DNA from: a virus
Taxonomy: Duplodnaviria; Caudoviricetes
Direction: 5' to 3' (one strand)
Length of the DNA stretch: 64,000 bases
IMG/VR virus record: IMGVR_UViG_3300005077_000001
Span: 128,001 to 192,000 of that record
In this document: positions 1-64,000 of the stretch, piece by piece
How the letters are laid out: each line of letters begins with the position of its first letter
How positions within the stretch are numbered: the first letter of the stretch is position 1
The notes under the pieces: generated by a model
What the model saw: the letters and a program-made list of their open reading frames with translations, nothing else
What the model was told of the DNA's origin: nothing
Database searches by the model: none
Translations under genes and position numbers: made by a program

Positions 1-2
1 AA

Positions 3-3000
3 TTTGAACAACTAGCTCGTCAATTGTATGTGTTAAAAGAGACAAATTGGGGATTAGACTATATTTCTTATCAAGTAGGAATGGGTAAATTTCCTGGTTC
101 ACTAGAACGAGCTAGAATGGATGAATCAACAGGTATGCTTCTACCTGGGTTAGGTACTCCAGGTATGAATTATACCCCAATAATGGAATCTAGAGCATCT
201 GGCTATGACGAGTTTGGAAATGTGAAATACGAAGACGTACCTCAACCAATGCAGCCGGGAAGCAGGTTATGGCAAGAAGCTATTTTACATCCTGGGAAAG
301 CATCCTACTATAATTGGCTTGCTAAGGAAGAACAAACTAAAGCATTACAAGATAGAGAAGATCAGAAATTAGAGCAACAAAAAGGTATAGCAAAGCAAGC
401 TCAGACATCCATTGTAGAAGCTCTTTATGAGCCATCTCTTCCTGAAGGATTTAGAGAAGTACTAAATAAACAGAGATCTAAATTAGAAGAAGATTTGAGA
501 AGAGCAAGTGAAATAGAAGAAGTTGGGCCTGATAATATTTTGAAAAGGAGAGGCTTTAAATCTTTAAATGATCTTAAGGGTTTATCAGATGCCATAAAAA
601 ATGCACTTAAAGCCGAAGATAGAAAATTAGAAGCTACTTATATATGGATGCCTATAGTAGATGCTATTAGAGATTTACATGGTGCACTAACAGGTGAAAG
701 ACCTGAAGGAAGCAAAGAAGAACAAAGAATGCGCGCATTCTACAATAATCCAGAACAATATTATTATTCAAAAGCAGCACAACTAAGCCAGCATTATATG
801 GGACAAGAAGGTACAAGTGTAATAGAAAATACTAATTTAACTAATACTTTATCCTCTATAGAAAGTAAACCTTACAGTATACCTGTTGGTCAATATGCGG
901 GTTATCAAAGCAAGTTAGGTTCAAGAGATACTAATGAGATATTAAAATCTATATTAGAGGTGTTAATAGGGTGTTGCAGAGAAGGTAAAGTTGGTTCTGG
1001 GAGATCATCAGGAACATCTGATACAGGAAAAGAAAGATCGCCTATAAGCCAAGATTCAGGCAGCGCATCTGGGAGTGCAGGTGTACAAACTTTTGACTAT
1101 GGTACTCCAGATTATCAAAAACTAGTTCCAGTAGGAAATACTGCCTATTCTGTTGGCTCATCCACCACTAAATCTTCTACTTCTGCCGGTTCTGGATCAG
1201 TTCAGTCTTGGGTAAAAAGTGATGGTACAGTTGTGGGAGTACCAAAAACCCAAGTAGATGCAATGTCCTATTTGAAACATAGAGGCTATCCTGATGAGAA
1301 ATTAGATGACATTGCTGAAAGATATAAACGTCCTTTACCTATAGGAGATTATTCTACCGATAGTGTTATGATGGCGGCATCTAGAGCTTATGCTAGTACT
1401 GGAAAGTACTTTAGGCCTAGTGAAGCCTATAATAGTGATTTTGATTGGAGAGTTAGACAAGAAGGTAGTCTTCTTGATATTGGAATATCTAGACTTAGCG
1501 ATAATAGGTTCCTATATTCTGATATTAAAGCTCAGATGGAATCTGGTAAAGGAGCTGGTTGGCTTGATTCAGAATCTAGATTAGCTCTAATATTAGCGCA
1601 TGCTCCTTCTCTTAACATAGGGGGCAGACAGACTGTAATAGGGGAGTCTAATCCTTTAAGTATGGCGTTTGTTAATCTCTCTAAAGCACGTATGGATCAA
1701 ACTGTTGCCCATGAATTATTTGGACATGGTATGGAGACTTTAGGTGCAGCTGAATTACGTGGGGAACAAGGTATTTCAATTGGGGCGACACCACGAGTTG
1801 AGTATCTATCGAAAGTATTAGAATTGATAAAATCTCAAGTAGGTGAAGCTCCATTTAGAACAATTACTAATCAACTAATTAAAGATCCTCAGTTATATCC
1901 TGATTTATTCAAAGGGCAAGGTAAAGAAATAGAAGATGCCTATGCTGCTTATGTGAATAGATATCCTCGTGGGAATGTTCCTACTTTAGAACTTCTAAAG
2001 ATGCAAGAGAAAGCAAATAAACTCCCTCTAGACTTATCTCCTAATTCTTCTAATTGGTCTCGTTTGACCGAATATATGGCAATGTTTGCTGAAGGAGAAA
2101 ATACTCCTTATGGAATACCTACTGAAACTTGGCTTCGTGTGGTACGTAATGTTTCGCCTAGACATTTCGAAGGAGTAGATAAGTTCCTATCTTCTAGATT
2201 TGCTAATGATAATCTATCTGATTCTGAATTAATGAAAGAATATAGAATTGCAATTAATAAAATTAAATCAGAAGTTTATACCCCTGCTCATTTAGTAGAA
2301 CAAAAAGAAGTCACACAACCAGTTGTTAGCCCAATTGATAAAACGTTAGCTTCAATTGGAAGAATTCCAGATTTAAATTGGAAAGTATTTTCTGATGAAT
2401 TTAAAGAACGAAATAAGATAGGAATGGGTGACAAACTAACCAAACTATTTAATAATGTAGGCGATAGTATTAAAAAAGTTGTGTTAGGAGATGATACAAA
2501 AGTAGCTTTACAGAAATTTCAAGGTGTTGTAGGAGCAGTAGAAGTTGAAGAAAATAAGTTTACAAACGATTTATCAAAAGCTTTAGAATTAAGATCTAAC
2601 GTTATTTCTCAAGTCCAAGAAAGTATAGGCTTAATAAAAAGCAAACGAACACCCTTAGTTAGTAGTCCCCTCATTAGAAAAGATTTGATTGGAGCAGGTC
2701 CAACTGGTGTTGAGTTACTAGAAAATGAAAGACAAACTGGAGAGTTAGTTTCCAACATTATAGCAAGCAATCTTTCTAAAGCCTATCAACTTCCTTTTAC
2801 GGATAGGACTAGAAAGCTATTATCTAATGAACAAATTGATATGGGGTATAAAAAAGATTTACTCAATCTTACTCCTACGCTACCTATGATAGAGGAAAAT
2901 CAAAAAGACGAATATAAAAATAAATTGTTTATTCCTATAATGAAATCTCCATACTCTGAATTAGCTAGAAAATTTTCCAATGAGGCACAAGCACACCCTG

Positions 3001-6000
3001 AAGTAACTTCAGAAGCCATACCATTAAGAAATGAAGTATTTTCTATCACAAAAGAAATGGCTGGTACTGGACCTACTGATGTTTCCTTGGATACAAATGA
3101 ACCTGTAGACTACACATCTCCAGCAGGAGTAATACCTTTTGTATCTACTCAAGGATATCAACGGACTTTACCATCCTCAAATCTTCCTTTTATGATGGGG
3201 CTATTTAGAGGAAGAACTAATGAGCCTTTTAAATTTGATGGAGGGTCATCTTTATTACCAGGTGTTGATAGACGTGTAATGTTACCAGAAATTAAGGATA
3301 AATATCCTTCAATGCTTAAAGCTTTTACTAATATGCAATCTCCTATATACCATTATAAGGGTATAGCTAAATGGAATGAAGGAAAACCATATATCAATAT
3401 ATATAATTCTGATAAGATATCGCTAGAAGAATTTTTAAAAAGGGCTAAACACGAGATAAACCATTTAGTATTATATAGATTATACACTTCTCTAAATAAA
3501 GAAGAAAGAGATTATTTAAAAACAGAATTGGAAACTACACCTTTCTCAAAAGATTTTCTTCCAGACATAGTTGATATGGTAATAAAAGGAGCTGGTGGAT
3601 TTAAAATAGGAAAAGAGTTATTAGCCATGTCCACTGAACGAGGATTAATGTCTGATAGTCCTATATTAAGAAGATTACAAGAAATCACATTATCGATTTA
3701 TAAAAAACATGAAGCAGAATTAAAAGATGTTCATAAGAAAACTATGTCTGGCTCTTCTTCTTTGTTTGATTTATCAACAGCAAAATATATATTAGAAGAT
3801 ATTAAATCAGATCCTTTAAAACAATCTTTGGGCGCAGGTGCCGAAGGTAAGATATATACAAGTCCTAAATACCAACATTTAGCTGTAAAGGAATATGCTC
3901 AACCAATATTTGGATATCAAGATTGGTTAGATCGTGGAAATGAAATAATGCAGAGATTGCACGGTACGTCTCTATTTCCAGAAACATCTTTAAATTATGA
4001 TGATAAAAAAGGCGTTTTTATAGAAATTATGGAACGGTTACATGGAGAAACTGTGCATAATTCTGTTGGTCAATCAGGTTTTAATAAGTATGAGGTACTA
4101 AAGGATTATAAACAAAAAATTTATGAAATGTTGAAACGTAAAGTATTTCCAGTAGATTCTCATCTTAATAATATATTTTTGGAAAGTTCATCTAAAAAAC
4201 AGAAATTTATAGACTTAGGATCTTTAGATTTAGGAGAAAATGTTGAATATATAAATGAAATTTTAAAAGACATAGGAGTTAATCAATATTCTAATTACTT
4301 AACTAATGATCACTCAGCTAAAATAGAGCAATCAAAAATAGCAATAGAAGCTTATGCTGGGCCTGTTGTTGATATTCAAAAAAAAATGACGGCTGGTAAT
4401 AAAAAGATTTTAAAAGAGATTTCGATTCCAAATTTGGAAAGATTAATTCCTCTTTTTAAGAATAAAACACTAAAAGACATGTTTCAAAATGCTTTAGATA
4501 CAGCTAAACAATATGCTGGGTCTCCTTCACTCTTAAAAGGTCCAAATGATTTTCCAACTTTCTTAAGCGGTCTACATCCAGGAATGGCCCCTGAACAAGC
4601 CATTGATGCAGCTATGGCGGCTAACAAACAATCTATTGAATACTTAGGTGGCCCAGAAAAAGCGGCGGGTTTCTTAGAAGGGTTTAAAACTCCATTATTA
4701 GAAGAAACACAAAAGAAAATAAGAGATATTATGAGAGGAGAATTTGGTGGTTCTTCCTCACTAACTAGTCATTTTATGAATAGTTTACGAAGGATGCCGC
4801 AGTCTTATGAGGCTGTTAAATCTCTTCATTCTGGGGTTAGAAACTTAGGTCTTCAAAACCAAGTTAATCTATTTGGTGGTGGAGTAAGAGATATTTTAAG
4901 AGGCGAAACACCAAATGATTATGATGTACAAGTTAGAAGCCAAGAAGCATTGGATCTATTAAGAAGTAAAATGCCTTGGGATCTTTATAAAGTCAATGAA
5001 GCTTTTGATGTTAAATCTTATATGCTTCCTACAAGGAGAGAGTTTTTATCTACATTAGTGAATGAGCTTATAAAGCATACTTTTTTAAGCAAAACAGTAG
5101 GAAGAGCACAAACAGCACATCAAGTAACACAAGATTTAAATACACTTTTAGGCAAAGATATTAAGAGAGAAGTTTTAGATAGATTTGGAGGTAGTTCTTC
5201 TTTATTTGATATGTCTCCTGATTTTAAAATAGATTTAAGTAAACCTATAATTGATATACCAAAGATTCCTAAGATACCTAGAATACCAAAAACAGGGTAC
5301 TATCCTAAAGGTAATTTAGATACCTATTATGATTCTATATTTGCAACTCCAGAAGAAAAACGAAGTATATCTTGGAATGAAAGATTCAATGTAGATTCAC
5401 TAGTTCAAGGACCATTTGAAAACCTATATGATGACATAATGCGTGATAAATATGCTCCTAGAACCCGTCCAAGTATAAATTTTAGAAATTTATTTAGTGC
5501 TCCTCAATTTAGAAATATATTTTCTAATTTAAAAGATAGTGGAAGTGTATTTTTTGGTGGTACTGGGAAAGCTCAAAGTACACAAGTGGAATTAAAAACA
5601 TCTAAAGATATAGAAAGATGGTTAAGACAATTCACTGAAGCTGAAGTAATGCAAGTTGCACAAGAAAGCCATAGATTAACTGGGGATTTAGCAGGTCGTC
5701 AAGCTCCTACACAAGAAACTGCAAGGGATTATATACTTAATATACTAAACGATATTGCTCAACGAGAAGGTGGTAAACTATTAGCTGGGACTGGAATAGC
5801 TAAGAAATTCTTACAAATTATTGCTCCTGATCTAACTCCTTCGTTATTTACTGGTCAAACTTCAGAAGGTAGTATCAGAAGAGGCCATAGCTTTGGAAGA
5901 CCTAGTGCCACTTTCGGAGGAGGTAGAGTTTCTATTACTGAAAGTGTTGCTGGAACAGGTGCGGAGAAACATGAATTTGGAGAAGCACTTTCTGATGTAG

Positions 6001-9000
6001 CTATCCAATTATTACATCAGCGTTTTGAAACCGGTACTACTTCAAAAGAGCAACTAGCTTATGAAGATTTAATGCCACTAATAGAGAAGTCTGCACCTAA
6101 AACTGCACAAGAAATAAAGGATCAAATGGAACGTAAACTGGCATATCCTACGGAAGGTGAAAAGTTTAGTGAAGTTTTAGCGGATATTATGGGGCAACAT
6201 CAAGAAAAGTTGGTAGGTAATCTAATATTAAAAAACAATATTACTCCTGAAGAATTCATGGATATACTAAAGCCTACTGGAAAAGAAAGTGGTTATGAGG
6301 AATTCATTACTAAAGAAGCTTGGCATAAAGTATTGCAAGAGCGTTATTATGAAACACCCAGAGGGGAGGGAGAAGGTGCTATGCCAGAACTCCCACGTGG
6401 GTATAAGTTAGAAAAAGGGGTTGGTAGATTAGGATATCGTACAGCAGGAGCGGCAGAAAGTTTACTCCATGTTCCAATGATTGGTAGCCCATTGTCTTTA
6501 GTAAGTGCTGCATCCAAACTAACAGAAGGAACTAGATTTAGTTCTCCTTTCCAAATAGCAGAAGAAGCAATGATGACTATGCGTGGTCCACTCGGTATGG
6601 CTGCTAGATTTCCTTTTGGTATGGCGGGTATCTTTGCTGGTTCTGCGTTAGGAAAAGGACAAGAACTAGGAGAGAAATTAAATATTAACCCTCTAACTGG
6701 CACTCTACTTGCTTCACCAGAAGAATTATTAAATTTTCAATTATTTAATCTTGGAAGCCAAGCTGAGTTCTTTGGAAAAACACCTTTATCTAAAATTGGA
6801 AAGCCTATTGGTCCTACTTGGATGCACGGATGGGGAGGAAATTTATCACCAGAATTACAGGTGAAAAGAGCAATAGCTGAAGCGGGAACACTTAGAGGAG
6901 GAGCAGCTTCCCTGCTTAAAACGGGTGGTAGCTTAGTAAAAGGTACTGTAGCAATGGAAGCTCTTAGTCCTGTTGGGGAATCTATTTTTGGTTATATTAA
7001 TGAAAGATACGGAAAAGAAATAGATGAGAAATTAAAAGGAATAATGGGGGAAGATACTTATAAAAATTTTGCTTTAACTACGAGTGGTATAGCTAGACAG
7101 TTTTCTTACATATTTAGTAAAGTAGGAGAAGCTGCAACTAGTGTTCCTGGGGGAGAGTTAGCTAGCTTCGCTATTAGCGGAATAAGAACCAACATGAGTC
7201 GTTTAATAAGTGACAGAATAGATACAAAAGCAATAAAATCCGCTAAAGAAAATATTAGAAGCTTAGAACAACAAATGCAAGATTTTCCTACATTTAAACC
7301 TTTCTATGAACAACAAATACAAGAAAAACAACTTAATATTGAAGCGTCTGGTCGATCTATGGGGGATAGGTTATTAGAAAGGATGATGGGGCAGAGGTTT
7401 GGAGAAGGAGCTACTAGCACAAGGGTTGAGGATATACAACAAAGAATTGACTGGATGAAAAAAGCTTTAGCAGGAGGAACATTAGAAACTAAACCATCTA
7501 TCCCATTTGATTTGGGTCCTCTAAACTTCATAAATGATTTACTACCAAAACCTGAATTAGATGATAAGCGTAAATGGGAAGAAGTAATACCTGAAGGTGC
7601 CCGCAAACAATTATTAGAGAGGGAAATAAAAAAATTAGAAGCTCAAATGCAAACTCCAACTGCTATTGGAAATTTACCTAATATTAATGATTTTATGTAC
7701 GAAAAAACAGAAAAAATTGTTAATATGAGAAAAGAAAGAATGGATTTAGAAGATGAATTAAATAAGCTTATTGGCGAAGATCCAATGGGCGGCCAAACGG
7801 GCCCAGCCAGAGCTGGTATTAGAAATAAAATAGCAGATTTAGACAAAAGAATAAATCAAGAAGTTCAAGTAACTGATAATTATTATAAATTAATAACTGA
7901 GGCACAAAAAGCACAAGTCTCTTCTACACAACCGCAGATTCTGGCTGAACCGGCACCTGCCCAATTAGAACCTGGTACTGAAGTTAAGCCACCAAAAGAA
8001 AAAGTAATGATGCCTGGTATTTTAGGAGATTTGATTAAACATAAATATGCACCACAAATTGTAGCATTAGTTGGTATGATTCCTAAACCAAAAGTTCCAG
8101 TTAAAACATTAGCTGATACTCCAAAAGAAGAGATAGAAAAAGCTTTAGAACTTGCTAAATCTGAACGAGGTAAAGCTTATAACGATTACTATAATTCCCA
8201 AGAGTATGAAAAAAATAAGGAATTGATGAATGATATCCTTAATTCTAAACCTGGGTCAAAAGAATGGCGTGAAGCGTCAGAGAGGTATAAACACTACACT
8301 ACTGAAACTACATCTCATCTAAATCTTAAAGAATCAAGAGTATTTGAATTAGAAAAAGAATTACAAAAAAGGGATGAAAAGGCAACTGAGGTAAGAAAAA
8401 GGTTAAAAGATAGAGAGAAAGCAATTAGTGATGAGAATAGTGAGATAGAGAAAAAGATAAGATTCATTTCTAAAGATAGTAGGGTTAGTGAATACCCACA
8501 AGCTGATTACTTTAAAAATAGAATTGATACAACAACAGAAGATATAGAAAAAAGAAGAGATAAGAACCGAGCATTGTTGGCTGAATATGCCTATAATTTA
8601 AATCAACCCGGATTTGAGGCAAACGCTACTAAAAGTGAAGATGTTCTAAATGAAAAAACTTGGAATCGTGAATACGGAACATATGAACCTGTGCGTATGC
8701 CTAAAGCTGTACCGTTTATTAAGCCATTTGATCCGTATGAAGCAGAACGTGCTCAGTTAAATATGTGGGGGTATACTCCTTCACAATTATATAAAAAGAC
8801 TCATCCTAAAGAACGAACTCCGTTGAGATTACCTGGAATGGGATTTGGAGTAGTGTTTACTGCTGGTGGAGCTAGAGAAGAAGGTTCTGGTGGAGCTTGG
8901 GATTTAGGCAGCTCTTTTATGTCTGATCAATCAGATTATAGAAATGCTGGTTTTGGATATCCAAAAAGAGAAATGGATGATAGAACAATAGGTGCTTTAA

Positions 9001-10997
9001 GTCAAGCAGAAAAGGCTAGACGAGAGTATATGGGGCTCTTAATTAGGGCACATACCCAATTTGATTCAACGGGCAGTAAAGGTTCATTCCCAGCAGGAGT
9101 ACAAAAATTATTAGATGAAGCAAAACTTAAGCAGCGTTATTATGAACGTAGAGCATCTCAATTTGAGCACAACGAAAGAGCAGTAAGAAACGGAGAAATG
9201 GTAAATGGTAAGTCTGTTACCATGGATACCCCCGGCTATATGGGAATGAATGGTGATTGGATTTATAAAGAACACCCTGATGATGCTAAACTTCGTATGG
9301 ACTGGGAAGAAAGAGATAGAATAGCTAGGAATAGATATGATCAAGAACATTTCCTTGATGGAACTAATATTTTAGGCGGGGCTCCTAATGAAACAATGAA
9401 AGAAAATGCGTATTTGATGGGGTTACCACATGATAAACAACAAGCTTTACAGCAATTAAAACAATATGGATACTCCCAAGATAAATTAAATCAGATTGGT
9501 GGAATATTACAATCAGGGAAATCGCTAAAACAGGTGGGGTTAGAAGGGTTAGCTCAGAATCAACAAGCAATTTTGGATTTTTGGAAAAATGCTAAACCTA
9601 CGAGCATGATGTCTCAAGAAGAAATAGATAGAAAACGAAATGAAGCGGAACTGACAATGCAACAATATAATGATAAATTAGGACTTTCACAAAATAACCG
9701 GGGTTGGGATGATAAGGCGTATGGAAGATACATAGCTCAAAATGCAAGACCAGAAGTTAGTCATTTGATGGTTGATTATTATAGAAAAAGGCATGGGATG
9801 ATCAATGCAAGAGAAGATTCTTTTGAAAATTCAAGAGAACAATGGGAATATCGTAGAAAAGAAGTCGGAGATTTATCTGATGAGGAGAGAAATGCAAGAG
9901 ATCAAAGGTTAAGAGAAGGAATACCTAATTCTGGAGATTTTGATAGAGATACTTGGGAAGAAACTAAACGGATGCAGGATTACTATTTTAGTAAATGGAG
10001 AAAAAACAATAAAGATAAAGCTAATTGGTTTATAAGCACCGAACAGAAAAACCCTGCTATGTTTAGAACTGGTTATATCCCTGCTCAAGAATACGATCCT
10101 ATATTTAGTAAAGGTGGTGGTTTATATTCATATTATCCGAGCCCTTATGGTAAAGGAGTTGATACTGCGGTAATGCAAAATACATACGCAAATAGAACAG
10201 GTATGATGTCTGCTAATTATGGATATACTTATAAACCTAATGCAAATGAGACAGTGACTGTTTCTCCAATGTATTGGTCTAATGAACAACAACCAGTAAA
10301 TCCAATGGGACTCCCTGACTACGGATATGTGTCTGGTGTATCAAAAGGAACTGTTGGTGAACAATGGGATCGCATGAATGCTGCCGGTGCTTTTAGAAAT
10401 GATAGTGAACGATTTGGTGCCTTAGCTGGTATATATAAACAACAAGGTTATTCAGATACCGATATAAATAAAAAAATATATGAACAATTTGGTGAAAAAG
10501 GGCTAAAGGGGCTAGAACAATCACAAGCTACAAAAGTATTTGTTACCAATTTTCCTGATGATGTTAACGAAAGAATGCGTCAAGATTTTGGTGACCTACT
10601 TAATAAAGTAGCACAAAGTATTTCTTCATTACAAGAAACAATTAGCAGTAGTCTAAAAATAGAGTTTCCTCAAGATATGAGTGTGAGAGTTAATAACTTC
10701 AATGATTTAAATTTTGGTGGAGCTGGTGCTGCGGGTAGTAATGAGAAACTGTCTGCAGATGTAGATCAAATTAGATCTGATTTAGAATTAGTTAGAGCAC
10801 AACTTCCTAATGTATCTACAGATTTCCTATCAAATATTGAGGGTACTTTAACTAATCTGACTGATTCTATTACTAGAGAAATAACGAGAGTGGATGCTTT
10901 AGAGACAGTTATAGGAAAGCTTGATGCTAAAAGTAAAGATCTAAATAACAGACAAAATGACACTGAATTATTCCCAAAAGGAGAGGCACCTTTTTAA
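3..10997 (+). CDS. Giant tape-measure-like / polyvalent virion protein (5'-truncated, >3657 aa) with zincin metallopeptidase, protein-kinase-like and nucleotidyltransferase motifs
   Basis: Frame is open from base 3 (FEQLARQL...), so the true start lies upstream. Motifs: HELFGH (1710), HEINH (3450), GAGAEG/AVK/DSHLNN/DLG (3831-4220), GGGVRD...DYD (4875-4925), HEFGE (5970). Long charged helical stretches. Lies directly upstream of baseplate-hub-like genes, the usual tape-measure position. Confidence 0.65.
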   Translation, partial: FEQLARQLYVLKETNWGLDYISYQVGMGKFPGSLERARMDESTGMLLPGLGTPGMNYTPIMESRASGYDEFGNVKYEDVPQPMQPGSRLWQEAILHPGKASYYNWLAKEEQTKALQDREDQKLEQQKGIAKQAQTSIVEALYEPSLPEGFREVLNKQRSKLEEDLRRASEIEEVGPDNILKRRGFKSLNDLKGLSDAIKNALKAEDRKLEATYIWMPIVDAIRDLHGALTGERPEGSKEEQRMRAFYNNPEQYYYSKAAQLSQHYMGQEGTSVIENTNLTNTLSSIESKPYSIPVGQYAGYQSKLGSRDTNEILKSILEVLIGCCREGKVGSGRSSGTSDTGKERSPISQDSGSASGSAGVQTFDYGTPDYQKLVPVGNTAYSVGSSTTKSSTSAGSGSVQSWVKSDGTVVGVPKTQVDAMSYLKHRGYPDEKLDDIAERYKRPLPIGDYSTDSVMMAASRAYASTGKYFRPSEAYNSDFDWRVRQEGSLLDIGISRLSDNRFLYSDIKAQMESGKGAGWLDSESRLALILAHAPSLNIGGRQTVIGESNPLSMAFVNLSKARMDQTVAHELFGHGMETLGAAELRGEQGISIGATPRVEYLSKVLELIKSQVGEAPFRTITNQLIKDPQLYPDLFKGQGKEIEDAYAAYVNRYPRGNVPTLELLKMQEKANKLPLDLSPNSSNWSRLTEYMAMFAEGENTPYGIPTETWLRVVRNVSPRHFEGVDKFLSSRFANDNLSDSELMKEYRIAINKIKSEVYTPAHLVEQKEVTQPVVSPIDKTLASIGRIPDLNWKVFSDEFKERNKIGMGDKLTKLFNNVGDSIKKVVLGDDTKVALQKFQGVVGAVEVEENKFTNDLSKALELRSNVISQVQESIGLIKSKRTPLVSSPLIRKDLIGAGPTGVELLENERQTGELVSNIIASNLSKAYQLPFTDRTRKLLSNEQIDMGYKKDLLNLTPTLPMIEENQKDEYKNKLFIPIMKSPYSELARKFSNEAQAHPEVTSEAIPLRNEVFSITKEMAGTGPTDVSLDTNEPVDYTSPAGVIPFVSTQGYQRTLPSSNLPFMMGLFRGRTNEPFKFDGGSSLLPGVDRRVMLPEIKDKYPSMLKAFTNMQSPIYHYKGIAKWNEGKPYINIYNSDKISLEEFLKRAKHEINHLVLYRLYTSLNKEERDYLKTELETTPFSKDFLPDIVDMVIKGAGGFKIGKELLAMSTERGLMSDSPILRRLQEITLSIYKKHEAELKDVHKKTMSGSSSLFDLSTAKYILEDIKSDPLKQSLGAGAEGKIYTSPKYQHLAVKEYAQPIFGYQDWLDRGNEIMQRLHGTSLFPETSLNYDDKKGVFIEIMERLHGETVHNSVGQSGFNKYEVLKDYKQKIYEMLKRKVFPVDSHLNNIFLESSSKKQKFIDLGSLDLGENVEYINEILKDIGVNQYSNYLTNDHSAKIEQSKIAIEAYAGPVVDIQKKMTAGNKKILKEISIPNLERLIPLFKNKTLKDMFQNALDTAKQYAGSPSLLKGPNDFPTFLSGLHPGMAPEQAIDAAMAANKQSIEYLGGPEKAAGFLEGFKTPLLEETQKKIRDIMRGEFGGSSSLTSHFMNSLRRMPQSYEAVKSLHSGVRNLGLQNQVNLFGGGVRDILRGETPNDYDVQVRSQEALDLLRSKMPWDLYKVNEAFDVKSYMLPTRREFLSTLVNELIKHTFLSKTVGRAQTAHQVTQDLNTLLGKDIKREVLDRFGGSSSLFDMSPDFKIDLSKPIIDIPKIPKIPRIPKTGYYPKGNLDTYYDSIFATPEEKRSISWNERFNVDSLVQGPFENLYDDIMRDKYAPRTRPSINFRNLFSAPQFRNIFSNLKDSGSVFFGGTGKAQSTQVELKTSKDIERWLRQFTEAEVMQVAQESHRLTGDLAGRQAPTQETARDYILNILNDIAQREGGKLLAGTGIAKKFLQIIAPDLTPSLFTGQTSEGSIRRGHSFGRPSATFGGGRVSITESVAGTGAEKHEFGEALSDVAIQLLHQRFETGTTSKEQLAYEDLMPLIEKSAPKTAQEIKDQMERKLAYPTEGEKFSEVLADIMGQHQEKLVGNLILKNNITPEEFMDILKPTGKESGYEEFITKEAWHKVLQERYYETPRGEGEGAMPELPRGYKLEKGVGRLGYRTAGAAESLLHVPMIGSPLSLVSAASKLTEGTRFSSPFQIAEEAMMTMRGPLGMAARFPFGMAGIFAGSALGKGQELGEKLNINPLTGTLLASPEELLNFQLFNLGSQAEFFGKTPLSKIGKPIGPTWMHGWGGNLSPELQVKRAIAEAGTLRGGAASLLKTGGSLVKGTVAMEALSPVGESIFGYINERYGKEIDEKLKGIMGEDTYKNFALTTSGIARQFSYIFSKVGEAATSVPGGELASFAISGIRTNMSRLISDRIDTKAIKSAKENIRSLEQQMQDFPTFKPFYEQQIQEKQLNIEASGRSMGDRLLERMMGQRFGEGATSTRVEDIQQRIDWMKKALAGGTLETKPSIPFDLGPLNFINDLLPKPELDDKRKWEEVIPEGARKQLLEREIKKLEAQMQTPTAIGNLPNINDFMYEKTEKIVNMRKERMDLEDELNKLIGEDPMGGQTGPARAGIRNKIADLDKRINQEVQVTDNYYKLITEAQKAQVSSTQPQILAEPAPAQLEPGTEVKPPKEKVMMPGILGDLIKHKYAPQIVALVGMIPKPKVPVKTLADTPKEEIEKALELAKSERGKAYNDYYNSQEYEKNKELMNDILNSKPGSKEWREASERYKHYTTETTSHLNLKESRVFELEKELQKRDEKATEVRKRLKDREKAISDENSEIEKKIRFISKDSRVSEYPQADYFKNRIDTTTEDIEKRRDKNRALLAEYAYNLNQPGFEANATKSEDVLNEKTWNREYGTYEPVRMPKAVPFIKPFDPYEAERAQLNMWGYTPSQLYKKTHPKERTPLRLPGMGFGVVFTAGGAREEGSGGAWDLGSSFMSDQSDYRNAGFGYPKREMDDRTIGALSQAEKARREYMGLLIRAHTQFDSTGSKGSFPAGVQKLLDEAKLKQRYYERRASQFEHNERAVRNGEMVNGKSVTMDTPGYMGMNGDWIYKEHPDDAKLRMDWEERDRIARNRYDQEHFLDGTNILGGAPNETMKENAYLMGLPHDKQQALQQLKQYGYSQDKLNQIGGILQSGKSLKQVGLEGLAQNQQAILDFWKNAKPTSMMSQEEIDRKRNEAELTMQQYNDKLGLSQNNRGWDDKAYGRYIAQNARPEVSHLMVDYYRKRHGMINAREDSFENSREQWEYRRKEVGDLSDEERNARDQRLREGIPNSGDFDRDTWEETKRMQDYYFSKWRKNNKDKANWFISTEQKNPAMFRTGYIPAQEYDPIFSKGGGLYSYYPSPYGKGVDTAVMQNTYANRTGMMSANYGYTYKPNANETVTVSPMYWSNEQQPVNPMGLPDYGYVSGVSKGTVGEQWDRMNAAGAFRNDSERFGALAGIYKQQGYSDTDINKKIYEQFGEKGLKGLEQSQATKVFVTNFPDDVNERMRQDFGDLLNKVAQSISSLQETISSSLKIEFPQDMSVRVNNFNDLNFGGAGAAGSNEKLSADVDQIRSDLELVRAQLPNVSTDFLSNIEGTLTNLTDSITREITRVDALETVIGKLDAKSKDLNNRQNDTELFPKGEAPF

Positions 10998-11009
10998 AGG
11001 AGATTTTAA

Positions 11010-13523
11010 ATGGCAACGGCAACACAAAATAATCCAGAAATATTTGGTAATCCATGTTTAACAAATAATTGGTCAAAAACTATACAAGCCTGTAGAGATT
11101 CAATGAAGTATGACAAAGACTTCATTGCTATAGATATACTTCGTACTTTTGATATATCTGTTAATATGAATTCTGTTTATGGCGATAATTCTCATGATTC
11201 ACTTAACAAAAATCAATATACTAATTTATGTCCACTAGATATTCAAACTCAAGATGCTTTTACAGTAATGAGAGCTTCTTTAGATGCTAAATTACTAAAT
11301 GGGGAATATTGGGAGGTATATTCTAATGAATTTGGTGAAGCCGAATTTGTATTAATATTGAAAGATAGTTCTCCTAATACCCATTTATGCAAATTACCTG
11401 AAATACGGTATTGTATTCCAGGTGCAAAAATGGATCAAATTACTGATTTAGTAATTGTAAGAGGGAATACTCCGATTCCTGAAATATCTTGTGGTGATAC
11501 TGAAATTATTGTATTATCAAAAGATCAACCCATAGTTGAAAATGTGTGTGAATTAGGAAATATATTTACTAAAAGACCCTTTAATTCTGCTGAATCAGCT
11601 ATAACTGCTCTTGGGGCTAAAATGGAATGGGGAATGTTAGCGGAATCAAGGGGTGGTTCGTATGTATCTCGCTCTTGTGATTTAGGTAAATTTAGGCAGT
11701 ACGGCACAATAGTATATCCAGAATATGATCGTAAGCAAGTTTTCAAAGATAACATAAGTGACCCAATAGAAATTGGTCCTTTTCAGCAGATTATAGGTTG
11801 GCTTATAGATATTGACTTTGGTAATTTTACATCTGAAGAATTACAACTGTACTATAATGTTAATTTCACTTCTGGTGCTACCGAAATACCTGTTAGGTTA
11901 AAAGATAGTGGACCTTTGGTAGGAAGTGTCTCTGCTCATGAACTTGAAAACTATTTTCCGTTAGAATGTGATTTATCTGTTTTAAATATGAATAGGGCTT
12001 GCATGACCCCTCAAGAATTATTAAAAGCTCATTTTGATGCTTATACACAATTGCAGGGGTGCTCTAACCCCCGTCAGGCTATATTACAAGGGGGTGGTAT
12101 TACTGGATACAATGGTGGGTACATAGTCCCTAATATGTATCAGTATGGTAAAATCCAATCTTGTTTAGATTTTAGTGATGCAAATAGATGGGGCTATCTA
12201 GGTTTTACGGAAAAATGTGGGGGAGACCCTGTTGAAAACATATACCAAAGTACAACACAGATAATAGCTACTGGATTTCCGTTGCGTAGTTGGTACTATG
12301 TGCATTCTTCTGCAGGTCAAGATCAGTATTTTTTTGGTATTCAAACTGAACACCAAACTATCCAATTAACAGAAGGGGAGCATTGGGTTGAGTTATCAGA
12401 GTTTCCTGGTTTGTATACATCTTTAGGTAAGGGAGCTTTTAGATACTATGGGTTAAGATTTAAAGCCCCACCCTCAGCTACTTATAGAGTTACTTATTCT
12501 AATGAGCATACTCCTAATACAGGCGGTTCTTTTGCTGCTGGAGGAGGTACTGATATGGGATGGCAAAATCCGTTTCATGCTTATTTAGGTATGTTTATAC
12601 GTTCTGGTATTGATATGCAAGATTTATCTATATTTTATCAACATGTTGCAGGTAATTATAGTGCTTATTATTTTACTGAGGGATGTTGGAACTACACCCC
12701 AGGAGGTTACCTAGCAGGAATAAACGATGGGTTATGGACTATAGATGAAGGTAGTTTATATGCTAAAGTAAATGTATCAAGACCTGGGATTCAGATTAGA
12801 ACAGCTGGAAAAGATGTAAGACCTTTATTGGAAGCCATTTCGATGAAAGTAAAACCTATTTTTCAAAATACCATGCAACAACCAGTTGCAGCTTGTGGTA
12901 ATAATTTTTGTCAAATAATAGATCCAGAAACTGGTTTATACGATAATGTATGGTGTACTAGAGAAGAACTAGATAGTGATGCAGAAAAATTAAGAGATGC
13001 TATGACTGGTATTACCTTAGAAGTAAACATCACTGCTTTATTCCCAACAGATACATCTTTAAATGGGTATAGAACTGCTGCGGAAGAATGTTTAAAAGTA
13101 GCACAAAATTTATATAATTATTATAATACTTTTAGAAATGAACCATATAAAGGATATACTTATATATGTGGTCCTCCTACAAATAAAGATGAAATACCAA
13201 GATTAGGTAAATGTGTGAGTACTCCTCATGGTATAAGAACTATAAATACGATCAATTATAATTATCAAGATGGTCAATCTTATACATTAAATATTGAAGC
13301 AGGCCCAGCAATGTTTTCTGCACAAGGTGTAGGTCAGCTATATAAAAAGCAAGTAGAAAATGTTACTATAACAGGTAGAGTGGAACAAGTATTAGATGGG
13401 GCTTTATATAAAGTTAATATCCCTAGATATGGAATAATTACAGCTTGGAATGCTGCTAAATGGCCGTGGGAAGTAGGGGATCAAGTACAAGTTGAACTAT
13501 ACAATGTTCCAAAGGAGGCTTAA
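11010..13523 (+). CDS. Putative tail/baseplate structural protein (837 aa)
   Basis: AAGGAG RBS upstream. Position between the TMP-like gene and the hub-like gene. C-terminus (ITGRVEQVLDGALYKVNI...WEVGDQVQV) resembles an OB-fold. Confidence 0.45.
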   Translation: MATATQNNPEIFGNPCLTNNWSKTIQACRDSMKYDKDFIAIDILRTFDISVNMNSVYGDNSHDSLNKNQYTNLCPLDIQTQDAFTVMRASLDAKLLNGEYWEVYSNEFGEAEFVLILKDSSPNTHLCKLPEIRYCIPGAKMDQITDLVIVRGNTPIPEISCGDTEIIVLSKDQPIVENVCELGNIFTKRPFNSAESAITALGAKMEWGMLAESRGGSYVSRSCDLGKFRQYGTIVYPEYDRKQVFKDNISDPIEIGPFQQIIGWLIDIDFGNFTSEELQLYYNVNFTSGATEIPVRLKDSGPLVGSVSAHELENYFPLECDLSVLNMNRACMTPQELLKAHFDAYTQLQGCSNPRQAILQGGGITGYNGGYIVPNMYQYGKIQSCLDFSDANRWGYLGFTEKCGGDPVENIYQSTTQIIATGFPLRSWYYVHSSAGQDQYFFGIQTEHQTIQLTEGEHWVELSEFPGLYTSLGKGAFRYYGLRFKAPPSATYRVTYSNEHTPNTGGSFAAGGGTDMGWQNPFHAYLGMFIRSGIDMQDLSIFYQHVAGNYSAYYFTEGCWNYTPGGYLAGINDGLWTIDEGSLYAKVNVSRPGIQIRTAGKDVRPLLEAISMKVKPIFQNTMQQPVAACGNNFCQIIDPETGLYDNVWCTREELDSDAEKLRDAMTGITLEVNITALFPTDTSLNGYRTAAEECLKVAQNLYNYYNTFRNEPYKGYTYICGPPTNKDEIPRLGKCVSTPHGIRTINTINYNYQDGQSYTLNIEAGPAMFSAQGVGQLYKKQVENVTITGRVEQVLDGALYKVNIPRYGIITAWNAAKWPWEVGDQVQVELYNVPKEA

Positions 13524-13703
13524 GTCATATTGACTAGCTTAAATCTTAATTGACTACGTTATTCAGGTTACAACACCTTGGGATGCTCCTCAAGTTCCAA
13601 GCTCTGTTGCTGTAAATTAAACAGTTCTAAGGAACAGTGTTTACAGTGTAAAAAGCCTCTATAACATTAGCGATGAGGCCCTAACCCGAAAGGAGAACGA
13701 AAC
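13524..13703 (+). ncRNA. IscB omega RNA scaffold
   Basis: Starts GTCA..TTGAC..CTACGTT directly upstream of IscB. Stem CTTGGGA(13577-83)/TTCCAAG(13595-601), whose loop CCTCA (13588-92) is complementary to TGAGG (13674-78), the conserved pseudoknot. Stem CTGTAAA(13610-16)/TTTACAG(13640-46). GTTAT/ATAAC long-range pairing. All match known omega RNA layout. Confidence 0.85.
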
Positions 13704-14927
13704 TTGAGAGTATTCGTTAAAAATCAAAGAAATAAACCATTAATGCCAACAACTCCGGCAAAAGCTAGAATTTTGCTAAAGCAAGGAAAAGCAAAGGTTG
13801 TAAAAAGAACCCCATTTACAATTCAATTACTTTATCCAACCGGAGAAACTAAACAAGAAATTACTTTAGGAGTAGATACTGGGTACAAATTCATTGGGCT
13901 TTCAGCAGTTTCTAAAAAAGAAGAATTATTTTCAGCTCAAGTAGAATTAAGAACAGATATTTCTAAATTACTTAAAGAGAGAAGAATGTATCGAAGGGCT
14001 AGAAGAGAAAGAAAAACTCGGTATCGTAAACCTAGATTTCTTAATCGTGCAAATGCAAGAAAAAAAGGACGATTGATGCCTTCAGTTCAACATAAATTAG
14101 ATTCTCATATCAAACTCGTGAACAAAGTTTCTGAATTATTACCTATTTCAAAAGTTCGAATGGAAATTGCAGCCTTTGACATTCAGAAAATAAAAAATCC
14201 TGAAATAAAAGGAAAAGGATATCAGAACGGAGAACAGAAAGGGTTTAGTAACACCAGAGAGTATGTTTTGTACAGAGACAGCCATAAATGTCAACTTTGT
14301 AAAGGAAAATCAAAAGACAAGATTTTGAATGTGCATCACATAATTTCAAGAATCGAGGGAGGAACTAACCAGCCCGACAACTTAATTACGTTGTGTAAAA
14401 CTTGTCACAGTGAATTTCATAAAGGCATAGTAGAATTAAAAGCAAAACCTAAAAAGAGTTTCAAAGCAGAAACTTTAATGTCTATAATAAGATGGAGAAT
14501 AATTGACCAACTTAAAGCACTGTATATAGATGTTGAAACTACTTACGGCTATGAAACCAAAGAAAAAAGACTAGAATCAGGGATAGAAAAATCTCACATT
14601 AACGATGCTTTTGTTATAGCAAACGGTTCAATACAGAAAAGGAATCAATCGTACCTAATAAAGCAAGTGCGAAAGCAAAATCGTAAACTATTTAAAGGAG
14701 CTAGGAGTCATATTAGAAATACTGCTCCACGATTTTTATTCGGATTTCAGAGATTTGATAAGGTGCTTTTTGAAGGAAATGAGTATTTCATATATGGTAG
14801 ACGAGTAATAGGTAGATTCAAGTTATTTTCTTTAGAATCTGGGATAATAAAAGAAGAACCTAGTTATAAAAGATTAAAATTACTTGAAACAAAAAATACG
14901 TTTGTTATTAATTTAATAAATAGATAA
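13704..14927 (+). CDS. iscB: IscB RNA-guided endonuclease (PLMP/RRXRR + split RuvC + HNH)
   Basis: N-terminal PLMP motif, RuvC-I LGVDTG, Arg-rich bridge helix RRMYRRARR, RuvC-II MEIAAFD, HNH CQLC...VHHI...GGTN..DNLITLCKTCH, RuvC-III SHINDA. TTG start after AGGAG. Confidence 0.93.
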   Translation: MRVFVKNQRNKPLMPTTPAKARILLKQGKAKVVKRTPFTIQLLYPTGETKQEITLGVDTGYKFIGLSAVSKKEELFSAQVELRTDISKLLKERRMYRRARRERKTRYRKPRFLNRANARKKGRLMPSVQHKLDSHIKLVNKVSELLPISKVRMEIAAFDIQKIKNPEIKGKGYQNGEQKGFSNTREYVLYRDSHKCQLCKGKSKDKILNVHHIISRIEGGTNQPDNLITLCKTCHSEFHKGIVELKAKPKKSFKAETLMSIIRWRIIDQLKALYIDVETTYGYETKEKRLESGIEKSHINDAFVIANGSIQKRNQSYLIKQVRKQNRKLFKGARSHIRNTAPRFLFGFQRFDKVLFEGNEYFIYGRRVIGRFKLFSLESGIIKEEPSYKRLKLLETKNTFVINLINR

Positions 14928-14953
14928 CTATACTTAAAAAAGGAATTACAAGG

Positions 14954-16033
14954 ATGACTGATTGCCCAACTCTAAGATTAGATTTAATACGAGCAAGAAT
15001 AGAAGTTGCTGGTATGAGTTTTGGAACTCCAGGATGTGGATACGATACTCATGGGTATATTAACTCTTTTAGTTTAAACCAAAGTAGAGGTCAAGTAATT
15101 TCTACTTTAAATTGTCAACTAGAAATTTGGATTAGAAATCCTATTTCTAGCATAATAAATACTTCTGATGGATTAGGACCTACATTAACTTTGTGGGCTG
15201 GAGTAGAAGGGGGAATGCCTCAAATATTTACTGGATATGTAAAATCTGTCAAAGGAGATCCGCATTTTAATGATTCGAGAAAATATTATTTATCTATAAC
15301 TGCTGAAGATGTTTTTACAAAAATGCGTAATAAAAAGTATAGTAGAAGATTTAAAACTTCTGATTCTGCATATGCATTAATTAGAGGAGGTCAAAGAAAA
15401 GGTGGTGGTAGAATGACACAATTACGTAGAGTTCCCACTAAAGCTATACGATATAAGCAGGTTGCTGGTACTGTTCAGGATACCCATTCCCCATTACAAG
15501 CTACCCCAGACCCGAAAGGATGGACTCCTAATGGTAGAAATCCACAATCAGATACAGTAAAAGATAGATTAGCAGGTCAGTATGTTTATACTTTTCATCC
15601 AAGCACCGTATCCTTATTACCTGGGCAAAGTGCCATATTAACTTTGTACGATGAAGAAGGGAATCCGCGACTAGTAGGTTTACAAAAAGATAATCGAGGA
15701 GATTTTGCTGTTACAATAGACGATAATAGAAGATGCTCTTGCTTTGTTAATCCAAATAACTATGGTACTACTAATAGTAGTAATGTTGATGCAGCTTCTG
15801 GAACAGCTAAACCAGGAGAATTAAGAGTTATTACCTCAGAGATGTCAGATGTGTATTCCGATGAAACAAGAGGAAGGTTCATAATCACAATGAGAGATTG
15901 GTATCCTTTTAGAGGGGTTTTCGTAGACCCAGCAACTAAGGCACTTGCTAAAATAGATGCCATGACTGTTGCTCCACATGGACACGATAACTTAGCAACT
16001 GGTGGTCCCGCAGGAGGTATAGTAGCATATTAA
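14954..16033 (+). CDS. Baseplate hub-like protein (gpD/gp27-like fold)
   Basis: Motifs LTLWAG...QIFTGYVKSV and YLSITAEDV resemble hub proteins. Structural operon context. Confidence 0.55.
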   Translation: MTDCPTLRLDLIRARIEVAGMSFGTPGCGYDTHGYINSFSLNQSRGQVISTLNCQLEIWIRNPISSIINTSDGLGPTLTLWAGVEGGMPQIFTGYVKSVKGDPHFNDSRKYYLSITAEDVFTKMRNKKYSRRFKTSDSAYALIRGGQRKGGGRMTQLRRVPTKAIRYKQVAGTVQDTHSPLQATPDPKGWTPNGRNPQSDTVKDRLAGQYVYTFHPSTVSLLPGQSAILTLYDEEGNPRLVGLQKDNRGDFAVTIDDNRRCSCFVNPNNYGTTNSSNVDAASGTAKPGELRVITSEMSDVYSDETRGRFIITMRDWYPFRGVFVDPATKALAKIDAMTVAPHGHDNLATGGPAGGIVAY

Positions 16034-16034
16034 A

Positions 16035-16781
16035 ATGAGCACATGTAATTGTTGCATAGTATATGATTTATCTGTATCAGAAGGTAATGCAATATTAACT
16101 GGAGTTAATTCTTTAAATATTGATACAAACCTTACCTTCGACTGGTGGGATGAGACAGATAATGAATGTAATCCATATAATACAAAATTAGATTTAATTG
16201 GCCCTGCTATTACTTCATTACAACTGACAGCACACCCATTTGATAATGATAGTATGGAAGAATACGGGTATACTATGGGATTCTCTTGTCCATTTGAATT
16301 ATCTGTTTCAATTGGATATAAATTTATTAATTCTTGTAATGAATGTGTGGATTGTATCGATCCTATAACCGGCGAAGTAATAGGAAGACGTAGAGGTCGT
16401 TGGATAGGTGTCCCCAATCGTAAGAGAGACATAAAAATAACTGGAAACATAGATGACATCCCTTCTTCATTAATGGAATTTGGAGATAGGTTATATAGAG
16501 TAAATAAACTCAATGTGCAAGCAGGACAGCAACCTTTTATTATACCTCCAATTACTTATGCCTATAAGAGTGTCAAATATAAAGGGGGCCCGTTGCTTGT
16601 GGATACAACACAGGATTTTGTGTACGAATTCAGTGTTAATTCTGAAAAATCCTGTCAAGGAATGTTAAAAGTAAATAATATTGAGGCATATCTCACTAAT
16701 TTTACTTGGAAATTTGAACCCCCAAATCCACCAACTTGTAACTATACCTTCAATTGGTATACTGCATTTTGTAACATTTAA
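16035..16781 (+). CDS. Cys-rich putative tail/baseplate protein
   Basis: 248-aa ORF starting 1 bp after the upstream stop, in the structural operon. No family recognised. Confidence 0.4.
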   Translation: MSTCNCCIVYDLSVSEGNAILTGVNSLNIDTNLTFDWWDETDNECNPYNTKLDLIGPAITSLQLTAHPFDNDSMEEYGYTMGFSCPFELSVSIGYKFINSCNECVDCIDPITGEVIGRRRGRWIGVPNRKRDIKITGNIDDIPSSLMEFGDRLYRVNKLNVQAGQQPFIIPPITYAYKSVKYKGGPLLVDTTQDFVYEFSVNSEKSCQGMLKVNNIEAYLTNFTWKFEPPNPPTCNYTFNWYTAFCNI

Positions 16782-16794
16782 AAAGGAAGAGAAT

Positions 16795-17889
16795 ATGGAA
16801 CAAAAAAAATGGACAAAAGAGGAAGAGGAATCACTTAAGCAGCTTTATTTTAAAAATACAACTTTAGAAATAGCCAATATTCTTGGAAGGAGTGTATGGT
16901 CTGTGCAGAACAGAATTAGAAAATTAGGTATATCTGGTAATAAATACTGTAAGTGGACTGAAAAAGAAGAGAATAAACTAAAAGGATTATATTATTCCAC
17001 AAATATTAAGAATTTAGAAACTATTTTTCATAGGAAAGCAAAAAACATACAAACAAAAGCTTCAACGATGGGCCTTTTTTCAAATAGATATTGGTCAAAG
17101 GAAGAGGATCTAGTTTTAATAGAACAATACCCTACTGTTGAAACAAAAAAATTAGTTAAAATGTTAAATAGATCACGTAACGGAATTATTCAAAGAGCTG
17201 GTTTTTTAAACATTAGCAAGGCTGAAGAGTGTAAGTTTAAACACCTCAAAAAGTATAGATGTAACGATTCTTATTTTAACATTATTGATTCTCCTGACAA
17301 AGCTTATTTTTTAGGATTTTTATGGGCAGATGGTAATATTCACAACTCACGACATTCTATTAAGCTCTCTCTTAATATAAAAGATAGGGTTGTTTTAGAA
17401 AAATTTAAATATTATATAGAAGCGTCTAACCCAATTTATACTAGATTAAAAAACAATTGCTGTACATTCACAGTGTTTTCTAAACAAATGTATATTGATC
17501 TTATAGATAAGGGTATTACCCCAAATAAAACATATGGAACTACAATCCCAAATAATATTCCAAACGACATGTGCTCCCATTTCATAAGGGGATTATTTGA
17601 TGGTGATGGTGGAATTTATAATAGATTAAGAAAGAATAAATATTTAGATTCTAAAATAGATATAAGTAATAATGAATCTACAATAAATTGGCTATATGAT
17701 GCTGTTGATATAAATTGTGGTATTAAAGGAACTAAAGATAAAAGAAAAGGAGTTCATTGCTGGAGATGGTCCATCTATTCTAGATTAAATATTATTAATT
17801 TTGCTAATTATATATATAAAGATTCAAAAGATCTTTATTTAGAACGAAAACATAATCGTTTTATAGAATATGGTTTACTGGAGAAATAA
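16795..17889 (+). CDS. Free-standing LAGLIDADG homing endonuclease with three N-terminal Myb/SANT-like repeats
   Basis: AYFLGFLWADG and HFIRGLFDGDG motifs. Repeats KWTKEEE, KWTEKEE, YWSKEED. ATG at 16795 follows AAAAGGAAGAG. Confidence 0.85.
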   Translation: MEQKKWTKEEEESLKQLYFKNTTLEIANILGRSVWSVQNRIRKLGISGNKYCKWTEKEENKLKGLYYSTNIKNLETIFHRKAKNIQTKASTMGLFSNRYWSKEEDLVLIEQYPTVETKKLVKMLNRSRNGIIQRAGFLNISKAEECKFKHLKKYRCNDSYFNIIDSPDKAYFLGFLWADGNIHNSRHSIKLSLNIKDRVVLEKFKYYIEASNPIYTRLKNNCCTFTVFSKQMYIDLIDKGITPNKTYGTTIPNNIPNDMCSHFIRGLFDGDGGIYNRLRKNKYLDSKIDISNNESTINWLYDAVDINCGIKGTKDKRKGVHCWRWSIYSRLNIINFANYIYKDSKDLYLERKHNRFIEYGLLEK

Positions 17890-18264
17890 ATGTCCGAGTC
17901 ATGTAGTCTTAATAAAAGCTATAAATTACGTTGTTCTCAACCAGTTCTTGTATGTTCAGACAATACACAGCAGTGTGAATGTGCTCCAGGGAGAAGAACT
18001 ACTATGGTGATATCCTCATTTGGTTTAGACATTATAAATGGGCGAACTATACAAGCTACAGATAATTTACCATTATCTATAGATTTTATTGGTATCTCTC
18101 CTGATGGAACTTTAGAGTCTGCTAATTTTAATGCAACTCAATATTTAACTAAAGATGGGGATATAGTATGGAACGGTCAAGAAATTCCACCTACTCAACA
18201 TGAATTAGAATTAGAAATGCCAGGTATTGAAGTAGGAAATTTAGGAGATTTATTGGGAGGCTAA
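17890..18264 (+). CDS. Hypothetical structural protein
   Basis: 124-aa ORF abutting both neighbours (TAA-ATG). Confidence 0.45.
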   Translation: MSESCSLNKSYKLRCSQPVLVCSDNTQQCECAPGRRTTMVISSFGLDIINGRTIQATDNLPLSIDFIGISPDGTLESANFNATQYLTKDGDIVWNGQEIPPTQHELELEMPGIEVGNLGDLLGG

Positions 18265-18570
18265 ATGAAACCATTATTAGATGCATTTGATACTCCTAGA
18301 ATAGACTGTTCCTCCATAAACATATCTTATGCAGCTACAGGTTTGGTTACACTTACGTTTAAAGTCTATGTAAAGAAAGATAAAGGTTTACCTTATACGA
18401 AAGAAAATACACCCAAATTTAGTTTATGTATAAGTAAAGAAAGAAGGTTTAATGGGTTGGTTACTTCACAACAAGCAAGTGCTTCTATAGAATTTAATAA
18501 TGTTGTTGAATGGTCAGTTAGTGCATTCGGATTCGTATGTTCAGATTCCAATTGCGGAGCTAGATGTTAA
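18265..18570 (+). CDS. Hypothetical structural protein
   Basis: 101-aa ORF with GGAGG RBS, translationally coupled. Confidence 0.45.
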   Translation: MKPLLDAFDTPRIDCSSINISYAATGLVTLTFKVYVKKDKGLPYTKENTPKFSLCISKERRFNGLVTSQQASASIEFNNVVEWSVSAFGFVCSDSNCGARC

Positions 18571-19349
18571 TGGTTATACTAGGTAAATCTACAAAAGCAG
18601 AAATAATTTTTCCTGATAATACTAAAGTAGACTATGGCATTGAATCTATAGATTTTAGCTATGGAGCTAATATACAAAGGTTATATGCTTTTGGTGGTTC
18701 AAATATAGATTGTAATATCAATGAATATTCTACTATACAGTCTAGTGAAATACAAATTAATTTTAATATTTATGGTGGAATTACTCCTGAAGTATCACTA
18801 TGCGTTCCTGATACTTGTAGAAATAGTGATAATAGGTTAATTGTAACTATTATTCCTGCTGCTTGTTTTCCTACACCAGTTATTAATGTTTTAGTTTTTA
18901 TCAATTCTTATTCATACACAAAAGAAAGGTATCAAGTAGGTAAGGAGTCTTGGTCTTGTACTGGGTACGATTCTAGCATTTTACAAAACTATAAAGGGGC
19001 ATATATACAAATACCCCCTACATACACGATACTTAATTTAGCAGAAGGGAATATAGATGTAGAGGATATTAATATAAATATAGGTAGTCCTGGTATTGCA
19101 TCTCAAGATATTATAGATATACAGAATATGGTGGGTGCTCAATTTAGAAATTATGATTTAGGAAGGATGCCAGTAAAATCCTATCGTGGTTCAGCTTCGG
19201 CTGGGGGGATGGGGTTAGGAGAAATGACAGCTAGTATTCAAGGTTCATTTAAAGCTATTGGAAATAGCACTGGATGGGATGCTACTAATCCAGCATTAAA
19301 TGCTAAAGCAAATGTGTCAATTACAAACAATAAGGTTTATGTAGGATAA
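18564..19349 (+). CDS. Tail-tube-like domain protein
   Basis: IESIDFSYGANIQRLYAFGG...IQINFNIY resembles the strand/'RLY.hG' pattern of tube-fold proteins. Start may be 18570. Confidence 0.35.
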   Translation: MLMVILGKSTKAEIIFPDNTKVDYGIESIDFSYGANIQRLYAFGGSNIDCNINEYSTIQSSEIQINFNIYGGITPEVSLCVPDTCRNSDNRLIVTIIPAACFPTPVINVLVFINSYSYTKERYQVGKESWSCTGYDSSILQNYKGAYIQIPPTYTILNLAEGNIDVEDININIGSPGIASQDIIDIQNMVGAQFRNYDLGRMPVKSYRGSASAGGMGLGEMTASIQGSFKAIGNSTGWDATNPALNAKANVSITNNKVYVG

Positions 19350-19350
19350 T

Positions 19351-19773
19351 ATGCATTTAAATATAAAAGAAGAAAATGAACTGTACTTAGAGTTTAATAA
19401 AATTAGGCATATAAATGAAACAGAAAGTCATATTTATAATTCGGTATTTTATGGACCAGTTTTAAATAACCTAGTAGATATATCAGACTGTGATAGTTTA
19501 ATAATGAGTTTTAGTAAACAACACATAATCATAGGTCCTTCTTTAGATTACTATACATTAGTTTTATATTGGGATGGAATTGAGTTTATTGAAGATGGGA
19601 AGATTATTAAATTAAAAAATTCAATTTTAAAGTATAAGAGAATAGGTTTATTGAAAGATCTAAATGAAACTAATACTATACTTTTAAACTGTGAGAAACA
19701 TAAGGAGGAAATACATTATAAATACCCTATGTACGAAGCGTGGATTTTAGACAAAGATGGGTATTTATTATAA
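19351..19773 (+). CDS. Hypothetical protein
   Basis: 140-aa coupled ORF. No motif recognised. Confidence 0.45.
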   Translation: MHLNIKEENELYLEFNKIRHINETESHIYNSVFYGPVLNNLVDISDCDSLIMSFSKQHIIIGPSLDYYTLVLYWDGIEFIEDGKIIKLKNSILKYKRIGLLKDLNETNTILLNCEKHKEEIHYKYPMYEAWILDKDGYLL

Positions 19774-19782
19774 TATCTATAA

Positions 19783-20787
19783 ATGGAAAGAAGACGTTGG
19801 ACAAAAGAAGAGGATATAACATTAACTGATTTATATAATTCTAATACTCCTAGATCCATTATATCTAGAATACTTGGTAAAGGAGTTTCTGCTATAAAAT
19901 CTAGAGCTATGATTTTAGGATTATCTAGAAATAATATTTTATATTGGACTGAAGATGAAATTAATTTATTACTTAATTTAAACAAAGAACGAATTTCGAT
20001 TAAAGAAATGTCAGAAAAATTAAATAAGACATCCAATTCAATTAGATGCCAGCTACAAAGATTAAAATTGAAAACTAATGAAGAGGATTTATTAGAAATT
20101 AAAAATGGGAAAGTGCATAAGAATAATAGGTACGGAAGAGCAAATAAAAAATATTATTTTAATGAAAATTATTTTGAAAAGATAGACTCTCACCAAAAAG
20201 CATATTGGTATGGTTTTTTATGGGCAGATGGGTTTGTATATAGAAGGAGAGAGAATTACGTTACAGGGCTTTTATTAAAAGATCCTGAACCAGTATATCA
20301 GTTTAAAGCAGACCTTGGTTCAGATCATCGCATATACATAAATGAAAATAGTTTTTCTATTAGACTTACTTCAGAGAAAATGTTCAAAGACTTGGAAAAA
20401 TTAAATATTATACCTAGAAAAACCTATGCTAACCTAAGACCAAAGATTACAGAAAACTATGTTAATAGTTTCATTTTGGGGATGTTTGATGGGGACGGTA
20501 GTATTAGTATTAATAGGCGATTATCCTTAAATAATTATTATTGCACGCATTATAATCTTAGTATAGCTAATAGTAAAGCTACTTGTTACTGGTTAAAAGA
20601 TGTTATTAATAGTAATTTGAATATATATAGCTATGTACAATCAAGAAAAGGGACTGTTGGTTGTGTATGGAGAACTAATAGCAAAAAGAGTATTTCTAAA
20701 TTTGCTGATTGGGCTTATAAAGATGTTGATTTCAAGTTGGAAAGAAAGTACAACAAATTTATTCAGTCAGGTATTCTGGATAAATAA
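19783..20787 (+). CDS. Free-standing LAGLIDADG homing endonuclease with two Myb/SANT-like repeats
   Basis: AYWYGFLWADG and SFILGMFDGDG motifs. Repeats RWTKEED, YWTEDE. C-terminus LERKYNKFIQSGILDK resembles that of 16795..17889. Confidence 0.85.
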   Translation: MERRRWTKEEDITLTDLYNSNTPRSIISRILGKGVSAIKSRAMILGLSRNNILYWTEDEINLLLNLNKERISIKEMSEKLNKTSNSIRCQLQRLKLKTNEEDLLEIKNGKVHKNNRYGRANKKYYFNENYFEKIDSHQKAYWYGFLWADGFVYRRRENYVTGLLLKDPEPVYQFKADLGSDHRIYINENSFSIRLTSEKMFKDLEKLNIIPRKTYANLRPKITENYVNSFILGMFDGDGSISINRRLSLNNYYCTHYNLSIANSKATCYWLKDVINSNLNIYSYVQSRKGTVGCVWRTNSKKSISKFADWAYKDVDFKLERKYNKFIQSGILDK

Positions 20788-20813
20788 ATTTAATTAATGG
20801 AGGGTTTTGGATA

Positions 20814-21212
20814 ATGGCTATAACAAATCTACTTGGACCATCACGTAGGTCTAAAAATGCTAGTAAGGGATTCTTTGATCCAGAGAATGATTTTCTAATT
20901 GCTGGAACTGGCGTGACCATTTCTGTTGTAGACCCATCAACTGAGAGCTACAGTGGCATCGAACAAGATAATGTTCCTTGGGGATCAGACGTAAAGCGAG
21001 TAGTTAAAATTGAAGCTGATTTAAGTGGTTTAGATACTGGTGGTTTAGTAACTGATAGTGGTTTAACTACTATTTTAGCGGATTATGCTACTACATCAGC
21101 TTTAGGAGATGTTGAAGCACTAATTCCAACCGTATCTGGTTATTCTGGAGAAGTAACAGTTAGTGGCGCTGTTTTCACAATTGAAAATGGTCTTATCACA
21201 GGGGTTGCGTAA
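20814..21212 (+). CDS. Small virion structural protein
   Basis: GGAGGG RBS. C-terminal FTIENGLITGV motif as seen in phage tail-associated proteins. Confidence 0.45.
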   Translation: MAITNLLGPSRRSKNASKGFFDPENDFLIAGTGVTISVVDPSTESYSGIEQDNVPWGSDVKRVVKIEADLSGLDTGGLVTDSGLTTILADYATTSALGDVEALIPTVSGYSGEVTVSGAVFTIENGLITGVA

Positions 21213-21218
21213 TAGTGT

Positions 21219-21584
21219 ATGGGGTATTCACGTATAGATACACCTTTTCCTAATTTAGGAAAAGTTTATAGGCATAGAGGTTATTCCTTTAAGCTATGCC
21301 CTTACTCTACAGAATACCGGGAAAAGTATAAATACTCTTCGGGGTTTATTTATGGTTTTGATGGGGATGGGAATCCTCTCCGTTATAGTAATACGGTAGT
21401 GGTCGGTAACACAACTAATTCAGATTTGCAAGCATTGCCTTACTCTGGGTATCAATGTTCCGACCACACAACAACTTCTGGTTATATGGAATATCATTCT
21501 GATCCACCTGGTTGGATCTGTAATGATCCAAATTGTTTATACCATACCACACTTGCTAGTGGTAAGTGTTATATAGAAATTTAA
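21219..21584 (+). CDS. Hypothetical protein with C-terminal Cys/His cluster
   Basis: CSDH...WICNDPNCLYH; structural operon. Confidence 0.4.
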   Translation: MGYSRIDTPFPNLGKVYRHRGYSFKLCPYSTEYREKYKYSSGFIYGFDGDGNPLRYSNTVVVGNTTNSDLQALPYSGYQCSDHTTTSGYMEYHSDPPGWICNDPNCLYHTTLASGKCYIEI

Positions 21585-21599
21585 TTTAGGAGTATTAAA

Positions 21600-22298
21600 A
21601 TGGCAATAACAGAATATGTGTACTCCCCAGATTATCCTAGTAATTATAAAACAATTACTGTTGATATGGATAGAAGGATACCTGTAGGAGCTGGTGGGGA
21701 TGAAAAGTATATTTTAAAGTTCTCTACTTCTGCTTATAGTAGTGTGTCTTCTAGTACCCGTATCAGCGATATATACATGTATCATTTAAGACGAGGGTGG
21801 GCACAATCTTTTATTGTAAGCTCCCCACTAGATGTGTCTGGTGGTACATTGCAGATTGCAATAGACGAGGATGATTCTGGGTATATATCGGTAGATCTTC
21901 CAACAGGAACATTGAATTGCAGCACTATAGCATCTTCTTTACAGGATTCAATAAGAGCTACTGCTTCCGGTACTGGAGCTAAAGCTTCTGCAACTAATAG
22001 GCTTTCCTATTTGAATGCCCAAGTAACCTATGAAGAGGGAAGATTCACAATACTATCTGGCTCAGTAAAATCAGAGTATATTGAAACTTCTAATTGGAAA
22101 GATACTTCTAGTGTTCATGTAACAGGTGGAACTGAAAAAGATACTTTAGGATTTTCAACTGGATATCCTAATTCAATTGATGTTGCAACAACGGCATCTG
22201 GTTCATTGCATGCTCCAGCTTCTGCTCTTGTAACTTTTGATGATGCTGTGAGATTCGGTATTGAATCAATGATAAATCAAATAGACTTTACAGGATAA
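21600..22298 (+). CDS. Virion structural protein (carries the shared '...FTI.SG...LGF' module)
   Basis: AGGAG RBS. Module also seen in the 36451 and 46966 proteins. Confidence 0.5.
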   Translation: MAITEYVYSPDYPSNYKTITVDMDRRIPVGAGGDEKYILKFSTSAYSSVSSSTRISDIYMYHLRRGWAQSFIVSSPLDVSGGTLQIAIDEDDSGYISVDLPTGTLNCSTIASSLQDSIRATASGTGAKASATNRLSYLNAQVTYEEGRFTILSGSVKSEYIETSNWKDTSSVHVTGGTEKDTLGFSTGYPNSIDVATTASGSLHAPASALVTFDDAVRFGIESMINQIDFTG

Positions 22299-22320
22299 GT
22301 AATTATGGAAGGGGTTATTA

Positions 22321-24675
22321 ATGGATTACAATTTATTAAAAAAGTCTTATTGTTATTCTTTAACCACAACGTGGTCTGGTGCTATAGGATATACTAATCA
22401 GCCCCTTTCCTATGATAGTTTACTTACAATTGTTGATGATAACTTAACTGATACCTATATAACCGTTACTGGTGGTAAGTATATAGGTATGTATGGACAA
22501 CTAGGTAGAAATTTTTATTGTAAACAATTTCGTCTTTATGCATCAGGGTCTGGAGATGACCCTGTTTTATTTTATTATAAAGATTCTGCCCCAACAGAAC
22601 ATACTTTAACCCCAACTTATTCACCTGATGGGTATTATTATTACGATGTTCCCTCTGATGGTGAGGTCGGCGCGACCGCTGTAAGTGATTTTTATTTTAT
22701 ATTTTGTGCTAATACCACAAATAAATATGTATATGAATGCCAGGTACTTAATTGGGATGAGGCTGTAGATTTTGGAATAGACGGAACTAACGACGATGAG
22801 ATAACTCTACCTGCCTCTTATTCAAGAGCTACCTCTCTGCCAATTTACAACGACAATCCAATACAAGCAACAGCAGATGCAAGAGTTGTACCATCCTACA
22901 CTGGTGATTATCTAGTAGATAAAATACTTAAATTAAGTGATAACCCTGACCAAGATATAACTAATTCTGGTGGATGGTACACCGTAGATACTTCAGTTGG
23001 TTTTCCTAGTACTTGGCTTTGGAATACAGGTACTTTTTCTAATACAGAACAATCTGGTAATTATGTACGTTTATCTAGCTCTTCTATTTCAGGTACTTGG
23101 ACATCCCCCGTAATCCAAGTTAGTGATCCATCTTGCATTATCGCCTATATTTATGGGGGTAATAAGACCGCAAAAGCTAAATTAAATAAGTACAATAACT
23201 CAATTAATGAGATATTAGAATGTAGAGCAAGTAATATAGAACCAGAAGTTGATGCTTTATTTGCTGTATGGGCAGCTACTGAGACTAATGAATATACTGG
23301 TGTAGCAACTAAATCTAAGTGGTTATTGTGTGAATTAGATGGCTCTTCAAATTCTTTTAAAGCACACGGAACTGATGGTCAAAATGTTACTGGACCATTA
23401 ATGTGTGCGGGGTCTAGTTCTTATTATATGGGTATGAATTCTAATATGATTACTCGTTGGGACGGAGCACCTGTCGATTGGACAGTTAATGGTGGAAGAC
23501 GTATAAAAGAAGTATCTAGATTATCCACATCTTATTGGGAGTTAGGGTATGATTTAGGTTATGATATGCATTCAGTTTATGGTCCTTTTTGGTGGCCTTA
23601 CACTAAAATGATACCAATACCAGGAACCTATAATTCTTGGTACAGAGTTTTAGTCCTACCCTATTATGATTGGGGGCAGCATTACTCTTACTATATAGAA
23701 CTTCTTAATGAGTATACGAGAAATACCTATATACAAATAAATAATTACGGAAGTATTGATTCATTTTGGCTAACAAATTTTGGTTCCTGTTTAGCTTCGG
23801 ATATAAACGGTGTTTGGGTTTATTACCATGGTACAGTTAAAAAATACAGCATGGCTTTAGCAGAAGTAGGTTCTTTCACAATATTGGAACAAGAGCATAT
23901 CTCTATAGTTGATAGTGCTAATAATGTGCCTGGATTTTGGGGTATTTCTAATAATAAGATTTGTTTTTATGAGCATTCTATTTCTGAAAGTACTCTGACT
24001 AGAACTATAAATATTACAAGCAACACTCCTGCTTTTAATAGTCTTGGTGGAGGAGCGGTTGATAAAAATAATAATCTATGGTTAGTAGATAGAACTTTAA
24101 GTATGTTGTATAGAGTTAACTATGAGCTTGGAGTTATAGATTTTAGTATGAATATTCCTTCTGTTGTTTCTGTGGTTCCTTATCCAAGTGGAGATAAAGT
24201 TTATGTGTATTGTTATGATGACCCAGATTATTCTGGAGGGGATACTATACGATTGATAGATAGGGTTACAGGGCATAATACTTTTCAATGTTTAGTTCCA
24301 GGCTGGGACCCAGATAACAGTGTAAGAGCAAAAATGATCGGAGTAGTAACGGAACCTTCTAATACAGGATACATGTATCCTGCTGTAAACGATCCTATAT
24401 GGGGGAATAATGGAGCATTGACTTGGCAAGATTATCCAAACGCTAATCTAGGTTTACCTAGAGGATTATATAAACAATTTAGAATTACTCTGCAACGAGA
24501 TGCTACAAGCACAACTTCTCCTTATTTAGAGTATGTTAAAATACCAATACCTCTAGTTTTACGGTCTATTCCGTGGAAGGGATATAAGAACGTATATATA
24601 GATACTGATTTAACAACAGGTGCCAACCCCGGTAATTATAATTTAGATTTACTAGTATGGTGGCCTCAGGAATAG
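22321..24675 (+). CDS. Tail-associated protein with beta-propeller-like region
   Basis: 784 aa, Y/S/T/N-rich. AVDKNNNLWLVD-type blade segment. GTWTSPVI and SPYLEYV strands typical of phage tail proteins. Confidence 0.45.
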   Translation: MDYNLLKKSYCYSLTTTWSGAIGYTNQPLSYDSLLTIVDDNLTDTYITVTGGKYIGMYGQLGRNFYCKQFRLYASGSGDDPVLFYYKDSAPTEHTLTPTYSPDGYYYYDVPSDGEVGATAVSDFYFIFCANTTNKYVYECQVLNWDEAVDFGIDGTNDDEITLPASYSRATSLPIYNDNPIQATADARVVPSYTGDYLVDKILKLSDNPDQDITNSGGWYTVDTSVGFPSTWLWNTGTFSNTEQSGNYVRLSSSSISGTWTSPVIQVSDPSCIIAYIYGGNKTAKAKLNKYNNSINEILECRASNIEPEVDALFAVWAATETNEYTGVATKSKWLLCELDGSSNSFKAHGTDGQNVTGPLMCAGSSSYYMGMNSNMITRWDGAPVDWTVNGGRRIKEVSRLSTSYWELGYDLGYDMHSVYGPFWWPYTKMIPIPGTYNSWYRVLVLPYYDWGQHYSYYIELLNEYTRNTYIQINNYGSIDSFWLTNFGSCLASDINGVWVYYHGTVKKYSMALAEVGSFTILEQEHISIVDSANNVPGFWGISNNKICFYEHSISESTLTRTINITSNTPAFNSLGGGAVDKNNNLWLVDRTLSMLYRVNYELGVIDFSMNIPSVVSVVPYPSGDKVYVYCYDDPDYSGGDTIRLIDRVTGHNTFQCLVPGWDPDNSVRAKMIGVVTEPSNTGYMYPAVNDPIWGNNGALTWQDYPNANLGLPRGLYKQFRITLQRDATSTTSPYLEYVKIPIPLVLRSIPWKGYKNVYIDTDLTTGANPGNYNLDLLVWWPQE

Positions 24676-24679
24676 TTAA

Positions 24680-25192
24680 ATGGCTGATTTTTTTATAAGA
24701 AATCCTTTAAAACCTACGCAAGTATATACTATCTCTATAACGATGAGACAAATAATTATGCCTTCTCAAGATCCATCTCTAGCAGGAGAGTTAGTATGGG
24801 TTTTAGAAGGAGCTACTTTAGCTATGGATTGCGAAGGTATTACAATCCCTGCAGAACGAATATTTGTTAGAAACTATAATACTATTGATGAAGAAATTAA
24901 TAACTTAGTTAATAAGATTAGTTCTAAAATGTGTTGGGAATTAATAGATGACACTCAACCTCCTTATATTTTGGAAAAATATCCTTTGGATAATGAAGCT
25001 GATATTCCTGTGACTACTTCTATTTCAGTTAGGTTATCTGATGGGTTAGAAAAAGAATTTGCAGCTTCAGGTATCAAAAAAAATTCTATAAAATTTTATA
25101 TGAAAGGTTTTGATATGACTGAGCAATTAGAAATAGTGGGTAATCCTTGGGATTATAGTTTTAATTTTACACCTGGGACTAAAGGAACTTAA
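24680..25192 (+). CDS. Structural protein with SbsA/Big_5-like Ig domain
   Basis: PPYILEKYPLDNEADIPVTTSISVRLSD matches the P.h....P......V......I.h.FS pattern. Confidence 0.55.
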   Translation: MADFFIRNPLKPTQVYTISITMRQIIMPSQDPSLAGELVWVLEGATLAMDCEGITIPAERIFVRNYNTIDEEINNLVNKISSKMCWELIDDTQPPYILEKYPLDNEADIPVTTSISVRLSDGLEKEFAASGIKKNSIKFYMKGFDMTEQLEIVGNPWDYSFNFTPGTKGT

Positions 25193-26547
25193 TGGATACA
25201 AATATTAGATTCATAGAACCTAATATGTCTATTTATGAAGCAGGGGGAGAAGAACTTTTCTATAATATCACTTATAAAAATAGTTCAATTCCTAATTCTT
25301 TAATAGTGAAGGATTCTAATGGTGGAGTTATACGAACTTATCCCTTGAGCTTAAATCTTGATTATCAAGTAATTTCTTTAGTGTTTGATGGGTTTTATTT
25401 CTGGTCATTACAAAGAATAACTAGTACCTATGGAGTGTTACAGGGGTCTGTTATTCGTAAATGGGAAATTAATTCAGAAGATACACAACTGATTCATTTG
25501 AAGCAACAGACGTTTTGGAATACGGCTGATTTAAAATACGATTTGAGTGCATTAGCTGTAGAATATTATAATCTAGAACTAATAGAAAGTATTATAGCAG
25601 GCATGAATGTCATTAAATGTAGGTATCCAGAAGATTATGAACCCATACTAAGACTAAGAGAGGATGATATAGTAGTTGTTGGTCCTAATAATTTAGGTCA
25701 GTATTTCGAAGGCACAGTATCTTATACTGAAACTTATGAGCACCCAACAAATGGATATTGTAGAATAATATTTAAAAACTATATTGATAATTCTTTTTTA
25801 GTAGAAAATAATTGTTTTTGTGGAACTAGGTTGTGGGTATTTAATAATTATAGTACAAACCTTTACAGAGGTTCATTATATGAATTAGATTTAAATACCA
25901 TATCGGTAATAAATACTTGGGAAAGTTGTTTATTTAAGAATGTGAAATGTTCTACTTTTCACATTGTAGATAATATAGACCGTATAAATGCGGGTAATAA
26001 AGTATTATCTCTCTTATATAGAGTTAATCATATATTAGTAATTGCGGATGTTACTGATCCTACAAATACTCAAATGACTATGATTTTACCTGATAACCAT
26101 AAGGACTATAACGATTACATTCTTTCTTATAGTATCTATCTTAAACATAATCCTTTTGACGTTTTGGATAACCCACAGTTATACAGTCTACAAATAGGAT
26201 ATCGTGATGTAACGTATGGGTATCAAACTTTTAGTACATATAATTATCTTACTTTTAAATTAGATTATTATCCATCTTTTATGTCTTTGATGATGGACCC
26301 GATGATTGTAATGGCTAGTGGTATAGGAAACATAAGATGCCATCTTATAGATCAATATGATTTTCCAATACAAGCTGGTATCAATGTACATTGGGATACT
26401 GATGGTGATGGAACATTATTGGGGTGGCCTGGAAACCTTGATTTAAATGATATCCCAACTGATGAAAATGGAATTTCGTATAATAGATTAAGAGCAGGTA
26501 CTTCCATGGGGTACTATAACGTTTCTACTTCTACTATAGTTACTTAA
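25192..26547 (+). CDS. Structural protein, paralog of the next gene, with C-terminal Big_1-like Ig domain
   Basis: LVFDGFYFWSLQ...IRKWEI. C-terminus LMMDPMIVMASG...CHLIDQYDFPI. Confidence 0.5.
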   Translation: MDTNIRFIEPNMSIYEAGGEELFYNITYKNSSIPNSLIVKDSNGGVIRTYPLSLNLDYQVISLVFDGFYFWSLQRITSTYGVLQGSVIRKWEINSEDTQLIHLKQQTFWNTADLKYDLSALAVEYYNLELIESIIAGMNVIKCRYPEDYEPILRLREDDIVVVGPNNLGQYFEGTVSYTETYEHPTNGYCRIIFKNYIDNSFLVENNCFCGTRLWVFNNYSTNLYRGSLYELDLNTISVINTWESCLFKNVKCSTFHIVDNIDRINAGNKVLSLLYRVNHILVIADVTDPTNTQMTMILPDNHKDYNDYILSYSIYLKHNPFDVLDNPQLYSLQIGYRDVTYGYQTFSTYNYLTFKLDYYPSFMSLMMDPMIVMASGIGNIRCHLIDQYDFPIQAGINVHWDTDGDGTLLGWPGNLDLNDIPTDENGISYNRLRAGTSMGYYNVSTSTIVT

Positions 26548-26557
26548 GGAGCGAACA

Positions 26558-28030
26558 ATGTCAACCGATTATTCAAATTTAAAATTAACAATGTCTCATT
26601 TTTGTGTGGTAGATGATTATTATTTTGTAATGTACCCTTCTCCTTTAAATTTACTAATGAAGAAAACAAATTATGGAGATCCAGTAATGACTTACCCTTT
26701 CAGTGATGAAATGGATTTATCTGCTGTGAATAATCAGTTTATCGGGTTAGATTATGATGGGGTAAATTTTTGGTCATTGGAAAAAGTAAGTTATGGTAGT
26801 AGCATAGAAAAAAGACGTAGATTAAGGAGATGGAGAATAGAAAATTTTATGTGCGTGTTAAAAGATTCTTGGATTCTTTCTGGTCAAGGTGGAGAAGATA
26901 TAAATGGAAGAGCTTTTTGTATAGAGCACTATCATGACTTTCTAGCTGAGGATTGTGGGTTAGGTACTTCCTATACTCAGTCTTTAAAATTAACAACTCC
27001 CACATCTTGCTATTTCCATAGTGGGGATCACATTGCTATTACAGATAGTGTAACCGGGGATATTAAGGATGCTGCTGTTAATACTAAATTAGGATCTGAT
27101 GTAGTAAATTTACAGGTGCCATTAGATACTACTTTATCAGCCGGAAGTAAAGTATCCCATTTTAGAAGATTGTACTTTTTTAATAATCAAGCTCCTACAA
27201 TTGGAGCTAGTAGTGCTGCATTATATATTTGGTCCATACCTATAACTACAGGAACAGATCCATTAACTGATAGAACTCCAAGCTATATTACTTGTGATAC
27301 TAGTGGGGTTTATGAAGGAACACAAGCTGCTCATTTTTGTACAATAAGCGGTGTAGATGCAGTTAATTCAGGGTATGAGACAGGATTAATTTCTTATATA
27401 CGAGGTATGCAATTGCTACTAAAAAAACCCATGCTTCCGGCTGGAACTACAGGGTATCCTGATGGGGTTGAAGCTACAGGTATTGAGTATAGGAGTAATA
27501 TAAACTCTATGCTCATTGATACATTAATCAATACAGCAAAAACAGAGATATATACTGTATACGCATTATCTTCTTCTCAGAGTCCAAACTCTGCTAGTGC
27601 TGTAAATGTATATCGGCTTCAAAATAAGTATACGTATGCTACTGATGGCTCTTGGAGTACATACAACTATGTTGTATCCACATTAGACCCCGTAATTACT
27701 TCTTTAACTTTATCAATGGAGCCTTCTTTACTCCCAGCTAATGGGACTTCTAAAGCAAACATATATGCTGTATTAAGAGATCAATACGGGTATGCAATTA
27801 ATGATAAAACTGTTACGTTTCAAGTAGAAGACGCATTAGGTGGTAGATTTTGTGCACCGACTGTAACTATAACTCCTTGTACTGGTGGAGATTGCTGGAT
27901 TTCTGGGGATGGTTCTCAAGCAAGAGTAGTTACCGGAACACAGAATATAGGAGATGGAGCAGCAGTAATCGGATGGTTAGTAGGTACGAGTGCCGGTTTC
28001 CCAATTGTTACAGCAACGGTTTCTGAATAA
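26558..28030 (+). CDS. Structural protein with C-terminal invasin/intimin-type (Big_1) Ig domain
   Basis: LDYDGVNFWSLE...LRRWRI. SLTLSMEPSLLPANGTSKANIYAVLRDQYGYAINDKTVTF. Confidence 0.55.
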   Translation: MSTDYSNLKLTMSHFCVVDDYYFVMYPSPLNLLMKKTNYGDPVMTYPFSDEMDLSAVNNQFIGLDYDGVNFWSLEKVSYGSSIEKRRRLRRWRIENFMCVLKDSWILSGQGGEDINGRAFCIEHYHDFLAEDCGLGTSYTQSLKLTTPTSCYFHSGDHIAITDSVTGDIKDAAVNTKLGSDVVNLQVPLDTTLSAGSKVSHFRRLYFFNNQAPTIGASSAALYIWSIPITTGTDPLTDRTPSYITCDTSGVYEGTQAAHFCTISGVDAVNSGYETGLISYIRGMQLLLKKPMLPAGTTGYPDGVEATGIEYRSNINSMLIDTLINTAKTEIYTVYALSSSQSPNSASAVNVYRLQNKYTYATDGSWSTYNYVVSTLDPVITSLTLSMEPSLLPANGTSKANIYAVLRDQYGYAINDKTVTFQVEDALGGRFCAPTVTITPCTGGDCWISGDGSQARVVTGTQNIGDGAAVIGWLVGTSAGFPIVTATVSE

Positions 28031-29565
28031 TGTCTACATTATCCAGAAGTATAACATACAGACAAGGATTTCAACTTGATTCTGATTATATTTCTAGAGT
28101 TAAACAAACTATAACTGACACGACTTGGTTAAGGCAGAGAGGAGATATTATCTCCGATGATATAATACAAATGGGTAAGATATTTCGTAGGGCAAGAGAA
28201 GGGACTTCAGGAAAGTGTGGAGATATACCTGATGAGCTTCGGTGGGATAATATCCCTCACGCTAGCTATGAAATTTGTGGGTATTTAGATAAATCTATTT
28301 CTTGCACATTTCCTATTTGGAGTTCAGATAGTAATTCATGGATAGACTGGCCTTGCTCCTTTTATGGTACCCAAATTTTTATGCAAATATACGATTTATC
28401 AGCTAATGGAGGAATATCTGCAAAAATAATGTCTCCTGTTAGCACGGATAGATTTTTGGAACAGGCTGATCTATCTACTTCAAGTAACACGTTTTATTGG
28501 AATTTACCTAATAAACAAAAAGACGCAAAATTAGAAGTTTTTAATTTTCTACAAGAGATAATTCCGGCTCCTTATAGTATAAGAAATTCTCCAGACTCTT
28601 CTATATGGATTAGGTTAAGAGATCCTCTATACCCTCTAGATGTTTCAACCTTTATCATGTATGTTAATAGCATAGATATCTCTACACAAGTTGATATAAA
28701 TCGCGTAACTAATGGTGTAGAAATACTATACAATCCTATAAGTAATTTTGCTTATGCTAGTCGTGTATTTGTTTCTGTATTAATAGGTACGGAGTCTTCA
28801 ACAGTTTTTTCTTTATTAGGGGCATATACTTCTGAACAAGAATACATAGAAATAGATTTTGATGCGTTTCTATTAAATGCTGGAGGTATATTAAAAATAG
28901 GGCCAAATAGTGATGGTATATTTGAAAACGTGTATATTGAAGATATAATAGACGAGTCAATGATTAAGATAACCCCTCTAGTTAATTCTTATCAAGATGG
29001 TAATCAAATTGAATATTTTCCAAGCCAATCATTACTGCATTTAGATTACTACTTTGATATCATTGATGATTATAGACCACCATGGTTTGATGGTTTATAT
29101 CCTAGTGATAATTCTGAAAACATTTCTGTAACTTCCCCTATCTACTTTACTGTAAACGATGTAGGGTTAGGTGTAAATATAAATAGTTTAATATTTAAAA
29201 TAAATGATCTGGAAGTAACTCCAGCTATCAAACAAGTTTCTGATAATTCTTATTTGGTTTCTTATGTACCGATGAAAGAATTCTATTACGATTCATATAT
29301 GTATTGTTATGCTTATATAGAAGATGTAGCTGTTTCTAAAAATTATGCTTCCGTTTCATGGAGATTTAGAACTCAAGTATCCAACCCACCGTCTATTATA
29401 AATTTTCATCCTGGATGTTGTAAGGATAACATACACACTATGTCGGATATATACTTTGATATTTTTGGAGAAGAGACTGGCTTAGATTTAAATAGCCTTT
29501 TAATAACTATAGATGGAGTAATCTATCCTATAGAATTAATTCCTAAAATTTATAGGCAGGAGTAA
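28030..29565 (+). CDS. Structural protein with repeated SbsA-like Ig domains
   Basis: PPWFDGLYPSDNSENISVTSPIYFTVND..GVNINSL and PPSIINFHP...IYFDIF...GLDLNSL repeats. Confidence 0.55.
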   Translation: MSTLSRSITYRQGFQLDSDYISRVKQTITDTTWLRQRGDIISDDIIQMGKIFRRAREGTSGKCGDIPDELRWDNIPHASYEICGYLDKSISCTFPIWSSDSNSWIDWPCSFYGTQIFMQIYDLSANGGISAKIMSPVSTDRFLEQADLSTSSNTFYWNLPNKQKDAKLEVFNFLQEIIPAPYSIRNSPDSSIWIRLRDPLYPLDVSTFIMYVNSIDISTQVDINRVTNGVEILYNPISNFAYASRVFVSVLIGTESSTVFSLLGAYTSEQEYIEIDFDAFLLNAGGILKIGPNSDGIFENVYIEDIIDESMIKITPLVNSYQDGNQIEYFPSQSLLHLDYYFDIIDDYRPPWFDGLYPSDNSENISVTSPIYFTVNDVGLGVNINSLIFKINDLEVTPAIKQVSDNSYLVSYVPMKEFYYDSYMYCYAYIEDVAVSKNYASVSWRFRTQVSNPPSIINFHPGCCKDNIHTMSDIYFDIFGEETGLDLNSLLITIDGVIYPIELIPKIYRQE

Positions 29566-29570
29566 TATCG

Positions 29571-30767
29571 ATGGAAGTAGGAAAAATATCAGCATACAAT
29601 TTAGATAAAGATTTTAAACCTTTTTACTGGGAACTGAGTTCCACTACAGCAGTTACTAGGGTTATACATAACGAAGAACAAATTGTGAGATGTAGGATGC
29701 GAGATTATTCTCCACCAAGAGCCGAAATAAAATATTTTAATATGGATGGTACTTCTGCTGCTCAATTTACTCTAATTTCAGGTAGTGATTATGTAAACAA
29801 CGTTGTGGATATGTGTTGGAGTAATACTGATAATAAATATGCATATATTGTAGCTAATAATGATAGCTATAGTATATACAGATGCTTAAGCAATGGTACT
29901 TATTTCGATACTGTTCTACAAAATTTAATCCCTGACGAAGGTGTTGGTTGGGATTGGGCTTCTGCTTCTGGTAATGTTCAAATTGCGGCAGGAGAAGAAG
30001 ATTATTATGTTAAAGTGCAAGGATCTGTCTATAAGATACCAATTTCAACTATAGATGTAGAAACTAAATCTACTTCAGATTTTTATGATATAGTAGCTGA
30101 AGCAGGTACTCTATCTGGAAGTGAAGTTCCTGGAGGATACTTTGGTACTTATTTAAAATACCCCTATGCCTTTAATCCCCAAAACGGGAATGAATGCTAT
30201 AATTTTTCTTATCAATATGCTCCATATTATAATGTTCCTAGTGGAGTAGCTATAAGCGGCAGTCTTATGTACAGTTGGTATGATTCCCCTATAGACACAG
30301 TGTATTTAAGATCAATTTCTACAAGTGGTAACATGGCTAATATGCCTTATAGATGGGCGTTATTAAATATACCAGATTATTCAACATATAATTACCCTAT
30401 ATTCATAAATCAAACAGATGTTAATGCATTGCATTATTTAAACGGTTCTGCTACTACATCAGGAACCTCGGTGTTACTGAATGTATTTAATTTAGATTCG
30501 GAAGTGGCGGCCTTCATAAATCTTAACTCTTCTGATATTTTAATGCCAGCAGGAGTTGGTGATACAGCTTTAATAACAGCTACAGTTATAAATTGTTGGG
30601 GTGAACCAAAAGAAGGAAAACCTGTAGACTTTTGGATATATTCTGGAGATGGCTCTATAATACCTATAGATACTGAAACCGATGCTAATGGTAAATGCAG
30701 AGCTACTTTTTGGGGAGGGTCTACTGTAGGACCAACTCAGATAAACGCGGTAGTAAATGAGATCTAA
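29571..30767 (+). CDS. Structural protein with C-terminal Big_1 Ig domain
   Basis: TALITATVINCWGEPKEGKPVDF...TETDANGKCRATF. Confidence 0.55.
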   Translation: MEVGKISAYNLDKDFKPFYWELSSTTAVTRVIHNEEQIVRCRMRDYSPPRAEIKYFNMDGTSAAQFTLISGSDYVNNVVDMCWSNTDNKYAYIVANNDSYSIYRCLSNGTYFDTVLQNLIPDEGVGWDWASASGNVQIAAGEEDYYVKVQGSVYKIPISTIDVETKSTSDFYDIVAEAGTLSGSEVPGGYFGTYLKYPYAFNPQNGNECYNFSYQYAPYYNVPSGVAISGSLMYSWYDSPIDTVYLRSISTSGNMANMPYRWALLNIPDYSTYNYPIFINQTDVNALHYLNGSATTSGTSVLLNVFNLDSEVAAFINLNSSDILMPAGVGDTALITATVINCWGEPKEGKPVDFWIYSGDGSIIPIDTETDANGKCRATFWGGSTVGPTQINAVVNEI

Positions 30768-30769
30768 AT

Positions 30770-33700
30770 ATGGCATATACTTACGTATTCCAGGTGGAAT
30801 CATCTGGCACTTTAAATCCGGGTGGTTCCACTATTTCAGGAAGTACAAATATTGCATATTCAAATGCATTCTATACTTATTGCCCTCAAGGAGGAGTAAC
30901 TCTTTTTAGTTATCCAGAAGATGGAACAACCTTTTCTGGGATTAACTCATGCTATGATTATCCTATAAATGGCACAAATGCTATTACACAAAACCCTGAA
31001 TGTACCTATGAGGCAATAGGGTTATATGATTATAAAGTCTCAATCCCAATTTCCTATATCAATGTAACTCCTGCTTATCTTTTTACCCTACCCGTTAATT
31101 CTAAAATCATATCAATAGAATCTGAAATGATAACTTCCTTTAGTGGAGGATATCGACAAGATTTAACTTTATATTCTGGATTTCAAAATGAAGCGGCTGG
31201 GGTTACATACATCTCGGGGGATAAACTATTAAATGGGGAGTATATTACGCATGTTGGGTGTAATATTTATGACCCACATTATAATGATCCAACGACTTTC
31301 AATTTAACAATAAAAATTTGTGAACAGACTAGTGCTTCTGGCTTTAATCTGACAGATATTTTATCAGCAACTCACAGTGGTACTGGGCAAGAGTGGTTTA
31401 AATTAACTACTCCAATAAAAATACCTGAGTCAGGAGATTATTCTTTGGGGGTTTATTCCTCAAGTGTACTTTATGGGTTTAGTTGCCCAATGGAGAATAG
31501 ACATTCCTATTCAAAGGTAGGAGATTGTAGTGGTACTTGTGATGATTTCTTATATGAATCAAGCTACTACCACTCATGTACAGCTTATTACACTCCTTCA
31601 TACTCTATAGGGACTCTATCTGATTCTGACTTATTTTTGCATAAATTGAATATTGTAGAAAACACAGATCAGTATTGCACATCGGGGTATGTTGAATCCA
31701 ACACTGGAGTTTATTTAAACAGTACTTGCTTTCATCCTGATACTGTTGGGAGTGGAATTTTAACTTTTAATTGCCGTCAGTACGTGCCTATAACACTATC
31801 TGGTAGTAATGTAGTTTATCCTGGTAATTTTCAAATAACTTCTGATTCTCCTTCCAATACACTATCAGGAAACGTAGTATACTACTTATATTCAAAATCT
31901 CTGGAATCCAGTATAGTAGAACAAGTGTCCGAATATGTGGATAATTTGTATTCTATTTCTTATAATTATGATTGTGGTATAAGCGGTTCTTTTCCTATCC
32001 ATTCTTGCATAGATAGCATAGAAACACAGGTTAATGAATATATGTTTAATCCAGAGATTGATATAAGTGGCTATGTATTGGTAATAAGCTTTAGGAAAGA
32101 AACCAATTTAATAGAATATTCTATTATTACTGCTGAAACTTATTATTCCATAATAAAATGTTTCAGTGGATTTATGGGAAAAGCTGCAAATTGTTGGAGT
32201 TGTGATTATTTCCTTTATTGCGGATGCGATGTTAAAGGCTCTATTAATATTATGAGTTTCAAAAAAGATGCAGTTACAATGAGGGAATACTTACTTGACT
32301 ATTTATCGTTTTTAATTACAGATTATAATGTAAATTCTCATTACGCATGTGATTCATATAGGCTTTCTAGAATTGATTATAATTCTCCTTACATAAGTGA
32401 TATGTCCCCTCCCGGTAATTCTATTCTTAATGATAGATTTCTTAATAACGTATCAGATGAAGGAAAAATTATATTTAATCTGAGAGATGCTAGTACTAGT
32501 GTATCAGGTTTGAATACTAATATATGGATTAAACGACAAGATTATTTTACTTCCTCTACTGATGTTTATGACAACTTTAGTTTTTATACAAATGATTATA
32601 AAACCACAACCAGTGGGTATGGATGGAATACTTTTAACGCAACTAAAGCTTATAAATTTATTACGAATGAAAATTATATAAATCTACAATCCTATCTTGA
32701 TAGAATATACCATAGAACTGATTCTATATGCAATATTAGTGGTACCAATGCATTAGAAATTACTACTAGTGGAAACACTGCATTAACATCCTCTCCTATG
32801 CTATATTGGACTATTCCGTCTGGATATACTACTTGGAGTATGGATACTAAATTACAAGTCTATCGGGATACCCTAAATGAGAACCAATGGGCCGGAATTG
32901 GAATTAGTACTTCTCCAACTGTTACTTCAGGTAATTATATATATTTAATGGCTAGCACAACTAGTGGAGGTCGTCACATAATTATTAATAGTAGCACACC
33001 ATCTTACACTACATCAGGAGTCAGACCCTATCCAGACCCATACGAATACTATTTAAGAATGGACAGAACCGGAAATTCTTTAAGTTGTAAATGGTCAATA
33101 GACAAAACCAATTGGACTACTTTAAAAACAGTGACATTAACAGAATACAGTTCTGATTTATATGTGGGCCCATTGGTTATAAACACTAATACCAACAATT
33201 CTAAAACAACTGCTTACTTTGATTATATACATATTAATTGTTCTGGAGTTAATAATTTTATTTCTAGTACAGATTCATGGGAATTACTTACATTCCAAGG
33301 ATCACAACTAAATAATACAAGTAATACTGGAACGACTATTTTTTCAAAAATGAATAATTTATTATACAATTTTTCATATGAACTAGAAGAGAGTCTACCA
33401 TTAGAACCTAATGAGCAAGTGTATATTAGAATAGAAACATCAGATAAAAAAGACTTGCAATTACAATACACACCAGAGGATAGCCTGTTATTTATTTCTT
33501 CAGATATACCTATGTTATCACCATTATCTACCCGTGTTAGCGGTAATATAATAGATATATCTCCTTACAACCATACTATAAATTGTAATAATGGCGTTGT
33601 TGGTACGTATCGGCCTTTTCCTACTTACACTCAAGGTTGCCAAGATATGTATATTTCTGATGCAACATTATCGGGAATTTATCAAGGAACTTCCAGTATA

Positions 33701-35467
33701 GATTTTCATAGTAATGGGGAATCTTATTTATCTACTGATTATACTACGAACTTATGTTTAGGAGATGAATGGACAATACATTGTTTTTCCTATTTTATTT
33801 CTTTTTCATCTACTCAGCTTATTAATATATCTACTAGCACACAACGTCAGGTTTCATTAGGGGTGAATTCTACAGGTTACCTAATATGCTATGTTCTTAA
33901 CACAGCTTATGTCTTGAGTAATTACGCATTACAAAAAAACAGATGGTATCACTTAGCATTAATAAGAAAAAATGAATGGTTATATGGGTTTATAGATGGA
34001 GAAAGACAACCTAATGGGGTATACTATCCTACTTCTTTTAGCACTAGTCCTTGTGCAGCTTTGATAGGTACTTCGTTTGATGGGTATATGGACTTAGTTG
34101 TAGTAGAATCCAAAGCTAATTGGAAAGAAAATTTTAATTGTAGTAATAAGTTAGATTGTATTTACGGATTTAAAATACTAAATGAGTCTATTCTTAATGT
34201 TGAATTTAATATAGTAGAAGATGCTAATAGCCCTAAATTAATTGATGTTTCTCCACTTAGGAATACACTAGATTTTTGTCCTGACCAGTCTATAATTTTT
34301 GATGTACTTGATGATTATACTGGAATAAATTGGTCTAGATTGAATGTAGAAATTGATGGTGACTTATTAATACAGAATGGACAAGATATATCTAGTCGAG
34401 TTGGTAGGGGGTTATTAAGTTGGGAATCTAGGGGCACTTTAGACGGGGAATGGGTGTCGTATGGTCCTTGCACAGTAGAAGAATTGAGTGAGCCAGTAGA
34501 AGAGGATGATAAATTATTCGTTAATATAAATGCTTTAGCTCCCACTTATTGTGAGCCCATGGTTTCTGGGATAAATAGAACTTTATACCCTCCTGGAACA
34601 GTCTACCCTAATAGTGGTGCATGGGGCTATAGATTCACCTACTCATTTAATCCCAACGAGTTACCTTATAATCATAATATAGTAGTCAAAGTCTGGGGAG
34701 AGGATAATTATTTAGAACCTAATTTAATAAGTGATCAATATTCTATTTATACAATTACAAATGAGAATATCCAATCAGATAATTTTTTTGTTCCGGTAGG
34801 GGAGAGCACTACTATCTATGATTTTTCAGAATTAACGTGTGATTTCTATGATGTAGATTATCCTATTACTGATCTTATAACTGCAAGTTCCTATTTGATA
34901 AGATCCGATGGATTAAGAACTGAAACTTGTAGTGGTATATATTGGACTACTAGAAGTGGAATAAGCTATCCTATCTACACATTACATTATAAACCAGAAG
35001 ATTATTTTAGGTGGGATACGGAAAGAAAAACAACCTATGAGGTTACAATTGTAAATAATAATTCTTATTGTTATGTAGAAAGAAAGTTTGAATTTATCAT
35101 CAAACCTGGATGGAGAATTTATTGGGATCACAAAAATTATAGATACCCTCTTACTGATAGAACGTATAATCCGTTTGCTTATGATTCAAATATATCTATC
35201 TTTGTACTTATTAAAAATAATACATTTATGCCTAATAAGCTATTGGAATCTTGTACATTTCACATAGTAAAACCTTCTCATAAGGATTTATATGTAACGT
35301 TAGACCCAAAAATTACACATAAAGATTTAACTGTGAATTTAAAACCACATACCCCATACTTAGAGTATGGGGAATTGGTTGAATGTATTATTGAATGCGA
35401 AGATATGGCTGGAAACAGTATGTCTTACACCTGGTATTTTAGAACAGAAGATAATCCAAATAATTAA
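30770..35467 (+). CDS. Large tail fibre/adhesin-like protein with concanavalin-A/LamG and Ig-like domains (1565 aa)
   Basis: LamG-like WTIHCF...NRWYHLALIRKNEWLYGFIDG. ConA-like YLRMDRTGNSLSCKWSIDKTNW. SbsA-like SPKLIDVSP...IIFDVLDDYTGIN. Confidence 0.6.
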   Translation: MAYTYVFQVESSGTLNPGGSTISGSTNIAYSNAFYTYCPQGGVTLFSYPEDGTTFSGINSCYDYPINGTNAITQNPECTYEAIGLYDYKVSIPISYINVTPAYLFTLPVNSKIISIESEMITSFSGGYRQDLTLYSGFQNEAAGVTYISGDKLLNGEYITHVGCNIYDPHYNDPTTFNLTIKICEQTSASGFNLTDILSATHSGTGQEWFKLTTPIKIPESGDYSLGVYSSSVLYGFSCPMENRHSYSKVGDCSGTCDDFLYESSYYHSCTAYYTPSYSIGTLSDSDLFLHKLNIVENTDQYCTSGYVESNTGVYLNSTCFHPDTVGSGILTFNCRQYVPITLSGSNVVYPGNFQITSDSPSNTLSGNVVYYLYSKSLESSIVEQVSEYVDNLYSISYNYDCGISGSFPIHSCIDSIETQVNEYMFNPEIDISGYVLVISFRKETNLIEYSIITAETYYSIIKCFSGFMGKAANCWSCDYFLYCGCDVKGSINIMSFKKDAVTMREYLLDYLSFLITDYNVNSHYACDSYRLSRIDYNSPYISDMSPPGNSILNDRFLNNVSDEGKIIFNLRDASTSVSGLNTNIWIKRQDYFTSSTDVYDNFSFYTNDYKTTTSGYGWNTFNATKAYKFITNENYINLQSYLDRIYHRTDSICNISGTNALEITTSGNTALTSSPMLYWTIPSGYTTWSMDTKLQVYRDTLNENQWAGIGISTSPTVTSGNYIYLMASTTSGGRHIIINSSTPSYTTSGVRPYPDPYEYYLRMDRTGNSLSCKWSIDKTNWTTLKTVTLTEYSSDLYVGPLVINTNTNNSKTTAYFDYIHINCSGVNNFISSTDSWELLTFQGSQLNNTSNTGTTIFSKMNNLLYNFSYELEESLPLEPNEQVYIRIETSDKKDLQLQYTPEDSLLFISSDIPMLSPLSTRVSGNIIDISPYNHTINCNNGVVGTYRPFPTYTQGCQDMYISDATLSGIYQGTSSIDFHSNGESYLSTDYTTNLCLGDEWTIHCFSYFISFSSTQLINISTSTQRQVSLGVNSTGYLICYVLNTAYVLSNYALQKNRWYHLALIRKNEWLYGFIDGERQPNGVYYPTSFSTSPCAALIGTSFDGYMDLVVVESKANWKENFNCSNKLDCIYGFKILNESILNVEFNIVEDANSPKLIDVSPLRNTLDFCPDQSIIFDVLDDYTGINWSRLNVEIDGDLLIQNGQDISSRVGRGLLSWESRGTLDGEWVSYGPCTVEELSEPVEEDDKLFVNINALAPTYCEPMVSGINRTLYPPGTVYPNSGAWGYRFTYSFNPNELPYNHNIVVKVWGEDNYLEPNLISDQYSIYTITNENIQSDNFFVPVGESTTIYDFSELTCDFYDVDYPITDLITASSYLIRSDGLRTETCSGIYWTTRSGISYPIYTLHYKPEDYFRWDTERKTTYEVTIVNNNSYCYVERKFEFIIKPGWRIYWDHKNYRYPLTDRTYNPFAYDSNISIFVLIKNNTFMPNKLLESCTFHIVKPSHKDLYVTLDPKITHKDLTVNLKPHTPYLEYGELVECIIECEDMAGNSMSYTWYFRTEDNPNN

Positions 35468-35515
35468 GTATCTTTAAACATTAAGTAGTAATATAAAAAC
35501 TATAAAGGTGTATAT

Positions 35516-36451
35516 ATGGCTAAAAAATGGACTGAGGAAGAAGTGAATATACTTAGAGAGAATTATGGGAAGATGAGTAATAGGGAGTTGGGGAATATAT
35601 TAAAAAGAACAACTTGTGCTGTTCAATCTAGGGCAGTTAATATGGGTATTTCTATAAAAAAAGAAACGATACCAGATAAGTGGTCAGAAGAAGAAATACA
35701 GATTTTAAAATGTAATTATAAAGAACAAGATCATAAATTTTTAAGTAAAAAATTAAATAGAAGTATTTCTGCTATTAGGCATATGGGTAGGAAATATAAT
35801 TTAACATCCCTTTATAATAATTACTCTTTAAATGAGGATTATTTTTCAGAGATAAATGAAAATACATTATATTGGGCCGGTTTCATTGCTGCTGATGGTT
35901 CAATTTCCGTAACAAAAAAAGGATATTCGTTAAATATAGGATTGAGTATTAAAGATAAAGTTATATTAGACCGTTTTAAAAAAGAACTAAAATACGACGG
36001 ACCAGTAAAAATTAAAACATCAGAAAAGATATGCTATTTATATGTTTATTCTAAGAAAATTATAGAAGATTTAAATAATAATTTTAATATCGCACCTAGA
36101 AAAACTTTTATTTATGTACCTCCACCATTACCTGATAATTTAAAAAGTTCTTTTGCTATTGGTTTAATAGACGGAGATGGTCATATAGGAATAAGTAAAG
36201 AAGGATATTTACATATTTCTTTATATGGAAGTTTTAACACAGTTCTTTGGTTCAAAAAATTTGTTAATCAGATTGTTGATGCACCTAATAAAATAAAACA
36301 ACAAAAAAATAGTTATGCTTTTGTGATTAAGGGTAAAAAAGCATTGAAATTAGGAGAATATTTAAATTCAATAAACGTTCCTTTTAGATTAGAAAGAAAA
36401 TGGAATAAAATAGAAGAATGCAAGAAATTAAATAATATAGGAGAACTATAA
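35516..36451 (+). CDS. Free-standing LAGLIDADG homing endonuclease with two Myb/SANT-like repeats
   Basis: LYWAGFIAADG and SFAIGLIDGDG motifs. Repeats KWTEEE, KWSEEE. AAAGGTG RBS. Confidence 0.87.
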   Translation: MAKKWTEEEVNILRENYGKMSNRELGNILKRTTCAVQSRAVNMGISIKKETIPDKWSEEEIQILKCNYKEQDHKFLSKKLNRSISAIRHMGRKYNLTSLYNNYSLNEDYFSEINENTLYWAGFIAADGSISVTKKGYSLNIGLSIKDKVILDRFKKELKYDGPVKIKTSEKICYLYVYSKKIIEDLNNNFNIAPRKTFIYVPPPLPDNLKSSFAIGLIDGDGHIGISKEGYLHISLYGSFNTVLWFKKFVNQIVDAPNKIKQQKNSYAFVIKGKKALKLGEYLNSINVPFRLERKWNKIEECKKLNNIGEL

Positions 36452-38082
36452 TGGCGGTCCAAACTTATTGGGATGAAATAGACGTTACCACATCAGGTGT
36501 TTATGCATCAACTGAACTTAATATGGCTCATACACAAAGTCAACTCTATGGTCAAGGCACATCTTCTGTATTAATAGGCTCTGTACCTCCTTCAGTTCCT
36601 TTTAATATAACAAGTGCAAATTGCGATTTGAACGTGTGGATGAAGTCTTCAGGTTCTTCAACTTCTAGAATTATAACACTCCCTTCTGGTACTAATTTAG
36701 ATTGTCGTAGTGTGGCACGTTATTTAACTGAAAAACTTCATATGAGTATACCGGCGGGGAATCCAGAATGTTGGACTACTTCCTCTGTTGATTGGGTTAA
36801 CGATCATTTTGAAATTAAAAATGGGTGTGCGGGAGCAAATAGCCAGATAAAAGTACAAAGTACTTCAAATAGTGCTGCAACTACGTTAGGGTTTACTGAA
36901 GATGTTGTATATGATGGTACTGACCAAGGACGTAATTACTACGGGTATTATAGCTCTCAAGGTAGATTAACAAACGTATATTCTGGGAGCTGTGCCGTAG
37001 ATGGGACGTGTACATTAGGTGGTTATGATGAGTATACTATAACGGCTGTGGAAAGTGCTTTAGGTGGCGGAGGTGCTACTTTAATTGCTCATCCATCAGG
37101 CACATTTTCTGGAGATGTAACAATTGGAGGAATCTATAATTACCATAAAGATGCATATTTATATATGCACGTAACGGCGTCTGGTGGTAGTGCTTACGCC
37201 AATGGAATATCAACTACTTGTCCTCAATTATCTTGGTATATGATAACTCCTACAGCCTCTGGTGGTATAGATCCTTATCTCACTTCTATGTCAGGCACGA
37301 TACCTCTATTATTTCCAGATAGACCAGTGTTTGTTGGGGATAGGGGGCTGTGGGTTAAGTTCACTAATAACCCATTTGATACTCAAGAAGCTTGGACTAT
37401 TGAATGTTCTGGTATACAAAAAGGAGCAAATTATACTGCTGGTCAATCTGAACGTAAAATAATATGGAGTTCTTTAACTGGGGACATCGAATGGGAACCT
37501 CAAGATACTGCTACACCAGGTAGTTTTATAGACATAGGTAAATATGGGCTAACTATGTCCTTTGACGAAGCTTACCCTATTGAATCAGGTGATACATTTA
37601 GAATTAAAGTCCCAGGCCCTTCAGTATACTCTCATGATGTTACCTCTGTAAATTTGGGTAATATTACAGTATCAACAACATCTCGTGTATTTTGTACAAG
37701 ATTTGGTATTTTAAGTGGTGCAGTTTCTTTGGATAATGTTAAATTTGGCTTACTATCAGACGGCGGCATGTCTCAAAGAAATGGGGTAGACACTTATTTT
37801 AGTTATGGAACAGTAGGAGCTGGTCAAGAGGCCGTGGATGGTGATTTACATTGGCAATTCAGAAATGGAGTTGATAAAACTGATTTAACAGGTACACCTG
37901 TTTACTTATATGCAACTGATCCTGATTTACAAGAAGTTGCTAGTGCAGATGATTCTAAAACTATAGGTGTATCTTCGTACGAAGGACTCCAATCAGATTT
38001 TATTTGGAATGCAATTAGATTAGGAGCGGATGAGGCAGGCGCTAAGACGATTGCATATCGTATATATTTCGATTATTCGTAA
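36451..38082 (+). CDS. Virion structural protein (543 aa)
   Basis: G/S/T-rich. N-terminal shared module ending AATTLGF. Overlapping TAATG start. Confidence 0.5.
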   Translation: MAVQTYWDEIDVTTSGVYASTELNMAHTQSQLYGQGTSSVLIGSVPPSVPFNITSANCDLNVWMKSSGSSTSRIITLPSGTNLDCRSVARYLTEKLHMSIPAGNPECWTTSSVDWVNDHFEIKNGCAGANSQIKVQSTSNSAATTLGFTEDVVYDGTDQGRNYYGYYSSQGRLTNVYSGSCAVDGTCTLGGYDEYTITAVESALGGGGATLIAHPSGTFSGDVTIGGIYNYHKDAYLYMHVTASGGSAYANGISTTCPQLSWYMITPTASGGIDPYLTSMSGTIPLLFPDRPVFVGDRGLWVKFTNNPFDTQEAWTIECSGIQKGANYTAGQSERKIIWSSLTGDIEWEPQDTATPGSFIDIGKYGLTMSFDEAYPIESGDTFRIKVPGPSVYSHDVTSVNLGNITVSTTSRVFCTRFGILSGAVSLDNVKFGLLSDGGMSQRNGVDTYFSYGTVGAGQEAVDGDLHWQFRNGVDKTDLTGTPVYLYATDPDLQEVASADDSKTIGVSSYEGLQSDFIWNAIRLGADEAGAKTIAYRIYFDYS

Positions 38083-38117
38083 GAATTAACAATAACTTAT
38101 AAAAAAAGGAGCATCAA

Positions 38118-38378
38118 ATGAGATATAGCTATTCAGTTGAAGCAATACAATTAAAGGATGCAGTTTACGATAAGGATGGGAAAAAGTTAGCTGATAAAGG
38201 AGACTTTTTAGTTATAGATAATCATGAACAATACTATACGTCTAAAGAAGAATTTCAAAGGAAATTTTATGCGTCATCTTGTAATATTTCGGTACCTACG
38301 TATAGTTGGACTCCTATACGGTATAATAATGAAAACCTTATGTTCAATAGGTTCAATAGTATAAGCCATATGGTGTAA
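38118..38378 (+). CDS. Small hypothetical phage protein
   Basis: AAAGGAG RBS. ADKGDFLV...QYYTSKEEF..KFY resembles a common small phage protein pattern. Confidence 0.45.
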   Translation: MRYSYSVEAIQLKDAVYDKDGKKLADKGDFLVIDNHEQYYTSKEEFQRKFYASSCNISVPTYSWTPIRYNNENLMFNRFNSISHMV

Positions 38379-38381
38379 AGA

Positions 38382-39050
38382 ATGGAAAGAACATATCCTA
38401 GAGAAATAGAATTAACTGATGATCAATATGCTTTGATAGATAGAGTAAGGGATCGTATTGGTGATTCTATTATGTTTAAACATGAGTATATGGATGCTTC
38501 ACAATCTGCTGTGAATGCTAAACTAGTTGCTGGTGGCATGTCTTACTATGACCCTGTTAATTTTTATTGGCCTTATAATATAGTGGTAAACGGGACAACT
38601 TATTCAGGGGTAACAAACCCTTCAGTTTCCCGATATCAATACTTAGAATTTACTACTGTTAGTGGTGGGGGGACTTTAAAGGGAAAAGTTATTGATTTTG
38701 GACTAGAAACATTTAAGTTGTCAGATAAAACAATTTGGAATACCTATCAAAATGTAGACTTAACTGGATTAGTAACAGTTCCTGAATACATAACTGACTA
38801 CATGATATTTTTAAAATGTTGCTTAGATTTATGTAAAATATTAAGAACACGACTAGTAGGAAGTAACTATTCATATACTGAAATAGTAGATGCTGATACT
38901 AGATTTACAAAAGATGCTTCACGTAGTGGAGCAGACCCTTATAAGGATTTGTATAGTAATATTGAACAAGAATTAAATGCAATAATAGATTCTTGTAATA
39001 GGCAGCCTTATACTGGAGGGATAAGAATTGAAGGTGGAGGTTTTATGTAA
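38382..39050 (+). CDS. Putative head-tail connector/neck protein
   Basis: N-terminal LIDRVRDRIGD resembles the R.hIGD motif of head-tail adaptors. Confidence 0.45.
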   Translation: MERTYPREIELTDDQYALIDRVRDRIGDSIMFKHEYMDASQSAVNAKLVAGGMSYYDPVNFYWPYNIVVNGTTYSGVTNPSVSRYQYLEFTTVSGGGTLKGKVIDFGLETFKLSDKTIWNTYQNVDLTGLVTVPEYITDYMIFLKCCLDLCKILRTRLVGSNYSYTEIVDADTRFTKDASRSGADPYKDLYSNIEQELNAIIDSCNRQPYTGGIRIEGGGFM

Positions 39051-39409
39051 TGTATAATTTAATACAAGGAAAACTAGAAAATGTAGCTTATAAGATAAAA
39101 GGGACAATATTTATTCTCAAACGAAATATAAAGATTACATACCAATTTTATAAGACTCTAAAGAAATATGGATATCACGAAGCAAAGCATATTATTGAGG
39201 ATTACACTACAACAAAAGAATGTATTCCAAAATACAGGGATATGTGTAAGTTTTTATTTGATAAAAAAACTAATAATAAAAGTGATATTGAATTAGTAAA
39301 GCTATCAAAATTATCTGATACAATGGACGCTGATAGTCTAGATTTTCATAATGAAATGAAAAGGAGATTTAAAGAACGTCTTAATACCCCGGCTTATAGA
39401 AAGGCATAG
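39050..39409 (+). CDS. Hypothetical protein
   Basis: 119-aa coupled ORF. Confidence 0.45.
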   Translation: MYNLIQGKLENVAYKIKGTIFILKRNIKITYQFYKTLKKYGYHEAKHIIEDYTTTKECIPKYRDMCKFLFDKKTNNKSDIELVKLSKLSDTMDADSLDFHNEMKRRFKERLNTPAYRKA

Positions 39410-39410
39410 T

Positions 39411-39734
39411 ATGATGAGAGGATGGGTAGTTAAATACATTGATGGTGAAATAATATCTGAGTGGGAGTTTAATCAACCATTCAGATTCCTTCCCCGTCAA
39501 CATGAAATACAATCGGTGGCTTTATTCTGGAATCCTAAAAAGTATTGGGTATTCTCAGATAAGAAGCATTATTTTGAATCAAAGAAAGGTATGTTCTTAA
39601 TGGGAGTTCCTAGCCCGGAAGGTGGTTTTATTGTATCTAGGTCCATAGGTTATTATGAAGGAAATAAGAAAGTTACATGGACTGTAGATGAATCAACAGG
39701 AGTATTAAATGAACCAGAAATCCAGGAGTTCTAA
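39411..39734 (+). CDS. Hypothetical protein
   Basis: 107-aa coupled ORF. Confidence 0.45.
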   Translation: MMRGWVVKYIDGEIISEWEFNQPFRFLPRQHEIQSVALFWNPKKYWVFSDKKHYFESKKGMFLMGVPSPEGGFIVSRSIGYYEGNKKVTWTVDESTGVLNEPEIQEF

Positions 39735-42700
39735 TGCCATCTCATTTAAAGTTTCGTATAAAACATCCAACGGAGACAACACACTGTAATCTAAACGACT
39801 ATCCACCAGACCTAAAAAAGTCATTAGAAGATAATAAAGTAATAAGTCCTAACGATTATAATATAACAAACAGTACTTGTGCTTTCTTAATGAAGTTTGG
39901 CTTTGAAGGAACAGTTCCTACAGATAAAGTCTTTTATGGTGATTCAGCCGGTAGTCAAGCTAAGTCTATCTATTTATGCGGGATTAGATTTTCTACTAAA
40001 AACGTTCTTTTAAAACCTTCCGAAACTAATAATCCAATCGTAGAAGAGGATAAGTATTTTGTTAGTGGAGCAAAAAAGGTAGAAGATTCTGATGAATTAA
40101 CTAATATAAAAAACTACTCCTATTATAAAGATATTTTTATTTGCAAATATATTGATAAATGGACAGCGAAATCAGAAATAGGTCCGAATAATTTAGTTAA
40201 AGCATGCATGTGTAATTGTTATTGCCCTCGTGGTGGATTGGGGGCTGGATTTAATACACAGAATTATGATGGTGCTCTTAAAGATATAGGGGCATTCAAC
40301 ATGGATTCCAATAATGTTTTGTATGACCAGCTAAAAGACGGGGATGCACGACTAGTTAGAAGAGCATATTCAGGCCCTATATTAAAGAATCTCCCAAAAG
40401 ATAAAAAATTATTAAATGAACCTAGAACACTAAGTTATTTGTATATGATGCTAAATGCCAGAGCTTCAGTTATGAGTTGTTGTTATTGGAATAATTCCCA
40501 GGTTCTAATTTATCAACCTAACTGGTTTAGAACAATAGATTTGGCATACGCTAAACTAAATGCCCGAGTAAATGATAAGATAACTAAACAAATGGTTGGT
40601 ACTGACCTCATAGAAAACTATACATACATCACTAGCGATTATTATCCACAAACTGACGAAGACTATGAGGTTAAAAATAGGCTATTAAATAGAAATTATG
40701 ATTTTACTTTACCTAATACACCTACAGGGAATAATGCTAGAATTCTTATTTCTTTAAAAGAAGAGATTACAGGTGGATTAGTAAAAAACGATAATAAATC
40801 AGAGCATTGTGCTAAATACAACAATTGGCATTATCATAACGAAGGCTTTTTTTGCCCAGAAAACTGTGCTCATCCTAACTATGAGGTTAGGTATAAGTGG
40901 GGTTGTGTTTGCAATGGAGGAGGAGCATTTTCTTTAGATGACCAGATAGCTTGTCCTTATTACCACAGCCCTATAGCTGGAGATAAAGATGCTGAATTAA
41001 ATTCTGCTCTCACTAAACTTTACCCCGGTGATTATGTATCTGCTGCTGCTATTCTTGAATTAATGTGGTTGTCTAAAGGAGGATTTCCTTGGACACAAAA
41101 AGAATGGGAAGCAAGATGGAAGATTCCTTACATATGGGTTACCCTTCCATATTCCCCTATAGATATAAATGAATGGGGTCAGAGAAAACCAACTACGCAA
41201 TCTATTTATACTGAGGATGGAATACCTAAAGATGTATTCTATTATAATGATGCAAATCAAAGATATAAACAAGCGATGTACGTTCCTAGAATTATTTCTA
41301 AAAAAGTAAGTGTGGATTATCAGACAGGTGTAATAAAGAGAAGTGCTGCATACGCGTTACCAGGAGGAAGTTTAACAGCATTCAAAGTAAGTAATGATGG
41401 GGCAGTAGTTGATGATGCAAAAAAACCAGATTTCCCTACTTTTATAAATTCTTTAGTTTTAGATTCTTTAAGTAGTGTTTCCATATATTTTCCAAGAACA
41501 GATTTTACTATAGGTCTTGTAACTCCTGATGATATAGAGGGGATGAAAGCTTATGTTAATTTAAGACAAAAGGCACATAATGTTCCATATAATAAATTAA
41601 TTTGGAGTGAAAATGGGGCATACACATTAGTATTAGGTACAGCAAGAGGAAGGTTTGAAAAAGTATATTGTTTAAATACCGCTTTCTTATTAGGTGATTG
41701 GCTAACTACTTCAAAATTAGATTTGATTTTAACTGGTAGTACATCTTATCTAACACGAGAGAATCAAGATGTAATAAGAAAACTATTTGATGACTTAATT
41801 AAAAATGATTTGAATACTGATAGGATGTGTTTAGGGAGAACTGATGCATTTAAAGTATATGAGATGTCTGATACAGATTCTACTTTTATTTTTAGGGATG
41901 TGCCCCTAAATTTACTTGTGGATAAAAATATAATTTTAATATTAGCACAAGACCAATACGCTAAATGGATTGTTGATTGGGTATATGTTAGACCTCAATT
42001 TAGACACGCTTGGACTTACCAAAAGGAGACTACCTTATTAAGTGATTGGAAAAATTGGAATGGAAGACCTAGGTATGTAACAAACAACGATAAGGTACAA
42101 GTAGGTAAAGCAACAGATAACGATAAAAAATATTTAAAAATACCAGAAAAATCTGGAATTACCAAATGGCAATATTTTGATATTTCAGTTCCTAATTTAA
42201 CAGATTATGCTGATGATTCACCAGAAGCTAAAGCAAAACAATCTACTAATTCTCCATACTCTTATGGGGATTTAGAACCTTATATGACGTACCAGCCTAT
42301 TTATGCGAACCAAGCAACAATTTATGATAGCAGGGAAGACTCAAGCTTACAATCTACTCTTGGTGCTAAACTAGGGGGTATAGGTGTTACTGTTGCTTCG
42401 GGTAATGAGAACGGAGCTATTCTACCCTCAGATTTAGAATCTTATTTACAAAATGTAAAACCTGGGAATGGGGGAGAAGTTGGCAACACCACTTGGTATT
42501 CTTTGTCTGCTTGTTCTCCTTATGTAGTTATTGTTGCTGACCCCACTATATTTAGTATACAAAATGAACCTATGGTTTTTAGTATGACAGCCTCAATAAA
42601 AGATGAGAAGGGAAATGTAACAAGTAATGTTCCCTTGATACCAGTTGCTTATACACAAGTTAATCGAAAGTTACCTGCATATGCCGAAAAGAAATCAAAT

Positions 42701-45700
42701 TCGGATACTTCTTGGAAAACTCCCTCTAATTTATATTTTTGGGATTATGGAATATGTGATGACCCAGAAATAAATGCTCCAGTTAAAACAATTAAAAGTA
42801 ATGGGGACGTACAAATAGACAATCCGTTGATTAATCTACTAATTGAAGAAACAGATACCCATAATTGGATAATCATTGCAAAAGCTATAAGTCTGGATAC
42901 ATCAGAAGTACCTACTTGGTTAGATTATCTGATTGATAAGCCTAGTAAAGTTGTTAATGCAGATTCTGTTATACTGATGAGGTCAAATACAGATTTATAT
43001 ATGCAATATGCTTATATTAAAAATAAAAAGTATACGGATTATGGAGCATCAGTTGAATGGGATGATGATAGTTGTGAAACTGCTATAACTCCTAATGCCC
43101 GTGGTAATATATACCGTACTTTATTTAAATATAAACCTTGGAATAATGATTTTAAAGTAGATAGTCTAGAGGAAGTTATTTGTGGAGCTAAAACATCCCA
43201 TGCATTATGGCCTTACCATCGTATAGGGTGCAGGGACGTAGAAATTAATTATAGTTGGGCAAACTATGTGTATACATACCAATGTCTTCCTTATCATCTA
43301 TATTGTGTTGGTCCACGTACAATATACGGGCCTATTCAACCTTTTGTTGGTAACCAAATTTCTGGAGATCCAAGAAATGCCAATTTAGTAGGTAAATACT
43401 TGGTTATGTATAACAGCTGCTGTGGAGATCATGATTTTTCTCAATCTTGTCATTCATTTCATGGTTCTTTATACTATCCCTATACAACAGGTTGTGATGT
43501 AATTCCAATGTACGATGTAATAAGTGATTGTTTATGGGATTTCAGTTATGCGCTGCCCTATGAATTAATACAAGAAATTAAAGCTGGAAAAGAACTTGCT
43601 CATGGGTTAGAGCGTTTACGTGGGCCAAGACAATATACCCCTACTTGTACAAGAGATCCAATTGTAGAGACTGGGTTTGCGATAAGCTATCCTTGTGTAG
43701 CTCAAAATATATATTTAAACACAATGCGTAGTGTGAAGCCTAACGCTTTTAACGGATTTGTTAGAACTAGGGGCCCAGTATATCAAGATGAAATGAAATC
43801 TATGTCCCCAGCTGGGAATGTAGGAATGATGCCAGGTTTTGGGAATGTAGGTAGAGAAATAAACGTGGTTTCATTAGATTATATGGTAGAAAAAGTTTTT
43901 ACTGCTAATGAAACTTCAAAGTATAGATATGAGCTTTTTGAATCTCCTCCTACTGAAGGAAAAAGGAGCGTACCGGTTCTGACTCATAAAGCAATTAATC
44001 CTTATTTCTATTATGTTATGTCTGATCCAGTATTTGGAGAAACTTTTAATCCAGATTCTACAACTAGTTTTACTACTAAGGCTGACAAGTTATTAAAAGA
44101 AGGGTATGAAAAAACTATAGCTTATAATAACCCAGATCTCTTTATTGACGATGTAGTTCATTGGGCATGGCCTGAAAATGAACGAGATAAGCTTAGAAGA
44201 GGAGTTAATCACGCAATAAAATATGAGGGGAATACCACTTCTAAGCCCGGTCTACAAATTAATTCTATTATGGATGTATCTATACCTCCTTATATAACTA
44301 ATAACTATAATGGAGATATATCTTTAGGTCCTACTATAAGTAAAGATGACACCAAAACTTATTGTCATTACTTACTGTATGCTAAATCTGAATATTATGA
44401 CCCCAAAACAAATACTTATCATAAGCCAATAATTGGTTCAAAAGAACTAGGAGTGTCTCCTAATATTTCTCAGTTAGATGAAAAAAGTATTGATATAGAT
44501 TTAAAATATGAAGTATTAGATACAGGAGAATTGGATAATTCAGAAATTGAAGGCAGCCAGCATCTAAATAATACTCTATCAAATGCGGCTAACTTTATTA
44601 CTAGTAAAGAGCAAAGTTATGTTTATACTAGTGATACTGTTCCAATTTTAACAATTAATGGATCTGAATTAGCTACTAAAAAACCGACTGTTACAAAAAA
44701 AACTAATAGAAATTATTTAATTGAATATGAATTAACAAATATAAATTTAGGAAAAGATATCTTAAGATCTATTAATTTAACATTTAATAGTAAAGTTTTA
44801 ATGTGGTCTTCTAATGATACAGGAACAGTTGCTTTAAAAGTTACTACAAAAAGTCATAGTGGAGGAGATGAGATTACAAAAAATGTCGGGTTTGTAACTA
44901 ATGCGGAAGGTATTTCAGTATTATTAAATTATAAAGATATATTTACAGAAGGGAAGGCAGATATAAAACTTTCTTTTGATGTAAAAGAATGGTATGGTAT
45001 ATACAGTAGAACTGATACTGCCTCTTTCTCTTATAGCCCAGAAACTCCTTCTAGTGGGTATGCAACCAACACTACTCAATCATTTTATGATTCTCAAGCA
45101 CCAACTATAGAGTCTTCCTTTTGGACTAAGGGAGATATGGAAGACGCGATTTCAGAGATAAAAATATATGCTTATAAAAAAGAAGGTTTTTATCCTGGTT
45201 TAAATATCAGGAATGTAAACTCAAACCATCTAGCTAAATATCCAGTATCTACTCCTGTTAGTAGTAATAAATTAAATACATCTTTTAAAATACAACAAGG
45301 TTATAAGTTAATTTCATTAGAAAGTACTAATGCAGAATTGAATATACATGGGTCTGTTTATAAGGTGGATTATGAATTGAAATCTGATTTTATAAAAAAT
45401 GAAAAAATGTCAATGATTGTAGATTTTACTGGGGCTACAGTTAAGGATTTAGTCACTACTAGCGTGGTAAATATTTCTTCTGATTCTACCGAACTAGTTA
45501 CTAAAACGGTAAAAATAGATTTTCCACTAGATACTACTTCTTTATCTTATATACTAGATTTTGATATGATAGTTGATATTAACTATAAGACAAAAATAAA
45601 TTGTATTATAGAATCAGCAACTCAAGGTTTTTCTCCCACAACGGATATACTTAAAACAAATGATAAAATAATAAAATTTAAAGACTTAAATAAATTGAAG

Positions 45701-46957
45701 TTAAGTGATGTTGTAACATCAATGAAGTTTACTATACTTAAACCTGGAGAAGAAGGAGAAGTAATTCGTGTTGATAAAACAGGCTTTTGGTATTCATTAG
45801 GAAATAAATGTAAAAGAGGAAATAATGAATTTAATTTTTATTCTGAAAGTAAGAATGAAGATTACCAAATTAAATGGGCTACCAGTATGATAGGAAATTC
45901 TTCTTATGGTAGTAATATTAACATGCCTATTATGATTGATTCTTCTACTGATGTATCTACTGGGTTATTGGTTGAAGGACTTAGCCCAGGTACTGAAATT
46001 GGTTCTATCTATCCTAAAGAATTTGCTCCACCTTATCCTAAAGGTGAACTGATATTAAAAGGTAATTCTTATATCTTTGATGTACAATATAAAGATGGAT
46101 GGGATGTTACGAAGGAAAAAGCAGAGAATAATGAGTACACTTTTAATGTTATCGGAGGAGATGCTAAAGATGTTACTGGCAAATATGAATTATATCAAAA
46201 AGAATTATGGGAAAAAGCAAATAAATTAAGAGAAGAAACCCAAACACAATTTCTAATAGAGGCTTTAATTCCAATGCAAGACTGGTATCCTATATGGGTA
46301 TTAACTGGTGGAAAGTACATAGAAGAACGAAGTATTGATTTAGACCAGATTGCTTTTAGAACCAATAAACGTAAGCCTTTGTATTATGACCAATTAAAAG
46401 AATATAGAGAAACTAATTGTGAATTTAATTGGTATAGGTGGAAATGGGAAGAAGTTTTGGATTGGTCATTTAATAGTGAAGAACGTAGAAGATATGGTCC
46501 AAAACCAGACGGGGCTGTGGGTGAATATGCAGGAGGTAAACCAGAGTGGAGTCCTCCTGGGCATGCTATAGGGTATACCCCCTCGTCTCCTATCACAATA
46601 AATTATTTTGGTGTTTCGGAAACTATTGAATGGACAGTTCTATATTTTAGTCTTCATAAAACAATGTCTGCTTGGAATGACTTATTTCAGGTTCCTTGGG
46701 CATATGACCAGATGTCTCAAGAATTTAAAGAAGCAATGGAAGGCTATGGGGACTTATCAGAGGCTAACGCTTTAAACGCAAGATACCAGGAATACTTAAA
46801 TAAAGAATATTTTTGGATGTTTAGAAACAGAGACTATATCATTAGGGGGCATGGTTCGCCAAATAATTATTATAATGTTTGGATGTCTAGAACGTCTATG
46901 GAAATGACTGGAGTTCCATTTATGTCATTCGCCAGATTAGATGAAGTATTATTTTAA
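39734..46957 (+). CDS. Giant virion structural protein (2407 aa) with Cys clusters
   Basis: Uninterrupted ORF in the structural operon, AGGAG RBS. No catalytic motif recognised. Confidence 0.5.
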   Translation: MPSHLKFRIKHPTETTHCNLNDYPPDLKKSLEDNKVISPNDYNITNSTCAFLMKFGFEGTVPTDKVFYGDSAGSQAKSIYLCGIRFSTKNVLLKPSETNNPIVEEDKYFVSGAKKVEDSDELTNIKNYSYYKDIFICKYIDKWTAKSEIGPNNLVKACMCNCYCPRGGLGAGFNTQNYDGALKDIGAFNMDSNNVLYDQLKDGDARLVRRAYSGPILKNLPKDKKLLNEPRTLSYLYMMLNARASVMSCCYWNNSQVLIYQPNWFRTIDLAYAKLNARVNDKITKQMVGTDLIENYTYITSDYYPQTDEDYEVKNRLLNRNYDFTLPNTPTGNNARILISLKEEITGGLVKNDNKSEHCAKYNNWHYHNEGFFCPENCAHPNYEVRYKWGCVCNGGGAFSLDDQIACPYYHSPIAGDKDAELNSALTKLYPGDYVSAAAILELMWLSKGGFPWTQKEWEARWKIPYIWVTLPYSPIDINEWGQRKPTTQSIYTEDGIPKDVFYYNDANQRYKQAMYVPRIISKKVSVDYQTGVIKRSAAYALPGGSLTAFKVSNDGAVVDDAKKPDFPTFINSLVLDSLSSVSIYFPRTDFTIGLVTPDDIEGMKAYVNLRQKAHNVPYNKLIWSENGAYTLVLGTARGRFEKVYCLNTAFLLGDWLTTSKLDLILTGSTSYLTRENQDVIRKLFDDLIKNDLNTDRMCLGRTDAFKVYEMSDTDSTFIFRDVPLNLLVDKNIILILAQDQYAKWIVDWVYVRPQFRHAWTYQKETTLLSDWKNWNGRPRYVTNNDKVQVGKATDNDKKYLKIPEKSGITKWQYFDISVPNLTDYADDSPEAKAKQSTNSPYSYGDLEPYMTYQPIYANQATIYDSREDSSLQSTLGAKLGGIGVTVASGNENGAILPSDLESYLQNVKPGNGGEVGNTTWYSLSACSPYVVIVADPTIFSIQNEPMVFSMTASIKDEKGNVTSNVPLIPVAYTQVNRKLPAYAEKKSNSDTSWKTPSNLYFWDYGICDDPEINAPVKTIKSNGDVQIDNPLINLLIEETDTHNWIIIAKAISLDTSEVPTWLDYLIDKPSKVVNADSVILMRSNTDLYMQYAYIKNKKYTDYGASVEWDDDSCETAITPNARGNIYRTLFKYKPWNNDFKVDSLEEVICGAKTSHALWPYHRIGCRDVEINYSWANYVYTYQCLPYHLYCVGPRTIYGPIQPFVGNQISGDPRNANLVGKYLVMYNSCCGDHDFSQSCHSFHGSLYYPYTTGCDVIPMYDVISDCLWDFSYALPYELIQEIKAGKELAHGLERLRGPRQYTPTCTRDPIVETGFAISYPCVAQNIYLNTMRSVKPNAFNGFVRTRGPVYQDEMKSMSPAGNVGMMPGFGNVGREINVVSLDYMVEKVFTANETSKYRYELFESPPTEGKRSVPVLTHKAINPYFYYVMSDPVFGETFNPDSTTSFTTKADKLLKEGYEKTIAYNNPDLFIDDVVHWAWPENERDKLRRGVNHAIKYEGNTTSKPGLQINSIMDVSIPPYITNNYNGDISLGPTISKDDTKTYCHYLLYAKSEYYDPKTNTYHKPIIGSKELGVSPNISQLDEKSIDIDLKYEVLDTGELDNSEIEGSQHLNNTLSNAANFITSKEQSYVYTSDTVPILTINGSELATKKPTVTKKTNRNYLIEYELTNINLGKDILRSINLTFNSKVLMWSSNDTGTVALKVTTKSHSGGDEITKNVGFVTNAEGISVLLNYKDIFTEGKADIKLSFDVKEWYGIYSRTDTASFSYSPETPSSGYATNTTQSFYDSQAPTIESSFWTKGDMEDAISEIKIYAYKKEGFYPGLNIRNVNSNHLAKYPVSTPVSSNKLNTSFKIQQGYKLISLESTNAELNIHGSVYKVDYELKSDFIKNEKMSMIVDFTGATVKDLVTTSVVNISSDSTELVTKTVKIDFPLDTTSLSYILDFDMIVDINYKTKINCIIESATQGFSPTTDILKTNDKIIKFKDLNKLKLSDVVTSMKFTILKPGEEGEVIRVDKTGFWYSLGNKCKRGNNEFNFYSESKNEDYQIKWATSMIGNSSYGSNINMPIMIDSSTDVSTGLLVEGLSPGTEIGSIYPKEFAPPYPKGELILKGNSYIFDVQYKDGWDVTKEKAENNEYTFNVIGGDAKDVTGKYELYQKELWEKANKLREETQTQFLIEALIPMQDWYPIWVLTGGKYIEERSIDLDQIAFRTNKRKPLYYDQLKEYRETNCEFNWYRWKWEEVLDWSFNSEERRRYGPKPDGAVGEYAGGKPEWSPPGHAIGYTPSSPITINYFGVSETIEWTVLYFSLHKTMSAWNDLFQVPWAYDQMSQEFKEAMEGYGDLSEANALNARYQEYLNKEYFWMFRNRDYIIRGHGSPNNYYNVWMSRTSMEMTGVPFMSFARLDEVLF

Positions 46958-46965
46958 GGTGCTAA

Positions 46966-49900
46966 ATGTCTGATAAATCATCATATAATCTACTAAACGA
47001 ATATAAATACATTAGAAATAAAAATCTATGTCTGTACGATTCTAATTATGGCTACATTGCTAGATTTAATAATACGGATTTAGATGGTTGGGATACTTTC
47101 ATAAATATAGAAGGAGCTGGTAATGTGGGAAGCTTCTTTTTTGGTATATCTTCTGGGCAGAACCCCTACATGAGTAGGCAGTATTCCATACCGACTCCCT
47201 TTGAAGCAGAGTTTTTTTGGCAACTAGAAATAGACATGATGCTAGAACCTGATTGGGAGGTTTTGAATAAAGCTGGAATAACGGAAATAAACGATTTAAA
47301 AGCGCGCTTGGAATGGAAAACGCAAAGTGATTCTGATTGGAATGAAGATAGCTACATAGAATTTAATGTTAGCGCAGACAAGGTTTGGCATCGATATGTG
47401 GATACTACAGTGAGGCAAAAGCCCACATGGATTAGTAATATTGTTAATTTTAAATTTTATCCTATCATTGGAAATTATCCTGGTATTAGAATATTCATAA
47501 AAAAGATAGCTTTCATTTCTCCTAATTATTATAAATGCAGACAACCAGCATGTTCTTATTATAATAGTTATTCACATCCATGTAAAGGGACTGGTGAAGC
47601 TGGGTATGCCGTCAGTAATATACCAAAGACAAGTTTTGAGTTAGATGACTCCAGTAAACAATTAGGCGTTTCAATAGATGGGCATGATATAGTTTATATT
47701 AATTTAGATTTATCTAATTCACTTAATGGGTATTCAATTGCCGCTGATATCTCAAGAAAGCTATCTTCCTTTATTGAAGCAGGATACTTATTAGCAGAGT
47801 GTATGTTTGATGATAGCACTAATACATTTACTATAAAATCTGGTTCACGTGGAGCAGATACCTGCGTGTATGTATTTCCTGGGTTAGTGAACGATTGTTC
47901 TTCTAAACTTGGTTTTTATTCTGAAACAAAAATAGCAGAATATAGGTCTTATAAAGGAGAAGATTCAGCTACTCTATTTAGAGAAAAGTACAGAAGGCTT
48001 CCTGCAACTACTTTGTATAGCCTATTGGATTCTGAAATTCCAGTAATTTCTTATAGAGCTGGTTCTCCTGCTGTTGAGATAGGTAAACGAGAATCTTTAG
48101 TTATTTCTAATAGTGTACAATATTTTGAAGGATTAGGTAAAGGAACTCTTTTGATTGATTATCTAGGAAAGGCTAATTACTACGGTAATTTATCCTATGT
48201 ATTTTTCAGTGGAGGTATTATAGAAGAAGAAAGTAGGTTTTTATTATTACGACCTGTGGGGAGTAATTATACTGTAATAGGAGAAGGTGTGTCTTCTGTT
48301 ACTACTTCCGTGGATGCGACACAAGTAAAATCCTTAACAGTGGATAAGTTTGCGGCTAAAGTTGATTGGTATGTTAGACCAGGAGATGTTATTGGGTTAT
48401 GGAGATGTGCTCCTGCTGTTGGAAAATCTACTTTAGGAGGCACTAAAGCTTTTTATGAAGAAGAATATAGGTCGTCTTGGATAGAAATATACTTGACACA
48501 AAAACCAGAAATAGGAGATTCTTTAGCTTATACTACTAACGACTTTAAATTATATGGAGGGGACTCTCTACCTGTATATTCACAATCATCTGAAACAATT
48601 AATGATATTGGGGTTGAAATAGAATTAAAATCAGAGTTTGGAATTGAATCTATAATTGTAACCGGGGTTGAAGAATATAGTGTTATAAATTATAATATGG
48701 CATTAATGAAAGGAACTGAAATTAATGCGTATAGTGGGGCTAACTACTCTATCTGGGTAGATGCTCCCCGCCAGAATTTTTCTAAAGCTAGGCAAGTAAG
48801 TAGAATAGCCACTCCTAGGAATACTTACGCTCTCAATGATAACATTACTGTAGCTTTAGGTGGCTCTTCTACCTATAATCAGACTGAGACGGACGGAACT
48901 GGTACTTACTTCTATGTAGATAGTGATTTAGAATGGTACCCACCGGTTGCTGATTATTTAGGAAAAAGCTACTCTGATACAGATATAGATATGCCAGACA
49001 GATTTGATGGTAGAGGTGTAGATTGGGGAGAACGTAGAGCATATACTGCTTTTGATGATGGGGTTTTTTCGGATGATTGGTGGATAGATGGAGAACAAAG
49101 AGAGCGAATTCCTTTTTGGATTGAAATTTGGTTTTCTAAAACACCTAATATAAAATTTGATATTGGGCAAATCATTTCCTATTTTGTGGAAGAGTATAAT
49201 CTCATTGATTTTTGTTTAGAGTATTATATAGAGCCAGAAGAATGGGATAATCATAATTGGTCTTCATTTTATGCATGGCCAATTAAGATGATAGGAGAAG
49301 GGACTTCTGTCGGATGGAAACTATTTGAAGACCCCGTATTAGTATTACTAGATGGTAAGTATGATGTAACCTCATCTAAATATTTTACTAAGTCCTATGT
49401 TACAAGTTGGATGAGTGATAATTGGCCAGGGCTAGATTATGATTATAGAGTTGCTAGAAAAGAAGAGTCATATGGGTTATTCTGGACTTCTTTGTCTCAG
49501 ACATTTAATCCTGTTAAAACACGAGCAATAAGGCTGTACTCATGGAGACATTACAGCACAAAAATCACAGAAATAAGAGTTATGTCTAGTTTAATTGACT
49601 TAAATGCTATTACTAATTCTGTAAGTATACGGGTTGGGAATAGCACTCCGGTTTTTAATAGTAACACTTATGAATTAACTACAGTTTCTGGGGAACAATA
49701 CTCTTCTTCTAGATTAACTTTTGTCGAAAACATGGAGGATTGGAGTTATCCTTCTTTATCAAATTCAACTATAACATCAGGAGTAGCTATTGCTCCAGTT
49801 GGTAGAACAATAAGCAAATTTGATATAGAGATTAGTGATGTGGATATTGATATATGTAGCTTATGGGTTAATGGGCAAGAACGTAATATTAGAATAGAAA

Positions 49901-52900
49901 ATAATTTAAATCAACCTACAAATGAAATTGATAATTTATCAAGTCAATTATCTTTAGATACATCAGAACTTATAAATCCAACAAAAGAATATACTCTGTT
50001 TAATGACAACGGGATAATTGCTGATTTACATCTTGATTTAGCTACTAAATCTAGTAATTCAAGTTTATTATATAGTAGTAGTTTGAGTAATGCTGCTGCT
50101 ATCACTAATCCTACCACGGGCCCAGCAGGTTCAGTTATTAAAGACTCCGACTTTGAATTTACTAATATGAACTCTGCTATTCATAATTCTAAAGTATACT
50201 ATTTAAACTGGAAGGATAATTCTAAGTTTGATTGGTATAAAAAGACAACCAATCAATGGATTAAATCTAAAGTAGGTAATCCATTTTCTATGTATACTAA
50301 TTGGAATGAACTAGAAAACTCCAATAGACCAAATTGGTATTTCTATAATATTTGTTATGCCAATAGATGTAGCATTAATTATGATTCTGCTATGAATCTA
50401 TATTTTAATATCCCTAATGTAACAGATTTTGATAAATGGAATTTTCCTACTTACTATACTTCAACAACATTAAAAAGTAACTGCACTTTACGTATGAGAC
50501 TGGATGATGCATTGGAATATATTCCAGACAGTATAGTTGGATGTGGATTAGTTATTTTTGATAATAATAACAAATCAAATTATATTACAATTTCTCGTAA
50601 TTCTCGTGATGATTTTATTTTTCCAGCTACGGATTGGGTAATAACAAATAATAGTTATACTGCTTATACTGAAGATTGGGTGTATTTATATTTAATAAAA
50701 GACAGTCAGAATATTACACTAGGTTATAGAAATAGATGGGATTCTCTAGTTATATTAGAAAAAACATCTATAACTGGATGGAGTGATGATTTAAGAATTG
50801 GAATATACGCAAGTCTAGTATCTGATTCCTCTGCTAGTACTGAGGTTGCTATTCCTTGGATGGATTTTGAATCTGCTGCTAATTATATTGTAGATAACTT
50901 TGTTGAATACTCTTATAACCCAATGGTAAGCGGTGTTACTTATGGAGATTGGAATTTAAATTATCCTTATGAATCCTTAAATTTCTATTCTACTCATTAT
51001 GATAACTTATATGTTAAGATAAAAGAATATACTAATTTTATTACAGGTTCTGGAACCTCTTTTTCTGTTTCTATAGGAGATAAAGATTCACAATTCAAAT
51101 TTTCATCTGTTATATCAGATATAAATTTTGTTTCCACTAGTGGTCAAGATTTCATAGGAATAAATTTAACTTTATCGGGGTATAAATCTTATTTGGAAAT
51201 TCTTCCTTCTGGTGTTGTAAAGCATACAACTCAAGGAACTACTGAACAAGTAACTTTTACTTCTAATAATTTATGGATAGATTTAGAATTAAATAATGAT
51301 AATACAATTACTTCTTACTACTCAGAGGATGGTGTAACTTATGAAGTATTGGCAGAGCATTCAATATCTAGTTGGCCAAACGGTAATCTAACTTTTTCTA
51401 TAGGCGGTGGCGCTGGTGATATTCCTTCTTCTGCTACTATGAGTGGTATGTATATTGAAATTGAGAAGCCTACATCCATTGGTTATTCTTTAGATACTCA
51501 TACAGAAATAGCCGTTAGATTTGATAGCTTAATCCCAATATTAGATATTTTTGGTAGAGGATTTTTTGATATTACTGGATGGTCTCATCAGGATACTGAA
51601 GAGGTGAATTCTGTGAGCTGGAGTTCTAGTAGGTTTGACTATGTTCAGTGGATAAAACTATGTCAAGCATCTCAAGGTTCTGATTCTTATGTTGCAGAGA
51701 CTAATTTACTAGAGACTTTAAAAGTTATAAGTGACCCTTATAAGGATTTTATAGATGGTAATCCAATTGATATAAGAGAAGTTAGTGATTATAAATCTAG
51801 AATTTATAGCTATTGTAAAGGTCTTAATTCTGAGTATACTCCTTACTACGACACAGATTACCCTGTAATAATTATAGATTTTGGACAAACTCTTTGTTTA
51901 AGTAGAGCCAAATTTACTAACTCTAATTTATATGGTAGGTTTTCTAATACTGAGACTAGTAATCCCTCTTTAGTTGAATGGGAATCTTCTTCTTATCCTA
52001 ATTCTGGTTTCAACAGAAAGTGTGTTTATAGTAATGACTATAATTGTAATGCCCCGTTTACTTGGGGCAAACCTAGATTTGAGTACGGTAGATATCCAAC
52101 ATACGGTTATAAATCTAATGCTATACTTCCTACTTTACCTGATATGTACTATGCTTTTATTTACGGATGCAATGGGTTAACTTTTTCAGTTGGAGATTCA
52201 ACTATTATTACCTACCAAATGTGCCCTGTATTTTATTTAGGAAATTATAGATGGATGTTGCAATACTCTACTAATGCTATATATAAATTTAATTCTTCTG
52301 ACGGACTTGCTTGGCAGATAGACCCAATTCAGTTGCATCCTTCTGCTCCAATTAAGTTAGTTGATAGAGTTGAATGGTGGGATACTAGTTCGGGAGCTTT
52401 ATCCATAGAAAATGGTTCTTTGTGCTATAGGTATGATACCGTTAATCAGGATGCTTCCTTTTCCATAAATAGAGACGGGTGCGATTATTTCAGATTTTCT
52501 TTAGACGATAAATGGACCGTGGAAGATTCTTTCCAGTTCGATTTAAAGCTTAGTAATCCTGAGGTAGTAGATTATATAGGTGTCGCTATAGGGAAGAGCC
52601 CTAAAGTATGTTGGTATTTTGAATTTGATTCATTTTATAACGGTTGGAATACATATGCCATGAAATATTCTGAAGCGGATATTCTATATGATAGTTCTAG
52701 TAATGAAACTTATGATGACCCTACAGAAGTATTTTTTACTTCTGGAGAGAAGGAATATTATAACGCTATTTCTTTACCTAAGATTCCAATGATGTTCTTG
52801 AATTTTGGTTATATAGAAATATTTGTTCGAGCATCAGAAAAAATAGATTTACAAATTAAAAATTTAAAAAATATAAGAACAACTCATGAAAATTCACAAT

Positions 52901-53694
52901 TGTTTTTAGGTAATAATTCTTTTTTACAAGTGAATAGTTTGCCCTTATCTACAACTGCTGGTACTGTAGAATTTGATTTTTTACCTTCTCATTTTTATTT
53001 AAGTCAAATGAGTGACCCACGCCAATTTGATTTTTCTATTTTATCTATAATTTCTAATTTAGGACGTAATACTTACTTATACTACAAGTCAGGGTTTGGA
53101 TGGAATATTATTCTGACTACTTCCGTGTTAACTGAATCTTTTGGGTCTACTAATTATTTAGTAATGTCTACTGACGAAAGTATAACTAAAACTACTATTT
53201 CTCCTAATAACCCTGACCCAATGCATATAGTATTAAGTTGGGATTCTAATGGGTTATCTGGATTAAATTATAATATAGCTTTATGGGTAAATGGGCATCT
53301 TGTTATAGGTTATGATAGTGGTTTACTTAATCAAGAGGTTTCTTTTTCTTCAGGTATTGTACTTGGCGGTAGTGTACCCCTTTCTTTAAGACAAGATGGT
53401 CTACCAATAAAATCATACGGATTTTTTTCTAACATCAAAGTATATAGCTTTTCTACTAACAATGGTATAATCTCTACTAGCAATTCTGTTATTCCTGAAA
53501 AGTATATAGACTTATCTAAAGATGGTGTCAGCTGGAAAGGAATAAGTAGTGGAGAATTACCTTTAATATATGAGGATATCCCTGATGGAGGGAGTGCTAA
53601 ATTTTATATTAGAAACAGAATGCCGAATAAAGTTACAATGAAAACTTTAGATAGGCTTACTTCTTATATTATTGCTGAATGGGTAATTAGGTAA
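46966..53694 (+). CDS. Giant multi-domain glycan-binding tail protein (galactose-binding-like, ConA/LamG domains; 2242 aa)
   Basis: N-terminal FNNTDLDGW...RLEWKT...EFNVSADKVWHRY CBM-like segment. FNPVKTRAIRL (discoidin-like). C-terminal GTVEFDF...HIVLSWD...LWVNG...FSNIKVYS (LamG). Confidence 0.6.
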   Translation: MSDKSSYNLLNEYKYIRNKNLCLYDSNYGYIARFNNTDLDGWDTFINIEGAGNVGSFFFGISSGQNPYMSRQYSIPTPFEAEFFWQLEIDMMLEPDWEVLNKAGITEINDLKARLEWKTQSDSDWNEDSYIEFNVSADKVWHRYVDTTVRQKPTWISNIVNFKFYPIIGNYPGIRIFIKKIAFISPNYYKCRQPACSYYNSYSHPCKGTGEAGYAVSNIPKTSFELDDSSKQLGVSIDGHDIVYINLDLSNSLNGYSIAADISRKLSSFIEAGYLLAECMFDDSTNTFTIKSGSRGADTCVYVFPGLVNDCSSKLGFYSETKIAEYRSYKGEDSATLFREKYRRLPATTLYSLLDSEIPVISYRAGSPAVEIGKRESLVISNSVQYFEGLGKGTLLIDYLGKANYYGNLSYVFFSGGIIEEESRFLLLRPVGSNYTVIGEGVSSVTTSVDATQVKSLTVDKFAAKVDWYVRPGDVIGLWRCAPAVGKSTLGGTKAFYEEEYRSSWIEIYLTQKPEIGDSLAYTTNDFKLYGGDSLPVYSQSSETINDIGVEIELKSEFGIESIIVTGVEEYSVINYNMALMKGTEINAYSGANYSIWVDAPRQNFSKARQVSRIATPRNTYALNDNITVALGGSSTYNQTETDGTGTYFYVDSDLEWYPPVADYLGKSYSDTDIDMPDRFDGRGVDWGERRAYTAFDDGVFSDDWWIDGEQRERIPFWIEIWFSKTPNIKFDIGQIISYFVEEYNLIDFCLEYYIEPEEWDNHNWSSFYAWPIKMIGEGTSVGWKLFEDPVLVLLDGKYDVTSSKYFTKSYVTSWMSDNWPGLDYDYRVARKEESYGLFWTSLSQTFNPVKTRAIRLYSWRHYSTKITEIRVMSSLIDLNAITNSVSIRVGNSTPVFNSNTYELTTVSGEQYSSSRLTFVENMEDWSYPSLSNSTITSGVAIAPVGRTISKFDIEISDVDIDICSLWVNGQERNIRIENNLNQPTNEIDNLSSQLSLDTSELINPTKEYTLFNDNGIIADLHLDLATKSSNSSLLYSSSLSNAAAITNPTTGPAGSVIKDSDFEFTNMNSAIHNSKVYYLNWKDNSKFDWYKKTTNQWIKSKVGNPFSMYTNWNELENSNRPNWYFYNICYANRCSINYDSAMNLYFNIPNVTDFDKWNFPTYYTSTTLKSNCTLRMRLDDALEYIPDSIVGCGLVIFDNNNKSNYITISRNSRDDFIFPATDWVITNNSYTAYTEDWVYLYLIKDSQNITLGYRNRWDSLVILEKTSITGWSDDLRIGIYASLVSDSSASTEVAIPWMDFESAANYIVDNFVEYSYNPMVSGVTYGDWNLNYPYESLNFYSTHYDNLYVKIKEYTNFITGSGTSFSVSIGDKDSQFKFSSVISDINFVSTSGQDFIGINLTLSGYKSYLEILPSGVVKHTTQGTTEQVTFTSNNLWIDLELNNDNTITSYYSEDGVTYEVLAEHSISSWPNGNLTFSIGGGAGDIPSSATMSGMYIEIEKPTSIGYSLDTHTEIAVRFDSLIPILDIFGRGFFDITGWSHQDTEEVNSVSWSSSRFDYVQWIKLCQASQGSDSYVAETNLLETLKVISDPYKDFIDGNPIDIREVSDYKSRIYSYCKGLNSEYTPYYDTDYPVIIIDFGQTLCLSRAKFTNSNLYGRFSNTETSNPSLVEWESSSYPNSGFNRKCVYSNDYNCNAPFTWGKPRFEYGRYPTYGYKSNAILPTLPDMYYAFIYGCNGLTFSVGDSTIITYQMCPVFYLGNYRWMLQYSTNAIYKFNSSDGLAWQIDPIQLHPSAPIKLVDRVEWWDTSSGALSIENGSLCYRYDTVNQDASFSINRDGCDYFRFSLDDKWTVEDSFQFDLKLSNPEVVDYIGVAIGKSPKVCWYFEFDSFYNGWNTYAMKYSEADILYDSSSNETYDDPTEVFFTSGEKEYYNAISLPKIPMMFLNFGYIEIFVRASEKIDLQIKNLKNIRTTHENSQLFLGNNSFLQVNSLPLSTTAGTVEFDFLPSHFYLSQMSDPRQFDFSILSIISNLGRNTYLYYKSGFGWNIILTTSVLTESFGSTNYLVMSTDESITKTTISPNNPDPMHIVLSWDSNGLSGLNYNIALWVNGHLVIGYDSGLLNQEVSFSSGIVLGGSVPLSLRQDGLPIKSYGFFSNIKVYSFSTNNGIISTSNSVIPEKYIDLSKDGVSWKGISSGELPLIYEDIPDGGSAKFYIRNRMPNKVTMKTLDRLTSYIIAEWVIR

Positions 53695-55247
53695 TGAGTA
53701 GTATAATTAAAGTAACTGAAGATGGTATACAAATAAATTCTATCACTTTAAGAAGTGTAAGTGACATACGAGCTTATATAGCAACCATATACCAAACCAG
53801 TGACTTATCTACTCAATTAGGTATTCATAAACCAGAGCATATCTATGCTCATTTCAGAATAATCCAAACAAGTTATAGTGATTTGTTTACAACAATAGGA
53901 GGGCATTACTCTGATTATGCTTTGTTAAATGCATCTCTGTATGGTTTTAGATTTAAGGACATATATGCCTCTATAGGAGGTCACCAACCTGCTTACTTAT
54001 TTTCTCATTTTCAAATATGGCATGAGTCTTATTTACAAGCACAGATTGATATGCACTCTCCTGAAAATTTACTAGCAAATATTTATGGAGACCCTTATGG
54101 TGGTATAAATCTTCTTAGTTCATTTAGAATATTACAATCAAAAACCTTACAAGTCAATTTAAATGCTTGGACTAAATTTAAAGATTTATTTATATCTTGT
54201 ATGGGATGGAGAAAATTAGATTTAATTACTGAATTAGAAGCTAGCGGTGGGTATAAAAATTTAAATGTAAATCTACCATTACAATCCCAGTGGGTTAATT
54301 TATATGCTACTTTTCGTATTAATTTAAGAAGAATTTCTACAATTATAAAAGTGCATATGCTAGAGCATAAAGAACTCTATGCTATAATTAATAACTCATT
54401 CCCCTGTTACTTTGGAAGTTCTTATAAAAACCTATATGTAGAATTTTCATCTAGACCAGATTATCTTCTTCTAGCCTATCTACGTGGTATAAGAGGAACT
54501 GGTACAAAGGATTTAAGAATTTATATAAACCATGATGATTCTTTTTCTTACTATTTAGACACTAAAAAGTTGAATATCATTATTCCATTACGAAAAGAAT
54601 ATGTTGTAGATTTTAAAAGATTGAAGTATAATAATTTAATGTCGTCTGTTTATTTGGATTATAAAACAATTTCTTTTATTTATCCAAGACGACAAATCAC
54701 TGGTGGATATAGCACATTATATGTAGGGTTATCACCTTATGAGAATAAAACTCGTGATTTATATGTCGAATTATTCCCACTATACCAACTACCTCCTATT
54801 TTAAAAAACGTAAGTCAAGTAGAGCTTTGGTCTAATGACCCTCCTGAGCTTTATCGGATAATAGATATATTATTTGAACAGCAAGTACATGAATATATTT
54901 GGTCTGGATATGAACAAGTCGCTTATTCAAGAGCTTTGTGGGAGAAATGGTGTTTAATGTCTCGTGGGTATCTTCCAAGCACATTGAATGGAGGCCAAAT
55001 TGATTATGTTACAATGCAAAGTTTATGCGACATTAGGCAGTTTGCTAATACAGATGAAGCAATAAGGTATTTGATTGAAAAAACTGTCATCACTGGTACT
55101 TCAGATTTATATGCTTACATTTCCATGTTGACCGGCTGTAAAAATTTACAAATAAATTTTTCAATTATTTCAAATTTACAAGATTTAGTAATTACTTTAG
55201 AACCCGTACACACTAAAGACCTAAGTGTAAATTTGGTTGGAATTTAG
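53694..55247 (+). CDS. Repeat protein with many 11-14 aa '(K/S)DLxAxI' repeats, putative beta-solenoid fibre
   Basis: SDIRAYI, SDLSTQL, SDLFTTI, KDIYASI, ENLLANI, KDLFISC, KNLNVNL, KELYAII, KDLRIYI, SDLYAYI, KDLSVNL etc. Confidence 0.5.
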   Translation: MSSIIKVTEDGIQINSITLRSVSDIRAYIATIYQTSDLSTQLGIHKPEHIYAHFRIIQTSYSDLFTTIGGHYSDYALLNASLYGFRFKDIYASIGGHQPAYLFSHFQIWHESYLQAQIDMHSPENLLANIYGDPYGGINLLSSFRILQSKTLQVNLNAWTKFKDLFISCMGWRKLDLITELEASGGYKNLNVNLPLQSQWVNLYATFRINLRRISTIIKVHMLEHKELYAIINNSFPCYFGSSYKNLYVEFSSRPDYLLLAYLRGIRGTGTKDLRIYINHDDSFSYYLDTKKLNIIIPLRKEYVVDFKRLKYNNLMSSVYLDYKTISFIYPRRQITGGYSTLYVGLSPYENKTRDLYVELFPLYQLPPILKNVSQVELWSNDPPELYRIIDILFEQQVHEYIWSGYEQVAYSRALWEKWCLMSRGYLPSTLNGGQIDYVTMQSLCDIRQFANTDEAIRYLIEKTVITGTSDLYAYISMLTGCKNLQINFSIISNLQDLVITLEPVHTKDLSVNLVGI

Positions 55248-55254
55248 TCCTTCC

Positions 55255-55281
55255 AAAAAATATTTCCTTAGTACTTATATA
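55255..55281 (+). promoter_or_regulatory. Copy 1 of exact 27-bp repeat AAAAAATATTTCCTTAGTACTTATATA, putative phage promoter/regulatory site
   Basis: Identical to 55866-55892. Both copies lie just after a stop codon, in intergenic DNA. Confidence 0.55.
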
Positions 55282-55367
55282 TTATAGGACCTAGCAAGGG
55301 ACTTGCTTGCTGAATACATAAAAACTTTTGCTGTCGGGGGATAATTAACTATCCTATAGCTAAGTAC

Positions 55368-55460
55368 AGGAACCTCTTTTTAATTATTATGATGATGATT
55401 TATATTTGATTAACAATTTATGTAACACTTCGTTTAACACTAGCCTATAAAGAGGTTCCT
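55368..55460. repeat. Perfect 12-bp inverted repeat AGGAACCTCTTT / AAAGAGGTTCCT
   Basis: Arms at 55368-55379 and 55449-55460, followed by a T-tract. Confidence 0.8.
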
Positions 55461-55523
55461 ATTTTTTTATCAATTATCCAACTTTTTTATAGTAGTATAT
55501 TTTATTTTTTATTGAGGTGATTA

Positions 55524-55715
55524 ATGGCAGAGCGCACTGTAGTTACAATTTGCCCTAAATGTAGTAACAAACCTCATAGCCAAGATTTAATTTATAAAGA
55601 AGGATTACGTGTCCATAATCGTAAACCTAATTCTCAATTGGCTTGTACAGTTTGTGGAAATGTTAAAGGGGAAATTAAAATTGTAGCTGAAACTAACAAA
55701 AAGAGCAAAAAATAA
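55524..55715 (+). CDS. Small Zn-finger phage protein
   Basis: CPKC...SQDLIYKEGLRVHN...CTVCG; GAGGTG RBS. Confidence 0.65.
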   Translation: MAERTVVTICPKCSNKPHSQDLIYKEGLRVHNRKPNSQLACTVCGNVKGEIKIVAETNKKSKK

Positions 55716-55867
55716 TGGAATTAGAATCAGATTATTTTTGTCCTAAATGTGGTTCAAAAGAATATTTAATTTTGAACTGTGGATTAGTTTGGTGTTCTAA
55801 GTGTAAAAGATACGCCATTCATGAGGAAACCTACTGTGAATGGGAAGATGACGGGTACGCAGACTAA
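55715..55867 (+). CDS. 50-aa zinc-ribbon protein (not in the ORF track)
   Basis: Translated by hand: MELESDYFCPKCGSKEYLILNCGLVWCSKCKRYAIHEETYCEWEDDGYAD*. TAATG overlap with the upstream gene. Confidence 0.6.
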   Translation: MELESDYFCPKCGSKEYLILNCGLVWCSKCKRYAIHEETYCEWEDDGYAD

Positions 55868-55892
55868 AAAATATTTCCTTAGTACTTATATA
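55866..55892 (+). promoter_or_regulatory. Copy 2 of the 27-bp putative promoter repeat
   Basis: Identical to 55255-55281; 44 bp upstream of the ORF at 55937. Confidence 0.55.
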
Positions 55893-55936
55893 AGTAAGGA
55901 GGAAAATTTTGTATACTAAAAAGGGGCAGTTCGGAA

Positions 55937-56149
55937 ATGATAACCACTGTAATAATACATAGGCATACGTGTAGTTGTTGTGGGTATACGTGGGAGACTT
56001 ACGGATGCGAATGTAATCCAACCATATGCCCAGTGTGCTGTAAAAGTCAATGGGAACCGTGGAATCCTAGAAGACCATGGGAACGTGACCCATGGACAGG
56101 TGAAAAACCATTTGATGCTGTTTTTTCTAAGAAAGTGATATCAATTTAA
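55937..56149 (+). CDS. Small zinc-ribbon protein
   Basis: HTCSCCGYTW...PTICPVCCKSQW pattern. Confidence 0.55.
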   Translation: MITTVIIHRHTCSCCGYTWETYGCECNPTICPVCCKSQWEPWNPRRPWERDPWTGEKPFDAVFSKKVISI

Positions 56150-56427
56150 TGGAACTATGCGTTATATGCCAAACTGATGAAGCTACAGAACGGCACCACG
56201 TTTGTCCTAGAAGTAAAGGGGGTAAAGAATGGATAATGTGTTGTCATGATTGTGGTGATAAAGTTCATTCTGCATTTAATAACATTGAATTGTCAATTAT
56301 GACATTAGGAGAATTATTAAGTACTAAAGAAATGCAAGAGTGGCTTCTATGGAAAAAGAAACATCCAGGTGACCATTCTACGAAGATGTCTAATAAAGTT
56401 AAGGAATGGAAAAAGTATCATAGATAA
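56149..56427 (+). CDS. Small HNH endonuclease-family protein
   Basis: CVIC...RHHVCPRSKGG...CCHDCGDKVH. Confidence 0.75.
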   Translation: MELCVICQTDEATERHHVCPRSKGGKEWIMCCHDCGDKVHSAFNNIELSIMTLGELLSTKEMQEWLLWKKKHPGDHSTKMSNKVKEWKKYHR

Positions 56428-56627
56428 TGGGTGATATTATATTTATTAAAGATTACCTTGATAGAAAAGCATCAGAAAAAGAGTATCAAGATTTTTCTTC
56501 TGAACTCTATAGGTTATATCCTATAGAGGCTGTTCGTGTTCCAACCAGATATTATCTTGCCTTAGAAAGACAACAAAATCCTGATTATTATTTAAATATT
56601 TATTTTCATCCAGATTTTGATTGGTAA
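56427..56627 (+). CDS. Hypothetical protein
   Basis: 66-aa coupled ORF. Confidence 0.45.
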   Translation: MGDIIFIKDYLDRKASEKEYQDFSSELYRLYPIEAVRVPTRYYLALERQQNPDYYLNIYFHPDFDW

Positions 56628-56652
56628 TAAAAAATAAAATAAAGGAGTATAA

Positions 56653-57828
56653 ATGCACGTAAAAGTAAATCCAATTTTGCTTAGAGATGCAGTATTAAAA
56701 CTTAGACACCTTAATAAAGTTTCTTCTCTAGATATTAAATATATGGTTTATTGTTTAAATGCTAAAGAAGATAATACTCTTGACATTATTGCTAGTGATT
56801 TAGATTCCGTTTCTATCAAAGTTACAATCCCTGTGAATGTTATCAAGAGCGGCTGTATCAATATCAATGGAAATAATTTCCAAAAAGTAATTAATAAAAT
56901 TCAAAGTAAAAATGAAGTTAAAACAGACATAGTTGATTTAAAATTAAAAGATAATAATCTTATGTTTAATACAAAAACAATTTACAATGATGTTGAAATT
57001 GATAATAGCAGATTGTTTACTTTAGTAGAATTTGATTTTAGTAATGAAGGTGATTCATTAAAAGGACAGAAACTTTCTTGGATGGATGCTGTCTTACTAA
57101 AAGATATGCTAAATATATGTGCCAGTATAACTGATAATAAAAATGTAGATTATATTGAATTATCTGGTATTGCTTTTAAATTAAGTAAAGACGGTCACCT
57201 AGTTTTAGCTGGTTGTGACGGACCAAAATTGGTGGAATGCTCAACAATGTTGAGCGGAGAATATCCAGAAGTAAATGCTGTCCTTCCTAAAATTATATTT
57301 ACTATTTTAAACGGAAGTGTAGCTCCAGAGGAGCAAATTGGCTTTGTATTTTCTGATAGAGAAGCAAGATTTGAATTGCACAAAGATAAGGAAAATATGC
57401 ATGTTGTTATTACTTGTTCTTTAGTATATGGAAACTATCCCAATTTCAATGATTTTTTTAATGTGGATGCTCAATCCTTGATTCTAAATAACCAATTACT
57501 ATTAGACAATATTTTGAATATCTCCGATATTCTTAGTGATGATTCATTTAAAGTAGAGTTAAAGGCAAAAGGAACCAAACTAGATTTAAAAGGAGCAAGT
57601 TCTTTAACTAAAGAAATCAGAAATGAGGGTTTAAAGTTAAATAAAGCCGTGGATAATGAGGTATCAATTGTAATCAATGCAAACGATATTAAAAGCATAT
57701 TGTCTTTTATAAAGGATAGAGACGTGGAATTAAGAATTGGTACGATGGAACAACCTATCACTATACTACCTATCACCGATAATCCTTCCATTGCTTTAAG
57801 AGGGCTAATATCACCAATAGTAGTATGA
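56653..57828 (+). CDS. dnaN: DNA polymerase III beta sliding clamp homolog
   Basis: 391 aa, three-domain size. LSGIAF...LVLAGCDGPKLVE (aTDG.RL-like), LVYGNYPNF, C-terminal LISPIV. Confidence 0.8.
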   Translation: MHVKVNPILLRDAVLKLRHLNKVSSLDIKYMVYCLNAKEDNTLDIIASDLDSVSIKVTIPVNVIKSGCININGNNFQKVINKIQSKNEVKTDIVDLKLKDNNLMFNTKTIYNDVEIDNSRLFTLVEFDFSNEGDSLKGQKLSWMDAVLLKDMLNICASITDNKNVDYIELSGIAFKLSKDGHLVLAGCDGPKLVECSTMLSGEYPEVNAVLPKIIFTILNGSVAPEEQIGFVFSDREARFELHKDKENMHVVITCSLVYGNYPNFNDFFNVDAQSLILNNQLLLDNILNISDILSDDSFKVELKAKGTKLDLKGASSLTKEIRNEGLKLNKAVDNEVSIVINANDIKSILSFIKDRDVELRIGTMEQPITILPITDNPSIALRGLISPIVV

Positions 57829-57838
57829 GGATACATAC

Positions 57839-58690
57839 ATGAAACGTAAAAGTTCGTTGTTATTTAATCAAAGTAAAAAGGATAAGATTCAATATTGTAT
57901 TGAGTGTTTGCATCAAAATGGCTATGGTGTATTCAAACTTGATGATACTGATGATATAAAGATAGAAGAAATGATTTTACAATTACAATCTTTGGGCCAT
58001 AAAATTACTAGATTGGAAGAAGATTTGGTTAAAGTTGATGTTAGTAAAATACGTAATAGTGAAGATATTGTAATGTATTTTTATGAAATGTTAAAACGTA
58101 ATAAGCTTAATCATGACCCCACAAAAATTCCTAAAAACAGAGATGAAAGAAAAACTGATATAAGTATAGTTAATTCCTATATTCAGCATCGCGTTTTAAA
58201 TAATAATATGAGTTCTAAAATTGCCTTGGAAGAACTTTTCAAATTAATAGAAATTCTTTTTGAAGTATATGAAGATTGGGGTATAAATTTAGAGAGCATG
58301 GGAGTTCTAAGTGTTAACTCTAGTAAGGGGTTAGTAAATTCTTTGTTACAAGAATTAAAAAGCAGAGAAGATTCCGAATTAGAATTTGTAATAAGTGAAT
58401 TAATATACGAAAGGAACTCTAATGACTATGAAGTAGTTATAGAAGAAAGTATTAATGAACTAGATAAAATACAATTAGAGCCAGAAGTTGAACCTAAAGA
58501 AATAAAATTTAGAGAAGAACCTACAGAAGAGCCAATCGTAATAAAACGAAAAAGAGGAAGACCCAAAGGCTCAAAAAATAAGCCAAAAGAAGTAGAAGTT
58601 GTTGAAGTACAAAAGGTTGAGGAAGAGTTACCTATAAAAAAACGTCTTGGTAGACCCAAAGGCTCAAAAAATAAACCAAAGGAGAAATAA
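57839..58690 (+). CDS. Hypothetical protein with two C-terminal AT-hook motifs
   Basis: KRKRGRPKGSKNKPK and KKRLGRPKGSKNKPK, encoded by a near-identical DNA repeat (58559-58592, 58652-58685). Confidence 0.65.
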   Translation: MKRKSSLLFNQSKKDKIQYCIECLHQNGYGVFKLDDTDDIKIEEMILQLQSLGHKITRLEEDLVKVDVSKIRNSEDIVMYFYEMLKRNKLNHDPTKIPKNRDERKTDISIVNSYIQHRVLNNNMSSKIALEELFKLIEILFEVYEDWGINLESMGVLSVNSSKGLVNSLLQELKSREDSELEFVISELIYERNSNDYEVVIEESINELDKIQLEPEVEPKEIKFREEPTEEPIVIKRKRGRPKGSKNKPKEVEVVEVQKVEEELPIKKRLGRPKGSKNKPKEK

Positions 58691-59823
58691 TGGCTAGAAA
58701 AAAAGAGAAAAAAACTGAAATTGAAACAGTAATAGTAGACCCTGCTCTTCAACGAGAAATGGATGATAAACTATTTGAAGCTCTTAAAAAAGAACTTACT
58801 GGTAAATATAAAGGAAGTGTAATAGAATGGTTATCTAGTCCTAAATTGGAAGATAAATATTTTATTTCTTCTGGTTCAATTGCTTTAGACATTGCTTTAG
58901 GTGGAAAAGGATTTCCAGTAAAGAAATTAGTTGAAATATATGGTCCTCCTAGTGGGGGAAAGACAAGCTTATGTATCGAAATAATTAGAAACGCCCAGAA
59001 AGCATTTCCTAATAAAAAACAATTTATTGCTGATGCTGAAGATAAATTATCCACAACTATGGCATTAGATTGGGGACTCGTAGGTGATTCTGTTGCAGTA
59101 TTAAAGGCTGTTGGGGGAGAAGATATTGTTGATGAGGGAGAACAGATGCTCAATAGCGGCTTATTTAATATAGGAGTTCTAGATAGTGTAGCAAGTATAA
59201 GACCTATGAAGGAAATAGAGAATGCTACTGAGAAAGATTTAATGGGAGGTAATTCCAAATTAGTAACAAAAGCTGTTTACAAATGGTCAGCTGCTGCAAT
59301 TGCAACCGAATGCCTACTGCTATTTATCAATCAAGTTAGAGCAAACTTTAAAAGCCCTATGGGTGGAGTGATTACTCCAGGTGGGTATGCATTAGAGCAT
59401 ATTGCTTCTGTTAAACTGAAAGTCTTTACTAAAGGTAAGCAGAGCTTATTGAAGGAAAAAGATGGAAGATTATTTGGTCATAAGTGTTATGTTCAGATTG
59501 AAAAAAACCACCTATCCATTCCAGTTGGATATGAAATTGAATTATACTTAGAATATGGTAAAAGAATTAATCCATATATGGAAGTTTTAAAATTAGGAAC
59601 CGAAACAGGATTAATTGGAAAAGGCGGTGGTGGTTGGTACGAATTTAAAGACGATAAGATTCAAGGAGAAACAGAAGCTGGTAGATATTTGGAAGAAAAT
59701 ACTGAACTATATGAATCTCTACGAGCAGAGCTATATGAGCTTGGTTCTAAAAACCCCGCCGTTGTAGCTAAAGAATTAGAATTAGATAATACAAAAGAAA
59801 ATAAAGAGCAGATTTTTGAGTGA
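58690..59823 (+). CDS. recA: RecA recombinase
   Basis: SSGSIALDIALGGKGFP, VEIYGPPSGGKT (Walker A), GVLDSVA (Walker B), FINQVR, TPGGYALEH. Confidence 0.93.
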   Translation: MARKKEKKTEIETVIVDPALQREMDDKLFEALKKELTGKYKGSVIEWLSSPKLEDKYFISSGSIALDIALGGKGFPVKKLVEIYGPPSGGKTSLCIEIIRNAQKAFPNKKQFIADAEDKLSTTMALDWGLVGDSVAVLKAVGGEDIVDEGEQMLNSGLFNIGVLDSVASIRPMKEIENATEKDLMGGNSKLVTKAVYKWSAAAIATECLLLFINQVRANFKSPMGGVITPGGYALEHIASVKLKVFTKGKQSLLKEKDGRLFGHKCYVQIEKNHLSIPVGYEIELYLEYGKRINPYMEVLKLGTETGLIGKGGGGWYEFKDDKIQGETEAGRYLEENTELYESLRAELYELGSKNPAVVAKELELDNTKENKEQIFE

Positions 59824-60166
59824 CATAGAAGAGCGGATGTATAGTTTATTACAAGAAACTTTTCCTCATTATAAAATAGAAAGACAATTCTATATTATAA
59901 TAAATAATCAAAAATTATTTTTTGATTTTAAAGTAGAGGTTTTAAAATTACTCATTGAGATACAAGGTGAACAACATTATAATTTTAATAAATTCTATCA
60001 CAATGATACTCGGTCATTTAATCAATATAAAATGAGAGATAAAATGAAAGTGCATTGGGCAGAAGAAAATAGCTATACCCTTTTATCTTTTTCGCAAGAA
60101 GAAATTCCTAAAGATAAATTTGAATTAATTAATCTAATACATACTAGTAAGGTGATAGATGGATAA
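59816..60166 (+). CDS. PD-(D/E)xK / Vsr-DUF559-like endonuclease
   Basis: LFFDFKV...LLIEIQGEQHY...RDKMK motif. Confidence 0.7.
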   Translation: MSDIEERMYSLLQETFPHYKIERQFYIIINNQKLFFDFKVEVLKLLIEIQGEQHYNFNKFYHNDTRSFNQYKMRDKMKVHWAEENSYTLLSFSQEEIPKDKFELINLIHTSKVIDG

Positions 60167-60644
60167 CGGAACAAAAGAATTTGATATAACTTCTGAGTAT
60201 GCTAAAAAATATAGATTTCATTTGTTAAATTTCAATGAATCCATTATAGACACTATCTTCTCTGATTCTTTACCTGACATGATCAACGTACTGCCTTCTG
60301 AAGACTTAACTAAGTATCTAGTAGCTTTATCTCAATATATGCTATATGTAAATTATCAACATAACTTAGATAATATATATTTTATGGAACATAAGAGGAT
60401 ATTTGATTCTAAACGAATGGAGATTATCATACTAAACGATTTAAAGGGGAGATCGAATGATGAGCTACTAGCTAAAGCGTTAGATAAGGACCCATCTTTG
60501 AAAATACTAGAGGATAAGGCTAAGGAAGCAGAAAAGATAGCTAGAATAGCAGAAAAAATAATGGATAGTGTAAAAGAACTTATAAATGCTATAAAGAAAG
60601 AATTAGAACGGAGAAATTATGAAAGACAAACTGGAAAGATCTGA
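60159..60644 (+). CDS. Helical protein, possibly a UvsY-like recombination mediator
   Basis: All-helical/coiled-coil composition, located between recA and dnaB. Assignment is contextual only. Confidence 0.3.
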   Translation: MDNGTKEFDITSEYAKKYRFHLLNFNESIIDTIFSDSLPDMINVLPSEDLTKYLVALSQYMLYVNYQHNLDNIYFMEHKRIFDSKRMEIIILNDLKGRSNDELLAKALDKDPSLKILEDKAKEAEKIARIAEKIMDSVKELINAIKKELERRNYERQTGKI

Positions 60645-62046
60645 TGTTGAACGTGCAGTCATATCCCTCCTTTTAAGAAATAATAATTTAATACTTGAAG
60701 TTGATGGGAAGTTAGCTCCTAATGATTTTCAAAACGCTATTAATAAGCATTTATTTAGAGAGATAATAGGATTATATAATACAGGCTTTTCTACTTTTTC
60801 AAAAGAAGAATTTGTTAATGTTATAGTTCGTGCTAGTGCATTTGATTCCAAAGCTTTAGAAGAATATGTTGATGCTCTTTATGATGTAGATATAAAAGCA
60901 GATAATATATTGAATTATATAGACATATTGCTTGATTTAAGATTAAAGCGTGATATGCTTTTTAATTTGAAGGATTGCTTGGATTATGTAGATCTCAATA
61001 TTGAAAAATATAAAGGACAAGAGTTATTAGGGAAAGTACAGGAACAAATATTTAAGGTAAGTACTAGTGCTATTAAAAAAGGACCCGTTGATGTTTCAGA
61101 ATTAGTGACTAAGATATTACCAGAAAAATTAGCTAATAAAGAACATAATTTAGGAGTCCCCAGCCCTTTTCCAGAATTAGATAAGTATACTTTAGGTTTT
61201 AAACGTAAACGATTATATGTGGTTAGTGCTCGACCAAATGAAGGTAAATCTTCCTTTGCTCTAAATTGTGCATTATACGCAGCTTACTTTGCTAAAATGA
61301 ATAGAGCAAGAGTCTTGTATTTAGATACAGAAATGGCTGAAGAAGAGTGGTTTGATAGGGCTACTTCAAATTTATCTGGTGTAGATGGGCAAGTAATTGA
61401 AGCTGGGTTATGGGAAAGAAATGAAAAGGAGAATGAGGCTGTTAAGAAAGCTCACGATATTCTATTACAGCCGAATCATATCTTCTTTGAGCATATTCCA
61501 GACTTTTCCCTTGAAAGTTTAACTTCCTTGATTAGGCAATATGTATACATGTATAATATTGGATTTATAATTTATGACTATATTAAATTACCAGAGTCTT
61601 ACGATTTTTCTAGAGATGAGTGGGAAATTATTTATGGTTTAGCTAGAAAATTAAAATACTTAGCTAAGATATTGGATGTACCTATCCTGGCGCTTTTACA
61701 GCAGAATAGAGAAGGAGATAGCAAATCTAGAGTTGGAGGAACAGTTCTAGCTGGAGGAGATGGGGTTTTAAAAGAAGCAGATGGCGTATTCTTCCTTAAT
61801 CAGAAATCTTATAAAGAAATAGAGCAAGAAGGATTAGACTATGGAACTCATATTTTTCAAGTATATAAGTTACGAAACGGACCAAAATCTTTTAAGGGAT
61901 TCAATTTAGATTTTAAAAATTATTGTTACAGATTTTACTCAGCTAGAAAACAAAGTATAGAAATAATTCCAGCAACAGCTTTACCAAAACCAAATGGAGA
62001 AGCTAATATTAAAATGTTAAATACCTTAGGTAGAAATGCAAAATAA
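60619..62046 (+). CDS. dnaB: Replicative DNA helicase DnaB
   Basis: ERAVISLLL N-terminus, SARPNEGKS Walker A, YLDTEM, IIYDYI Walker B, PILALLQQNR. Confidence 0.92.
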   Translation: MKDKLERSDVERAVISLLLRNNNLILEVDGKLAPNDFQNAINKHLFREIIGLYNTGFSTFSKEEFVNVIVRASAFDSKALEEYVDALYDVDIKADNILNYIDILLDLRLKRDMLFNLKDCLDYVDLNIEKYKGQELLGKVQEQIFKVSTSAIKKGPVDVSELVTKILPEKLANKEHNLGVPSPFPELDKYTLGFKRKRLYVVSARPNEGKSSFALNCALYAAYFAKMNRARVLYLDTEMAEEEWFDRATSNLSGVDGQVIEAGLWERNEKENEAVKKAHDILLQPNHIFFEHIPDFSLESLTSLIRQYVYMYNIGFIIYDYIKLPESYDFSRDEWEIIYGLARKLKYLAKILDVPILALLQQNREGDSKSRVGGTVLAGGDGVLKEADGVFFLNQKSYKEIEQEGLDYGTHIFQVYKLRNGPKSFKGFNLDFKNYCYRFYSARKQSIEIIPATALPKPNGEANIKMLNTLGRNAK

Positions 62047-63130
62047 AGAAATAATTAAATTGATTAAAGATACTGTTAATCCTATGTATGTATTTAGTTC
62101 TTTAGGATTAAAAGCTACTCATGAAACTTCTACAGAAATAAGAACAAAATGTCCTTTTCACAAAGGGAAAAATCCAACCTCTTTTAGATTTAATAAAACT
62201 ACTGGATCATGGGTATGCTTTTCAAACCACTGTCATGAAAATTATAGTGATATCTTTGGATTAGTTATGAAGGTGCTAGGAGTAGATTTTAAGCAAGCAT
62301 TAAATTATGTTGCTGATTTGGCGGGTATTGATATTAATGGGGGGTTAGCTAATCCAGATACAGAGAAGCTATTGACTGAAGCAAGTATTTTAAATTTTAT
62401 ATCTTCTAGAAGAGTTAAATCTACCAATTCAAGTCGTAAAGTATATGACGAATCAATATTACAAGAAATAAAGCAGATAGATAGTTCTTACTTTTTTATG
62501 CGAGATGGGTTTTCTGAAGAGACTTTGCGCTATTTTGAACTTGGAGGTTCTTATATAGATACGTTTGGTGTTACTAGATCGGCCATACCTATTAGAGATG
62601 AGAATAATAATTTAGTTATGATAACGGGAAGAAGAATAGACAATGATGATGACCCTAGATATTTACCATTGGAAAAGGGGTGGTATAAAGGTAGTGTATT
62701 GTATAACTACAATAATGCAAAAAATTGGATTAATGTATATGAAGGCCGATTAATAATTGTAGAAGGTTTTAAAGGTTGTTGGAAGATGGTACAAGATGGG
62801 TTTTTTAATACGGTCGCGTGTATGGGATCTAAAGTAACTTCTGAACAATCAAAATTGCTATTTAAGAATATGCATATAAGAGAAGTTATAATCATGTTGG
62901 ATGGGGATAAAGCTGGTAGAAAAGGAAGTGTTTCATCATTAAATAATATTAGAATTGGATGTAAGGTTACGAATATTATATTACCTGATAAAACTGATCC
63001 CAGTACTTTAAATAAAGAAGATATGTTTGATTTATTATCTTCAAAGAATAGTTATTTTACTAAGTTAATAAACAAACTAAAAAAGGAGCAAAGTGAAAAT
63101 GGAGAATCGACCATTCGGAGCAACTCGTAA
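62036..63130 (+). CDS. dnaG: DNA primase DnaG
   Basis: CHC2 Zn finger CPFH...WVCFSNHC. TOPRIM IIVEGF and MLDGDKAG. Confidence 0.92.
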   Translation: MQNKEIIKLIKDTVNPMYVFSSLGLKATHETSTEIRTKCPFHKGKNPTSFRFNKTTGSWVCFSNHCHENYSDIFGLVMKVLGVDFKQALNYVADLAGIDINGGLANPDTEKLLTEASILNFISSRRVKSTNSSRKVYDESILQEIKQIDSSYFFMRDGFSEETLRYFELGGSYIDTFGVTRSAIPIRDENNNLVMITGRRIDNDDDPRYLPLEKGWYKGSVLYNYNNAKNWINVYEGRLIIVEGFKGCWKMVQDGFFNTVACMGSKVTSEQSKLLFKNMHIREVIIMLDGDKAGRKGSVSSLNNIRIGCKVTNIILPDKTDPSTLNKEDMFDLLSSKNSYFTKLINKLKKEQSENGESTIRSNS

Positions 63131-63569
63131 AGTCGTGCCCGGTCAGAGAAGAAGTTCTGGAAGTAATCAAAAGAACGGTAATTTTTTTAATAATGATCGC
63201 AATAGGCAAGGTAATACTAACTCCAAAGCAGAAAGATATGTTTTAGAAGAAAAACCCATGGAAAATGGGGAGCTTGTTGAGGGATCTAATCGAGTTCAAC
63301 TTATTGGGTACATTGGATACCAACAATTGGCTGATACACCACAGGGTCACGTTAAATTGACAGCTTTATTCTTTATTCCATTTACTGATAAGAATGGGGA
63401 TCGTAAGCGTATAGGTTATAAAATTACAGCATGGGATGACACGGCTGAACAGCTCAACGATATTGAAGCTGGAACTCCTCTCCAGATTCATGGTAGTTTG
63501 AATAAATATACCCCTAAGGATGCCCCAGAGCGTTATGATGTAAAAGTAGAAGAATTCTGGATTCTATAA
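63093..63569 (+). CDS. ssb: Single-stranded DNA-binding protein (OB fold) with N-terminal low-complexity extension
   Basis: NRVQLIGYIG...YKITAWDDTAEQL...GTPLQIHGSL matches the SSB pattern. Confidence 0.7.
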   Translation: MKMENRPFGATRKVVPGQRRSSGSNQKNGNFFNNDRNRQGNTNSKAERYVLEEKPMENGELVEGSNRVQLIGYIGYQQLADTPQGHVKLTALFFIPFTDKNGDRKRIGYKITAWDDTAEQLNDIEAGTPLQIHGSLNKYTPKDAPERYDVKVEEFWIL

Positions 63570-63581
63570 TCAGGTGTAATA

Positions 63582-64000
63582 ATGAATCCTTATGAAATAT
63601 TAGGTGTTGGGAGAGATGCAGATGAAGAAACGATAAAAAAAGCTTATCGTAAAAAGGCGATGGAGTATCATCCCGATAGGAATCCAGATAACCCTCAAGC
63701 AGAGGAAAAATTTAAAGAAGTTGCAGAAGCTTATGAGAGATTAACTAACCCAGAAGCTCCCAACATTGGTCCTGGTTTTAATCCTTTTGAGTTTTTTAAT
63801 AACTTTTCAAGACAAGCAGGTTTTGGTAATTTTAATTTTAACCAGGGCCCAGCAAAAGTGGGGGATAATATAGTAATATATGTGGAAGCTTCTATTGCAG
63901 ATATTATATTAGGTTCTACTTTATATGCAGAATATGAACGTCATGGTCAATGCAGTGAATGCGGAGGAAAAGGAGGAGAGGGTGTTATAAAATGCCCAGA
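63582..64000 (+). CDS. dnaJ: DnaJ/Hsp40 co-chaperone (3'-truncated by the window edge; not in the ORF track)
   Basis: Translated by hand: [35 protein letters not shown]...[14 protein letters not shown]-rich region, then CSECGGKG Zn finger. Confidence 0.9.

Follow-up and report, generated by a model that had tools for sequence, protein, structure and literature searches.

What does a phage encode in a single open reading frame that takes up 14% of its genome, and could the enzyme-like domains of the resulting protein be meant for the cell that it infects? The locus lies in a metagenome-derived IMG/VR record of 256 kb from an uncultured phage (IMGVR_UViG_3300005077_000001), of which we analysed a stretch of 64,000 nucleotides (positions 128,001 to 192,000, hereafter the window). 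From the letters of the window alone, an original prediction had described a single ORF of >3.6 kaa at the tape-measure position, carrying peptidase, kinase and nucleotidyltransferase (NTase) domains. The frame is indeed single, open on the + strand from window base 3 to a stop codon at 10995-10997, but it is far longer than that. The missing 5′ sequence, which the prediction had wanted obtained, continues the frame upstream to genome position 102050, 25,951 bases before the window, such that the whole ORF (genome 102050-138997) comprises 12,315 codons without interruption and specifies a protein of 1.38 MDa, with window positions 3-10997 corresponding to its C-terminal 30%.

The identity of this protein follows from its tail domain. 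A search with PF10145 (PhageMin_Tail) placed the domain at about aa 5630-5826 of the 12,315-aa ORF (97.6 bits against a cut-off of 33.2, E 1.2e-27), upstream of window positions 3-10997 and in the same uninterrupted frame, and a six-frame search of the genome returned this site as its sole match (102.7 bits, E 2.8e-30). Because the giant frame contains the genome's only PhageMin_Tail domain, we identify its product as the tape measure, as had been guessed from position; on sequence grounds, window positions 3-10997 thus encode the C-terminal third of the sole tape measure of this phage. Downstream of the ORF lie fibre-like genes bearing LamG (lectin) and Big_1 (Ig-domain) domains, and the sheath family PF04984 was not found in the genome, which weakly favours a non-contractile tail. 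Neither the 'tube' candidate of 579 aa that lies upstream nor the chaperone candidates had a family or PDB match.

That a frame of this size is an assembly artefact or a chimera is hardly credible. The record is a metagenome-derived contig classed as linear, but neither chance nor a mis-join could yield a 36.9-kb stop-free frame at 33% G+C. Composition and skew are also even across the window, including the end of the ORF and the genes that follow, and the record is rated 97% complete by CheckV.

Within the C-terminal third, the predicted modules appear in the order zincin (HELFGH), zincin (HEINH), kinase-like module, NTase head and decayed zincin, followed by a Gly-rich segment, charged helices and a heptad coil. 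All lie on the + strand; coordinates are window nucleotides, and residue numbers in the list count from window base 3:

3-10997, + strand, C-terminal tape-measure portion: the last 3,664 codons (412 kDa) of the 12,315-codon ORF
1500-2162 (boundaries approximate), + strand, zincin-like module 1, with HELFGH at nt 1710-1727 and EYMAMFAE at nt 2070-2093
3240-3254, + strand, putative junction peptide 1 (FKFD-GGSSL-LPG)
3255-3749, + strand, zincin-like module 2 (~165 aa), with HEINH at nt 3450-3464 and ELLAMSTE at nt 3615-3638
3750-3764, + strand, putative junction peptide 2 (KTMS-GSSSL-FDLS)
3765-4745, + strand, protein-kinase-like module: catalytic core at nt 3831-4235, no C-lobe, the remainder a helical tail
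4746-4763, + strand, putative junction peptide 3 (GEF-GGSSSL-TSHF)
4764-5186, + strand, minimal class-II-type NTase module (~140 aa), with metal-binding motif LFGGGVRDILRGETPNDYDV at nt 4872-4928
5187-5204, + strand, putative junction peptide 4 (DRF-GGSSSL-FDMS)
5970-6185, + strand, degenerate zincin-like relic, with HEFGE at nt 5970-5984 and EVLADIMG at nt 6171-6194
6420-7022, + strand, Gly/Ala/Ser-rich, mildly hydrophobic segment (aa ~2140-2340)
8301-8456, + strand, heptad-like charged helical segment (aa 2767-2818; crude heptad score)
10692-10955, + strand, C-terminal heptad-like helices (aa 3564-3651; crude heptad scan)

The motifs that had been read from the sequence stand where they were predicted: the HExxxH (1710) and HExxH (3450) peptidase sites at their exact coordinates, all catalytic motifs of the kinase-like domain (~3810-4300), and the NTase motif (~4860-4930). 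The predicted degenerate HExxE peptidase (5970) is likewise present as HEFGE, but at a frequency that shuffled sequences reproduce.

The first two peptidase-like sites are supported as zincins by a second motif that follows them non-randomly. HELFGH, an HExxxH variant, is followed at +120 by EYMAMFAE, and HEINH at +55 by ELLAMSTE, so that both modules pair the histidine motif with a later Glu ligand. Shuffles of the whole protein gave 0.16 HExxH sites against 3 observed and 0.14 HExxxH sites against 1 observed, and because histidine makes up only 1.1% of residues, the HExxH sites are less probably accidental. The second motif (E-x-[ILMV]-A-x3-E), which we defined post hoc after inspection of the sequences, has five occurrences in the 12,315 aa; four of them trail the four HExx(x)H sites by 55-120 residues, an arrangement that none of 200,000 random placements matched (≥4). 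The fifth, at aa 8463 of the whole protein, was dismissed as a chance occurrence in a coiled-coil region with no HExxH upstream. At the third peptidase-like site, HEFGE and EVLADIMG have each lost a ligand position, and HExxE occurs once against 0.8 expected from whole-protein shuffles, with no excess over chance; this element appears to be a degenerate relic at best. Named language-model neighbours of zincin module 2 were the polyvalent-protein domains LPD23, LPD1 and LPD5; module 1 had no family, PDB or phage match. No peptidase profile from Pfam, PHROG or NCBIfam was significant in the window protein, and tblastn of the zincin tiles against phages returned only noise. We also considered whether the zincins might be internal paralogues, and self-BLAST and pairwise comparison gave nothing significant.

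The kinase-like module is supported by catalytic motifs, by weak but consistent matches to small phage kinases, and by language-model features. Its core (aa 1277-1411) presents the Gly loop, the AVK lysine, the alphaC Glu, D-x4-N and DLG in the correct order and spacing (GAGAEG...AVK...DSHLNN...IDLG), and the composite pattern was observed once against 0.005 expected from whole-protein shuffles. In the ESM atlas, the module scored 0.98 to OspG/RIO/ABC1/Kdo kinase clusters, with nine of the ten best named matches in one clan, and the best kinase profile was Pfam ABC1, which aligned on the catalytic loop (E 0.008, 15.7 bits against a cut-off of 22.9). No kinase profile from Pfam, PHROG or NCBIfam exceeded its curated cut-off, the OspG_kinase HMM had no match in the genome, and a PDB sequence search with the module was without match. 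When phages were searched by tblastn, 15 of 17 weak matches were kinase-annotated genes of Bacillus siphophages; these are individually non-significant (database-level E 0.2-4), and the ones inspected encode 210-224 aa. Two of them, Chewbecca gp11 (Tsamsavirus, 224 aa) and vB_BcoS-136 gp061 (210 aa), have a catalytic core of the same size as the module's and share with it GxGxxG, the alphaC Glu, a hinge MERxHGxTV, P-x-D-x-H-x-x-N and D-x-G, and the catalytic positions are invariant in the three-way alignment. Identity to the Bacillus siphophage kinases is only 21-24% (38.5 bits in pairwise BLASTP), and whereas those kinases are separate early-region genes, the present one is a module of a tape measure.

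The NTase module was recovered by PHROG, Pfam, NCBIfam and PDB searches, the profile matches all lying below curated cut-offs, which points to a putative NTase head. Its signature GGGVRD-x9-DYD conforms to the metal-binding pattern hG[GS]-x9-13-Dh[DE]h and is intact as hG[GS]-x11-DhD, and whole-protein shuffles gave 0.02 GGxVRD sites against the one observed. The best profile match was phrog_1614 (E 4.6e-5), with two tRNA-NTase PHROGs next; PcnB followed in NCBIfam (E 0.002) and PolyA_pol (PF01743) in Pfam (E 0.005, 17.6 bits where 23 are required, over positions 3-45 of a 126-position profile). The six PDB matches were all to poly(A) polymerases or CCA-adding enzymes, with the metal-binding motif as the aligned region, as illustrated by E. 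coli PAP, where lvGGGVRDlLlGkkPkDfDV corresponds to lfGGGVRDiLrGetPnDyDV in the module. A full PolyA_pol head above the Pfam cut-off was not found, and a third carboxylate was sought but none could be placed. The match spans only 25-40 residues of the ~140-aa module, which is shorter than a normal head domain, and unlike class II NTases such as PcnB and the CCA-adding enzymes, the module has no neck or body domains, with similarity ending after ~40 residues. Its nearest language-model clusters were Gad2 and PolyA_pol, the Gad2 score of 0.88 being a lead only.

Beyond these motif-level matches, no homologue of the tested parts of the C-terminal third emerged from any database searched. Megablast and tblastn against GenBank phages yielded none; phmmer with aa 1000-2199 against 1.84 billion cluster representatives was empty, as were word-indexed searches whose queries were the kinase tile, the last 1,065 aa and the stretch as a whole; and neither the enzyme cassette nor the tape-measure core, used as patterns, found a match in IMG/VR or JGI metagenomes. 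Within the C-terminal third, no Pfam, PHROG or NCBIfam model reached its curated cut-off. Because no homologues were found, AlphaFold was run on single sequences without an alignment, and the models of the zincin-2 and kinase tiles were unusable (pLDDT 41.6 and 37.9, respectively), the former placing three strands before the HEINH helix and then the ELLAMSTE helix, an order consistent with a zincin.

These results bear on whether the modules could be decayed or structural remnants that add length or tip-binding surface, with no enzyme active in the host. One of three zincin sites is clearly degenerate, every family match is sub-threshold, the NTase module is smaller than a normal head, and there are no homologues in which purifying selection could be seen. 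Nevertheless, the kinase retains every catalytic residue, the NTase its G-G/S...DxD, and two of the zincins both of their ligand motifs; HExxH accidents are made less likely by the scarcity of histidine, and the cargo domains nearer the N-terminus lie well above Pfam cut-offs. We regard the remnant explanation as quite improbable.

The N-terminal part carries a cargo block of its own. RNA_ligase, LigD_N and RVT_3/RNase H domains all exceed their Pfam cut-offs, a DFDGD motif resembling the DxDGD of RNA polymerases occurs at aa 1994-1998 of the whole protein, and RNA_pol_Rpb1_2 matched the same chain upstream of the window below its cut-off (E 0.0057); a PDB sequence search with this RNA-polymerase-like part was without match. 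Two more copies of the two-motif zincin sit in this block, beside the RNase H domain and far from the tip. Taken with the kinase-like, NTase and zincin modules, this polypeptide thus appears to combine several disparate activities.

Such a combination recalls the polyvalent proteins of phages and conjugative elements, in which 1-5 zincin MPTase modules are placed between other domains, an HEXXXH active-site variant, kinases without a C-terminal lobe and Pol-beta NTases recur, and autoprocessing by the MPTase has been proposed; N4-type virion RNA polymerases fused to an MPTase are included in the group (Iyer et al. 2017, PMC5512222). The present protein likewise appears to stack many unrelated catalytic domains in one chain with interspersed zincins that bear the published metallopeptidase signature, one of them the HEXXXH variant, a kinase lacking the C-terminal subdomain and a Pol-beta NTase. 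The predicted likeness to polyvalent proteins thus holds for the domain set, but does not extend to the family models: MPTase-PolyVal (PF18818), LPD1 (PF18796) and LPD23 (PF18838) did not match anywhere in the genome at E <= 10. Moreover, polyvalent proteins were described as head-packaged or transferred by conjugation, and a tape measure is never mentioned (PMC5512222).

Enzyme-bearing tape measures form a second precedent. Gp96 of Thermus phage P23-45 is a tape measure of 5,002 aa that carries a two-barrel virion RNA polymerase at its N-terminus and a metallopeptidase domain called 'characteristic of many TMPs' (Chaban et al. 2024, PMC10770324). Like gp96 (also in P74-26, G20c and TSP4), the protein described here is a giant enzyme-fused tape measure whose enzymes would be meant for the onset of infection, with metallopeptidase motifs and hydrophobic segments in the same chain and DFDGD upstream. 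It is 2.5 times longer, its searched parts have no sequence similarity in the phage collection or the PDB, and it carries RNA ligase, LigD 3′-phosphoesterase, RNase H, kinase-like and NTase motifs and several zincins, none of which is reported for gp96. Pb2 of phage T5 (1,219 aa) has one muralytic domain placed after a hydrophobic stretch and is cleaved in assembly, with the enzymatic C-terminal metallopeptidase piece remaining in the tip and being expelled first (Linares et al. 2023, PMC10038345). Both proteins have a metallopeptidase motif toward the C-terminus, but the enzymes here come before the Gly-rich segment and belong to cytoplasmic types, and cleavage of the present chain is putative. 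Enzyme-fused tape measures and polyvalent proteins are thus both known kinds, and the present protein seems to combine features of the two.

Two compositional features suggest how such a chain might be handled. The four junction peptides (G-G/S-S-S-(S)-L) bracket the zincin-2, kinase-like and NTase modules and all fall inside 650 aa, against 0.086 copies expected; because their codons differ, the peptide has been kept at the protein level rather than the DNA level. Across the entire ORF, cysteine accounts for 2 of 12,315 residues, as compared to 1.585% in the other 143 ORFs of at least 150 aa, a depletion of ~100-fold that is uniform over the whole frame, as would be expected of a chain that is moved unfolded.

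We propose that the protein is an enzyme-cassette tape measure whose modules are delivered to the host and released by its zincins, a reading to which we assign a rough probability of 0.55. Delivery into the host is suggested by the precedents of P23-45 gp96 and T5 pb2, by the tape-measure identity and by the cysteine depletion, the last being new, indirect support; by analogy with these precedents, the phage probably pushes enzyme-like modules into the host ahead of its DNA. The C-terminus would sit in the tail tip and be first out when the tail opens, as in siphophage tape measures, and the chain would travel unfolded or metastable and refold once in the envelope or the cytoplasm, where the polyprotein would be cleaved by its zincins, with the GGSSSL junctions as the most likely sites, in keeping with the processing theme of polyvalent metallopeptidases. 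The freed kinase and NTase might then alter proteins or RNA of the host, or weaken its defences, ahead of any phage gene expression, possibly acting together with the N-terminal set: RNA ligase, 3′-phosphoesterase, RNase H and an RNA polymerase, the motif for the last being weak evidence.

The same zincins could instead be peptidoglycan peptidases that help the tail tip through the envelope, with GGSSSL serving as plain flexible linkers. The muralytic, first-expelled C-terminal metallopeptidase motif of pb2 and the metallopeptidase domain common among tape measures are consistent with this role, as is the position of the window's zincins in the tip-proximal third. We nonetheless consider it unlikely, since two further copies lie in the distant N-terminal block, profile searches found no peptidoglycan-hydrolase family match, and the copies alternate with cytoplasm-type enzymes in the style of polyvalent proteins.

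A further alternative is that the frame does not serve as one chain in the virion. Cleavage during assembly or internal initiation could make the C-terminal third a product of its own, for instance a protein of the tail tip or central fibre, or an early protein that is not part of the virion, and such cleavage accompanies tail morphogenesis in the case of lambda gpH and T5 pb2. The lumen of the tail tube is moreover too narrow for folded globular domains. An alpha helix rises 1.5 Å per residue, from which we calculate that 12,315 fully helical residues would span a tail of ~1.8 µm. Against separate products, there is no stop codon, no terminator-like site on the + strand was found inside the frame (window 1-10997), and promoter-like sites in the same scanned part occurred at chance level; one copy of a late-promoter motif at nt 837-862 was rejected, as 22 of 100 shuffles also matched. 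The uniformity of the cysteine depletion, unlike the 1.1-2.6% of neighbouring giant ORFs, further argues for a single chain, and we hold separate products to be improbable.

A bolder form of the cassette reading, which we advance only tentatively and consider rather doubtful, is that the tape measure is a self-dismantling polyprotein carrying a ready-made 'early proteome'. One cysteine-free chain of 1.38 MDa would be threaded unfolded through the tail and cut by its own zincins at dedicated junction peptides, which in the C-terminal third are GGSSSL, to release six or more enzymes (RNA polymerase, RNA ligase, 3′-phosphoesterase, RNase H, kinase and NTase), and the tail would be as much a protein-injection device as a DNA conduit.

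Tape measures are usually viewed as rulers and channel formers, and P23-45 is, to our knowledge, the only case showing one with a cytoplasmic enzyme. In the present case, one tail protein occupying 14% of a jumbo phage genome joins a tape-measure core to the repertoire described for head-packaged 'polyvalent' effectors. Should its modules be delivered and then released, several pre-made enzymes could be injected by way of the tail, with implications for how phages forestall host defences and begin transcription, and the range of what unannotated giant tail genes in metagenomes may encode would widen. Testable handles on processing and unfolded translocation are offered by the junction peptides and by the almost complete lack of cysteine.

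Finally, we considered the segments that follow the enzyme-like modules. The Gly/Ala/Ser-rich segment has the top hydropathy of the C-terminal third (1.1-1.2), below the transmembrane threshold, with segments above 1.4 all lying upstream. The possibility of a second tape-measure core in the C-terminal third was rejected, as pairwise comparison of the segment with the upstream core revealed no significant similarity. Of the long helical or coiled segments in the original prediction, two were recovered, aa 2767-2818, with a heptad score above the 99.9th percentile of shuffles in a crude scan, and aa 3564-3651; the scan showed coil-like sequence nowhere else in the C-terminal third, and proline-free runs measured 45-80 aa. 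The C-terminal coil of T5 pb2 docks in the hub, and the tape-measure C-termini of pb2 and of phage 80alpha serve as the model for such a coil (T5: Linares et al. 2023, PMC10038345). By analogy, the heptad-like helices at aa 3564-3651 are candidates for a trimeric coil that would dock the C-terminus of the tape measure in the tail-tip hub.

The open frame that runs from base 3 of the window to a stop at 10995-10997 was walked upstream in its record (256,335 bp, a single contig classed as linear, 97% complete by CheckV, with the window at bases 128001-192000) and proved unbroken from an ATG at genome position 102050 to position 138997, which recovers the 5′ sequence missing from the original prediction. 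This single ORF spans 12,315 codons, encodes a 1,377-kDa protein and occupies 14.4% of the genome; because it begins at 102050, the feature in the window is only its C-terminal 3,664 residues (412 kDa). Within this part, no terminator-like sites were found on the + strand, and promoter-like sites occur at chance level.

Judged from its sequence, the product is a tail tape measure, as originally read. PF10145 (PhageMin_Tail) matches the same frame at aa ~5630-5826 of the whole protein (E 1.2e-27; 97.6 bits, cut-off 33.2), and a six-frame search, which placed this match inside a 12,316-codon open frame, found no second one in the genome. A tiled Pfam search across the 8,650 residues upstream of the window also returned RVT_3/RNase H (E 5.7e-22), LigD 3′-phosphoesterase (E 5.8e-15) and RNA_ligase (E 9.7e-9), all above cut-off, together with a sub-threshold Rpb1 domain-2 match that falls on a DFDGD motif. 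Two further two-motif zincins lie near the RNA ligase and RNase H domains, at aa 3580 and 3947 of the whole protein. Strongly hydrophobic, glycine-zipper-like segments are all upstream of the window, at aa 4221-7342. Genes downstream of the tape measure carry LamG/ConA-like and Big_1 domains, which are typical of fibres; upstream 'tube' and 'chaperone' candidates matched nothing searched, and no sheath family was found in the genome search.

The five motifs of the original prediction (three peptidase, one kinase-like, one nucleotidyltransferase) were all found where it had placed them.

Features of the giant protein (nucleotide positions are those of the window)
1710, +: putative zincin 1, HELFGH...EYMAMFAE
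3450, +: putative zincin 2, HEINH...ELLAMSTE
~3810-4300, +: kinase-like module
~4860-4930, +: nucleotidyltransferase (NTase) motif
5970, +: degenerate site, HEFGE...EVLADIMG
aa ~2140-2340 of the window protein: Gly/Ala/Ser-rich segment, mildly hydrophobic
following that segment: charged helical stretches
aa 3564-3651 of the window protein: terminal heptad-like coil
aa ~3026-3852 of the whole protein (upstream stretch L002): RNA ligase, LigD 3′-phosphoesterase and RNase H-like domains, Pfam above cut-offs

The NTase assignment draws on four independent libraries, which match the 25-40 residues around LFGGGVRDILRGETPNDYDV: phrog_1614 (E 4.6e-5, plus two tRNA-NTase PHROGs), Pfam PolyA_pol (E 0.005), NCBIfam PcnB (E 0.002) and six PDB chains, every one a poly(A) polymerase or CCA-adding enzyme. 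The module is only ~140 aa long and the match stops within those 25-40 residues; an atlas resemblance to Gad2/PolyA_pol (0.88) is a lead only.

In the kinase-like module, a G-loop, AVK lysine, αC Glu, DSHLNN and IDLG follow one another in canonical order and spacing, and language-model features place the tile beside OspG, RIO, ABC1 and Kdo kinase clusters (score 0.98). Pfam ABC1 falls on the catalytic loop below cut-off (E 0.008). Searching GenBank phages with tblastn gave weak matches only (E 0.2-4), 15 of 17 being annotated kinase genes of Bacillus siphophages; a three-way alignment with two of these kinases (210 and 224 aa) retains all catalytic positions, and pairwise BLASTP of the module against a phage kinase scores 38.5 bits. 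Nothing similar to a kinase C-lobe was found downstream of the catalytic core, the form described for polyvalent-protein kinases, which lack one (Iyer et al., PMC5512222).

No zincin module was matched by profile search. The 12,315-residue chain does, however, contain five instances of a second motif, E-x-[ILMV]-A-x3-E, four of which lie 55-120 residues after the protein's four HExx(x)H sites, two of the pairs in this third; random placement gave at least four such pairs in 0 of 200,000 trials, an indicative figure since the pattern was defined post hoc. This pairing adds support to the putative zincins and corresponds to the published signature of polyvalent-protein metallopeptidases, namely a three-stranded sheet, an HEXXH helix and a later Glu-bearing helix, with HEXXXH as a variant of the active site and between one and five copies scattered among other domains (Iyer et al., PMC5512222). 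Two of the three predicted peptidase motifs have an intact second motif; the third is degenerate, with one ligand missing from each of HEFGE and EVLADIMG, and we read it as a decayed zincin copy.

Four copies of a G-G/S-S-S-(S)-L peptide (FKFDGGSSLL, TMSGSSSLF, EFGGSSSLT and RFGGSSSLF) exactly flank three modules: zincin 2, kinase and NTase. By chance the pattern should turn up 0.086 times in the full-length protein; it is absent from the rest of the chain, and its codons vary among copies; the peptide has therefore been kept and is not a recent DNA repeat.

Only two of the 12,315 residues are cysteines (0.016%); they sit side by side at aa 324-325 of the window protein (nt 972-977). The genome's other 143 ORFs with at least 150 aa, the neighbouring giants (1.1-2.6%) among them, average 1.585%, which makes the depletion roughly 100-fold. 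Such a composition would be expected of a chain kept unfolded or metastable and crossing an oxidising compartment. The enzyme modules share this depletion in full, which speaks for their travelling with the tape.

Overall, the predicted 'long helical/coiled segments' were only partly supported. A short motif, LK-x-x-GY-[SPT]-x-x-x-[LI], which may resemble helix-extended-helix/SAP-type motifs, occurs four times in this third (LKHRGYPDEKL, NMWGYTPSQL, LKQYGYSQDKL and YKQQGYSDTDI, at aa 428, 2923, 3156 and 3482 of the window protein; nt ~1284, 8769, 9468 and 10446). None of the homologue searches run returned a homologue of this third, so no alignment could be built, and AlphaFold modelled two tiles with low confidence (pLDDT 41.6 and 37.9).

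With the anatomy of the modules established, we infer their delivery, cleavage and enzymatic activities by analogy. P23-45 gp96, a tape measure of 5,002 aa, has an active virion RNA polymerase as its N-terminal part (PMC10770324). In T5, pb2 undergoes cleavage while the tail is being assembled, and its C-terminal metallopeptidase piece is held in the tip and is the first to be expelled, probably requiring refolding (PMC10038345). Metallopeptidase domains have been proposed to process polyvalent proteins after transfer (Iyer et al., PMC5512222). By these precedents, the C-terminal third would leave the tail first and refold, its own zincins would cut at the junction peptides, and the kinase and NTase so freed might act on host targets. 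Tape measures fused to enzymes are already known, as are polyvalent proteins; in the literature searched we found no description of both combined in one chain, nor of tape measures that carry a kinase and an NTase, have peptides dedicated to module junctions or are nearly free of cysteine.

Several neighbouring genes deserve mention. Immediately after the 837-aa gene that follows the tape measure, a 407-aa ORF (13704-14927, +) has strong HNH-endonuclease PHROG matches (phrog_119, E 1.4e-68). Five paralogous free-standing endonuclease genes (phrog_4645 with a D5-like HTH, phrog_323) are dispersed in the tail/structural operon, at window 16681-17889, 19783-20787 and 35516-36451 and at 5430-6617 and 7293-8300 of the upstream stretch L001, and look like homing-endonuclease insertions. 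Two adjacent giant ORFs (39734-46957 and 46966-53694, +; 2,407 and 2,242 aa) have zero Pfam or PHROG matches and normal cysteine contents (1.5% and 1.1%). A 1,565-aa protein (30770-35467, +) with Laminin_G_3 and GH43_C2 ConA-like lectin domains is probably a fibre or receptor-binding protein. Within the structural region, a few genes 5′ of the tape measure, the phage also encodes a PAS-HisKA-HATPase_c sensor histidine kinase (L001:10057-11502; genome 94057-95502, +).

Follow-up and report, generated by a model that had tools for sequence, protein, structure and literature searches.

In polyvalent proteins, a single polypeptide encoded by a mobile element unites unrelated enzymatic effector domains, a virion structural domain and a zincin-like peptidase with an HExxH motif, and these zincin-like peptidases have been predicted to process the proteins that carry them (Iyer, Burroughs, Anand, de Souza, Aravind 2017; PMC5512222). 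We found no cut-site or junction peptide in that study, in which the word 'linker' has 0 occurrences. In the MARTX toxins of Vibrio, an embedded protease cuts the unstructured linkers between domains and frees the effectors after delivery (PMC2900308), while the tape measure protein pb2 of phage T5 is cleaved, whereby its enzymatic domain is separated (bioRxiv 10.1101/2022.09.20.507954).

Here, we analyzed a window of 64,000 nucleotides from the 256-kb genome of a tailed phage, in which five short and related peptides punctuate one stretch of a giant protein. We know of no cut-site or junction peptide for polyvalent phage proteins elsewhere. The ORF is far larger than the part that was visible to the first-pass annotation; rather than about 3.6 kaa, it is uninterrupted from position 102047 to 138997 of the genome and encodes 12,316 aa, the C-terminal part of which lies in the window (P0001; Table 1). 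Upstream of the window, the protein carries an RNA_ligase domain (E=8e-9), a LigD_N phosphoesterase domain (E=1.7e-15), an RVT_3/RNase H domain (E=5e-22) and, at about residues 5631-5827, a PhageMin_Tail (tape measure) domain (E=1e-27). In the giant protein as a whole, HExxH motifs occur three times, compared with 0.115 expected; the HExxH segments other than module B lie at about residues 3440-3720 and 3810-4090 of the giant protein, and an HExxxH lies at residue 570 of P0001. As in polyvalent proteins (PMC5512222), several unrelated enzymatic domains are fused to a virion structural/delivery domain and share one polypeptide with zincin-like HExxH motifs; the MPTase-PolyVal profile (PF18818) remained unmatched in the whole genome at E up to 1, and the likeness in this respect lies in the HExxH motifs only. 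We also considered paralogy among four HExxH/HExxxH segments, and rejected it given marginal blastp scores (best E=0.006). The protein is best explained as a giant polyvalent protein of the tape-measure type from a jumbo phage; it is far larger than the polyvalent proteins of Iyer et al. 2017 (2-15 domains) and differs from them in being built around a tape-measure domain. By our own estimate, a tape measure of this length would extend over ~1.8 micrometres (at ~0.15 nm per helical residue), which far exceeds the tail length, so that part of the giant protein must be removed or housed elsewhere.

Table 1. Positions of P0001, the five peptide copies and the intervening modules (nucleotides of the window)
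Feature	Start	End	Strand	P0001 residues	Remarks
P0001	3	10997	+		C-terminal 3,664 residues of the 12,316-aa ORF
Copy 1, FDGGSSLLP	3234	3260	+	1078-1086	Degenerate; in a Pro/Gly/Thr-rich stretch
Module B, zincin-like	3261	3743	+		161 aa, 18.8 kDa; HEINH at 3450-3464 (H1150 and E1151 of P0001)
Copy 2, MSGSSSLFD	3744	3770	+	1248-1256	
Module C, protein-kinase-like	3771	4511	+		247 aa, 28.2 kDa; G-loop GAGAEGKIY (3831); kinase-like signatures LAVKEY (3879), hinge IEIMERLHGE (4020), VDSHLNN (4152), IDLG (4206)
Copy 5, YAGSPSLLK	4512	4538	+	1504-1512	Degenerate; nearest to copy 1
Module C'	4539	4742	+		68 aa, 7.3 kDa, acidic; helical in low-confidence model; not assigned to a family
Copy 3, FGGSSSLTS	4743	4769	+	1581-1589	
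Module D, minimal pol-beta-type nucleotidyltransferase-like	4770	5183	+		138 aa, 15.9 kDa; FGGGVRD (4872), DYDVQV (4917)
Copy 4, FGGSSSLFD	5184	5210	+	1728-1736	Array ends here
Pro/Lys repeat IPKIPKIPRIPK	5256	5291	+		Just after copy 4; probably an extended spacer

The four peptides originally reported (copies 1-4) are present in frame 3 of the plus strand exactly where they had been placed, and the overlooked copy 5 raises the count from four to five. All five copies align in a single ungapped register with the consensus [FMY]-small-G-[SG]-[SP]-S-L-[FLT], which comprises eight constrained positions, with the Gly, the Ser at one position and the Leu being invariant; a Gly-Gly pair is present in three of the five copies. 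The pattern [GS]SS[SL]L was seen four times in the giant protein, compared with 0.19 expected, and 0 of 2000 shuffles reached this count; moreover, GSSSL is one of just two 5-mers with at least three occurrences in this protein, and copies 2 and 4 form its best-scoring 10-mer self-match. The regular expression [FMY].G..SL[FLT], which was devised after the copies were known, has five genome-wide matches among the ORFs of at least 100 aa, all of them being the five copies, whereas 500 shuffles of the giant protein contained 0.11 matches on average and never more than 2. When a PSSM built from copies 2-4 was used (shuffle maximum: mean 18.8, 95th percentile 22.7), copy 1 scored 20.0 and copy 5 scored 18.0, meaning that each of them alone is at chance level for a protein of such length. 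Copies 2-4 are therefore strong, while copies 1 and 5 count mainly by their location: all five are confined to 660 residues, or 5% of the giant protein, and are internal, lying 1,900-2,600 residues from its C-terminus.

The motif set is not a product of chance. Recurrence by chance, or a low-complexity Gly/Ser linker of a generic kind, could account for the two degenerate copies, whose scores lie in the range spanned by the best chance matches, and the exact nonapeptide does also exist in unrelated proteins, namely a probably lectin-like viral protein, a giant-virus protein and a family of ~1,300-aa metagenomic proteins; we nonetheless give this explanation practically no chance, as it would have to produce three near-identical copies against the expectation and the 0/2000 shuffles given above and to place every loose match within the same small part of the protein. 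Furthermore, the junction motif is absent from the other Gly/Ser/Thr/Pro-rich linkers of the giant protein and is thus something other than a flexible linker of the generic type. Another motif, [IVL][QE][SHA][YNA]AP (n=6), is likewise private to the giant protein; it is located away from the junction array and might serve another part of the protein.

As had been proposed, the codons vary between copies (Ser TCA/TCT/TCC/AGT; Leu TTA/TTG/CTA; Gly GGA/GGG/GGC/GGT), and these differences, including TCN versus AGT for Ser, identify the peptide and not the DNA as the conserved element and disfavor a recent internal DNA duplication. Given that the peptide was kept while the codons differ and the modules are too diverged for phmmer matches, selection appears to act on the peptide, and the best explanation for the five copies is a selected, protein-specific junction signal. 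The peptides could alternatively be scars of an ancestral linker that was copied at each module insertion or duplication, or uncleaved hinges, in which a helix cap and a flexible hinge would allow the modules to fold, or to unfold for tail passage, independently within an intact protein. We regard this as possible, with considerable doubt. It is in line with the position of the copies after helices and in Gly/Ser-rich coil, as seen in two single-sequence AlphaFold runs (pLDDT 34.7 and 37.2; too poor for folds, and used for their coil/helix pattern only), where copies 2, 3 and 5 are in coil directly after a helix in both low-confidence models and copy 4 likewise in the longer one. It is also in line with the weak common features that reach about 12 residues upstream in copies 2-4 ([KR]-D-[IV], with positions -3, -7 and -11 being hydrophobic), as in a duplicated segment, and with the N4 virion RNA polymerase and TraC1, which are large zincin-bearing virion proteins that are packaged uncut (PMC5512222). 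However, a functionless scar should decay like the modules, which diverged past detection, and the remaining linkers of the giant protein are unlike the motif. Retention of the peptide despite codon divergence argues for a constraint on specific residues that goes beyond flexibility.

The motif marks the seams of the array, with every copy being outside recognizable catalytic signatures. The order that had been claimed was upheld, as copies 1-4 precede HEINH, the kinase G-loop, GGGVRD..DYD (4872-4934) and the Pro/Lys-rich segment (5256), respectively; the distance to the G-loop is 20 residues from the end of copy 2, and that to GGGVRD is 34 residues from the end of copy 3. Module B, which has copies 1 and 2 on either side, contains Glu residues 13-23 positions downstream of HEINH, and as no Pfam peptidase profile matched it at E up to 1, it is recognized by its HExxH motif only. 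Among the 40 look-alike clusters listed for this module, one has LPD23 (large polyvalent protein-associated domain) on 18% of its members, a resemblance that we consider only a lead. Module C matched the ABC1 profile (E=0.008), and its language-model features resemble OspG/RIO/ABC1-like clusters (0.94-0.96), while module D matched PolyA_pol (E=0.0044) and the nucleotidyltransferase family phrog_1614 (E=5.7e-5), with language-model features of Gad2/PolyA_pol clusters (0.89-0.91). Free-standing phage proteins whose language-model features are similar to those of modules B, C and D have about the same size as these modules. The array is best explained as four modules of gene size, of which three are enzyme-like, with the five peptides as punctuation. 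Its GC content of 0.313 falls in the lowest 1.7% of windows (mean 0.351), which might suggest that the array was recently acquired from a foreign source, but its GC3 is not unusual (7.4%).

Several other functions were considered for the peptides and rejected. An RNA-level function, for example as internal Shine-Dalgarno sites formed by the GGA-GGT/GGG codons or as internal starts, does not fit copy 2, which lacks such a sequence, and the next ATG is 19-33 nt away from the motif or absent. A phosphopantetheine site (GGxS[LI]) was dismissed as PF00550 was unmatched in the genome and the segments and as the four-helix PP-binding domain of ~70-80 aa cannot fit, given the position of the kinase G-loop shortly past copy 2. 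Neither a clamp-binding site (QL[SD]LF-like) nor an intein or self-cleaving Gly|Ser site was supported by the sequence context.

The peptides might also be recognized by something other than a protease, either as docking sites for a tail-assembly chaperone or loading factor or as Ser-rich modification sites, for example for phosphorylation by the adjacent kinase-like module. The Ser run, which is invariant at one position, the location of the motif in exposed coil and the presence of a kinase-like module inside the array are all compatible with this idea, as is the second private motif, with which the giant protein has several short recognition-like peptides. Docking or modification, however, needs no exact placement at module borders, and we consider it unlikely.

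The head proteases of T4 (gp21) and of phiKZ/SPN3US recognize short motifs, at which they trim a large number of packaged proteins. This property of large-phage head proteases, which is among the subjects touched on in PMC10052503, would lend itself to the earlier suggestion that the peptides are cleavage signals for the prohead (head-maturation) protease. We disfavor this suggestion and assign it a very low probability: the strict and the loose motif were both absent from every other ORF of at least 100 aa, the capsid, scaffold and portal genes included, and the host protein has a tail tape-measure domain rather than a head domain. The S78 family was unmatched as well, which carries little weight in a phage this divergent.

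The motif occurs nowhere else in the 256-kb phage genome among ORFs of at least 100 aa. Residues 1000-1800 of P0001 had no relatives in phage records (tblastn), IMG/VR or JGI metagenome contigs, nor among the 2015-6412 aa or 418-1332 aa proteins of a set of 5.8 billion clusters, nor among 1.84 billion representatives searched by phmmer. Other parts of the giant protein and the neighboring gene had no relatives in IMG/VR, and the nearest relative found via the neighboring gene (62% identity; sample ENA ERZ23486236) is on a 3.9-kb contig that ends short of the array region. A scan of IMG/VR with the motif back-translated to DNA gave 4 matches, compared with a rough chance estimate of 3; the in-frame matches with long ORFs were both unrelated, namely a 523-aa viral protein, which is probably lectin-like, and a giant-virus contig. 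The same DNA pattern matched 40 times in JGI data, mostly in one family of ~1,300-aa proteins, presumed to be Oar-like TonB-dependent receptors, plus junk frames, and a 32-aa junction peptide gave nothing significant against phage records. The motif, which is known from one uncultivated phage, may thus be private to one lineage.

Besides the retention of the peptide, the excessive length of the protein and the precedents cited above, several features lead us to favor cutting. HExxH motifs are more frequent in the giant protein than expected, and one of the modules that contain them has a copy on each side; the five motifs are private to one stretch, where they are located at seams and in coil after a helix; and the pieces between them are sized like free-standing phage proteins. 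We therefore hypothesize, at somewhat less than an even chance, that the motifs serve as processing sites peculiar to this polyvalent tail protein, with one of its HExxH modules acting as the protease, and the copies are the best candidate sites for cutting the giant protein into separate enzymes. With respect to cleavage, the protease and the timing, we infer the following. The giant protein would be carried together with the DNA or in advance of it, and the exposed coil that follows each C-terminal helix would be cleaved by one of the HExxH modules, with module B as the simplest candidate. Recognition would presumably involve the invariant Gly, Ser and Leu as well as the flanking hydrophobic residues; for a zincin, the cut would be expected on the amino side of Leu or Phe. 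The released products of 18.8, 28.2, 7.3 and 15.9 kDa could then affect targets or defences of the host. The junction motif does not flank the RNA-ligase, phosphoesterase and RNase H modules and is therefore not the general processing signal of the giant protein. It is also conceivable, if doubtful, that the tape measure doubles as a self-cleaving polyprotein, in which the zincins cut after delivery and release kinase, nucleotidyltransferase and peptidase into the host.

Being exclusive to module seams, the motif offers five exact sites for testing the cleavage of a polyvalent protein. If processing does occur, it would help to explain the use of a protein of 12,316 residues, which is too long to serve as a tail ruler in its entirety. 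Such processing would resemble that of T5 pb2, lambda gpH and T4 gp5, where a tail-lumen protein is cut in assembly and an enzymatic domain is parted from the rod; these proteins, however, undergo a single cut and have neither a recurrent motif nor an array of cytoplasmic-type enzymes. We know of no protease that has been identified for the cuts in these three proteins.

Short peptides that border an enzymatic module are also found at the junctions of polymorphic toxins (VENN in CdiA, DPxGL in Rhs, and PT-TG). There, a single motif precedes one variable C-terminal toxin, accompanied by an immunity gene, and it is shared by many genomes, frequently down to the DNA sequence, so that cassettes can be exchanged. 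The phage motif, in contrast, has five internal copies whose codons differ; it is not accompanied by an immunity gene, and the searched databases contained no relatives. The comparison with polymorphic toxins drawn in the first-pass annotation is therefore not supported as membership of that family, whose hallmarks are one pre-toxin motif and relatives that swap modules at it. The F-G-G-small residues of three copies, and their position after an amphipathic helix, are moreover reminiscent of Gly-Gly|X processing in the core polyproteins of dsDNA viruses (adenain, ASFV pS273R) and of double-glycine leaders, from which the motif differs in having Gly-Gly in just those three copies. Of the corresponding peptidases, Peptidase_C39 (PF03412) was unmatched in the genome, as was the clan CE C48 family (PF02902) in this very divergent phage.

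MARTX toxins offer a parallel in outline, as an effector array inside a giant delivery protein with, in the phage, putative cutting, and a self-cleaving polyprotein, if true, would be a phage counterpart of such autoprocessing toxins. Unlike the phage tail protein, MARTX toxins are secreted by bacteria and act on eukaryotic cells, and their protease, an InsP6-activated cysteine protease domain (Peptidase_C80), has no counterpart in this phage (PF11713 unmatched at E up to 1). MARTX linkers are not known to have much in common beyond a Leu at the cut site. Compared with these linkers, the phage motif is constrained at eight positions.

The motif-bearing frame is open from the first bases of the window and belongs to a stop-free ORF of 12,316 residues in the IMG/VR source record (256,335 bp, rated 97% complete), of which the window covers bases 128001-192000. 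P0001, the part encoded in the window, comprises its last 3,664 residues, so that P0001 residue n is residue n+8652 of the giant protein. Four Pfam domains were found upstream of the window, and the host of the motif is therefore a giant tape-measure-type protein carrying enzymes. This ORF takes up ~14% of the 256-kb genome and seems exceptionally large among phage genes. It holds one HExxxH and three HExxH motifs, the latter being over-represented (0.115 expected). In this highly divergent phage, most of the neighbouring ORFs have no PHROG or Pfam match. Another peptide, [IVL][QE][SHA][YNA]AP (e.g. VQSYAP, VQSNAP, IQSAAP), recurs six times in the giant protein (0.017 expected), three copies being grouped immediately ahead of the tape-measure domain, and is absent from the other ORFs of the genome.

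Features of the giant ORF (+ strand) and its surroundings (window positions unless marked)
Feature	Position	P0001 residues	Description
Giant ORF	genome 102047-138997		12,316 residues
RNA_ligase	upstream of window		Pfam, E=8e-9
LigD_N 3'-phosphoesterase	upstream of window		Pfam, E=1.7e-15
RVT_3/RNase H	upstream of window		Pfam, E=5e-22
PhageMin_Tail (tape-measure family)	upstream of window		Pfam, E=1e-27
Second recurrent peptide	giant residues 80, 4060, 5339, 5414, 5481, 7554		upstream loci L002/L003
Copy 1	3234-3260		FDGGSSLLP
Module B	3261-3743		zincin-like; 161 residues, 18.8 kDa
Copy 2	3744-3770		MSGSSSLFD
Module C	3771-4511		kinase-like; 247 residues, 28.2 kDa
Repeat in C, first unit	3942-3971	1314-1323	EIMQRLHGTS
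Repeat in C, second unit	4023-4052	1341-1350	EIMERLHGET
Copy 5	4512-4538	1504-1512	YAGSPSLLK
Module C'	4539-4742		68 residues, 7.3 kDa
Peptide ahead of copy 3	4719-4742	1573-1580	IRDIMRGE
Copy 3	4743-4769		FGGSSSLTS
Module D	4770-5183		nucleotidyltransferase-like; 138 residues, 15.9 kDa
Peptide in GGGVRD motif	4884-4907	1628-1635	VRDILRGE
Copy 4	5184-5210		FGGSSSLFD
Pro/Lys tandem repeat	5256-5291		IPKIPKIPRIPK; 15 residues past copy 4
Flanking gene	11010-13523
HNH/RRXRR (IscB-type) gene	13704-14927
Further gene	14954-16033

The four peptides that the first-pass annotation had reported (copies 1-4) are indeed present in this frame at the positions it gave, and their codons differ as it had stated (Ser TCA/TCT/TCC/AGT, Leu TTA/TTG/CTA, Gly GGA/GGG/GGC/GGT). 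For the pattern [GS]SS[SL]L, the expectation in the 12,316-residue protein is 0.19 matches, and none of 2000 shuffles reached four; just two pentapeptides, GSSSL among them, occur at least three times in the giant protein, whose top-scoring 10-mer self-match is the pair of copies 2 and 4. Chance does not explain this set. In an ungapped alignment anchored at Ser-Leu, [FMY]-small-G-[SG]-[SP]-S-L-[FLT] was common to all copies. A position matrix trained on copies 2-4 only ranked copy 1 fourth (score 20.0) and a fifth copy, missed in the first pass, fifth (18.0); the shuffle maximum averaged 18.8 (95th percentile 22.7), so that singly neither is better than the best chance match at such a protein length. 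We nevertheless credit both for their position, as the two best non-training matches fall inside the same 660-residue cluster. Copies 2-4 are thus taken as strong and copies 1 and 5 as degenerate, the degenerate pair being similar in sequence (FDGGSSLLPG, YAGSPSLLKG). The loose pattern [FMY].G..SL[FLT], composed after inspection of the copies and expected 0.11 times in the giant protein, matched exactly these five sites among the genome's ORFs of at least 100 aa. A looser look-alike, SFGSSSAM, lies at genome 101847 in another frame, in the gene preceding the giant ORF; it is probably a coincidence, since GSSS outside the motif copies occurs at about the chance rate (4 seen, an estimated ~3 expected).

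Module C has the protein-kinase signatures complete and in order (GAGAEG...K, alpha-C Glu, hinge, D-x-H-x-N-N, D-L-G), a weak ABC1 match (E=0.008) and look-alike clusters of OspG, RIO or ABC1-type kinases of ~200 aa (scores 0.94-0.96). Module D carries GGGVRD...DYD and matched a phage nucleotidyltransferase PHROG (E=5.7e-5) and, weakly, PolyA_pol (E=0.0044) and a PDB poly(A) polymerase (E=0.055); its Gad2/PolyA_pol-type look-alikes (0.89-0.91) are a lead only. In module B, HEINH is followed 13-23 positions downstream by Glu residues; no peptidase profile matched this module, its nearest language-model look-alikes were unnamed clusters, and one lower-ranked cluster had LPD23, a polyvalent-protein-associated domain, on 18% of its members. 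The profile search gave no family match for module C'. Two further likenesses were observed. The repeat in module C, with units 27 residues apart, ranks second among the 10-mer self-matches of the giant protein; a short stretch around the kinase hinge may have been duplicated internally. The peptide immediately ahead of copy 3 resembles the one in the GGGVRD motif 55 residues downstream, either by coincidence or perhaps as what is left of a nucleotidyltransferase motif that had been duplicated.

The earlier view of the motif as a junction marker is supported. Every copy lies outside the modules' recognizable catalytic signatures. Copy 2 ends 20 residues ahead of the kinase G-loop and copy 3 ends 34 residues ahead of GGGVRD; copy 5 lies ~95 residues past DLG, roughly the expected end of a small kinase domain. 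Copies 2, 3 and 5 were coil immediately following a helix in both of two low-confidence AlphaFold models (pLDDT 34.7 and 37.2), as was copy 4 in the longer one, which lends weak, composition-driven support to a placement in an exposed linker. Faint features upstream of copies 2-4 ([KR]-D-[IV]; hydrophobic residues at -3, -7 and -11) would suit an amphipathic helix that terminates where the motif begins. The main rival to processing is a hinge that stays uncut and descends from a duplicated linker, which we regard as only somewhat less probable than processing; a docking or modification site, which sequence alone does not distinguish from these two readings, has a low probability.

Several other readings were rejected. 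The motif is not a generic Gly/Ser linker, as the giant protein has six more G/S/T/P-rich stretches that differ from it, nor general punctuation of the whole protein, the ligase/phosphoesterase/RNase H part being free of it. A phosphopantetheine site was dismissed (no PP-binding match, no space for a carrier domain), as was an RNA-level signal, since codons vary and the copies do not agree in Shine-Dalgarno-like strings or in downstream starts. Nor is the motif a widespread element: when IMG/VR and JGI metagenomes were scanned with the back-translated pattern, only unrelated proteins came up.

No relative of the motif region was found in phage records, IMG/VR, JGI metagenomes, or protein sets of 5.8 billion clusters and 1.84 billion representatives. 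For the gene adjoining the giant ORF, a homolog of 62% identity lies on an ENA contig of 3.9 kb (ERZ23486236 scaffold_28818). This contig also carries the last ~180 residues of the relative's giant protein, which are only 30% identical, against 62% for both flanking genes. Evolution of the giant protein is therefore much faster than that of the adjacent genes, in keeping with a role in host-phage conflict, and this explains the absence of detectable relatives for the effector modules. On this contig the homologs of the two genes flanking the HNH/RRXRR gene lie 2 bases apart; the relative thus lacks that gene and represents an element-free allele of the insertion site.

Tentatively, we read the motif copies as candidate proteolytic processing sites, at somewhat less than an even chance. 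The case is indirect: the peptide is private, seam-specific and has stayed constant despite divergence of its codons and of the modules, which are no longer recognizable by similarity; the modules match free-standing proteins in size; and HExxH modules are embedded, one bracketed by two copies in the manner of the protease in many viral polyproteins. A fully helical tape measure of 12,316 residues would span an estimated ~1.8 micrometres, so the whole giant protein cannot be the tail ruler, which we also count for processing. The prohead-protease signal proposed earlier is unlikely, at least in any simple sense, as the motif is absent from the genome's other ORFs. Searches of the genome for C39, C48, C80, S78 and MPTase-PolyVal peptidases found none, which carries little weight given the divergence of the phage. 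Published precedents also favour processing: autoprocessing of polyvalent proteins has been predicted (PMC5512222), and cleavage of T5 pb2 separates an enzymatic domain (bioRxiv 10.1101/2022.09.20.507954).

All inference on the motif comes from a single uncultivated genome. Membership in the polymorphic toxins, the analogy drawn in the first pass, was not supported. The giant protein has the same architecture as the polyvalent phage proteins (Iyer et al., PMC5512222). The closest functional analogue of its module array is the MARTX effector array (PMC2900308), whose protease belongs to a different family from the putative protease here.

Follow-up and report, generated by a model that had tools for sequence, protein, structure and literature searches.

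IscB proteins are RNA-guided nucleases and the transposon ancestors of Cas9; the TAM reported for AwaIscB is ATGA. GstIscB resides in elements of the ISGst family, which are IS605-type and non-autonomous, in Geobacillus stearothermophilus; it cleaves the donor joint, its omega RNA is bounded by the right end of the element, and its measured TAM is TTCAT, 5' of the left end, corresponding to ATGAA in the iscB orientation (Meers et al. 2023, bioRxiv 10.1101/2023.03.14.532601). These elements are multicopy, with hairpins still present at both ends, and a genomic TnpA mobilises them. For OgeuIscB, the reported TAM is NWRRNA and not ATGA (PMC12660989). Over 16% of HEARO-encoding fragments are classed as viral (Goltsman et al. 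2022, PMC9755519). Selfish nuclease genes are also found between conserved phage genes, as exemplified by T4 Seg/Mob, which are expected to cut the nuclease-free allele in co-infection and to be copied by the ensuing repair (PMC13565253); marker exclusion in phages is a known effect of free-standing endonuclease genes of the LAGLIDADG kind (reviewed in PMC13565253).

In the window, the 64,000-nt stretch of phage DNA analysed here, an IscB-omega RNA element occupies positions 13524-14953, between the stop codon of a gene for an 837-aa protein and the start codon of a gene for a 359-aa protein. With a probability of about three in four, it is a non-autonomous ISC/IS605-type OMEGA element in a jumbo-phage structural operon, lodged at a stop/start junction and persisting by RNA-guided homing. 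The locus consists of the following features:

11010-13523, + strand: upstream phage gene, 837 aa (open reading frame list)
13504-13523, + strand: predicted guide-donor flank, directly 5' of HEARO position 1
13524-13703, + strand: omega RNA (HEARO) scaffold (RF02033 match at 13524-13685)
13704-14927, + strand: iscB gene, 407 aa (Pfam RRXRR and HNH; solved IscB structures)
14928-14953, + strand: 3' tail of the element, 26 nt (fold, L002 tail alignment, Shine-Dalgarno (SD) survey)
14954-14957, + strand: predicted TAM ATGA, formed by the start codon of the 359-aa gene and the first base of its second codon
14954-16033, + strand: downstream phage gene, 359 aa (homologues P0002 and P0003)

The omega RNA lies directly upstream of iscB on the same strand. 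Rfam HEARO (RF02033) matches 13524-13685 over the full model (positions 1-211) with 117.6 bits (E 4.9e-25), 35 bits above the gathering score of 83. Model position 1 falls on 13524, so that the scaffold opens with GTCA immediately after the TAA stop of the 837-aa ORF (13521-23), as the original prediction had placed it. The first stem, at 13524-13534 (GTCATATTGAC), has a loop reduced to 3 nt, these 3 nt replacing a 44-nt consensus insert of RF02033; the corresponding loop spans 33-62 nt in 80 relatives. The RNA is unusually short, about 180 nt, beside a compact 407-aa IscB, and its Rfam match covers 162 nt, compared with at least 198 nt matched in 134 relatives (by Rfam or our own profile). 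The collapse of the first stem might impair RNA function.

The iscB gene begins with a TTG codon, preceded 7 nt upstream by AGGAG. Its product carries PF14239 (RRXRR) at residues 3-176 (1e-65) and PF01844 (HNH) at residues 196-240 (1.4e-11), and solved IscB structures align with it at E 1e-45 to 1e-48, with OgeuIscB (7xht) matching the ORF at 13704-14927 with E 7.5e-46. With OgeuIscB (7xht, 7utn) it shares the PLMP/RuvC/bridge/HNH layout, aligned catalytic motifs and a HEARO-type omega RNA. At 407 aa against 496 aa, it is about 90 aa shorter, and the alignment is confined to the N-terminal and central parts. No RuvC or HNH residue is missing: D58 (within GVDTG), E154, H211/H212 and H298/D301 align with the corresponding OgeuIscB-type motifs. 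The ORF is full length, its alignment to relatives running to within 5 residues of the end. No IscB relative above 64% identity was found in viral or metagenome contigs.

The limits of the element are defined by comparison with its relatives. When near-identical relative elements from different contexts are compared, their similarity ends exactly 5' of GTCA, at HEARO position 1, which places the 5' boundary of this copy at 13523/13524. On the 3' side, the same relatives diverge just after ATGA(A). Of 93 distinct clade contexts, 86 carry ATGA as the motif beyond the 3' end; at the fifth position, 62 have A and 19 have T. In this copy, ATGA likewise adjoins the 3' end, where the 359-aa ORF opens with the codon pair ATGACT from 14954. 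In the relatives examined, a hairpin and a spacer precede ATGA; these hairpins were identified by an arm-motif rule, which was preferred to global MFE folding and generic palindrome searching because those located them unreliably. The tail at 14928-14953 has no such subterminal hairpin (its DNA fold has z -0.8/-1.0, whereas the 3' end of relative L017 reaches -16.4 kcal/mol and z -4.3). The missing hairpin leaves this copy without an independent marker of its 3' boundary, whose placement at 14953 draws on the clade TAM rule together with a modest end-to-end alignment of the tail with that of the closest relative, L002, just before the ATGA of L002 (p about 0.015).

The same tail admits a second interpretation, in which 14928-14953 is native intergenic DNA carrying the downstream gene's own SD, the element ends at 14927 and the TAM is not a start codon. 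The lack of a hairpin, a 3' end defined in this copy only by comparison with relatives and an SD-like AAGGA at good spacing fit this arrangement. No element sequence would then follow the iscB stop, in contrast to the relatives examined, and the motif following the boundary would be CTAT rather than the ATGA of the clade. The colinear L002 tail also speaks against it, as do the 1-2 nt that separate the flanking genes in both of their IscB-free relatives. We consider this interpretation improbable and take 13524-14953 as the element.

The element thus sits exactly between a stop codon and the next start codon, so the predicted target comprises the RBS, stop and start codon of an element-free phage. 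The 20 nt preceding the scaffold (13504-13523) read ATGTTCCAAAGGAGGCTTAA, and their 16-nt core at 13508-13523, TCCAAAGGAGGCTTAA, includes the putative ancestral SD of the downstream gene, AAGGAGG (13512-18), and the stop TAA (13521-23). Rejoining the flanks yields a reconstructed insertion junction of ...AAGGAGGCTTAA|ATGACT.... The element ends have no direct repeats, consistent with the absence of target duplication. Similar junctions occur natively in the operon: GGAGGCTAAATGA at 18256-68 has its stop at 18262-64 and its ATG at 18265, and a TAA directly abuts an ATG at 17887-92. The coordinates and strings quoted in the original prediction are all present in the sequence. A guide supplied by the 5' flank would be expected from the established IscB architecture exemplified by GstIscB. 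As in GstIscB, the omega RNA sits upstream of iscB with the transposon end as its limit. The guide would likewise derive from the flank, and the rejoined flanks would be the target, with the TAM on its 3' side: predicted as ATGA here, and ATGAA for GstIscB in the iscB orientation. Boundary homology and the clade ATGA motif likewise suggest that cleavage would depend on a 3' TAM and a flank-derived guide. Indirect evidence gives good support to the reconstruction, with RBS and stop as putative guide and the start codon as TAM. A second target within the phage's own genome was considered and ruled out: the window has no other match to the 16-nt guide sequence even when 3 mismatches are allowed, and the 256-kb genome holds no credible second guide-plus-TAM site.

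The flanking genes show how the junction appears when IscB is not there. Only two relatives of these genes were found, both distant (about 54% and 37-39% amino acid identity) and both without IscB. The 837-aa protein is 54% identical to its L082 homologue, the two finishing at the same residue (...NVPKE[A/V]*), and the alignments of the 359-aa protein with P0002 (53%) and P0003 (37%) start at M1. The stop-to-start gap is 2 nt in L082 and 1 nt in the other relative. Together with the boundaries of the relatives, the clade ATGA motif and the ATGAA of GstIscB, these gaps support, if indirectly, the earlier proposals that the element was inserted at a stop/start junction and that its TAM is ATGA-like. 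The L082 junction reads AAGGAGG-TA-TAG-TA-ATG. It retains the SD and ATG of this phage but differs next to the TAM, where TAG replaces TAA, a spacer of 2 nt is present and ATGG stands in place of ATGA. The description of the target as hard to mutate is overstated. Since the TAM-proximal bases and the TAM both differ, the site in L082, the nearest relative, would escape cleavage.

The exact empty allele is predicted to be 1430 bp shorter and to read ...GGCTTAAATGACT.... The joined sequence that the original prediction put forward for metagenome searches did not turn up: metagenome contigs scanned for the exact pattern, with a gap of 0-12 nt permitted from TAA to ATG, yielded no exact element-free allele. 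Exact joined-site scans of viral contigs for the empty alleles of the relatives found nothing, and look-ups with the relatives' downstream proteins always led to occupied sites or to contigs broken inside iscB. The 359-aa protein has no relative in viral contigs, and neither the 5-kb region nor the downstream gene had any sequencing run listed.

Neither the 837-aa gene product nor the 359-aa protein has a Pfam or PHROG match. Atlas feature and structure leads connect the 359-aa protein with the GpP/gp44, gpD and YQBQ families (0.91-0.93, leads only), and its AlphaFold (AF2) model is unusable (pLDDT 35). The protein is possibly baseplate-hub-like; the earlier designations 'hub gene' and 'essential tail operon' have these weak leads as their sole basis.

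Both features that IS200/IS605 elements present at their ends are absent from this copy: there is no 3' hairpin (z about -1), and the 5' stem loop is 3 nt. A Y1 TnpA (PF01797) is absent from the 256-kb, 97%-complete record, the same search matching in control genomes; a host-encoded TnpA is possible. The element matches its own genome once. Unlike the GstIscB elements, it is therefore a single copy with both hairpins lost, in a phage without TnpA. With both TnpA-binding hairpins gone and no TnpA in the phage, TnpA-driven transposition is no longer available, and RNA-guided homing alone could still move the element, leaving homing and vertical descent as its sole remaining routes.

Vertical descent alone would make the element a stranded, decaying passenger, brought in once by a TnpA that the host supplied in trans, since stripped of its ends and no longer active. 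The lost hairpins, the missing TnpA and the single copy agree with such a history, as do the lack of any relative above 64% identity and of any empty allele or run. An inert passenger is harder to reconcile with a full-length 407-aa ORF retaining every RuvC and HNH residue, or with an omega RNA scoring so far over the Rfam gathering score. The composition is also fully matched to the phage (GC 31.5% in the iscB gene, 33% in the phage), and this match without decay indicates long residence with selection on the nuclease and the RNA. An inert passenger is thus unlikely, and homing is preferred.

Expression of the element appears to be tied to the operon. Promoter-like and terminator-like sites in the region are no commoner than in shuffles, and without an excess of promoter-like sites an internal promoter is not indicated. 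Dependence on transcription from the upstream gene would be a further feature in common with GstIscB. The SD survey of the operon locates an SD-like AAGGA in the tail at 14940-44, 9 nt before the downstream ATG, and the element tail is proposed to supply a substitute ribosome-binding site through which the downstream gene is still translated.

From the observed anatomy, the boundaries placed by homology, the clade TAM and the empty architecture of the relatives, we infer guide usage, cleavage and homing as follows. Read-through transcription from the upstream gene would produce the omega RNA, whose 5' guide would be the last 16-20 nt of that gene, comprising the SD and stop. The IscB-omega RNA complex would recognise a match to the guide only if ATGA follows, as it does on an element-free genome. 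On the occupied genome, GTCA comes after the guide match instead, which would spare the phage from cutting itself. An element-free co-infecting genome would be cut, and recombinational repair from the occupied genome would copy the element in, the whole process amounting to non-restorative RNA-guided homing. Whether the insert is present would thereby distinguish self from non-self, just as it does in intron homing. The arrangement resembles that of T4 Seg/Mob and of the two free-standing LAGLIDADG-type endonuclease genes in the same operon, in that a selfish nuclease gene sits between conserved phage genes. Unlike these endonucleases, in which the protein itself performs recognition, the element would use a flank-derived RNA guide and a motif of 4-5 nt.

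The retained nuclease and lost transposition machinery, along with the two LAGLIDADG-type genes, would also suit a nuclease domesticated chiefly to attack competing related phages (marker exclusion), or to serve the phage in some other way, rather than for spread of the element. Mechanistically, cutting the empty allele is the same act as homing, so the two cannot be separated from sequence alone. The guide still corresponds to the plain insertion flank, as in ordinary elements, and domestication appears very improbable beside homing of a selfish element.

Insertion at start codons extends beyond this copy. About 46% of clade insertion sites fall at start codons, compared with 10% of other ATGA sites, and SDs are enriched at the insertion sites as well. 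These figures suggest that start-codon insertion is a clade-wide rule and not an isolated case. In comparison with the viral-contig IscB/HEARO elements described previously (PMC9755519), the start-codon pattern is quantified here clade-wide, and the ends of this copy are collapsed. We tentatively propose, as a possibility somewhat short of probable, that the ATGA(A/T) TAM serves as a start-codon address. Elements would fill the SD-ATG gap in dense phage and microbial operons and draw their guides from translation signals; some lineages, including this one, would have shed their ends, gained an SD in the tail and come to live TnpA-free as homing endonuclease genes.

In conclusion, this copy is a neat instance of a selfish element of an already known kind, with no new system or mechanism. 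Its natural target, a guide of 16-20 nt followed by ATGA, is fully specified as predicted here for a compact 407-aa IscB. It illustrates how OMEGA elements may persist in transposase-free phages, by occupying the stop/SD/start junction, the one spot that a dense operon tolerates, and, as predicted, by targeting the same junction in competitors. The start-codon numbers bear on how TAM specificity and insertion-site survival may shape each other.

The insertion is an IscB-omega RNA element of the ordinary phage-borne OMEGA kind, present once in a viral record of 256 kb judged 97% complete. The strings and coordinates quoted in the original prediction all match the sequence, and the native junctions at 17887-92 and 18256-68 are among them. 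The element and its borders are arranged as follows.

13521-13523, plus strand: TAA stop of the upstream 837-aa ORF (ORF list)
13524-13685, plus strand: omega RNA (HEARO), full-length Rfam match, 117.6 bits (gathering score 83), E 4.9e-25
13704-14927, plus strand: iscB, 407 aa; TTG start with AGGAG 7 nt upstream; Pfam RRXRR (1e-65) and HNH
14928-14953, plus strand: AT-rich tail of 26 bases between the iscB stop and ATGACT
From 14954, plus strand: downstream 359-aa ORF, beginning ATGACT (ORF list)

The 407-aa protein matches solved IscBs, OgeuIscB among them, at E about 1e-46, and its RuvC and HNH residues are complete (D58, E154, H211/H212, H298/D301). We fetched 160 IscB relatives from viral and metagenome contigs, none above 64% identity. 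In the GenBank phage collection, the region matches only Clostridium phage c-st (65.7% DNA identity across the iscB part, at AP008983.1 134372-134967), whose gene carries no annotation beyond 'HNH endonuclease' or 'conserved hypothetical protein'.

The left end coincides with the end of the upstream gene. HEARO position 1, a conserved GTCA in both Rfam and our own nhmmer profile of the relatives, falls at 13524, the first base past the TAA. Where near-identical elements occupy differing contexts (contigs L017, L021, L023, L024, L026, L037 and L038; a second set of L015, L019 and L025), similarity ends exactly 5' of this GTCA. On the 3' side of both sets, the elements are still identical across a GC-rich hairpin, a short spacer and ATGA(A), and diverge only beyond it. 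In L023 and L024, two contigs from one sample, the element is common and the right flanks are homologous beside unrelated left flanks, and hence different guides, a pattern that points to recombination at the element or through it. Further HEARO copies, complete or partial, lie near the main element in L020 (about 5037-5256), L062 (about 1801-2035), L130 (about 649-708), L134 (about 32-124) and L138 (about 4102-4199), possibly as second elements or as solo omega RNAs.

Across the relatives, a motif rule served to find the 3' arm of the hairpin, and the ATG nearest beyond that arm was taken, so that the ATG is imposed and the bases after it are free. Of 93 distinct contexts, 86 have A as the next base; at position 5, 62 have A and 19 have T. 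In agreement with this motif, GstIscB has been shown by experiment to cleave rejoined flanks and to require the TAM TTCAT 5' of its left end; read along iscB, this TAM is ATGAA 3' of the target (Meers et al. 2023, bioRxiv 10.1101/2023.03.14.532601). Some insertion sites are not gene starts, with ORFs of 2 codons at L017 and L038; the need for ATGA is therefore the element's own and does not come only from the gene. By the clade rule, the well-supported predicted empty site reads AAGGAGGCTTAA followed directly by ATGACT, in which the ancestral SD would stand 5 nt from the ATG. A single-base deletion separates the native junction at 18256-18268, GGAGGCTAA before ATGA, from the reconstructed target, GGAGGCTTAA before ATGA; the junction is out of register with the guide and hence not a predicted off-target.

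The uninterrupted arrangement is seen in relatives. Among 5.8 billion proteins, the 359-aa protein has only two, both on contigs without IscB. In one case, L082, the two flanking genes have homologues (54% identity upstream, 53% downstream) lying 2 nt apart, as AAGGAGG-TA-TAG-TA-ATG, and the upstream protein ends in the same residue as the 837-aa protein; on the other, a JGI contig, the gap is 1 nt. About 1430 bp are thus extra in this phage. Homology, the clade TAM and this empty architecture together uphold the original reconstruction, in which the guide is the RBS and stop of the upstream gene and the TAM is the start codon of the downstream gene. The metagenome search it proposed for the joined site returned no match to the exact empty allele (exact-pattern scan of metagenome contigs), and searching the 359-aa protein against viral contigs found no co-circulating relative of this phage.

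We infer the following steps, from transcription and guide use through self-sparing and cutting to copying in. The element region has no excess of promoter-like sites. Because the guide must lie outside the element, the omega RNA would arise by read-through transcription of the upstream gene; Meers et al. inferred such dependence from orientation bias (bioRxiv 10.1101/2023.03.14.532601). The guide would be the final 16-20 nt of the 837-aa gene. Where the element is present, GTCA and not ATGA comes after this sequence, so the phage would spare itself. An element-free genome, offering both the guide match and ATGA, would be cut, and repair templated by the occupied genome would copy the element in, a route termed transposon non-restorative homing in a 2026 review (PMC13565253).

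The expectation that this target is hard to mutate holds for the SD and ATG, which are conserved with L082, but not for the TAM-proximal bases, which differ at an Ala wobble position, in stop codon choice and in the 2-nt spacer; the TAM on L082 is ATGG. Up to position 13 from the motif, HEARO nucleases accept few mismatches (Goltsman et al. 2022, PMC9755519), which makes silent change look like an easy escape. The hub-gene label given to the 359-aa protein retains weak leads to baseplate-hub families, but the flanking genes carry no further functional assignment. Directly upstream of the operon, a 3657-aa ORF (24-10997) has no Pfam match at E 0.001 or better. The same operon holds two free-standing Myb-repeat and LAGLIDADG-type endonuclease genes (16681/16795-17889 and 19783-20787; PHROG 4645 'endonuclease' at 6e-48 and 2e-48; Pfam LAGLIDADG_3), which brings the selfish nuclease genes, iscB included, to three in about 7 kb. 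Since the ORF from 16681 overlaps the preceding gene by 100 nt, its true start is probably the ATG at 16795.

This copy departs from its relatives at both ends. The first stem of the omega RNA has a 3-nt loop (GTCATATTGAC), against 44 nt in the Rfam consensus and 33-62 nt in 80 relatives, and the matched RNA spans 162 nt, or 180 nt if counted up to the start of iscB; in 134 relatives the matched length is 198 nt or more. The 3' end folds into no significant hairpin (z about -1), compared with -16.4 kcal/mol and z -4.3 in L017, and the IscB C terminus is shorter by a few residues, in step with the missing hairpin. From their position in IS200/IS605-type ends, we take the two end hairpins to be TnpA substrates; the 256-kb record yields no Y1 TnpA. 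The GC of the element (31.5%, GC3 0.21) matches that of the phage (33%, GC3 about 0.18), which, with an intact gene and RNA, speaks for an element long resident and kept under selection. The 26-nt tail and that of the closest relative, L002, which directly precedes the L002 ATGA, align along their whole length (shuffling p about 0.015). The tail of this copy contains AAGGA 9 nt ahead of the downstream ATG, and because other operon genes have comparable SD motifs, this could be a stand-in for the displaced AAGGAGG. The element is instructive for its state: transposon ends lost, a putative replacement SD gained, and a predicted target made of translation signals.

We rejoined the flanks of 71 relatives and scored the ATG of each TAM as start-codon-like when the downstream ORF had at least 50 codons and an in-frame stop lay no more than 20 codons upstream. 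Restricting the set to sites that have ATGA and a short spacer leaves 64. Because some dependence among contexts remains, all p-values are nominal.

Features of insertion sites and of other ATGA in the same flanks
Start-codon-like, 71 sites: 45%; other ATGA 9.8%; nominal p 2e-14
SD-like motif 4-17 nt upstream (in the guide), 71 sites: 41%; other ATGA 14%; nominal p 2e-8
Start-codon-like, 64 sites: 47%; other ATGA 10%; nominal p 5e-14
SD-like motif, 64 sites: 44%; other ATGA 13.5%; nominal p 3e-9
Stop of upstream gene within 25 nt, 64 sites: 28%; other ATGA 5%; nominal p 3e-9

Several TAM ATGs are the called starts of DNA ligase, RNA ligase, LigD and SecY genes. In L176-L178 (Methanoperedens assemblies, archaeal genome; about 544-2004), an IscB relative lies between genes for Ku and a LigD-type ligase, with iscB stop and ligase ATG overlapping as ATGA; the TAM thereby serves as stop of iscB and start of ligD at once. 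The Logan contigs with SecY (L185-L187) start about 90-100 nt upstream of SecY, within the IscB tail; such assembly breaks inside the element are as expected for repeated sequence. We read the enrichment as survivorship: in a dense genome, ATGA motifs at gene starts are where insertion is tolerated. Placement at a start codon is not unique to this element but a general pattern among the insertion sites of the clade.

Follow-up and report, generated by a model that had tools for sequence, protein, structure and literature searches.

A phage-borne IscB/omega RNA element without subterminal hairpins as a candidate RNA-guided homing endonuclease gene

The window analysed here is a 64,000-nucleotide stretch of a phage genome of 256,335 bp, and it contains a 1.4-kb IscB/omega RNA element at 13524-14953, between two phage genes (Table 1). 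In three related phage contigs (L081, L082 and one JGI contig) the two flanking genes adjoin without the element, 1-2 nt apart, and the stretch is therefore an insertion. The coordinates and anatomy given for the element in the original prediction were borne out, and the search for related phages with and without it, which had been suggested as a check, yielded these three contigs with an empty site. The 5' terminus of the element is GTCA, and directly 3' of it lies ATGA, the first four bases of the 359-aa gene, start codon included. An N|ATGA target together with a 5'-GTCA terminus has been described for ISC elements by Kapitonov et al. 2016 (PMC4810608), and the elements of the relatives share the GTCA terminus and have their 3' boundary directly before ATGA or ATGG. 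No direct repeat flanking the element was found. The composition of the element is in line with that of the phage (GC 31.5%, GC3 21%).

Table 1. Features of the IscB/omega RNA element and its flanks (window positions)
Feature	Position	Strand	Basis
Upstream phage gene, 837 aa, no family match	11010..13523	+	ORF
Putative omega RNA guide, 16 nt 5' of the scaffold, TCCAAAGGAGGCTTAA, including the upstream stop codon	13508..13523	+	Flank; assumed length
Omega RNA scaffold (HEARO), 162 nt	13524..13685	+	Rfam RF02033
Collapsed guide-adaptor hairpin (first stem), GTCA-TAT-TGAC	13524..13534	+	cmscan alignment
Shine-Dalgarno-like AAGGAG, 8 nt 5' of the iscB TTG start	13690..13695	+	Read from sequence
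iscB, 407 aa, TTG start; PLMP/RRXRR N-terminus, split RuvC with inserted HNH	13704..14927	+	Pfam, PDB IscB chains
3' tail, 26 nt, without palindrome	14928..14953	+	Sequence, folding, motif search
Target site ATGA, expected TAM	14954..14957	+	Relatives' element ends; N|ATGA class, PMC4810608
Downstream phage gene, 359 aa, no family match	14954..16033	+	ORF

The IscB protein matches the Pfam families RRXRR (1e-65, residues 3-176) and HNH (1.4e-11, residues 196-240), carries its PLMP motif at residues 12-15 and matches the solved IscB structures (PDB chains) with E values from 7e-48 to 1e-33. All RuvC and HNH catalytic motifs had been predicted to be present, which the alignment to OgeuIscB bears out: the RuvC residues D58, E154, H298 and D301 correspond to D61, E193, H340 and D343, the HNH residues H211/H212 correspond to H246/H247, and N226 is also catalytic. 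The protein keeps 121 of the 125 columns that are conserved in at least 90% of 75 relatives, for which the median is 123. These relatives were sampled by near-full-length protein matches, and intact reading frames are over-represented among them for this reason. The terminal branch leading to our IscB in the tree is 0.62 changes per site long, and keeping 121 of 125 conserved columns over such a branch suggests that the iscB reading frame is not decaying. The nearest relative (L163) has an identical leader and also a TTG start. Promoter-like and terminator-like signals were searched for as well, and their counts were not above those of shuffled sequences.

The omega RNA gives a match to the Rfam family HEARO (RF02033) of 117.6 bits (E 1.2e-23, model positions 1-211), 34 bits above the gathering score of 83, and ends 18 nt before the iscB start codon. 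All core helices and the pseudoknot align to the model, with three non-standard pairs. The alignment to HEARO had been proposed as a check, and its result agrees with the claim that core stems and pseudoknot are intact. Single-sequence folding of a pseudoknotted RNA is expected to be uninformative. The fold of this omega RNA has a z of -1.56, and we used the covariance-model match as evidence for the omega RNA instead. The first stem is reduced to GTCA-TAT-TGAC, as had been noticed from the letters: in the cmscan alignment 3 nt replace the 44 nt of model positions 5-48, which leaves a stem-loop of 11 nt compared with the usual length of about 50 nt. The first stem of relatives has the form CCCC-stem-TAAAG-stem-GGGG, and these inner hairpins are absent in the element. 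The scaffold is also the shortest of its kind that we saw, since the HEARO matches in 49 viral records, more than 60 in number, span 194-258 nt, apart from one of 170 nt.

At the other end of the element, neither a palindrome nor its motif was found from -110 to +80 around the iscB stop codon. The best local DNA fold near the 3' end has -4.1 kcal/mol, and the fold of the end region has -5.1 kcal/mol with a z of -1.0, in agreement with the prediction that just 26 bp without a hairpin lie behind the iscB stop codon. The same prediction placed the hairpin of typical elements after iscB. A 3' hairpin indeed exists in relatives, but in most of them it straddles the last iscB codons or sits within them. 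The tail carries AAGGA at 14940-14944, 9 nt 5' of the next start codon. An assembly artefact was considered for the two ends and rejected, because both differ by divergent AT-rich sequence without a clean gap, and the IscB C-terminus can still be aligned to relatives as far as the start of their palindrome.

Subterminal hairpins are required for binding of the Y1 transposase in IS200/IS605 elements. In about 150 relatives we found that the inner hairpin of the first stem and the palindrome at the 3' end of iscB are alike within each element, with a likeness of 0.39 for own pairs compared with 0.19 for cross pairs (permutation p 2e-4, 57 distinct pairs); L046 has the identical hairpin at both ends. 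This is as would be expected if the two hairpins were twin TnpA sites. Subterminal hairpins at both termini of ISC elements have also been described by Kapitonov et al. 2016 (PMC4810608). Both are missing in our element, and this loss is derived, because the nearest relatives (L163, L165 and L002, with 63-66% identity) keep both. Should the loss be recent, through a single deletion or replacement, the intact iscB reading frame would say little.

The state seen here is not unique. The first stem is collapsed in our element and in L045 and L080, which are viral elements too, and it is degenerate in L036, L064, L075 and L004; these changes have separate origins on the IscB tree. All seven elements with a collapsed or degenerate first stem are without a recognisable 3' palindrome and have kept all seven catalytic residues. 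The inner hairpin of the first stem thus appears to be lost only where the 3' palindrome is lost as well, which fits a transposase site inside the guide RNA gene. We took the hairpin states from the cmscan alignments and from inspection of the printed ends, because automated energy thresholds were noisy and misplaced the end of the first stem in several loci; with these thresholds the co-loss has a p of about 0.01-0.04. Collapsed first stems were found in 3 of 75 viral loci and clearly in none of about 76 cellular loci with a usable HEARO match, several of which (L087, L092 and L120) have late model starts that obscure the first stem; these numbers are too small to assert a difference.

The finding that the window contains no tnpA extends to the whole 256,335-bp genome, in which there is no match to Y1_Tnp (PF01797). 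The absence of tnpA in cis is not unusual, because a nearby tnpA accompanies only about 1.5% of iscB genes (Meers et al., 10.1101/2023.03.14.532601); what is informative is that the hairpins have been lost. The phage genome has one copy each of iscB and HEARO. No relative above 66% identity was found in viral, cellular or 5.8-billion-protein collections, a blastn search of the region against GenBank phages returned only the distant IscB gene of Clostridium phage c-st, and the flanks of the window are shared by none of 79 viral IscB loci. Identical-ended copies at many loci, which had been named as the sign of an element that is still mobile, were thus sought and not found. It might be argued that the element still transposes, with a TnpA of the host or of a co-resident element recognising the remaining ends in a non-canonical way. 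Most iscB genes depend on TnpA in trans, the 5'-GTCA terminus and the ATGA flank are kept, and some viral records have tnpA beside several IscB copies. Nevertheless, the element has neither of the two hairpins, which in about 57 distinct elements vary together at the two ends; the genome lacks both tnpA and a second copy of the element, and no close relative was found elsewhere. We regard continued transposition as very improbable. The earlier suggestion that the element is unable to transpose is therefore backed, as an anatomical inference, by the comparison with relatives, and without both hairpins its only route of spread is probably to cut element-free relatives and be copied into them.

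Neither of the flanking genes has a Pfam or PHROG match. Homologues of the 837-aa gene have 62% and 33% identity, and those of the 359-aa gene, with 53% and 37% identity, each lie directly 3' of a homologue of the 837-aa gene; a homologue of the 359-aa gene was not found in IMG/VR. The last codons of the 837-aa gene contain AAGGAGG, which provides the following gene with its ribosome-binding site in the element-free relatives. IscB systems take their guide from the flank 5' of the scaffold (PMC9640706). With an assumed length of 16 nt, the guide and the empty site of L082 are identical at 15 of 16 positions, and no second site with two or fewer mismatches exists in the genome. The junctions of L082 and L081 align to the left flank of the window as far as the stop codon. 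Such empty sites in related phages fit homing. The element-free relatives are distant (53-62% protein identity), and their junction reads TAA-TA-ATGG, so that the 16-nt match is followed by the T of TAAT, not by ATGA. These distant empty sites may for that reason not be substrates under an ATGA-like TAM.

The observations collected so far can also be read as those of an immobile remnant in decay, which landed once through TnpA in trans, lost its ends by chance and is now a neutral and inactive passenger. Such a remnant would be expected to look as isolated as this one, a single copy on a long terminal branch whose closest relative has 66% identity, and the known empty sites without ATGA directly behind the guide match agree with it as well. 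The hairpin-less elements are also slightly more divergent at the conserved positions (median 120.5 compared with 123, p 0.011), which could reflect relaxed constraint. Decay does not easily explain why the 1.2-kb reading frame has stayed open, with its conserved columns and all catalytic residues, along so long a branch, or why the omega RNA core still scores so far above the Rfam cut-off. It also leaves out that the state with lost ends and kept nuclease recurs in separate lineages and that the tail has gained a ribosome-binding site for the next gene. We consider decay doubtful.

The original prediction went further and called the element possibly domesticated. We do not find this term justified, because the guide is simply flanking DNA, as in any IscB element, and this is the arrangement of a selfish homing element rather than of a gene that the phage has recruited. 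A CRISPR-associated, array-guided reading was rejected because no repeat array is present in or near the element. The gene block around the element contains at least three LAGLIDADG-type genes. A milder form of recruitment would be that the phage keeps IscB and its omega RNA for marker exclusion, so that insertion-free competitors are cut during co-infection and the phage benefits too. The geometry of the site would be the same as for homing, the LAGLIDADG-type genes suggest frequent conflict between co-infecting genomes, and phage homing endonucleases are documented to kill competitors (reviewed in PMC13565253). Recruitment is indistinguishable from selfish homing by sequence alone, but the guide has remained ordinary flanking sequence, neither an array nor an additional guide or regulatory partner is present, and we see no sign of a benefit to the phage. 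We think that recruitment is quite unlikely.

On balance we favour, with moderate confidence, the reading that 13524-14953 is a non-autonomous IscB/omega RNA element of the ISC type (IS200/IS605 superfamily) and the N|ATGA class, which is immobile for TnpA and persists through RNA-guided homing. The element would have inserted exactly at the junction of two genes of the structural block, upstream of the start codon of the downstream gene. It would later have lost both TnpA-binding hairpins, the one in the guide-adaptor stem and the palindrome at the 3' end of iscB, while the nuclease, the omega RNA core and the geometry of guide and target site stayed intact. We infer from the sequence comparisons that read-through from the upstream gene may produce an omega RNA with the final ~16 nt of that gene as its 5' guide. 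IscB with this RNA would then cut the element-free junction of co-infecting relatives, where the guide sequence is directly followed by an ATGA-type motif. The occupied site would be protected because the scaffold separates the target from the motif, and recombinational repair off the element-bearing genome would copy the element in. The displaced downstream gene would take its ribosome-binding site from the 3' tail. The element would thus behave, independently of TnpA, like a phage's free-standing homing endonuclease gene, with an RNA as its specificity module.

A broader possibility, which we put forward tentatively, is that there is a recurrent class of phage-borne IscB elements that have shed both TnpA hairpins and are purely RNA-guided homing endonuclease genes, taking their guide from the 3' end of one phage gene and using the ATGA start codon of the following one as TAM. 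If this is true, the ordered co-loss would show that the inner part of the guide-adaptor stem serves the transposase and not the nuclease, the 162-nt scaffold would be a natural minimal omega RNA, and the site would be a natural system for transposase-independent homing between phages. The prevailing view is that IscB/omega RNA elements survive because the nuclease restores the transposon after excision by TnpA. A conserved nuclease and guide RNA that outlast both transposase sites argue that the nuclease alone can sustain such an element through homing. Such persistence through homing between co-infecting genomes is a general proposal, so far demonstrated only for plasmid-borne TnpB. Reading the inner hairpin of the guide adaptor as a transposase site agrees with engineering work which found the same part dispensable for cleavage. 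In practical terms, the locus supplies a 407-aa IscB together with a natural scaffold of 162 nt, and the junction to be targeted is defined.

The closest known systems are the ISC IscB elements, such as the N|ATGA ISC2 (PMC4810608) and the G. stearothermophilus IscB element (Meers et al. 2023). Our element shares with them the IscB domain order and catalytic residues, HEARO upstream on the same strand, the 5'-GTCA terminus, insertion just 5' of ATGA, a guide from the 5' flank, the same orientation as the upstream gene and the lack of tnpA in cis. It differs in having no subterminal hairpins and an omega RNA of 162 nt where theirs has about 200-250 nt, and in being single-copy and phage-borne with a 3' tail reduced to the ribosome-binding site of the next gene. 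The collapsed first stem resembles the engineered omega RNA of OrufIscB/NovaIscB, in which the top of the 5' guide-adaptor hairpin was shortened by about 42-44 nt (Kannan et al. 2025, PMC13180657); in both cases a short stem with a small loop is left and the rest of the scaffold is kept. The truncation here is natural and belongs to another IscB clade without the REC-linker insertion (407 aa compared with about 495 aa). The domesticated OMEGA derivatives TldR, CRISPR-associated IscB and Cas9 have likewise lost the dependence on the transposon life cycle. TldR, however, is nuclease-dead and targets host promoters, whereas our element has intact nuclease residues and its native flank as guide, and CRISPR-associated IscB and Cas9 use arrays, which are absent here.

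As in the free-standing homing endonuclease genes of phages (T4 seg/mob, LAGLIDADG and HNH), a nuclease gene lies between conserved neighbours and is absent from relatives, and the element-free allele would be expected to be cut in co-infection. Specificity would here come from an RNA guide and a short motif instead of protein-DNA contacts. Self and non-self would be told apart by the presence of the insertion, as in intron homing, and not by sequence polymorphism. TnpA-independent homing spread of an OMEGA element is documented for TnpB on plasmids (PMC11870625; cited in PMC13565253). The cut-and-copy at an orthologous empty site that we propose is the mode of spread of both the TnpB IS605 gene drive (PMC11870625) and "transposon non-restorative homing" (PMC13565253). 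Both concern intact-ended TnpB elements on plasmids, whereas the present case would bring the same principle to an IscB element in a phage whose putative transposase sites are gone.

The distinguishing feature of this element is that both transposase sites are gone and the nuclease and guide RNA are intact. We found no description of such a loss in IscB elements in the literature searched. The presence of HEARO and IscB on a phage is in itself not new. IscB is found on hundreds of IMG/VR contigs, some with several copies and tnpA, and Silviavirus genomes also have HEARO annotations (PMC13346280). Viral contigs can carry a full IS200/IS605-type system together with non-autonomous IscB copies, as shown by the IMG/VR records of three viral loci in our comparison, L003 (G002), L020 (G017) and L035 (G031), which contain two to four HEARO/IscB copies and a Y1 tnpA.

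Features of the element and its surroundings (window coordinates)
Feature	Position	Strand	Basis or remark
Upstream gene, 837 aa	11010-13523	+	ORF; adjoins 5' end of element
Omega RNA (HEARO, RF02033)	13524-13685	+	Rfam, 117.6 bits, model positions 1-211
iscB, 407 aa	13704-14927	+	TTG start preceded by AAGGAG
Downstream gene, 359 aa	14954-16033	+	ORF; adjoins 3' end of element
LAGLIDADG-type endonuclease ORF	16681-17889	+	Probable start near 16795
LAGLIDADG-type endonuclease ORF	19783-20787		
LAGLIDADG-type endonuclease ORF	35516-36451		

The whole genome contains one iscB and one HEARO, the latter being the sole Rfam family found across the window (gathering score 83). The protein matches the Pfam families RRXRR (1e-65) and HNH (1.4e-11) and, at E values from 7e-48 to 1e-33, IscB proteins of solved structure. 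The predicted RuvC/HNH catalytic motifs are present, with D58, E154, H211/H212, H298 and D301 aligning to D61, E193, H246/H247, H340 and D343 of OgeuIscB, and judged by these residues the nuclease is of an active type. It keeps 121 of the 125 columns with at least 90% conservation when aligned to 75 distinct relatives (median 123), which were sampled via full-length protein matches, an approach that favours intact genes. Elements without hairpins show slightly greater divergence at conserved positions. The covariance-model alignment also bears out the reading of the omega RNA as an intact core with a collapsed first stem. All core helices and the pseudoknot align, with three non-standard pairs, and the single large deviation lies within the first stem, where 3 nt replace 44 model positions to leave GTCA-TAT-TGAC (13524-13534). 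Tandem Repeats Finder reports two units of 19-20 nt at 13518-13556 across the junction of flank and omega RNA (GCTTAAGTCATATTGACTA, GCTTAAATCTTAATTGACTA), which may be chance or a remnant of the first-stem collapse. The scaffold repeats the GCTTAA of the flank in its pseudoknot strand.

The comparison covered IscB relatives of 46-66% identity at 79 viral and 80 cellular loci. Their omega RNAs begin with GTCA or a close variant of it, and the 3' boundary of the element directly abuts ATGA or ATGG. In the N|ATGA class of ISC transposons, GTCA is the 5' terminus and the flanking ATGA the target site (Kapitonov et al. 2016, PMC4810608). By their termini the relatives belong to this class, and the element of the window fits it (GTCA at 13524, ATGA at 14954-14957). 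The abutting motif doubles as the start codon of the next ORF in the window and in about 35 of the 79 viral loci (L002-L080). Insertions before such start codons fall between genes and leave them unbroken. Short 3' untranslated tails, as in the viral loci L002 and L004, are Shine-Dalgarno sequences for the next ORF.

Nested within the first omega RNA stem of most relatives is an inner hairpin, CCC(C)-stem-(C)TAAAG-stem-GGG(G), and the opposite end of the element has a second hairpin of like form between TTCCT and TTTCC. Hairpins from a single element are more alike than hairpins taken from different elements (similarity 0.39 for own pairs vs 0.19 for cross pairs, permutation p 2e-4, 57 distinct pairs). 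The pair is identical in L046, and elements bearing a GGCAAGCC loop at one end bear it at the other as well. Paired subterminal palindromes recognised by one TnpA would show such a pattern, and pairs of this kind are known from ISC and IS605 ends (PMC4810608). The original prediction placed the second hairpin after iscB. Its absence from the window stands, its position does not, since in relatives it usually lies across the stop codon or within the last codons of iscB. We found no 3' palindrome motif between -110 and +80 nt of the iscB stop, and folding agrees (best local fold -4.1 kcal/mol; end region -5.1 kcal/mol, z -1.0). The IscB C-terminus is alignable with relatives up to where the palindrome of the relatives starts, beyond which the window's sequence is AT-rich. 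As the nearest relatives, L163 (66%), L002 (64%) and L165 (63%), keep both hairpins, the loss is derived in the lineage of the window.

Such losses are found elsewhere. At 162 nt the omega RNA is the shortest among the HEARO matches in 49 viral records, the others being 194-258 nt, except L045 at 170 nt. By cmscan alignments the first stem is collapsed in the window, L045 and L080, and inner hairpins are degenerate in L036, L064, L075 and L004, a classification that was partly manual, the automated energy threshold being of weak significance. These states are of separate origin on the IscB tree, each neighbouring elements with intact hairpins. On inspection the 3' palindrome is unrecognisable in all of them, least clearly in L036, which has a short imperfect hairpin 3' of its stop. 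The 3' palindrome alone is missing in L049, L066, L073, L054 and L079, and no clear case of the reverse, a lost 5' hairpin with the 3' palindrome kept, was found among the inspected loci. This asymmetry suggests that the inner 5' hairpin becomes dispensable after the 3' site is gone. No clear collapse was seen among the cellular loci whose HEARO match is usable (about 76), several of which have late model starts (L087, L092 and L120) and may count either way; a viral bias cannot be claimed from numbers this small. Two Candidatus Methanoperedens loci, L087 and L092, have a full-length iscB with just the final ~50 nt of the HEARO model matched upstream, and the remaining omega RNA is divergent, displaced or missing. 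L004 and L084 are one 78,067-bp contig, which IMG/VR lists as viral and the genome collection assigns to a Patescibacteria MAG. tRNA genes adjoin IscB elements on two viral contigs (L045:3164-3569, L036:6588-6660).

The window covers bases 128001-192000 of the IMG/VR record, which is linear, with 33% G+C and an estimated completeness of 97%, and every long ORF around the element is on the + strand. The 837-aa and 359-aa flanking ORFs have no Pfam or PHROGs match, and their relatives are very few in a collection of 5.8 billion proteins. In all three contigs bearing both homologues the two genes are 1-2 nt apart, which provides the element-free state among related phages. The junction reads CCAAAGGAGGCTTAA-TA-ATGG in L082 and CCTAAGGAGGTATAG-TA-ATGG in L081, both element-free contigs, and in the window CCAAAGGAGGCTTAA is followed by the omega RNA. 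Given this spacing and the matching left flank, 13524-14953 was inserted exactly at the gene junction. The insertion moved the downstream gene away from AAGGAGG, its ribosome-binding site in relatives; in the 26 bases between the iscB stop and this gene, the 3' tail of the element has AAGGA 9 nt ahead of the ATG. The 837-aa gene is directly preceded by an open frame (3-10997) of more than 3,660 aa, which extends past the window start and shows no Pfam match over its final 1,198 aa. The three LAGLIDADG-type ORFs, two of them with Myb-like N-terminal repeats, sit between genes of the same + strand block and together with IscB make four free-standing nuclease genes in 23 kb.

The absence of tnpA from the window extends to the entire 256,335-bp genome, in which we found no Y1 transposase. 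Copies at unrelated loci, which would have pointed to continued mobility, were not found either. The element lacks the hairpins, is present once, and has neither a tnpA in its genome nor a close relative anywhere, which makes TnpA-driven movement unlikely, a weaker statement than the earlier one that the element can no longer transpose. Homing would then be the sole remaining route of spread, and we put it forward as a proposal. In IscB loci the guide is the flank directly 5' of the omega RNA scaffold. From this layout, and not from data at this locus, the guide would be the ~16 nt before 13524, which span the final codons of the upstream gene and its stop. Fifteen of 16 positions agree with the junction of L082, and the genome holds no other site with up to two mismatches. 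An insertion-free genome would show the target beside an ATGA-type motif and be cut, and the occupied site would be spared because the scaffold intervenes. Repair off a co-infecting genome that bears the element would then copy it in. Such spread has been named transposon non-restorative homing (PMC13565253), and TnpB on plasmids has been reported to home in this way without need for TnpA (PMC11870625). The known empty sites, in distant relatives, have the stop codon separated from ATGG by TA and may perhaps be non-substrates. The data do not separate selfish homing from an advantage that the phage would gain by excluding competitors. The term domesticated is not supported, as the predicted guide is the native flank, no repeat array was found in or near the element and the nuclease appears to be of an active type.

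It is interesting to compare the shortened omega RNA with known systems. The guide-adaptor hairpin, which is the first stem-loop of the omega RNA in OgeuIscB, joins the guide to the nexus stem (PMC9640706). The IscB of the window comes from a clade of shorter proteins that lack the REC-linker insertion, unlike the IscB for which a truncation was engineered (OrufIscB/NovaIscB, PMC13180657), which limits the parallel. The natural deletion nevertheless mirrors the engineered deletion within the guide-adaptor hairpin, a likeness which supports the truncated omega RNA being functional.
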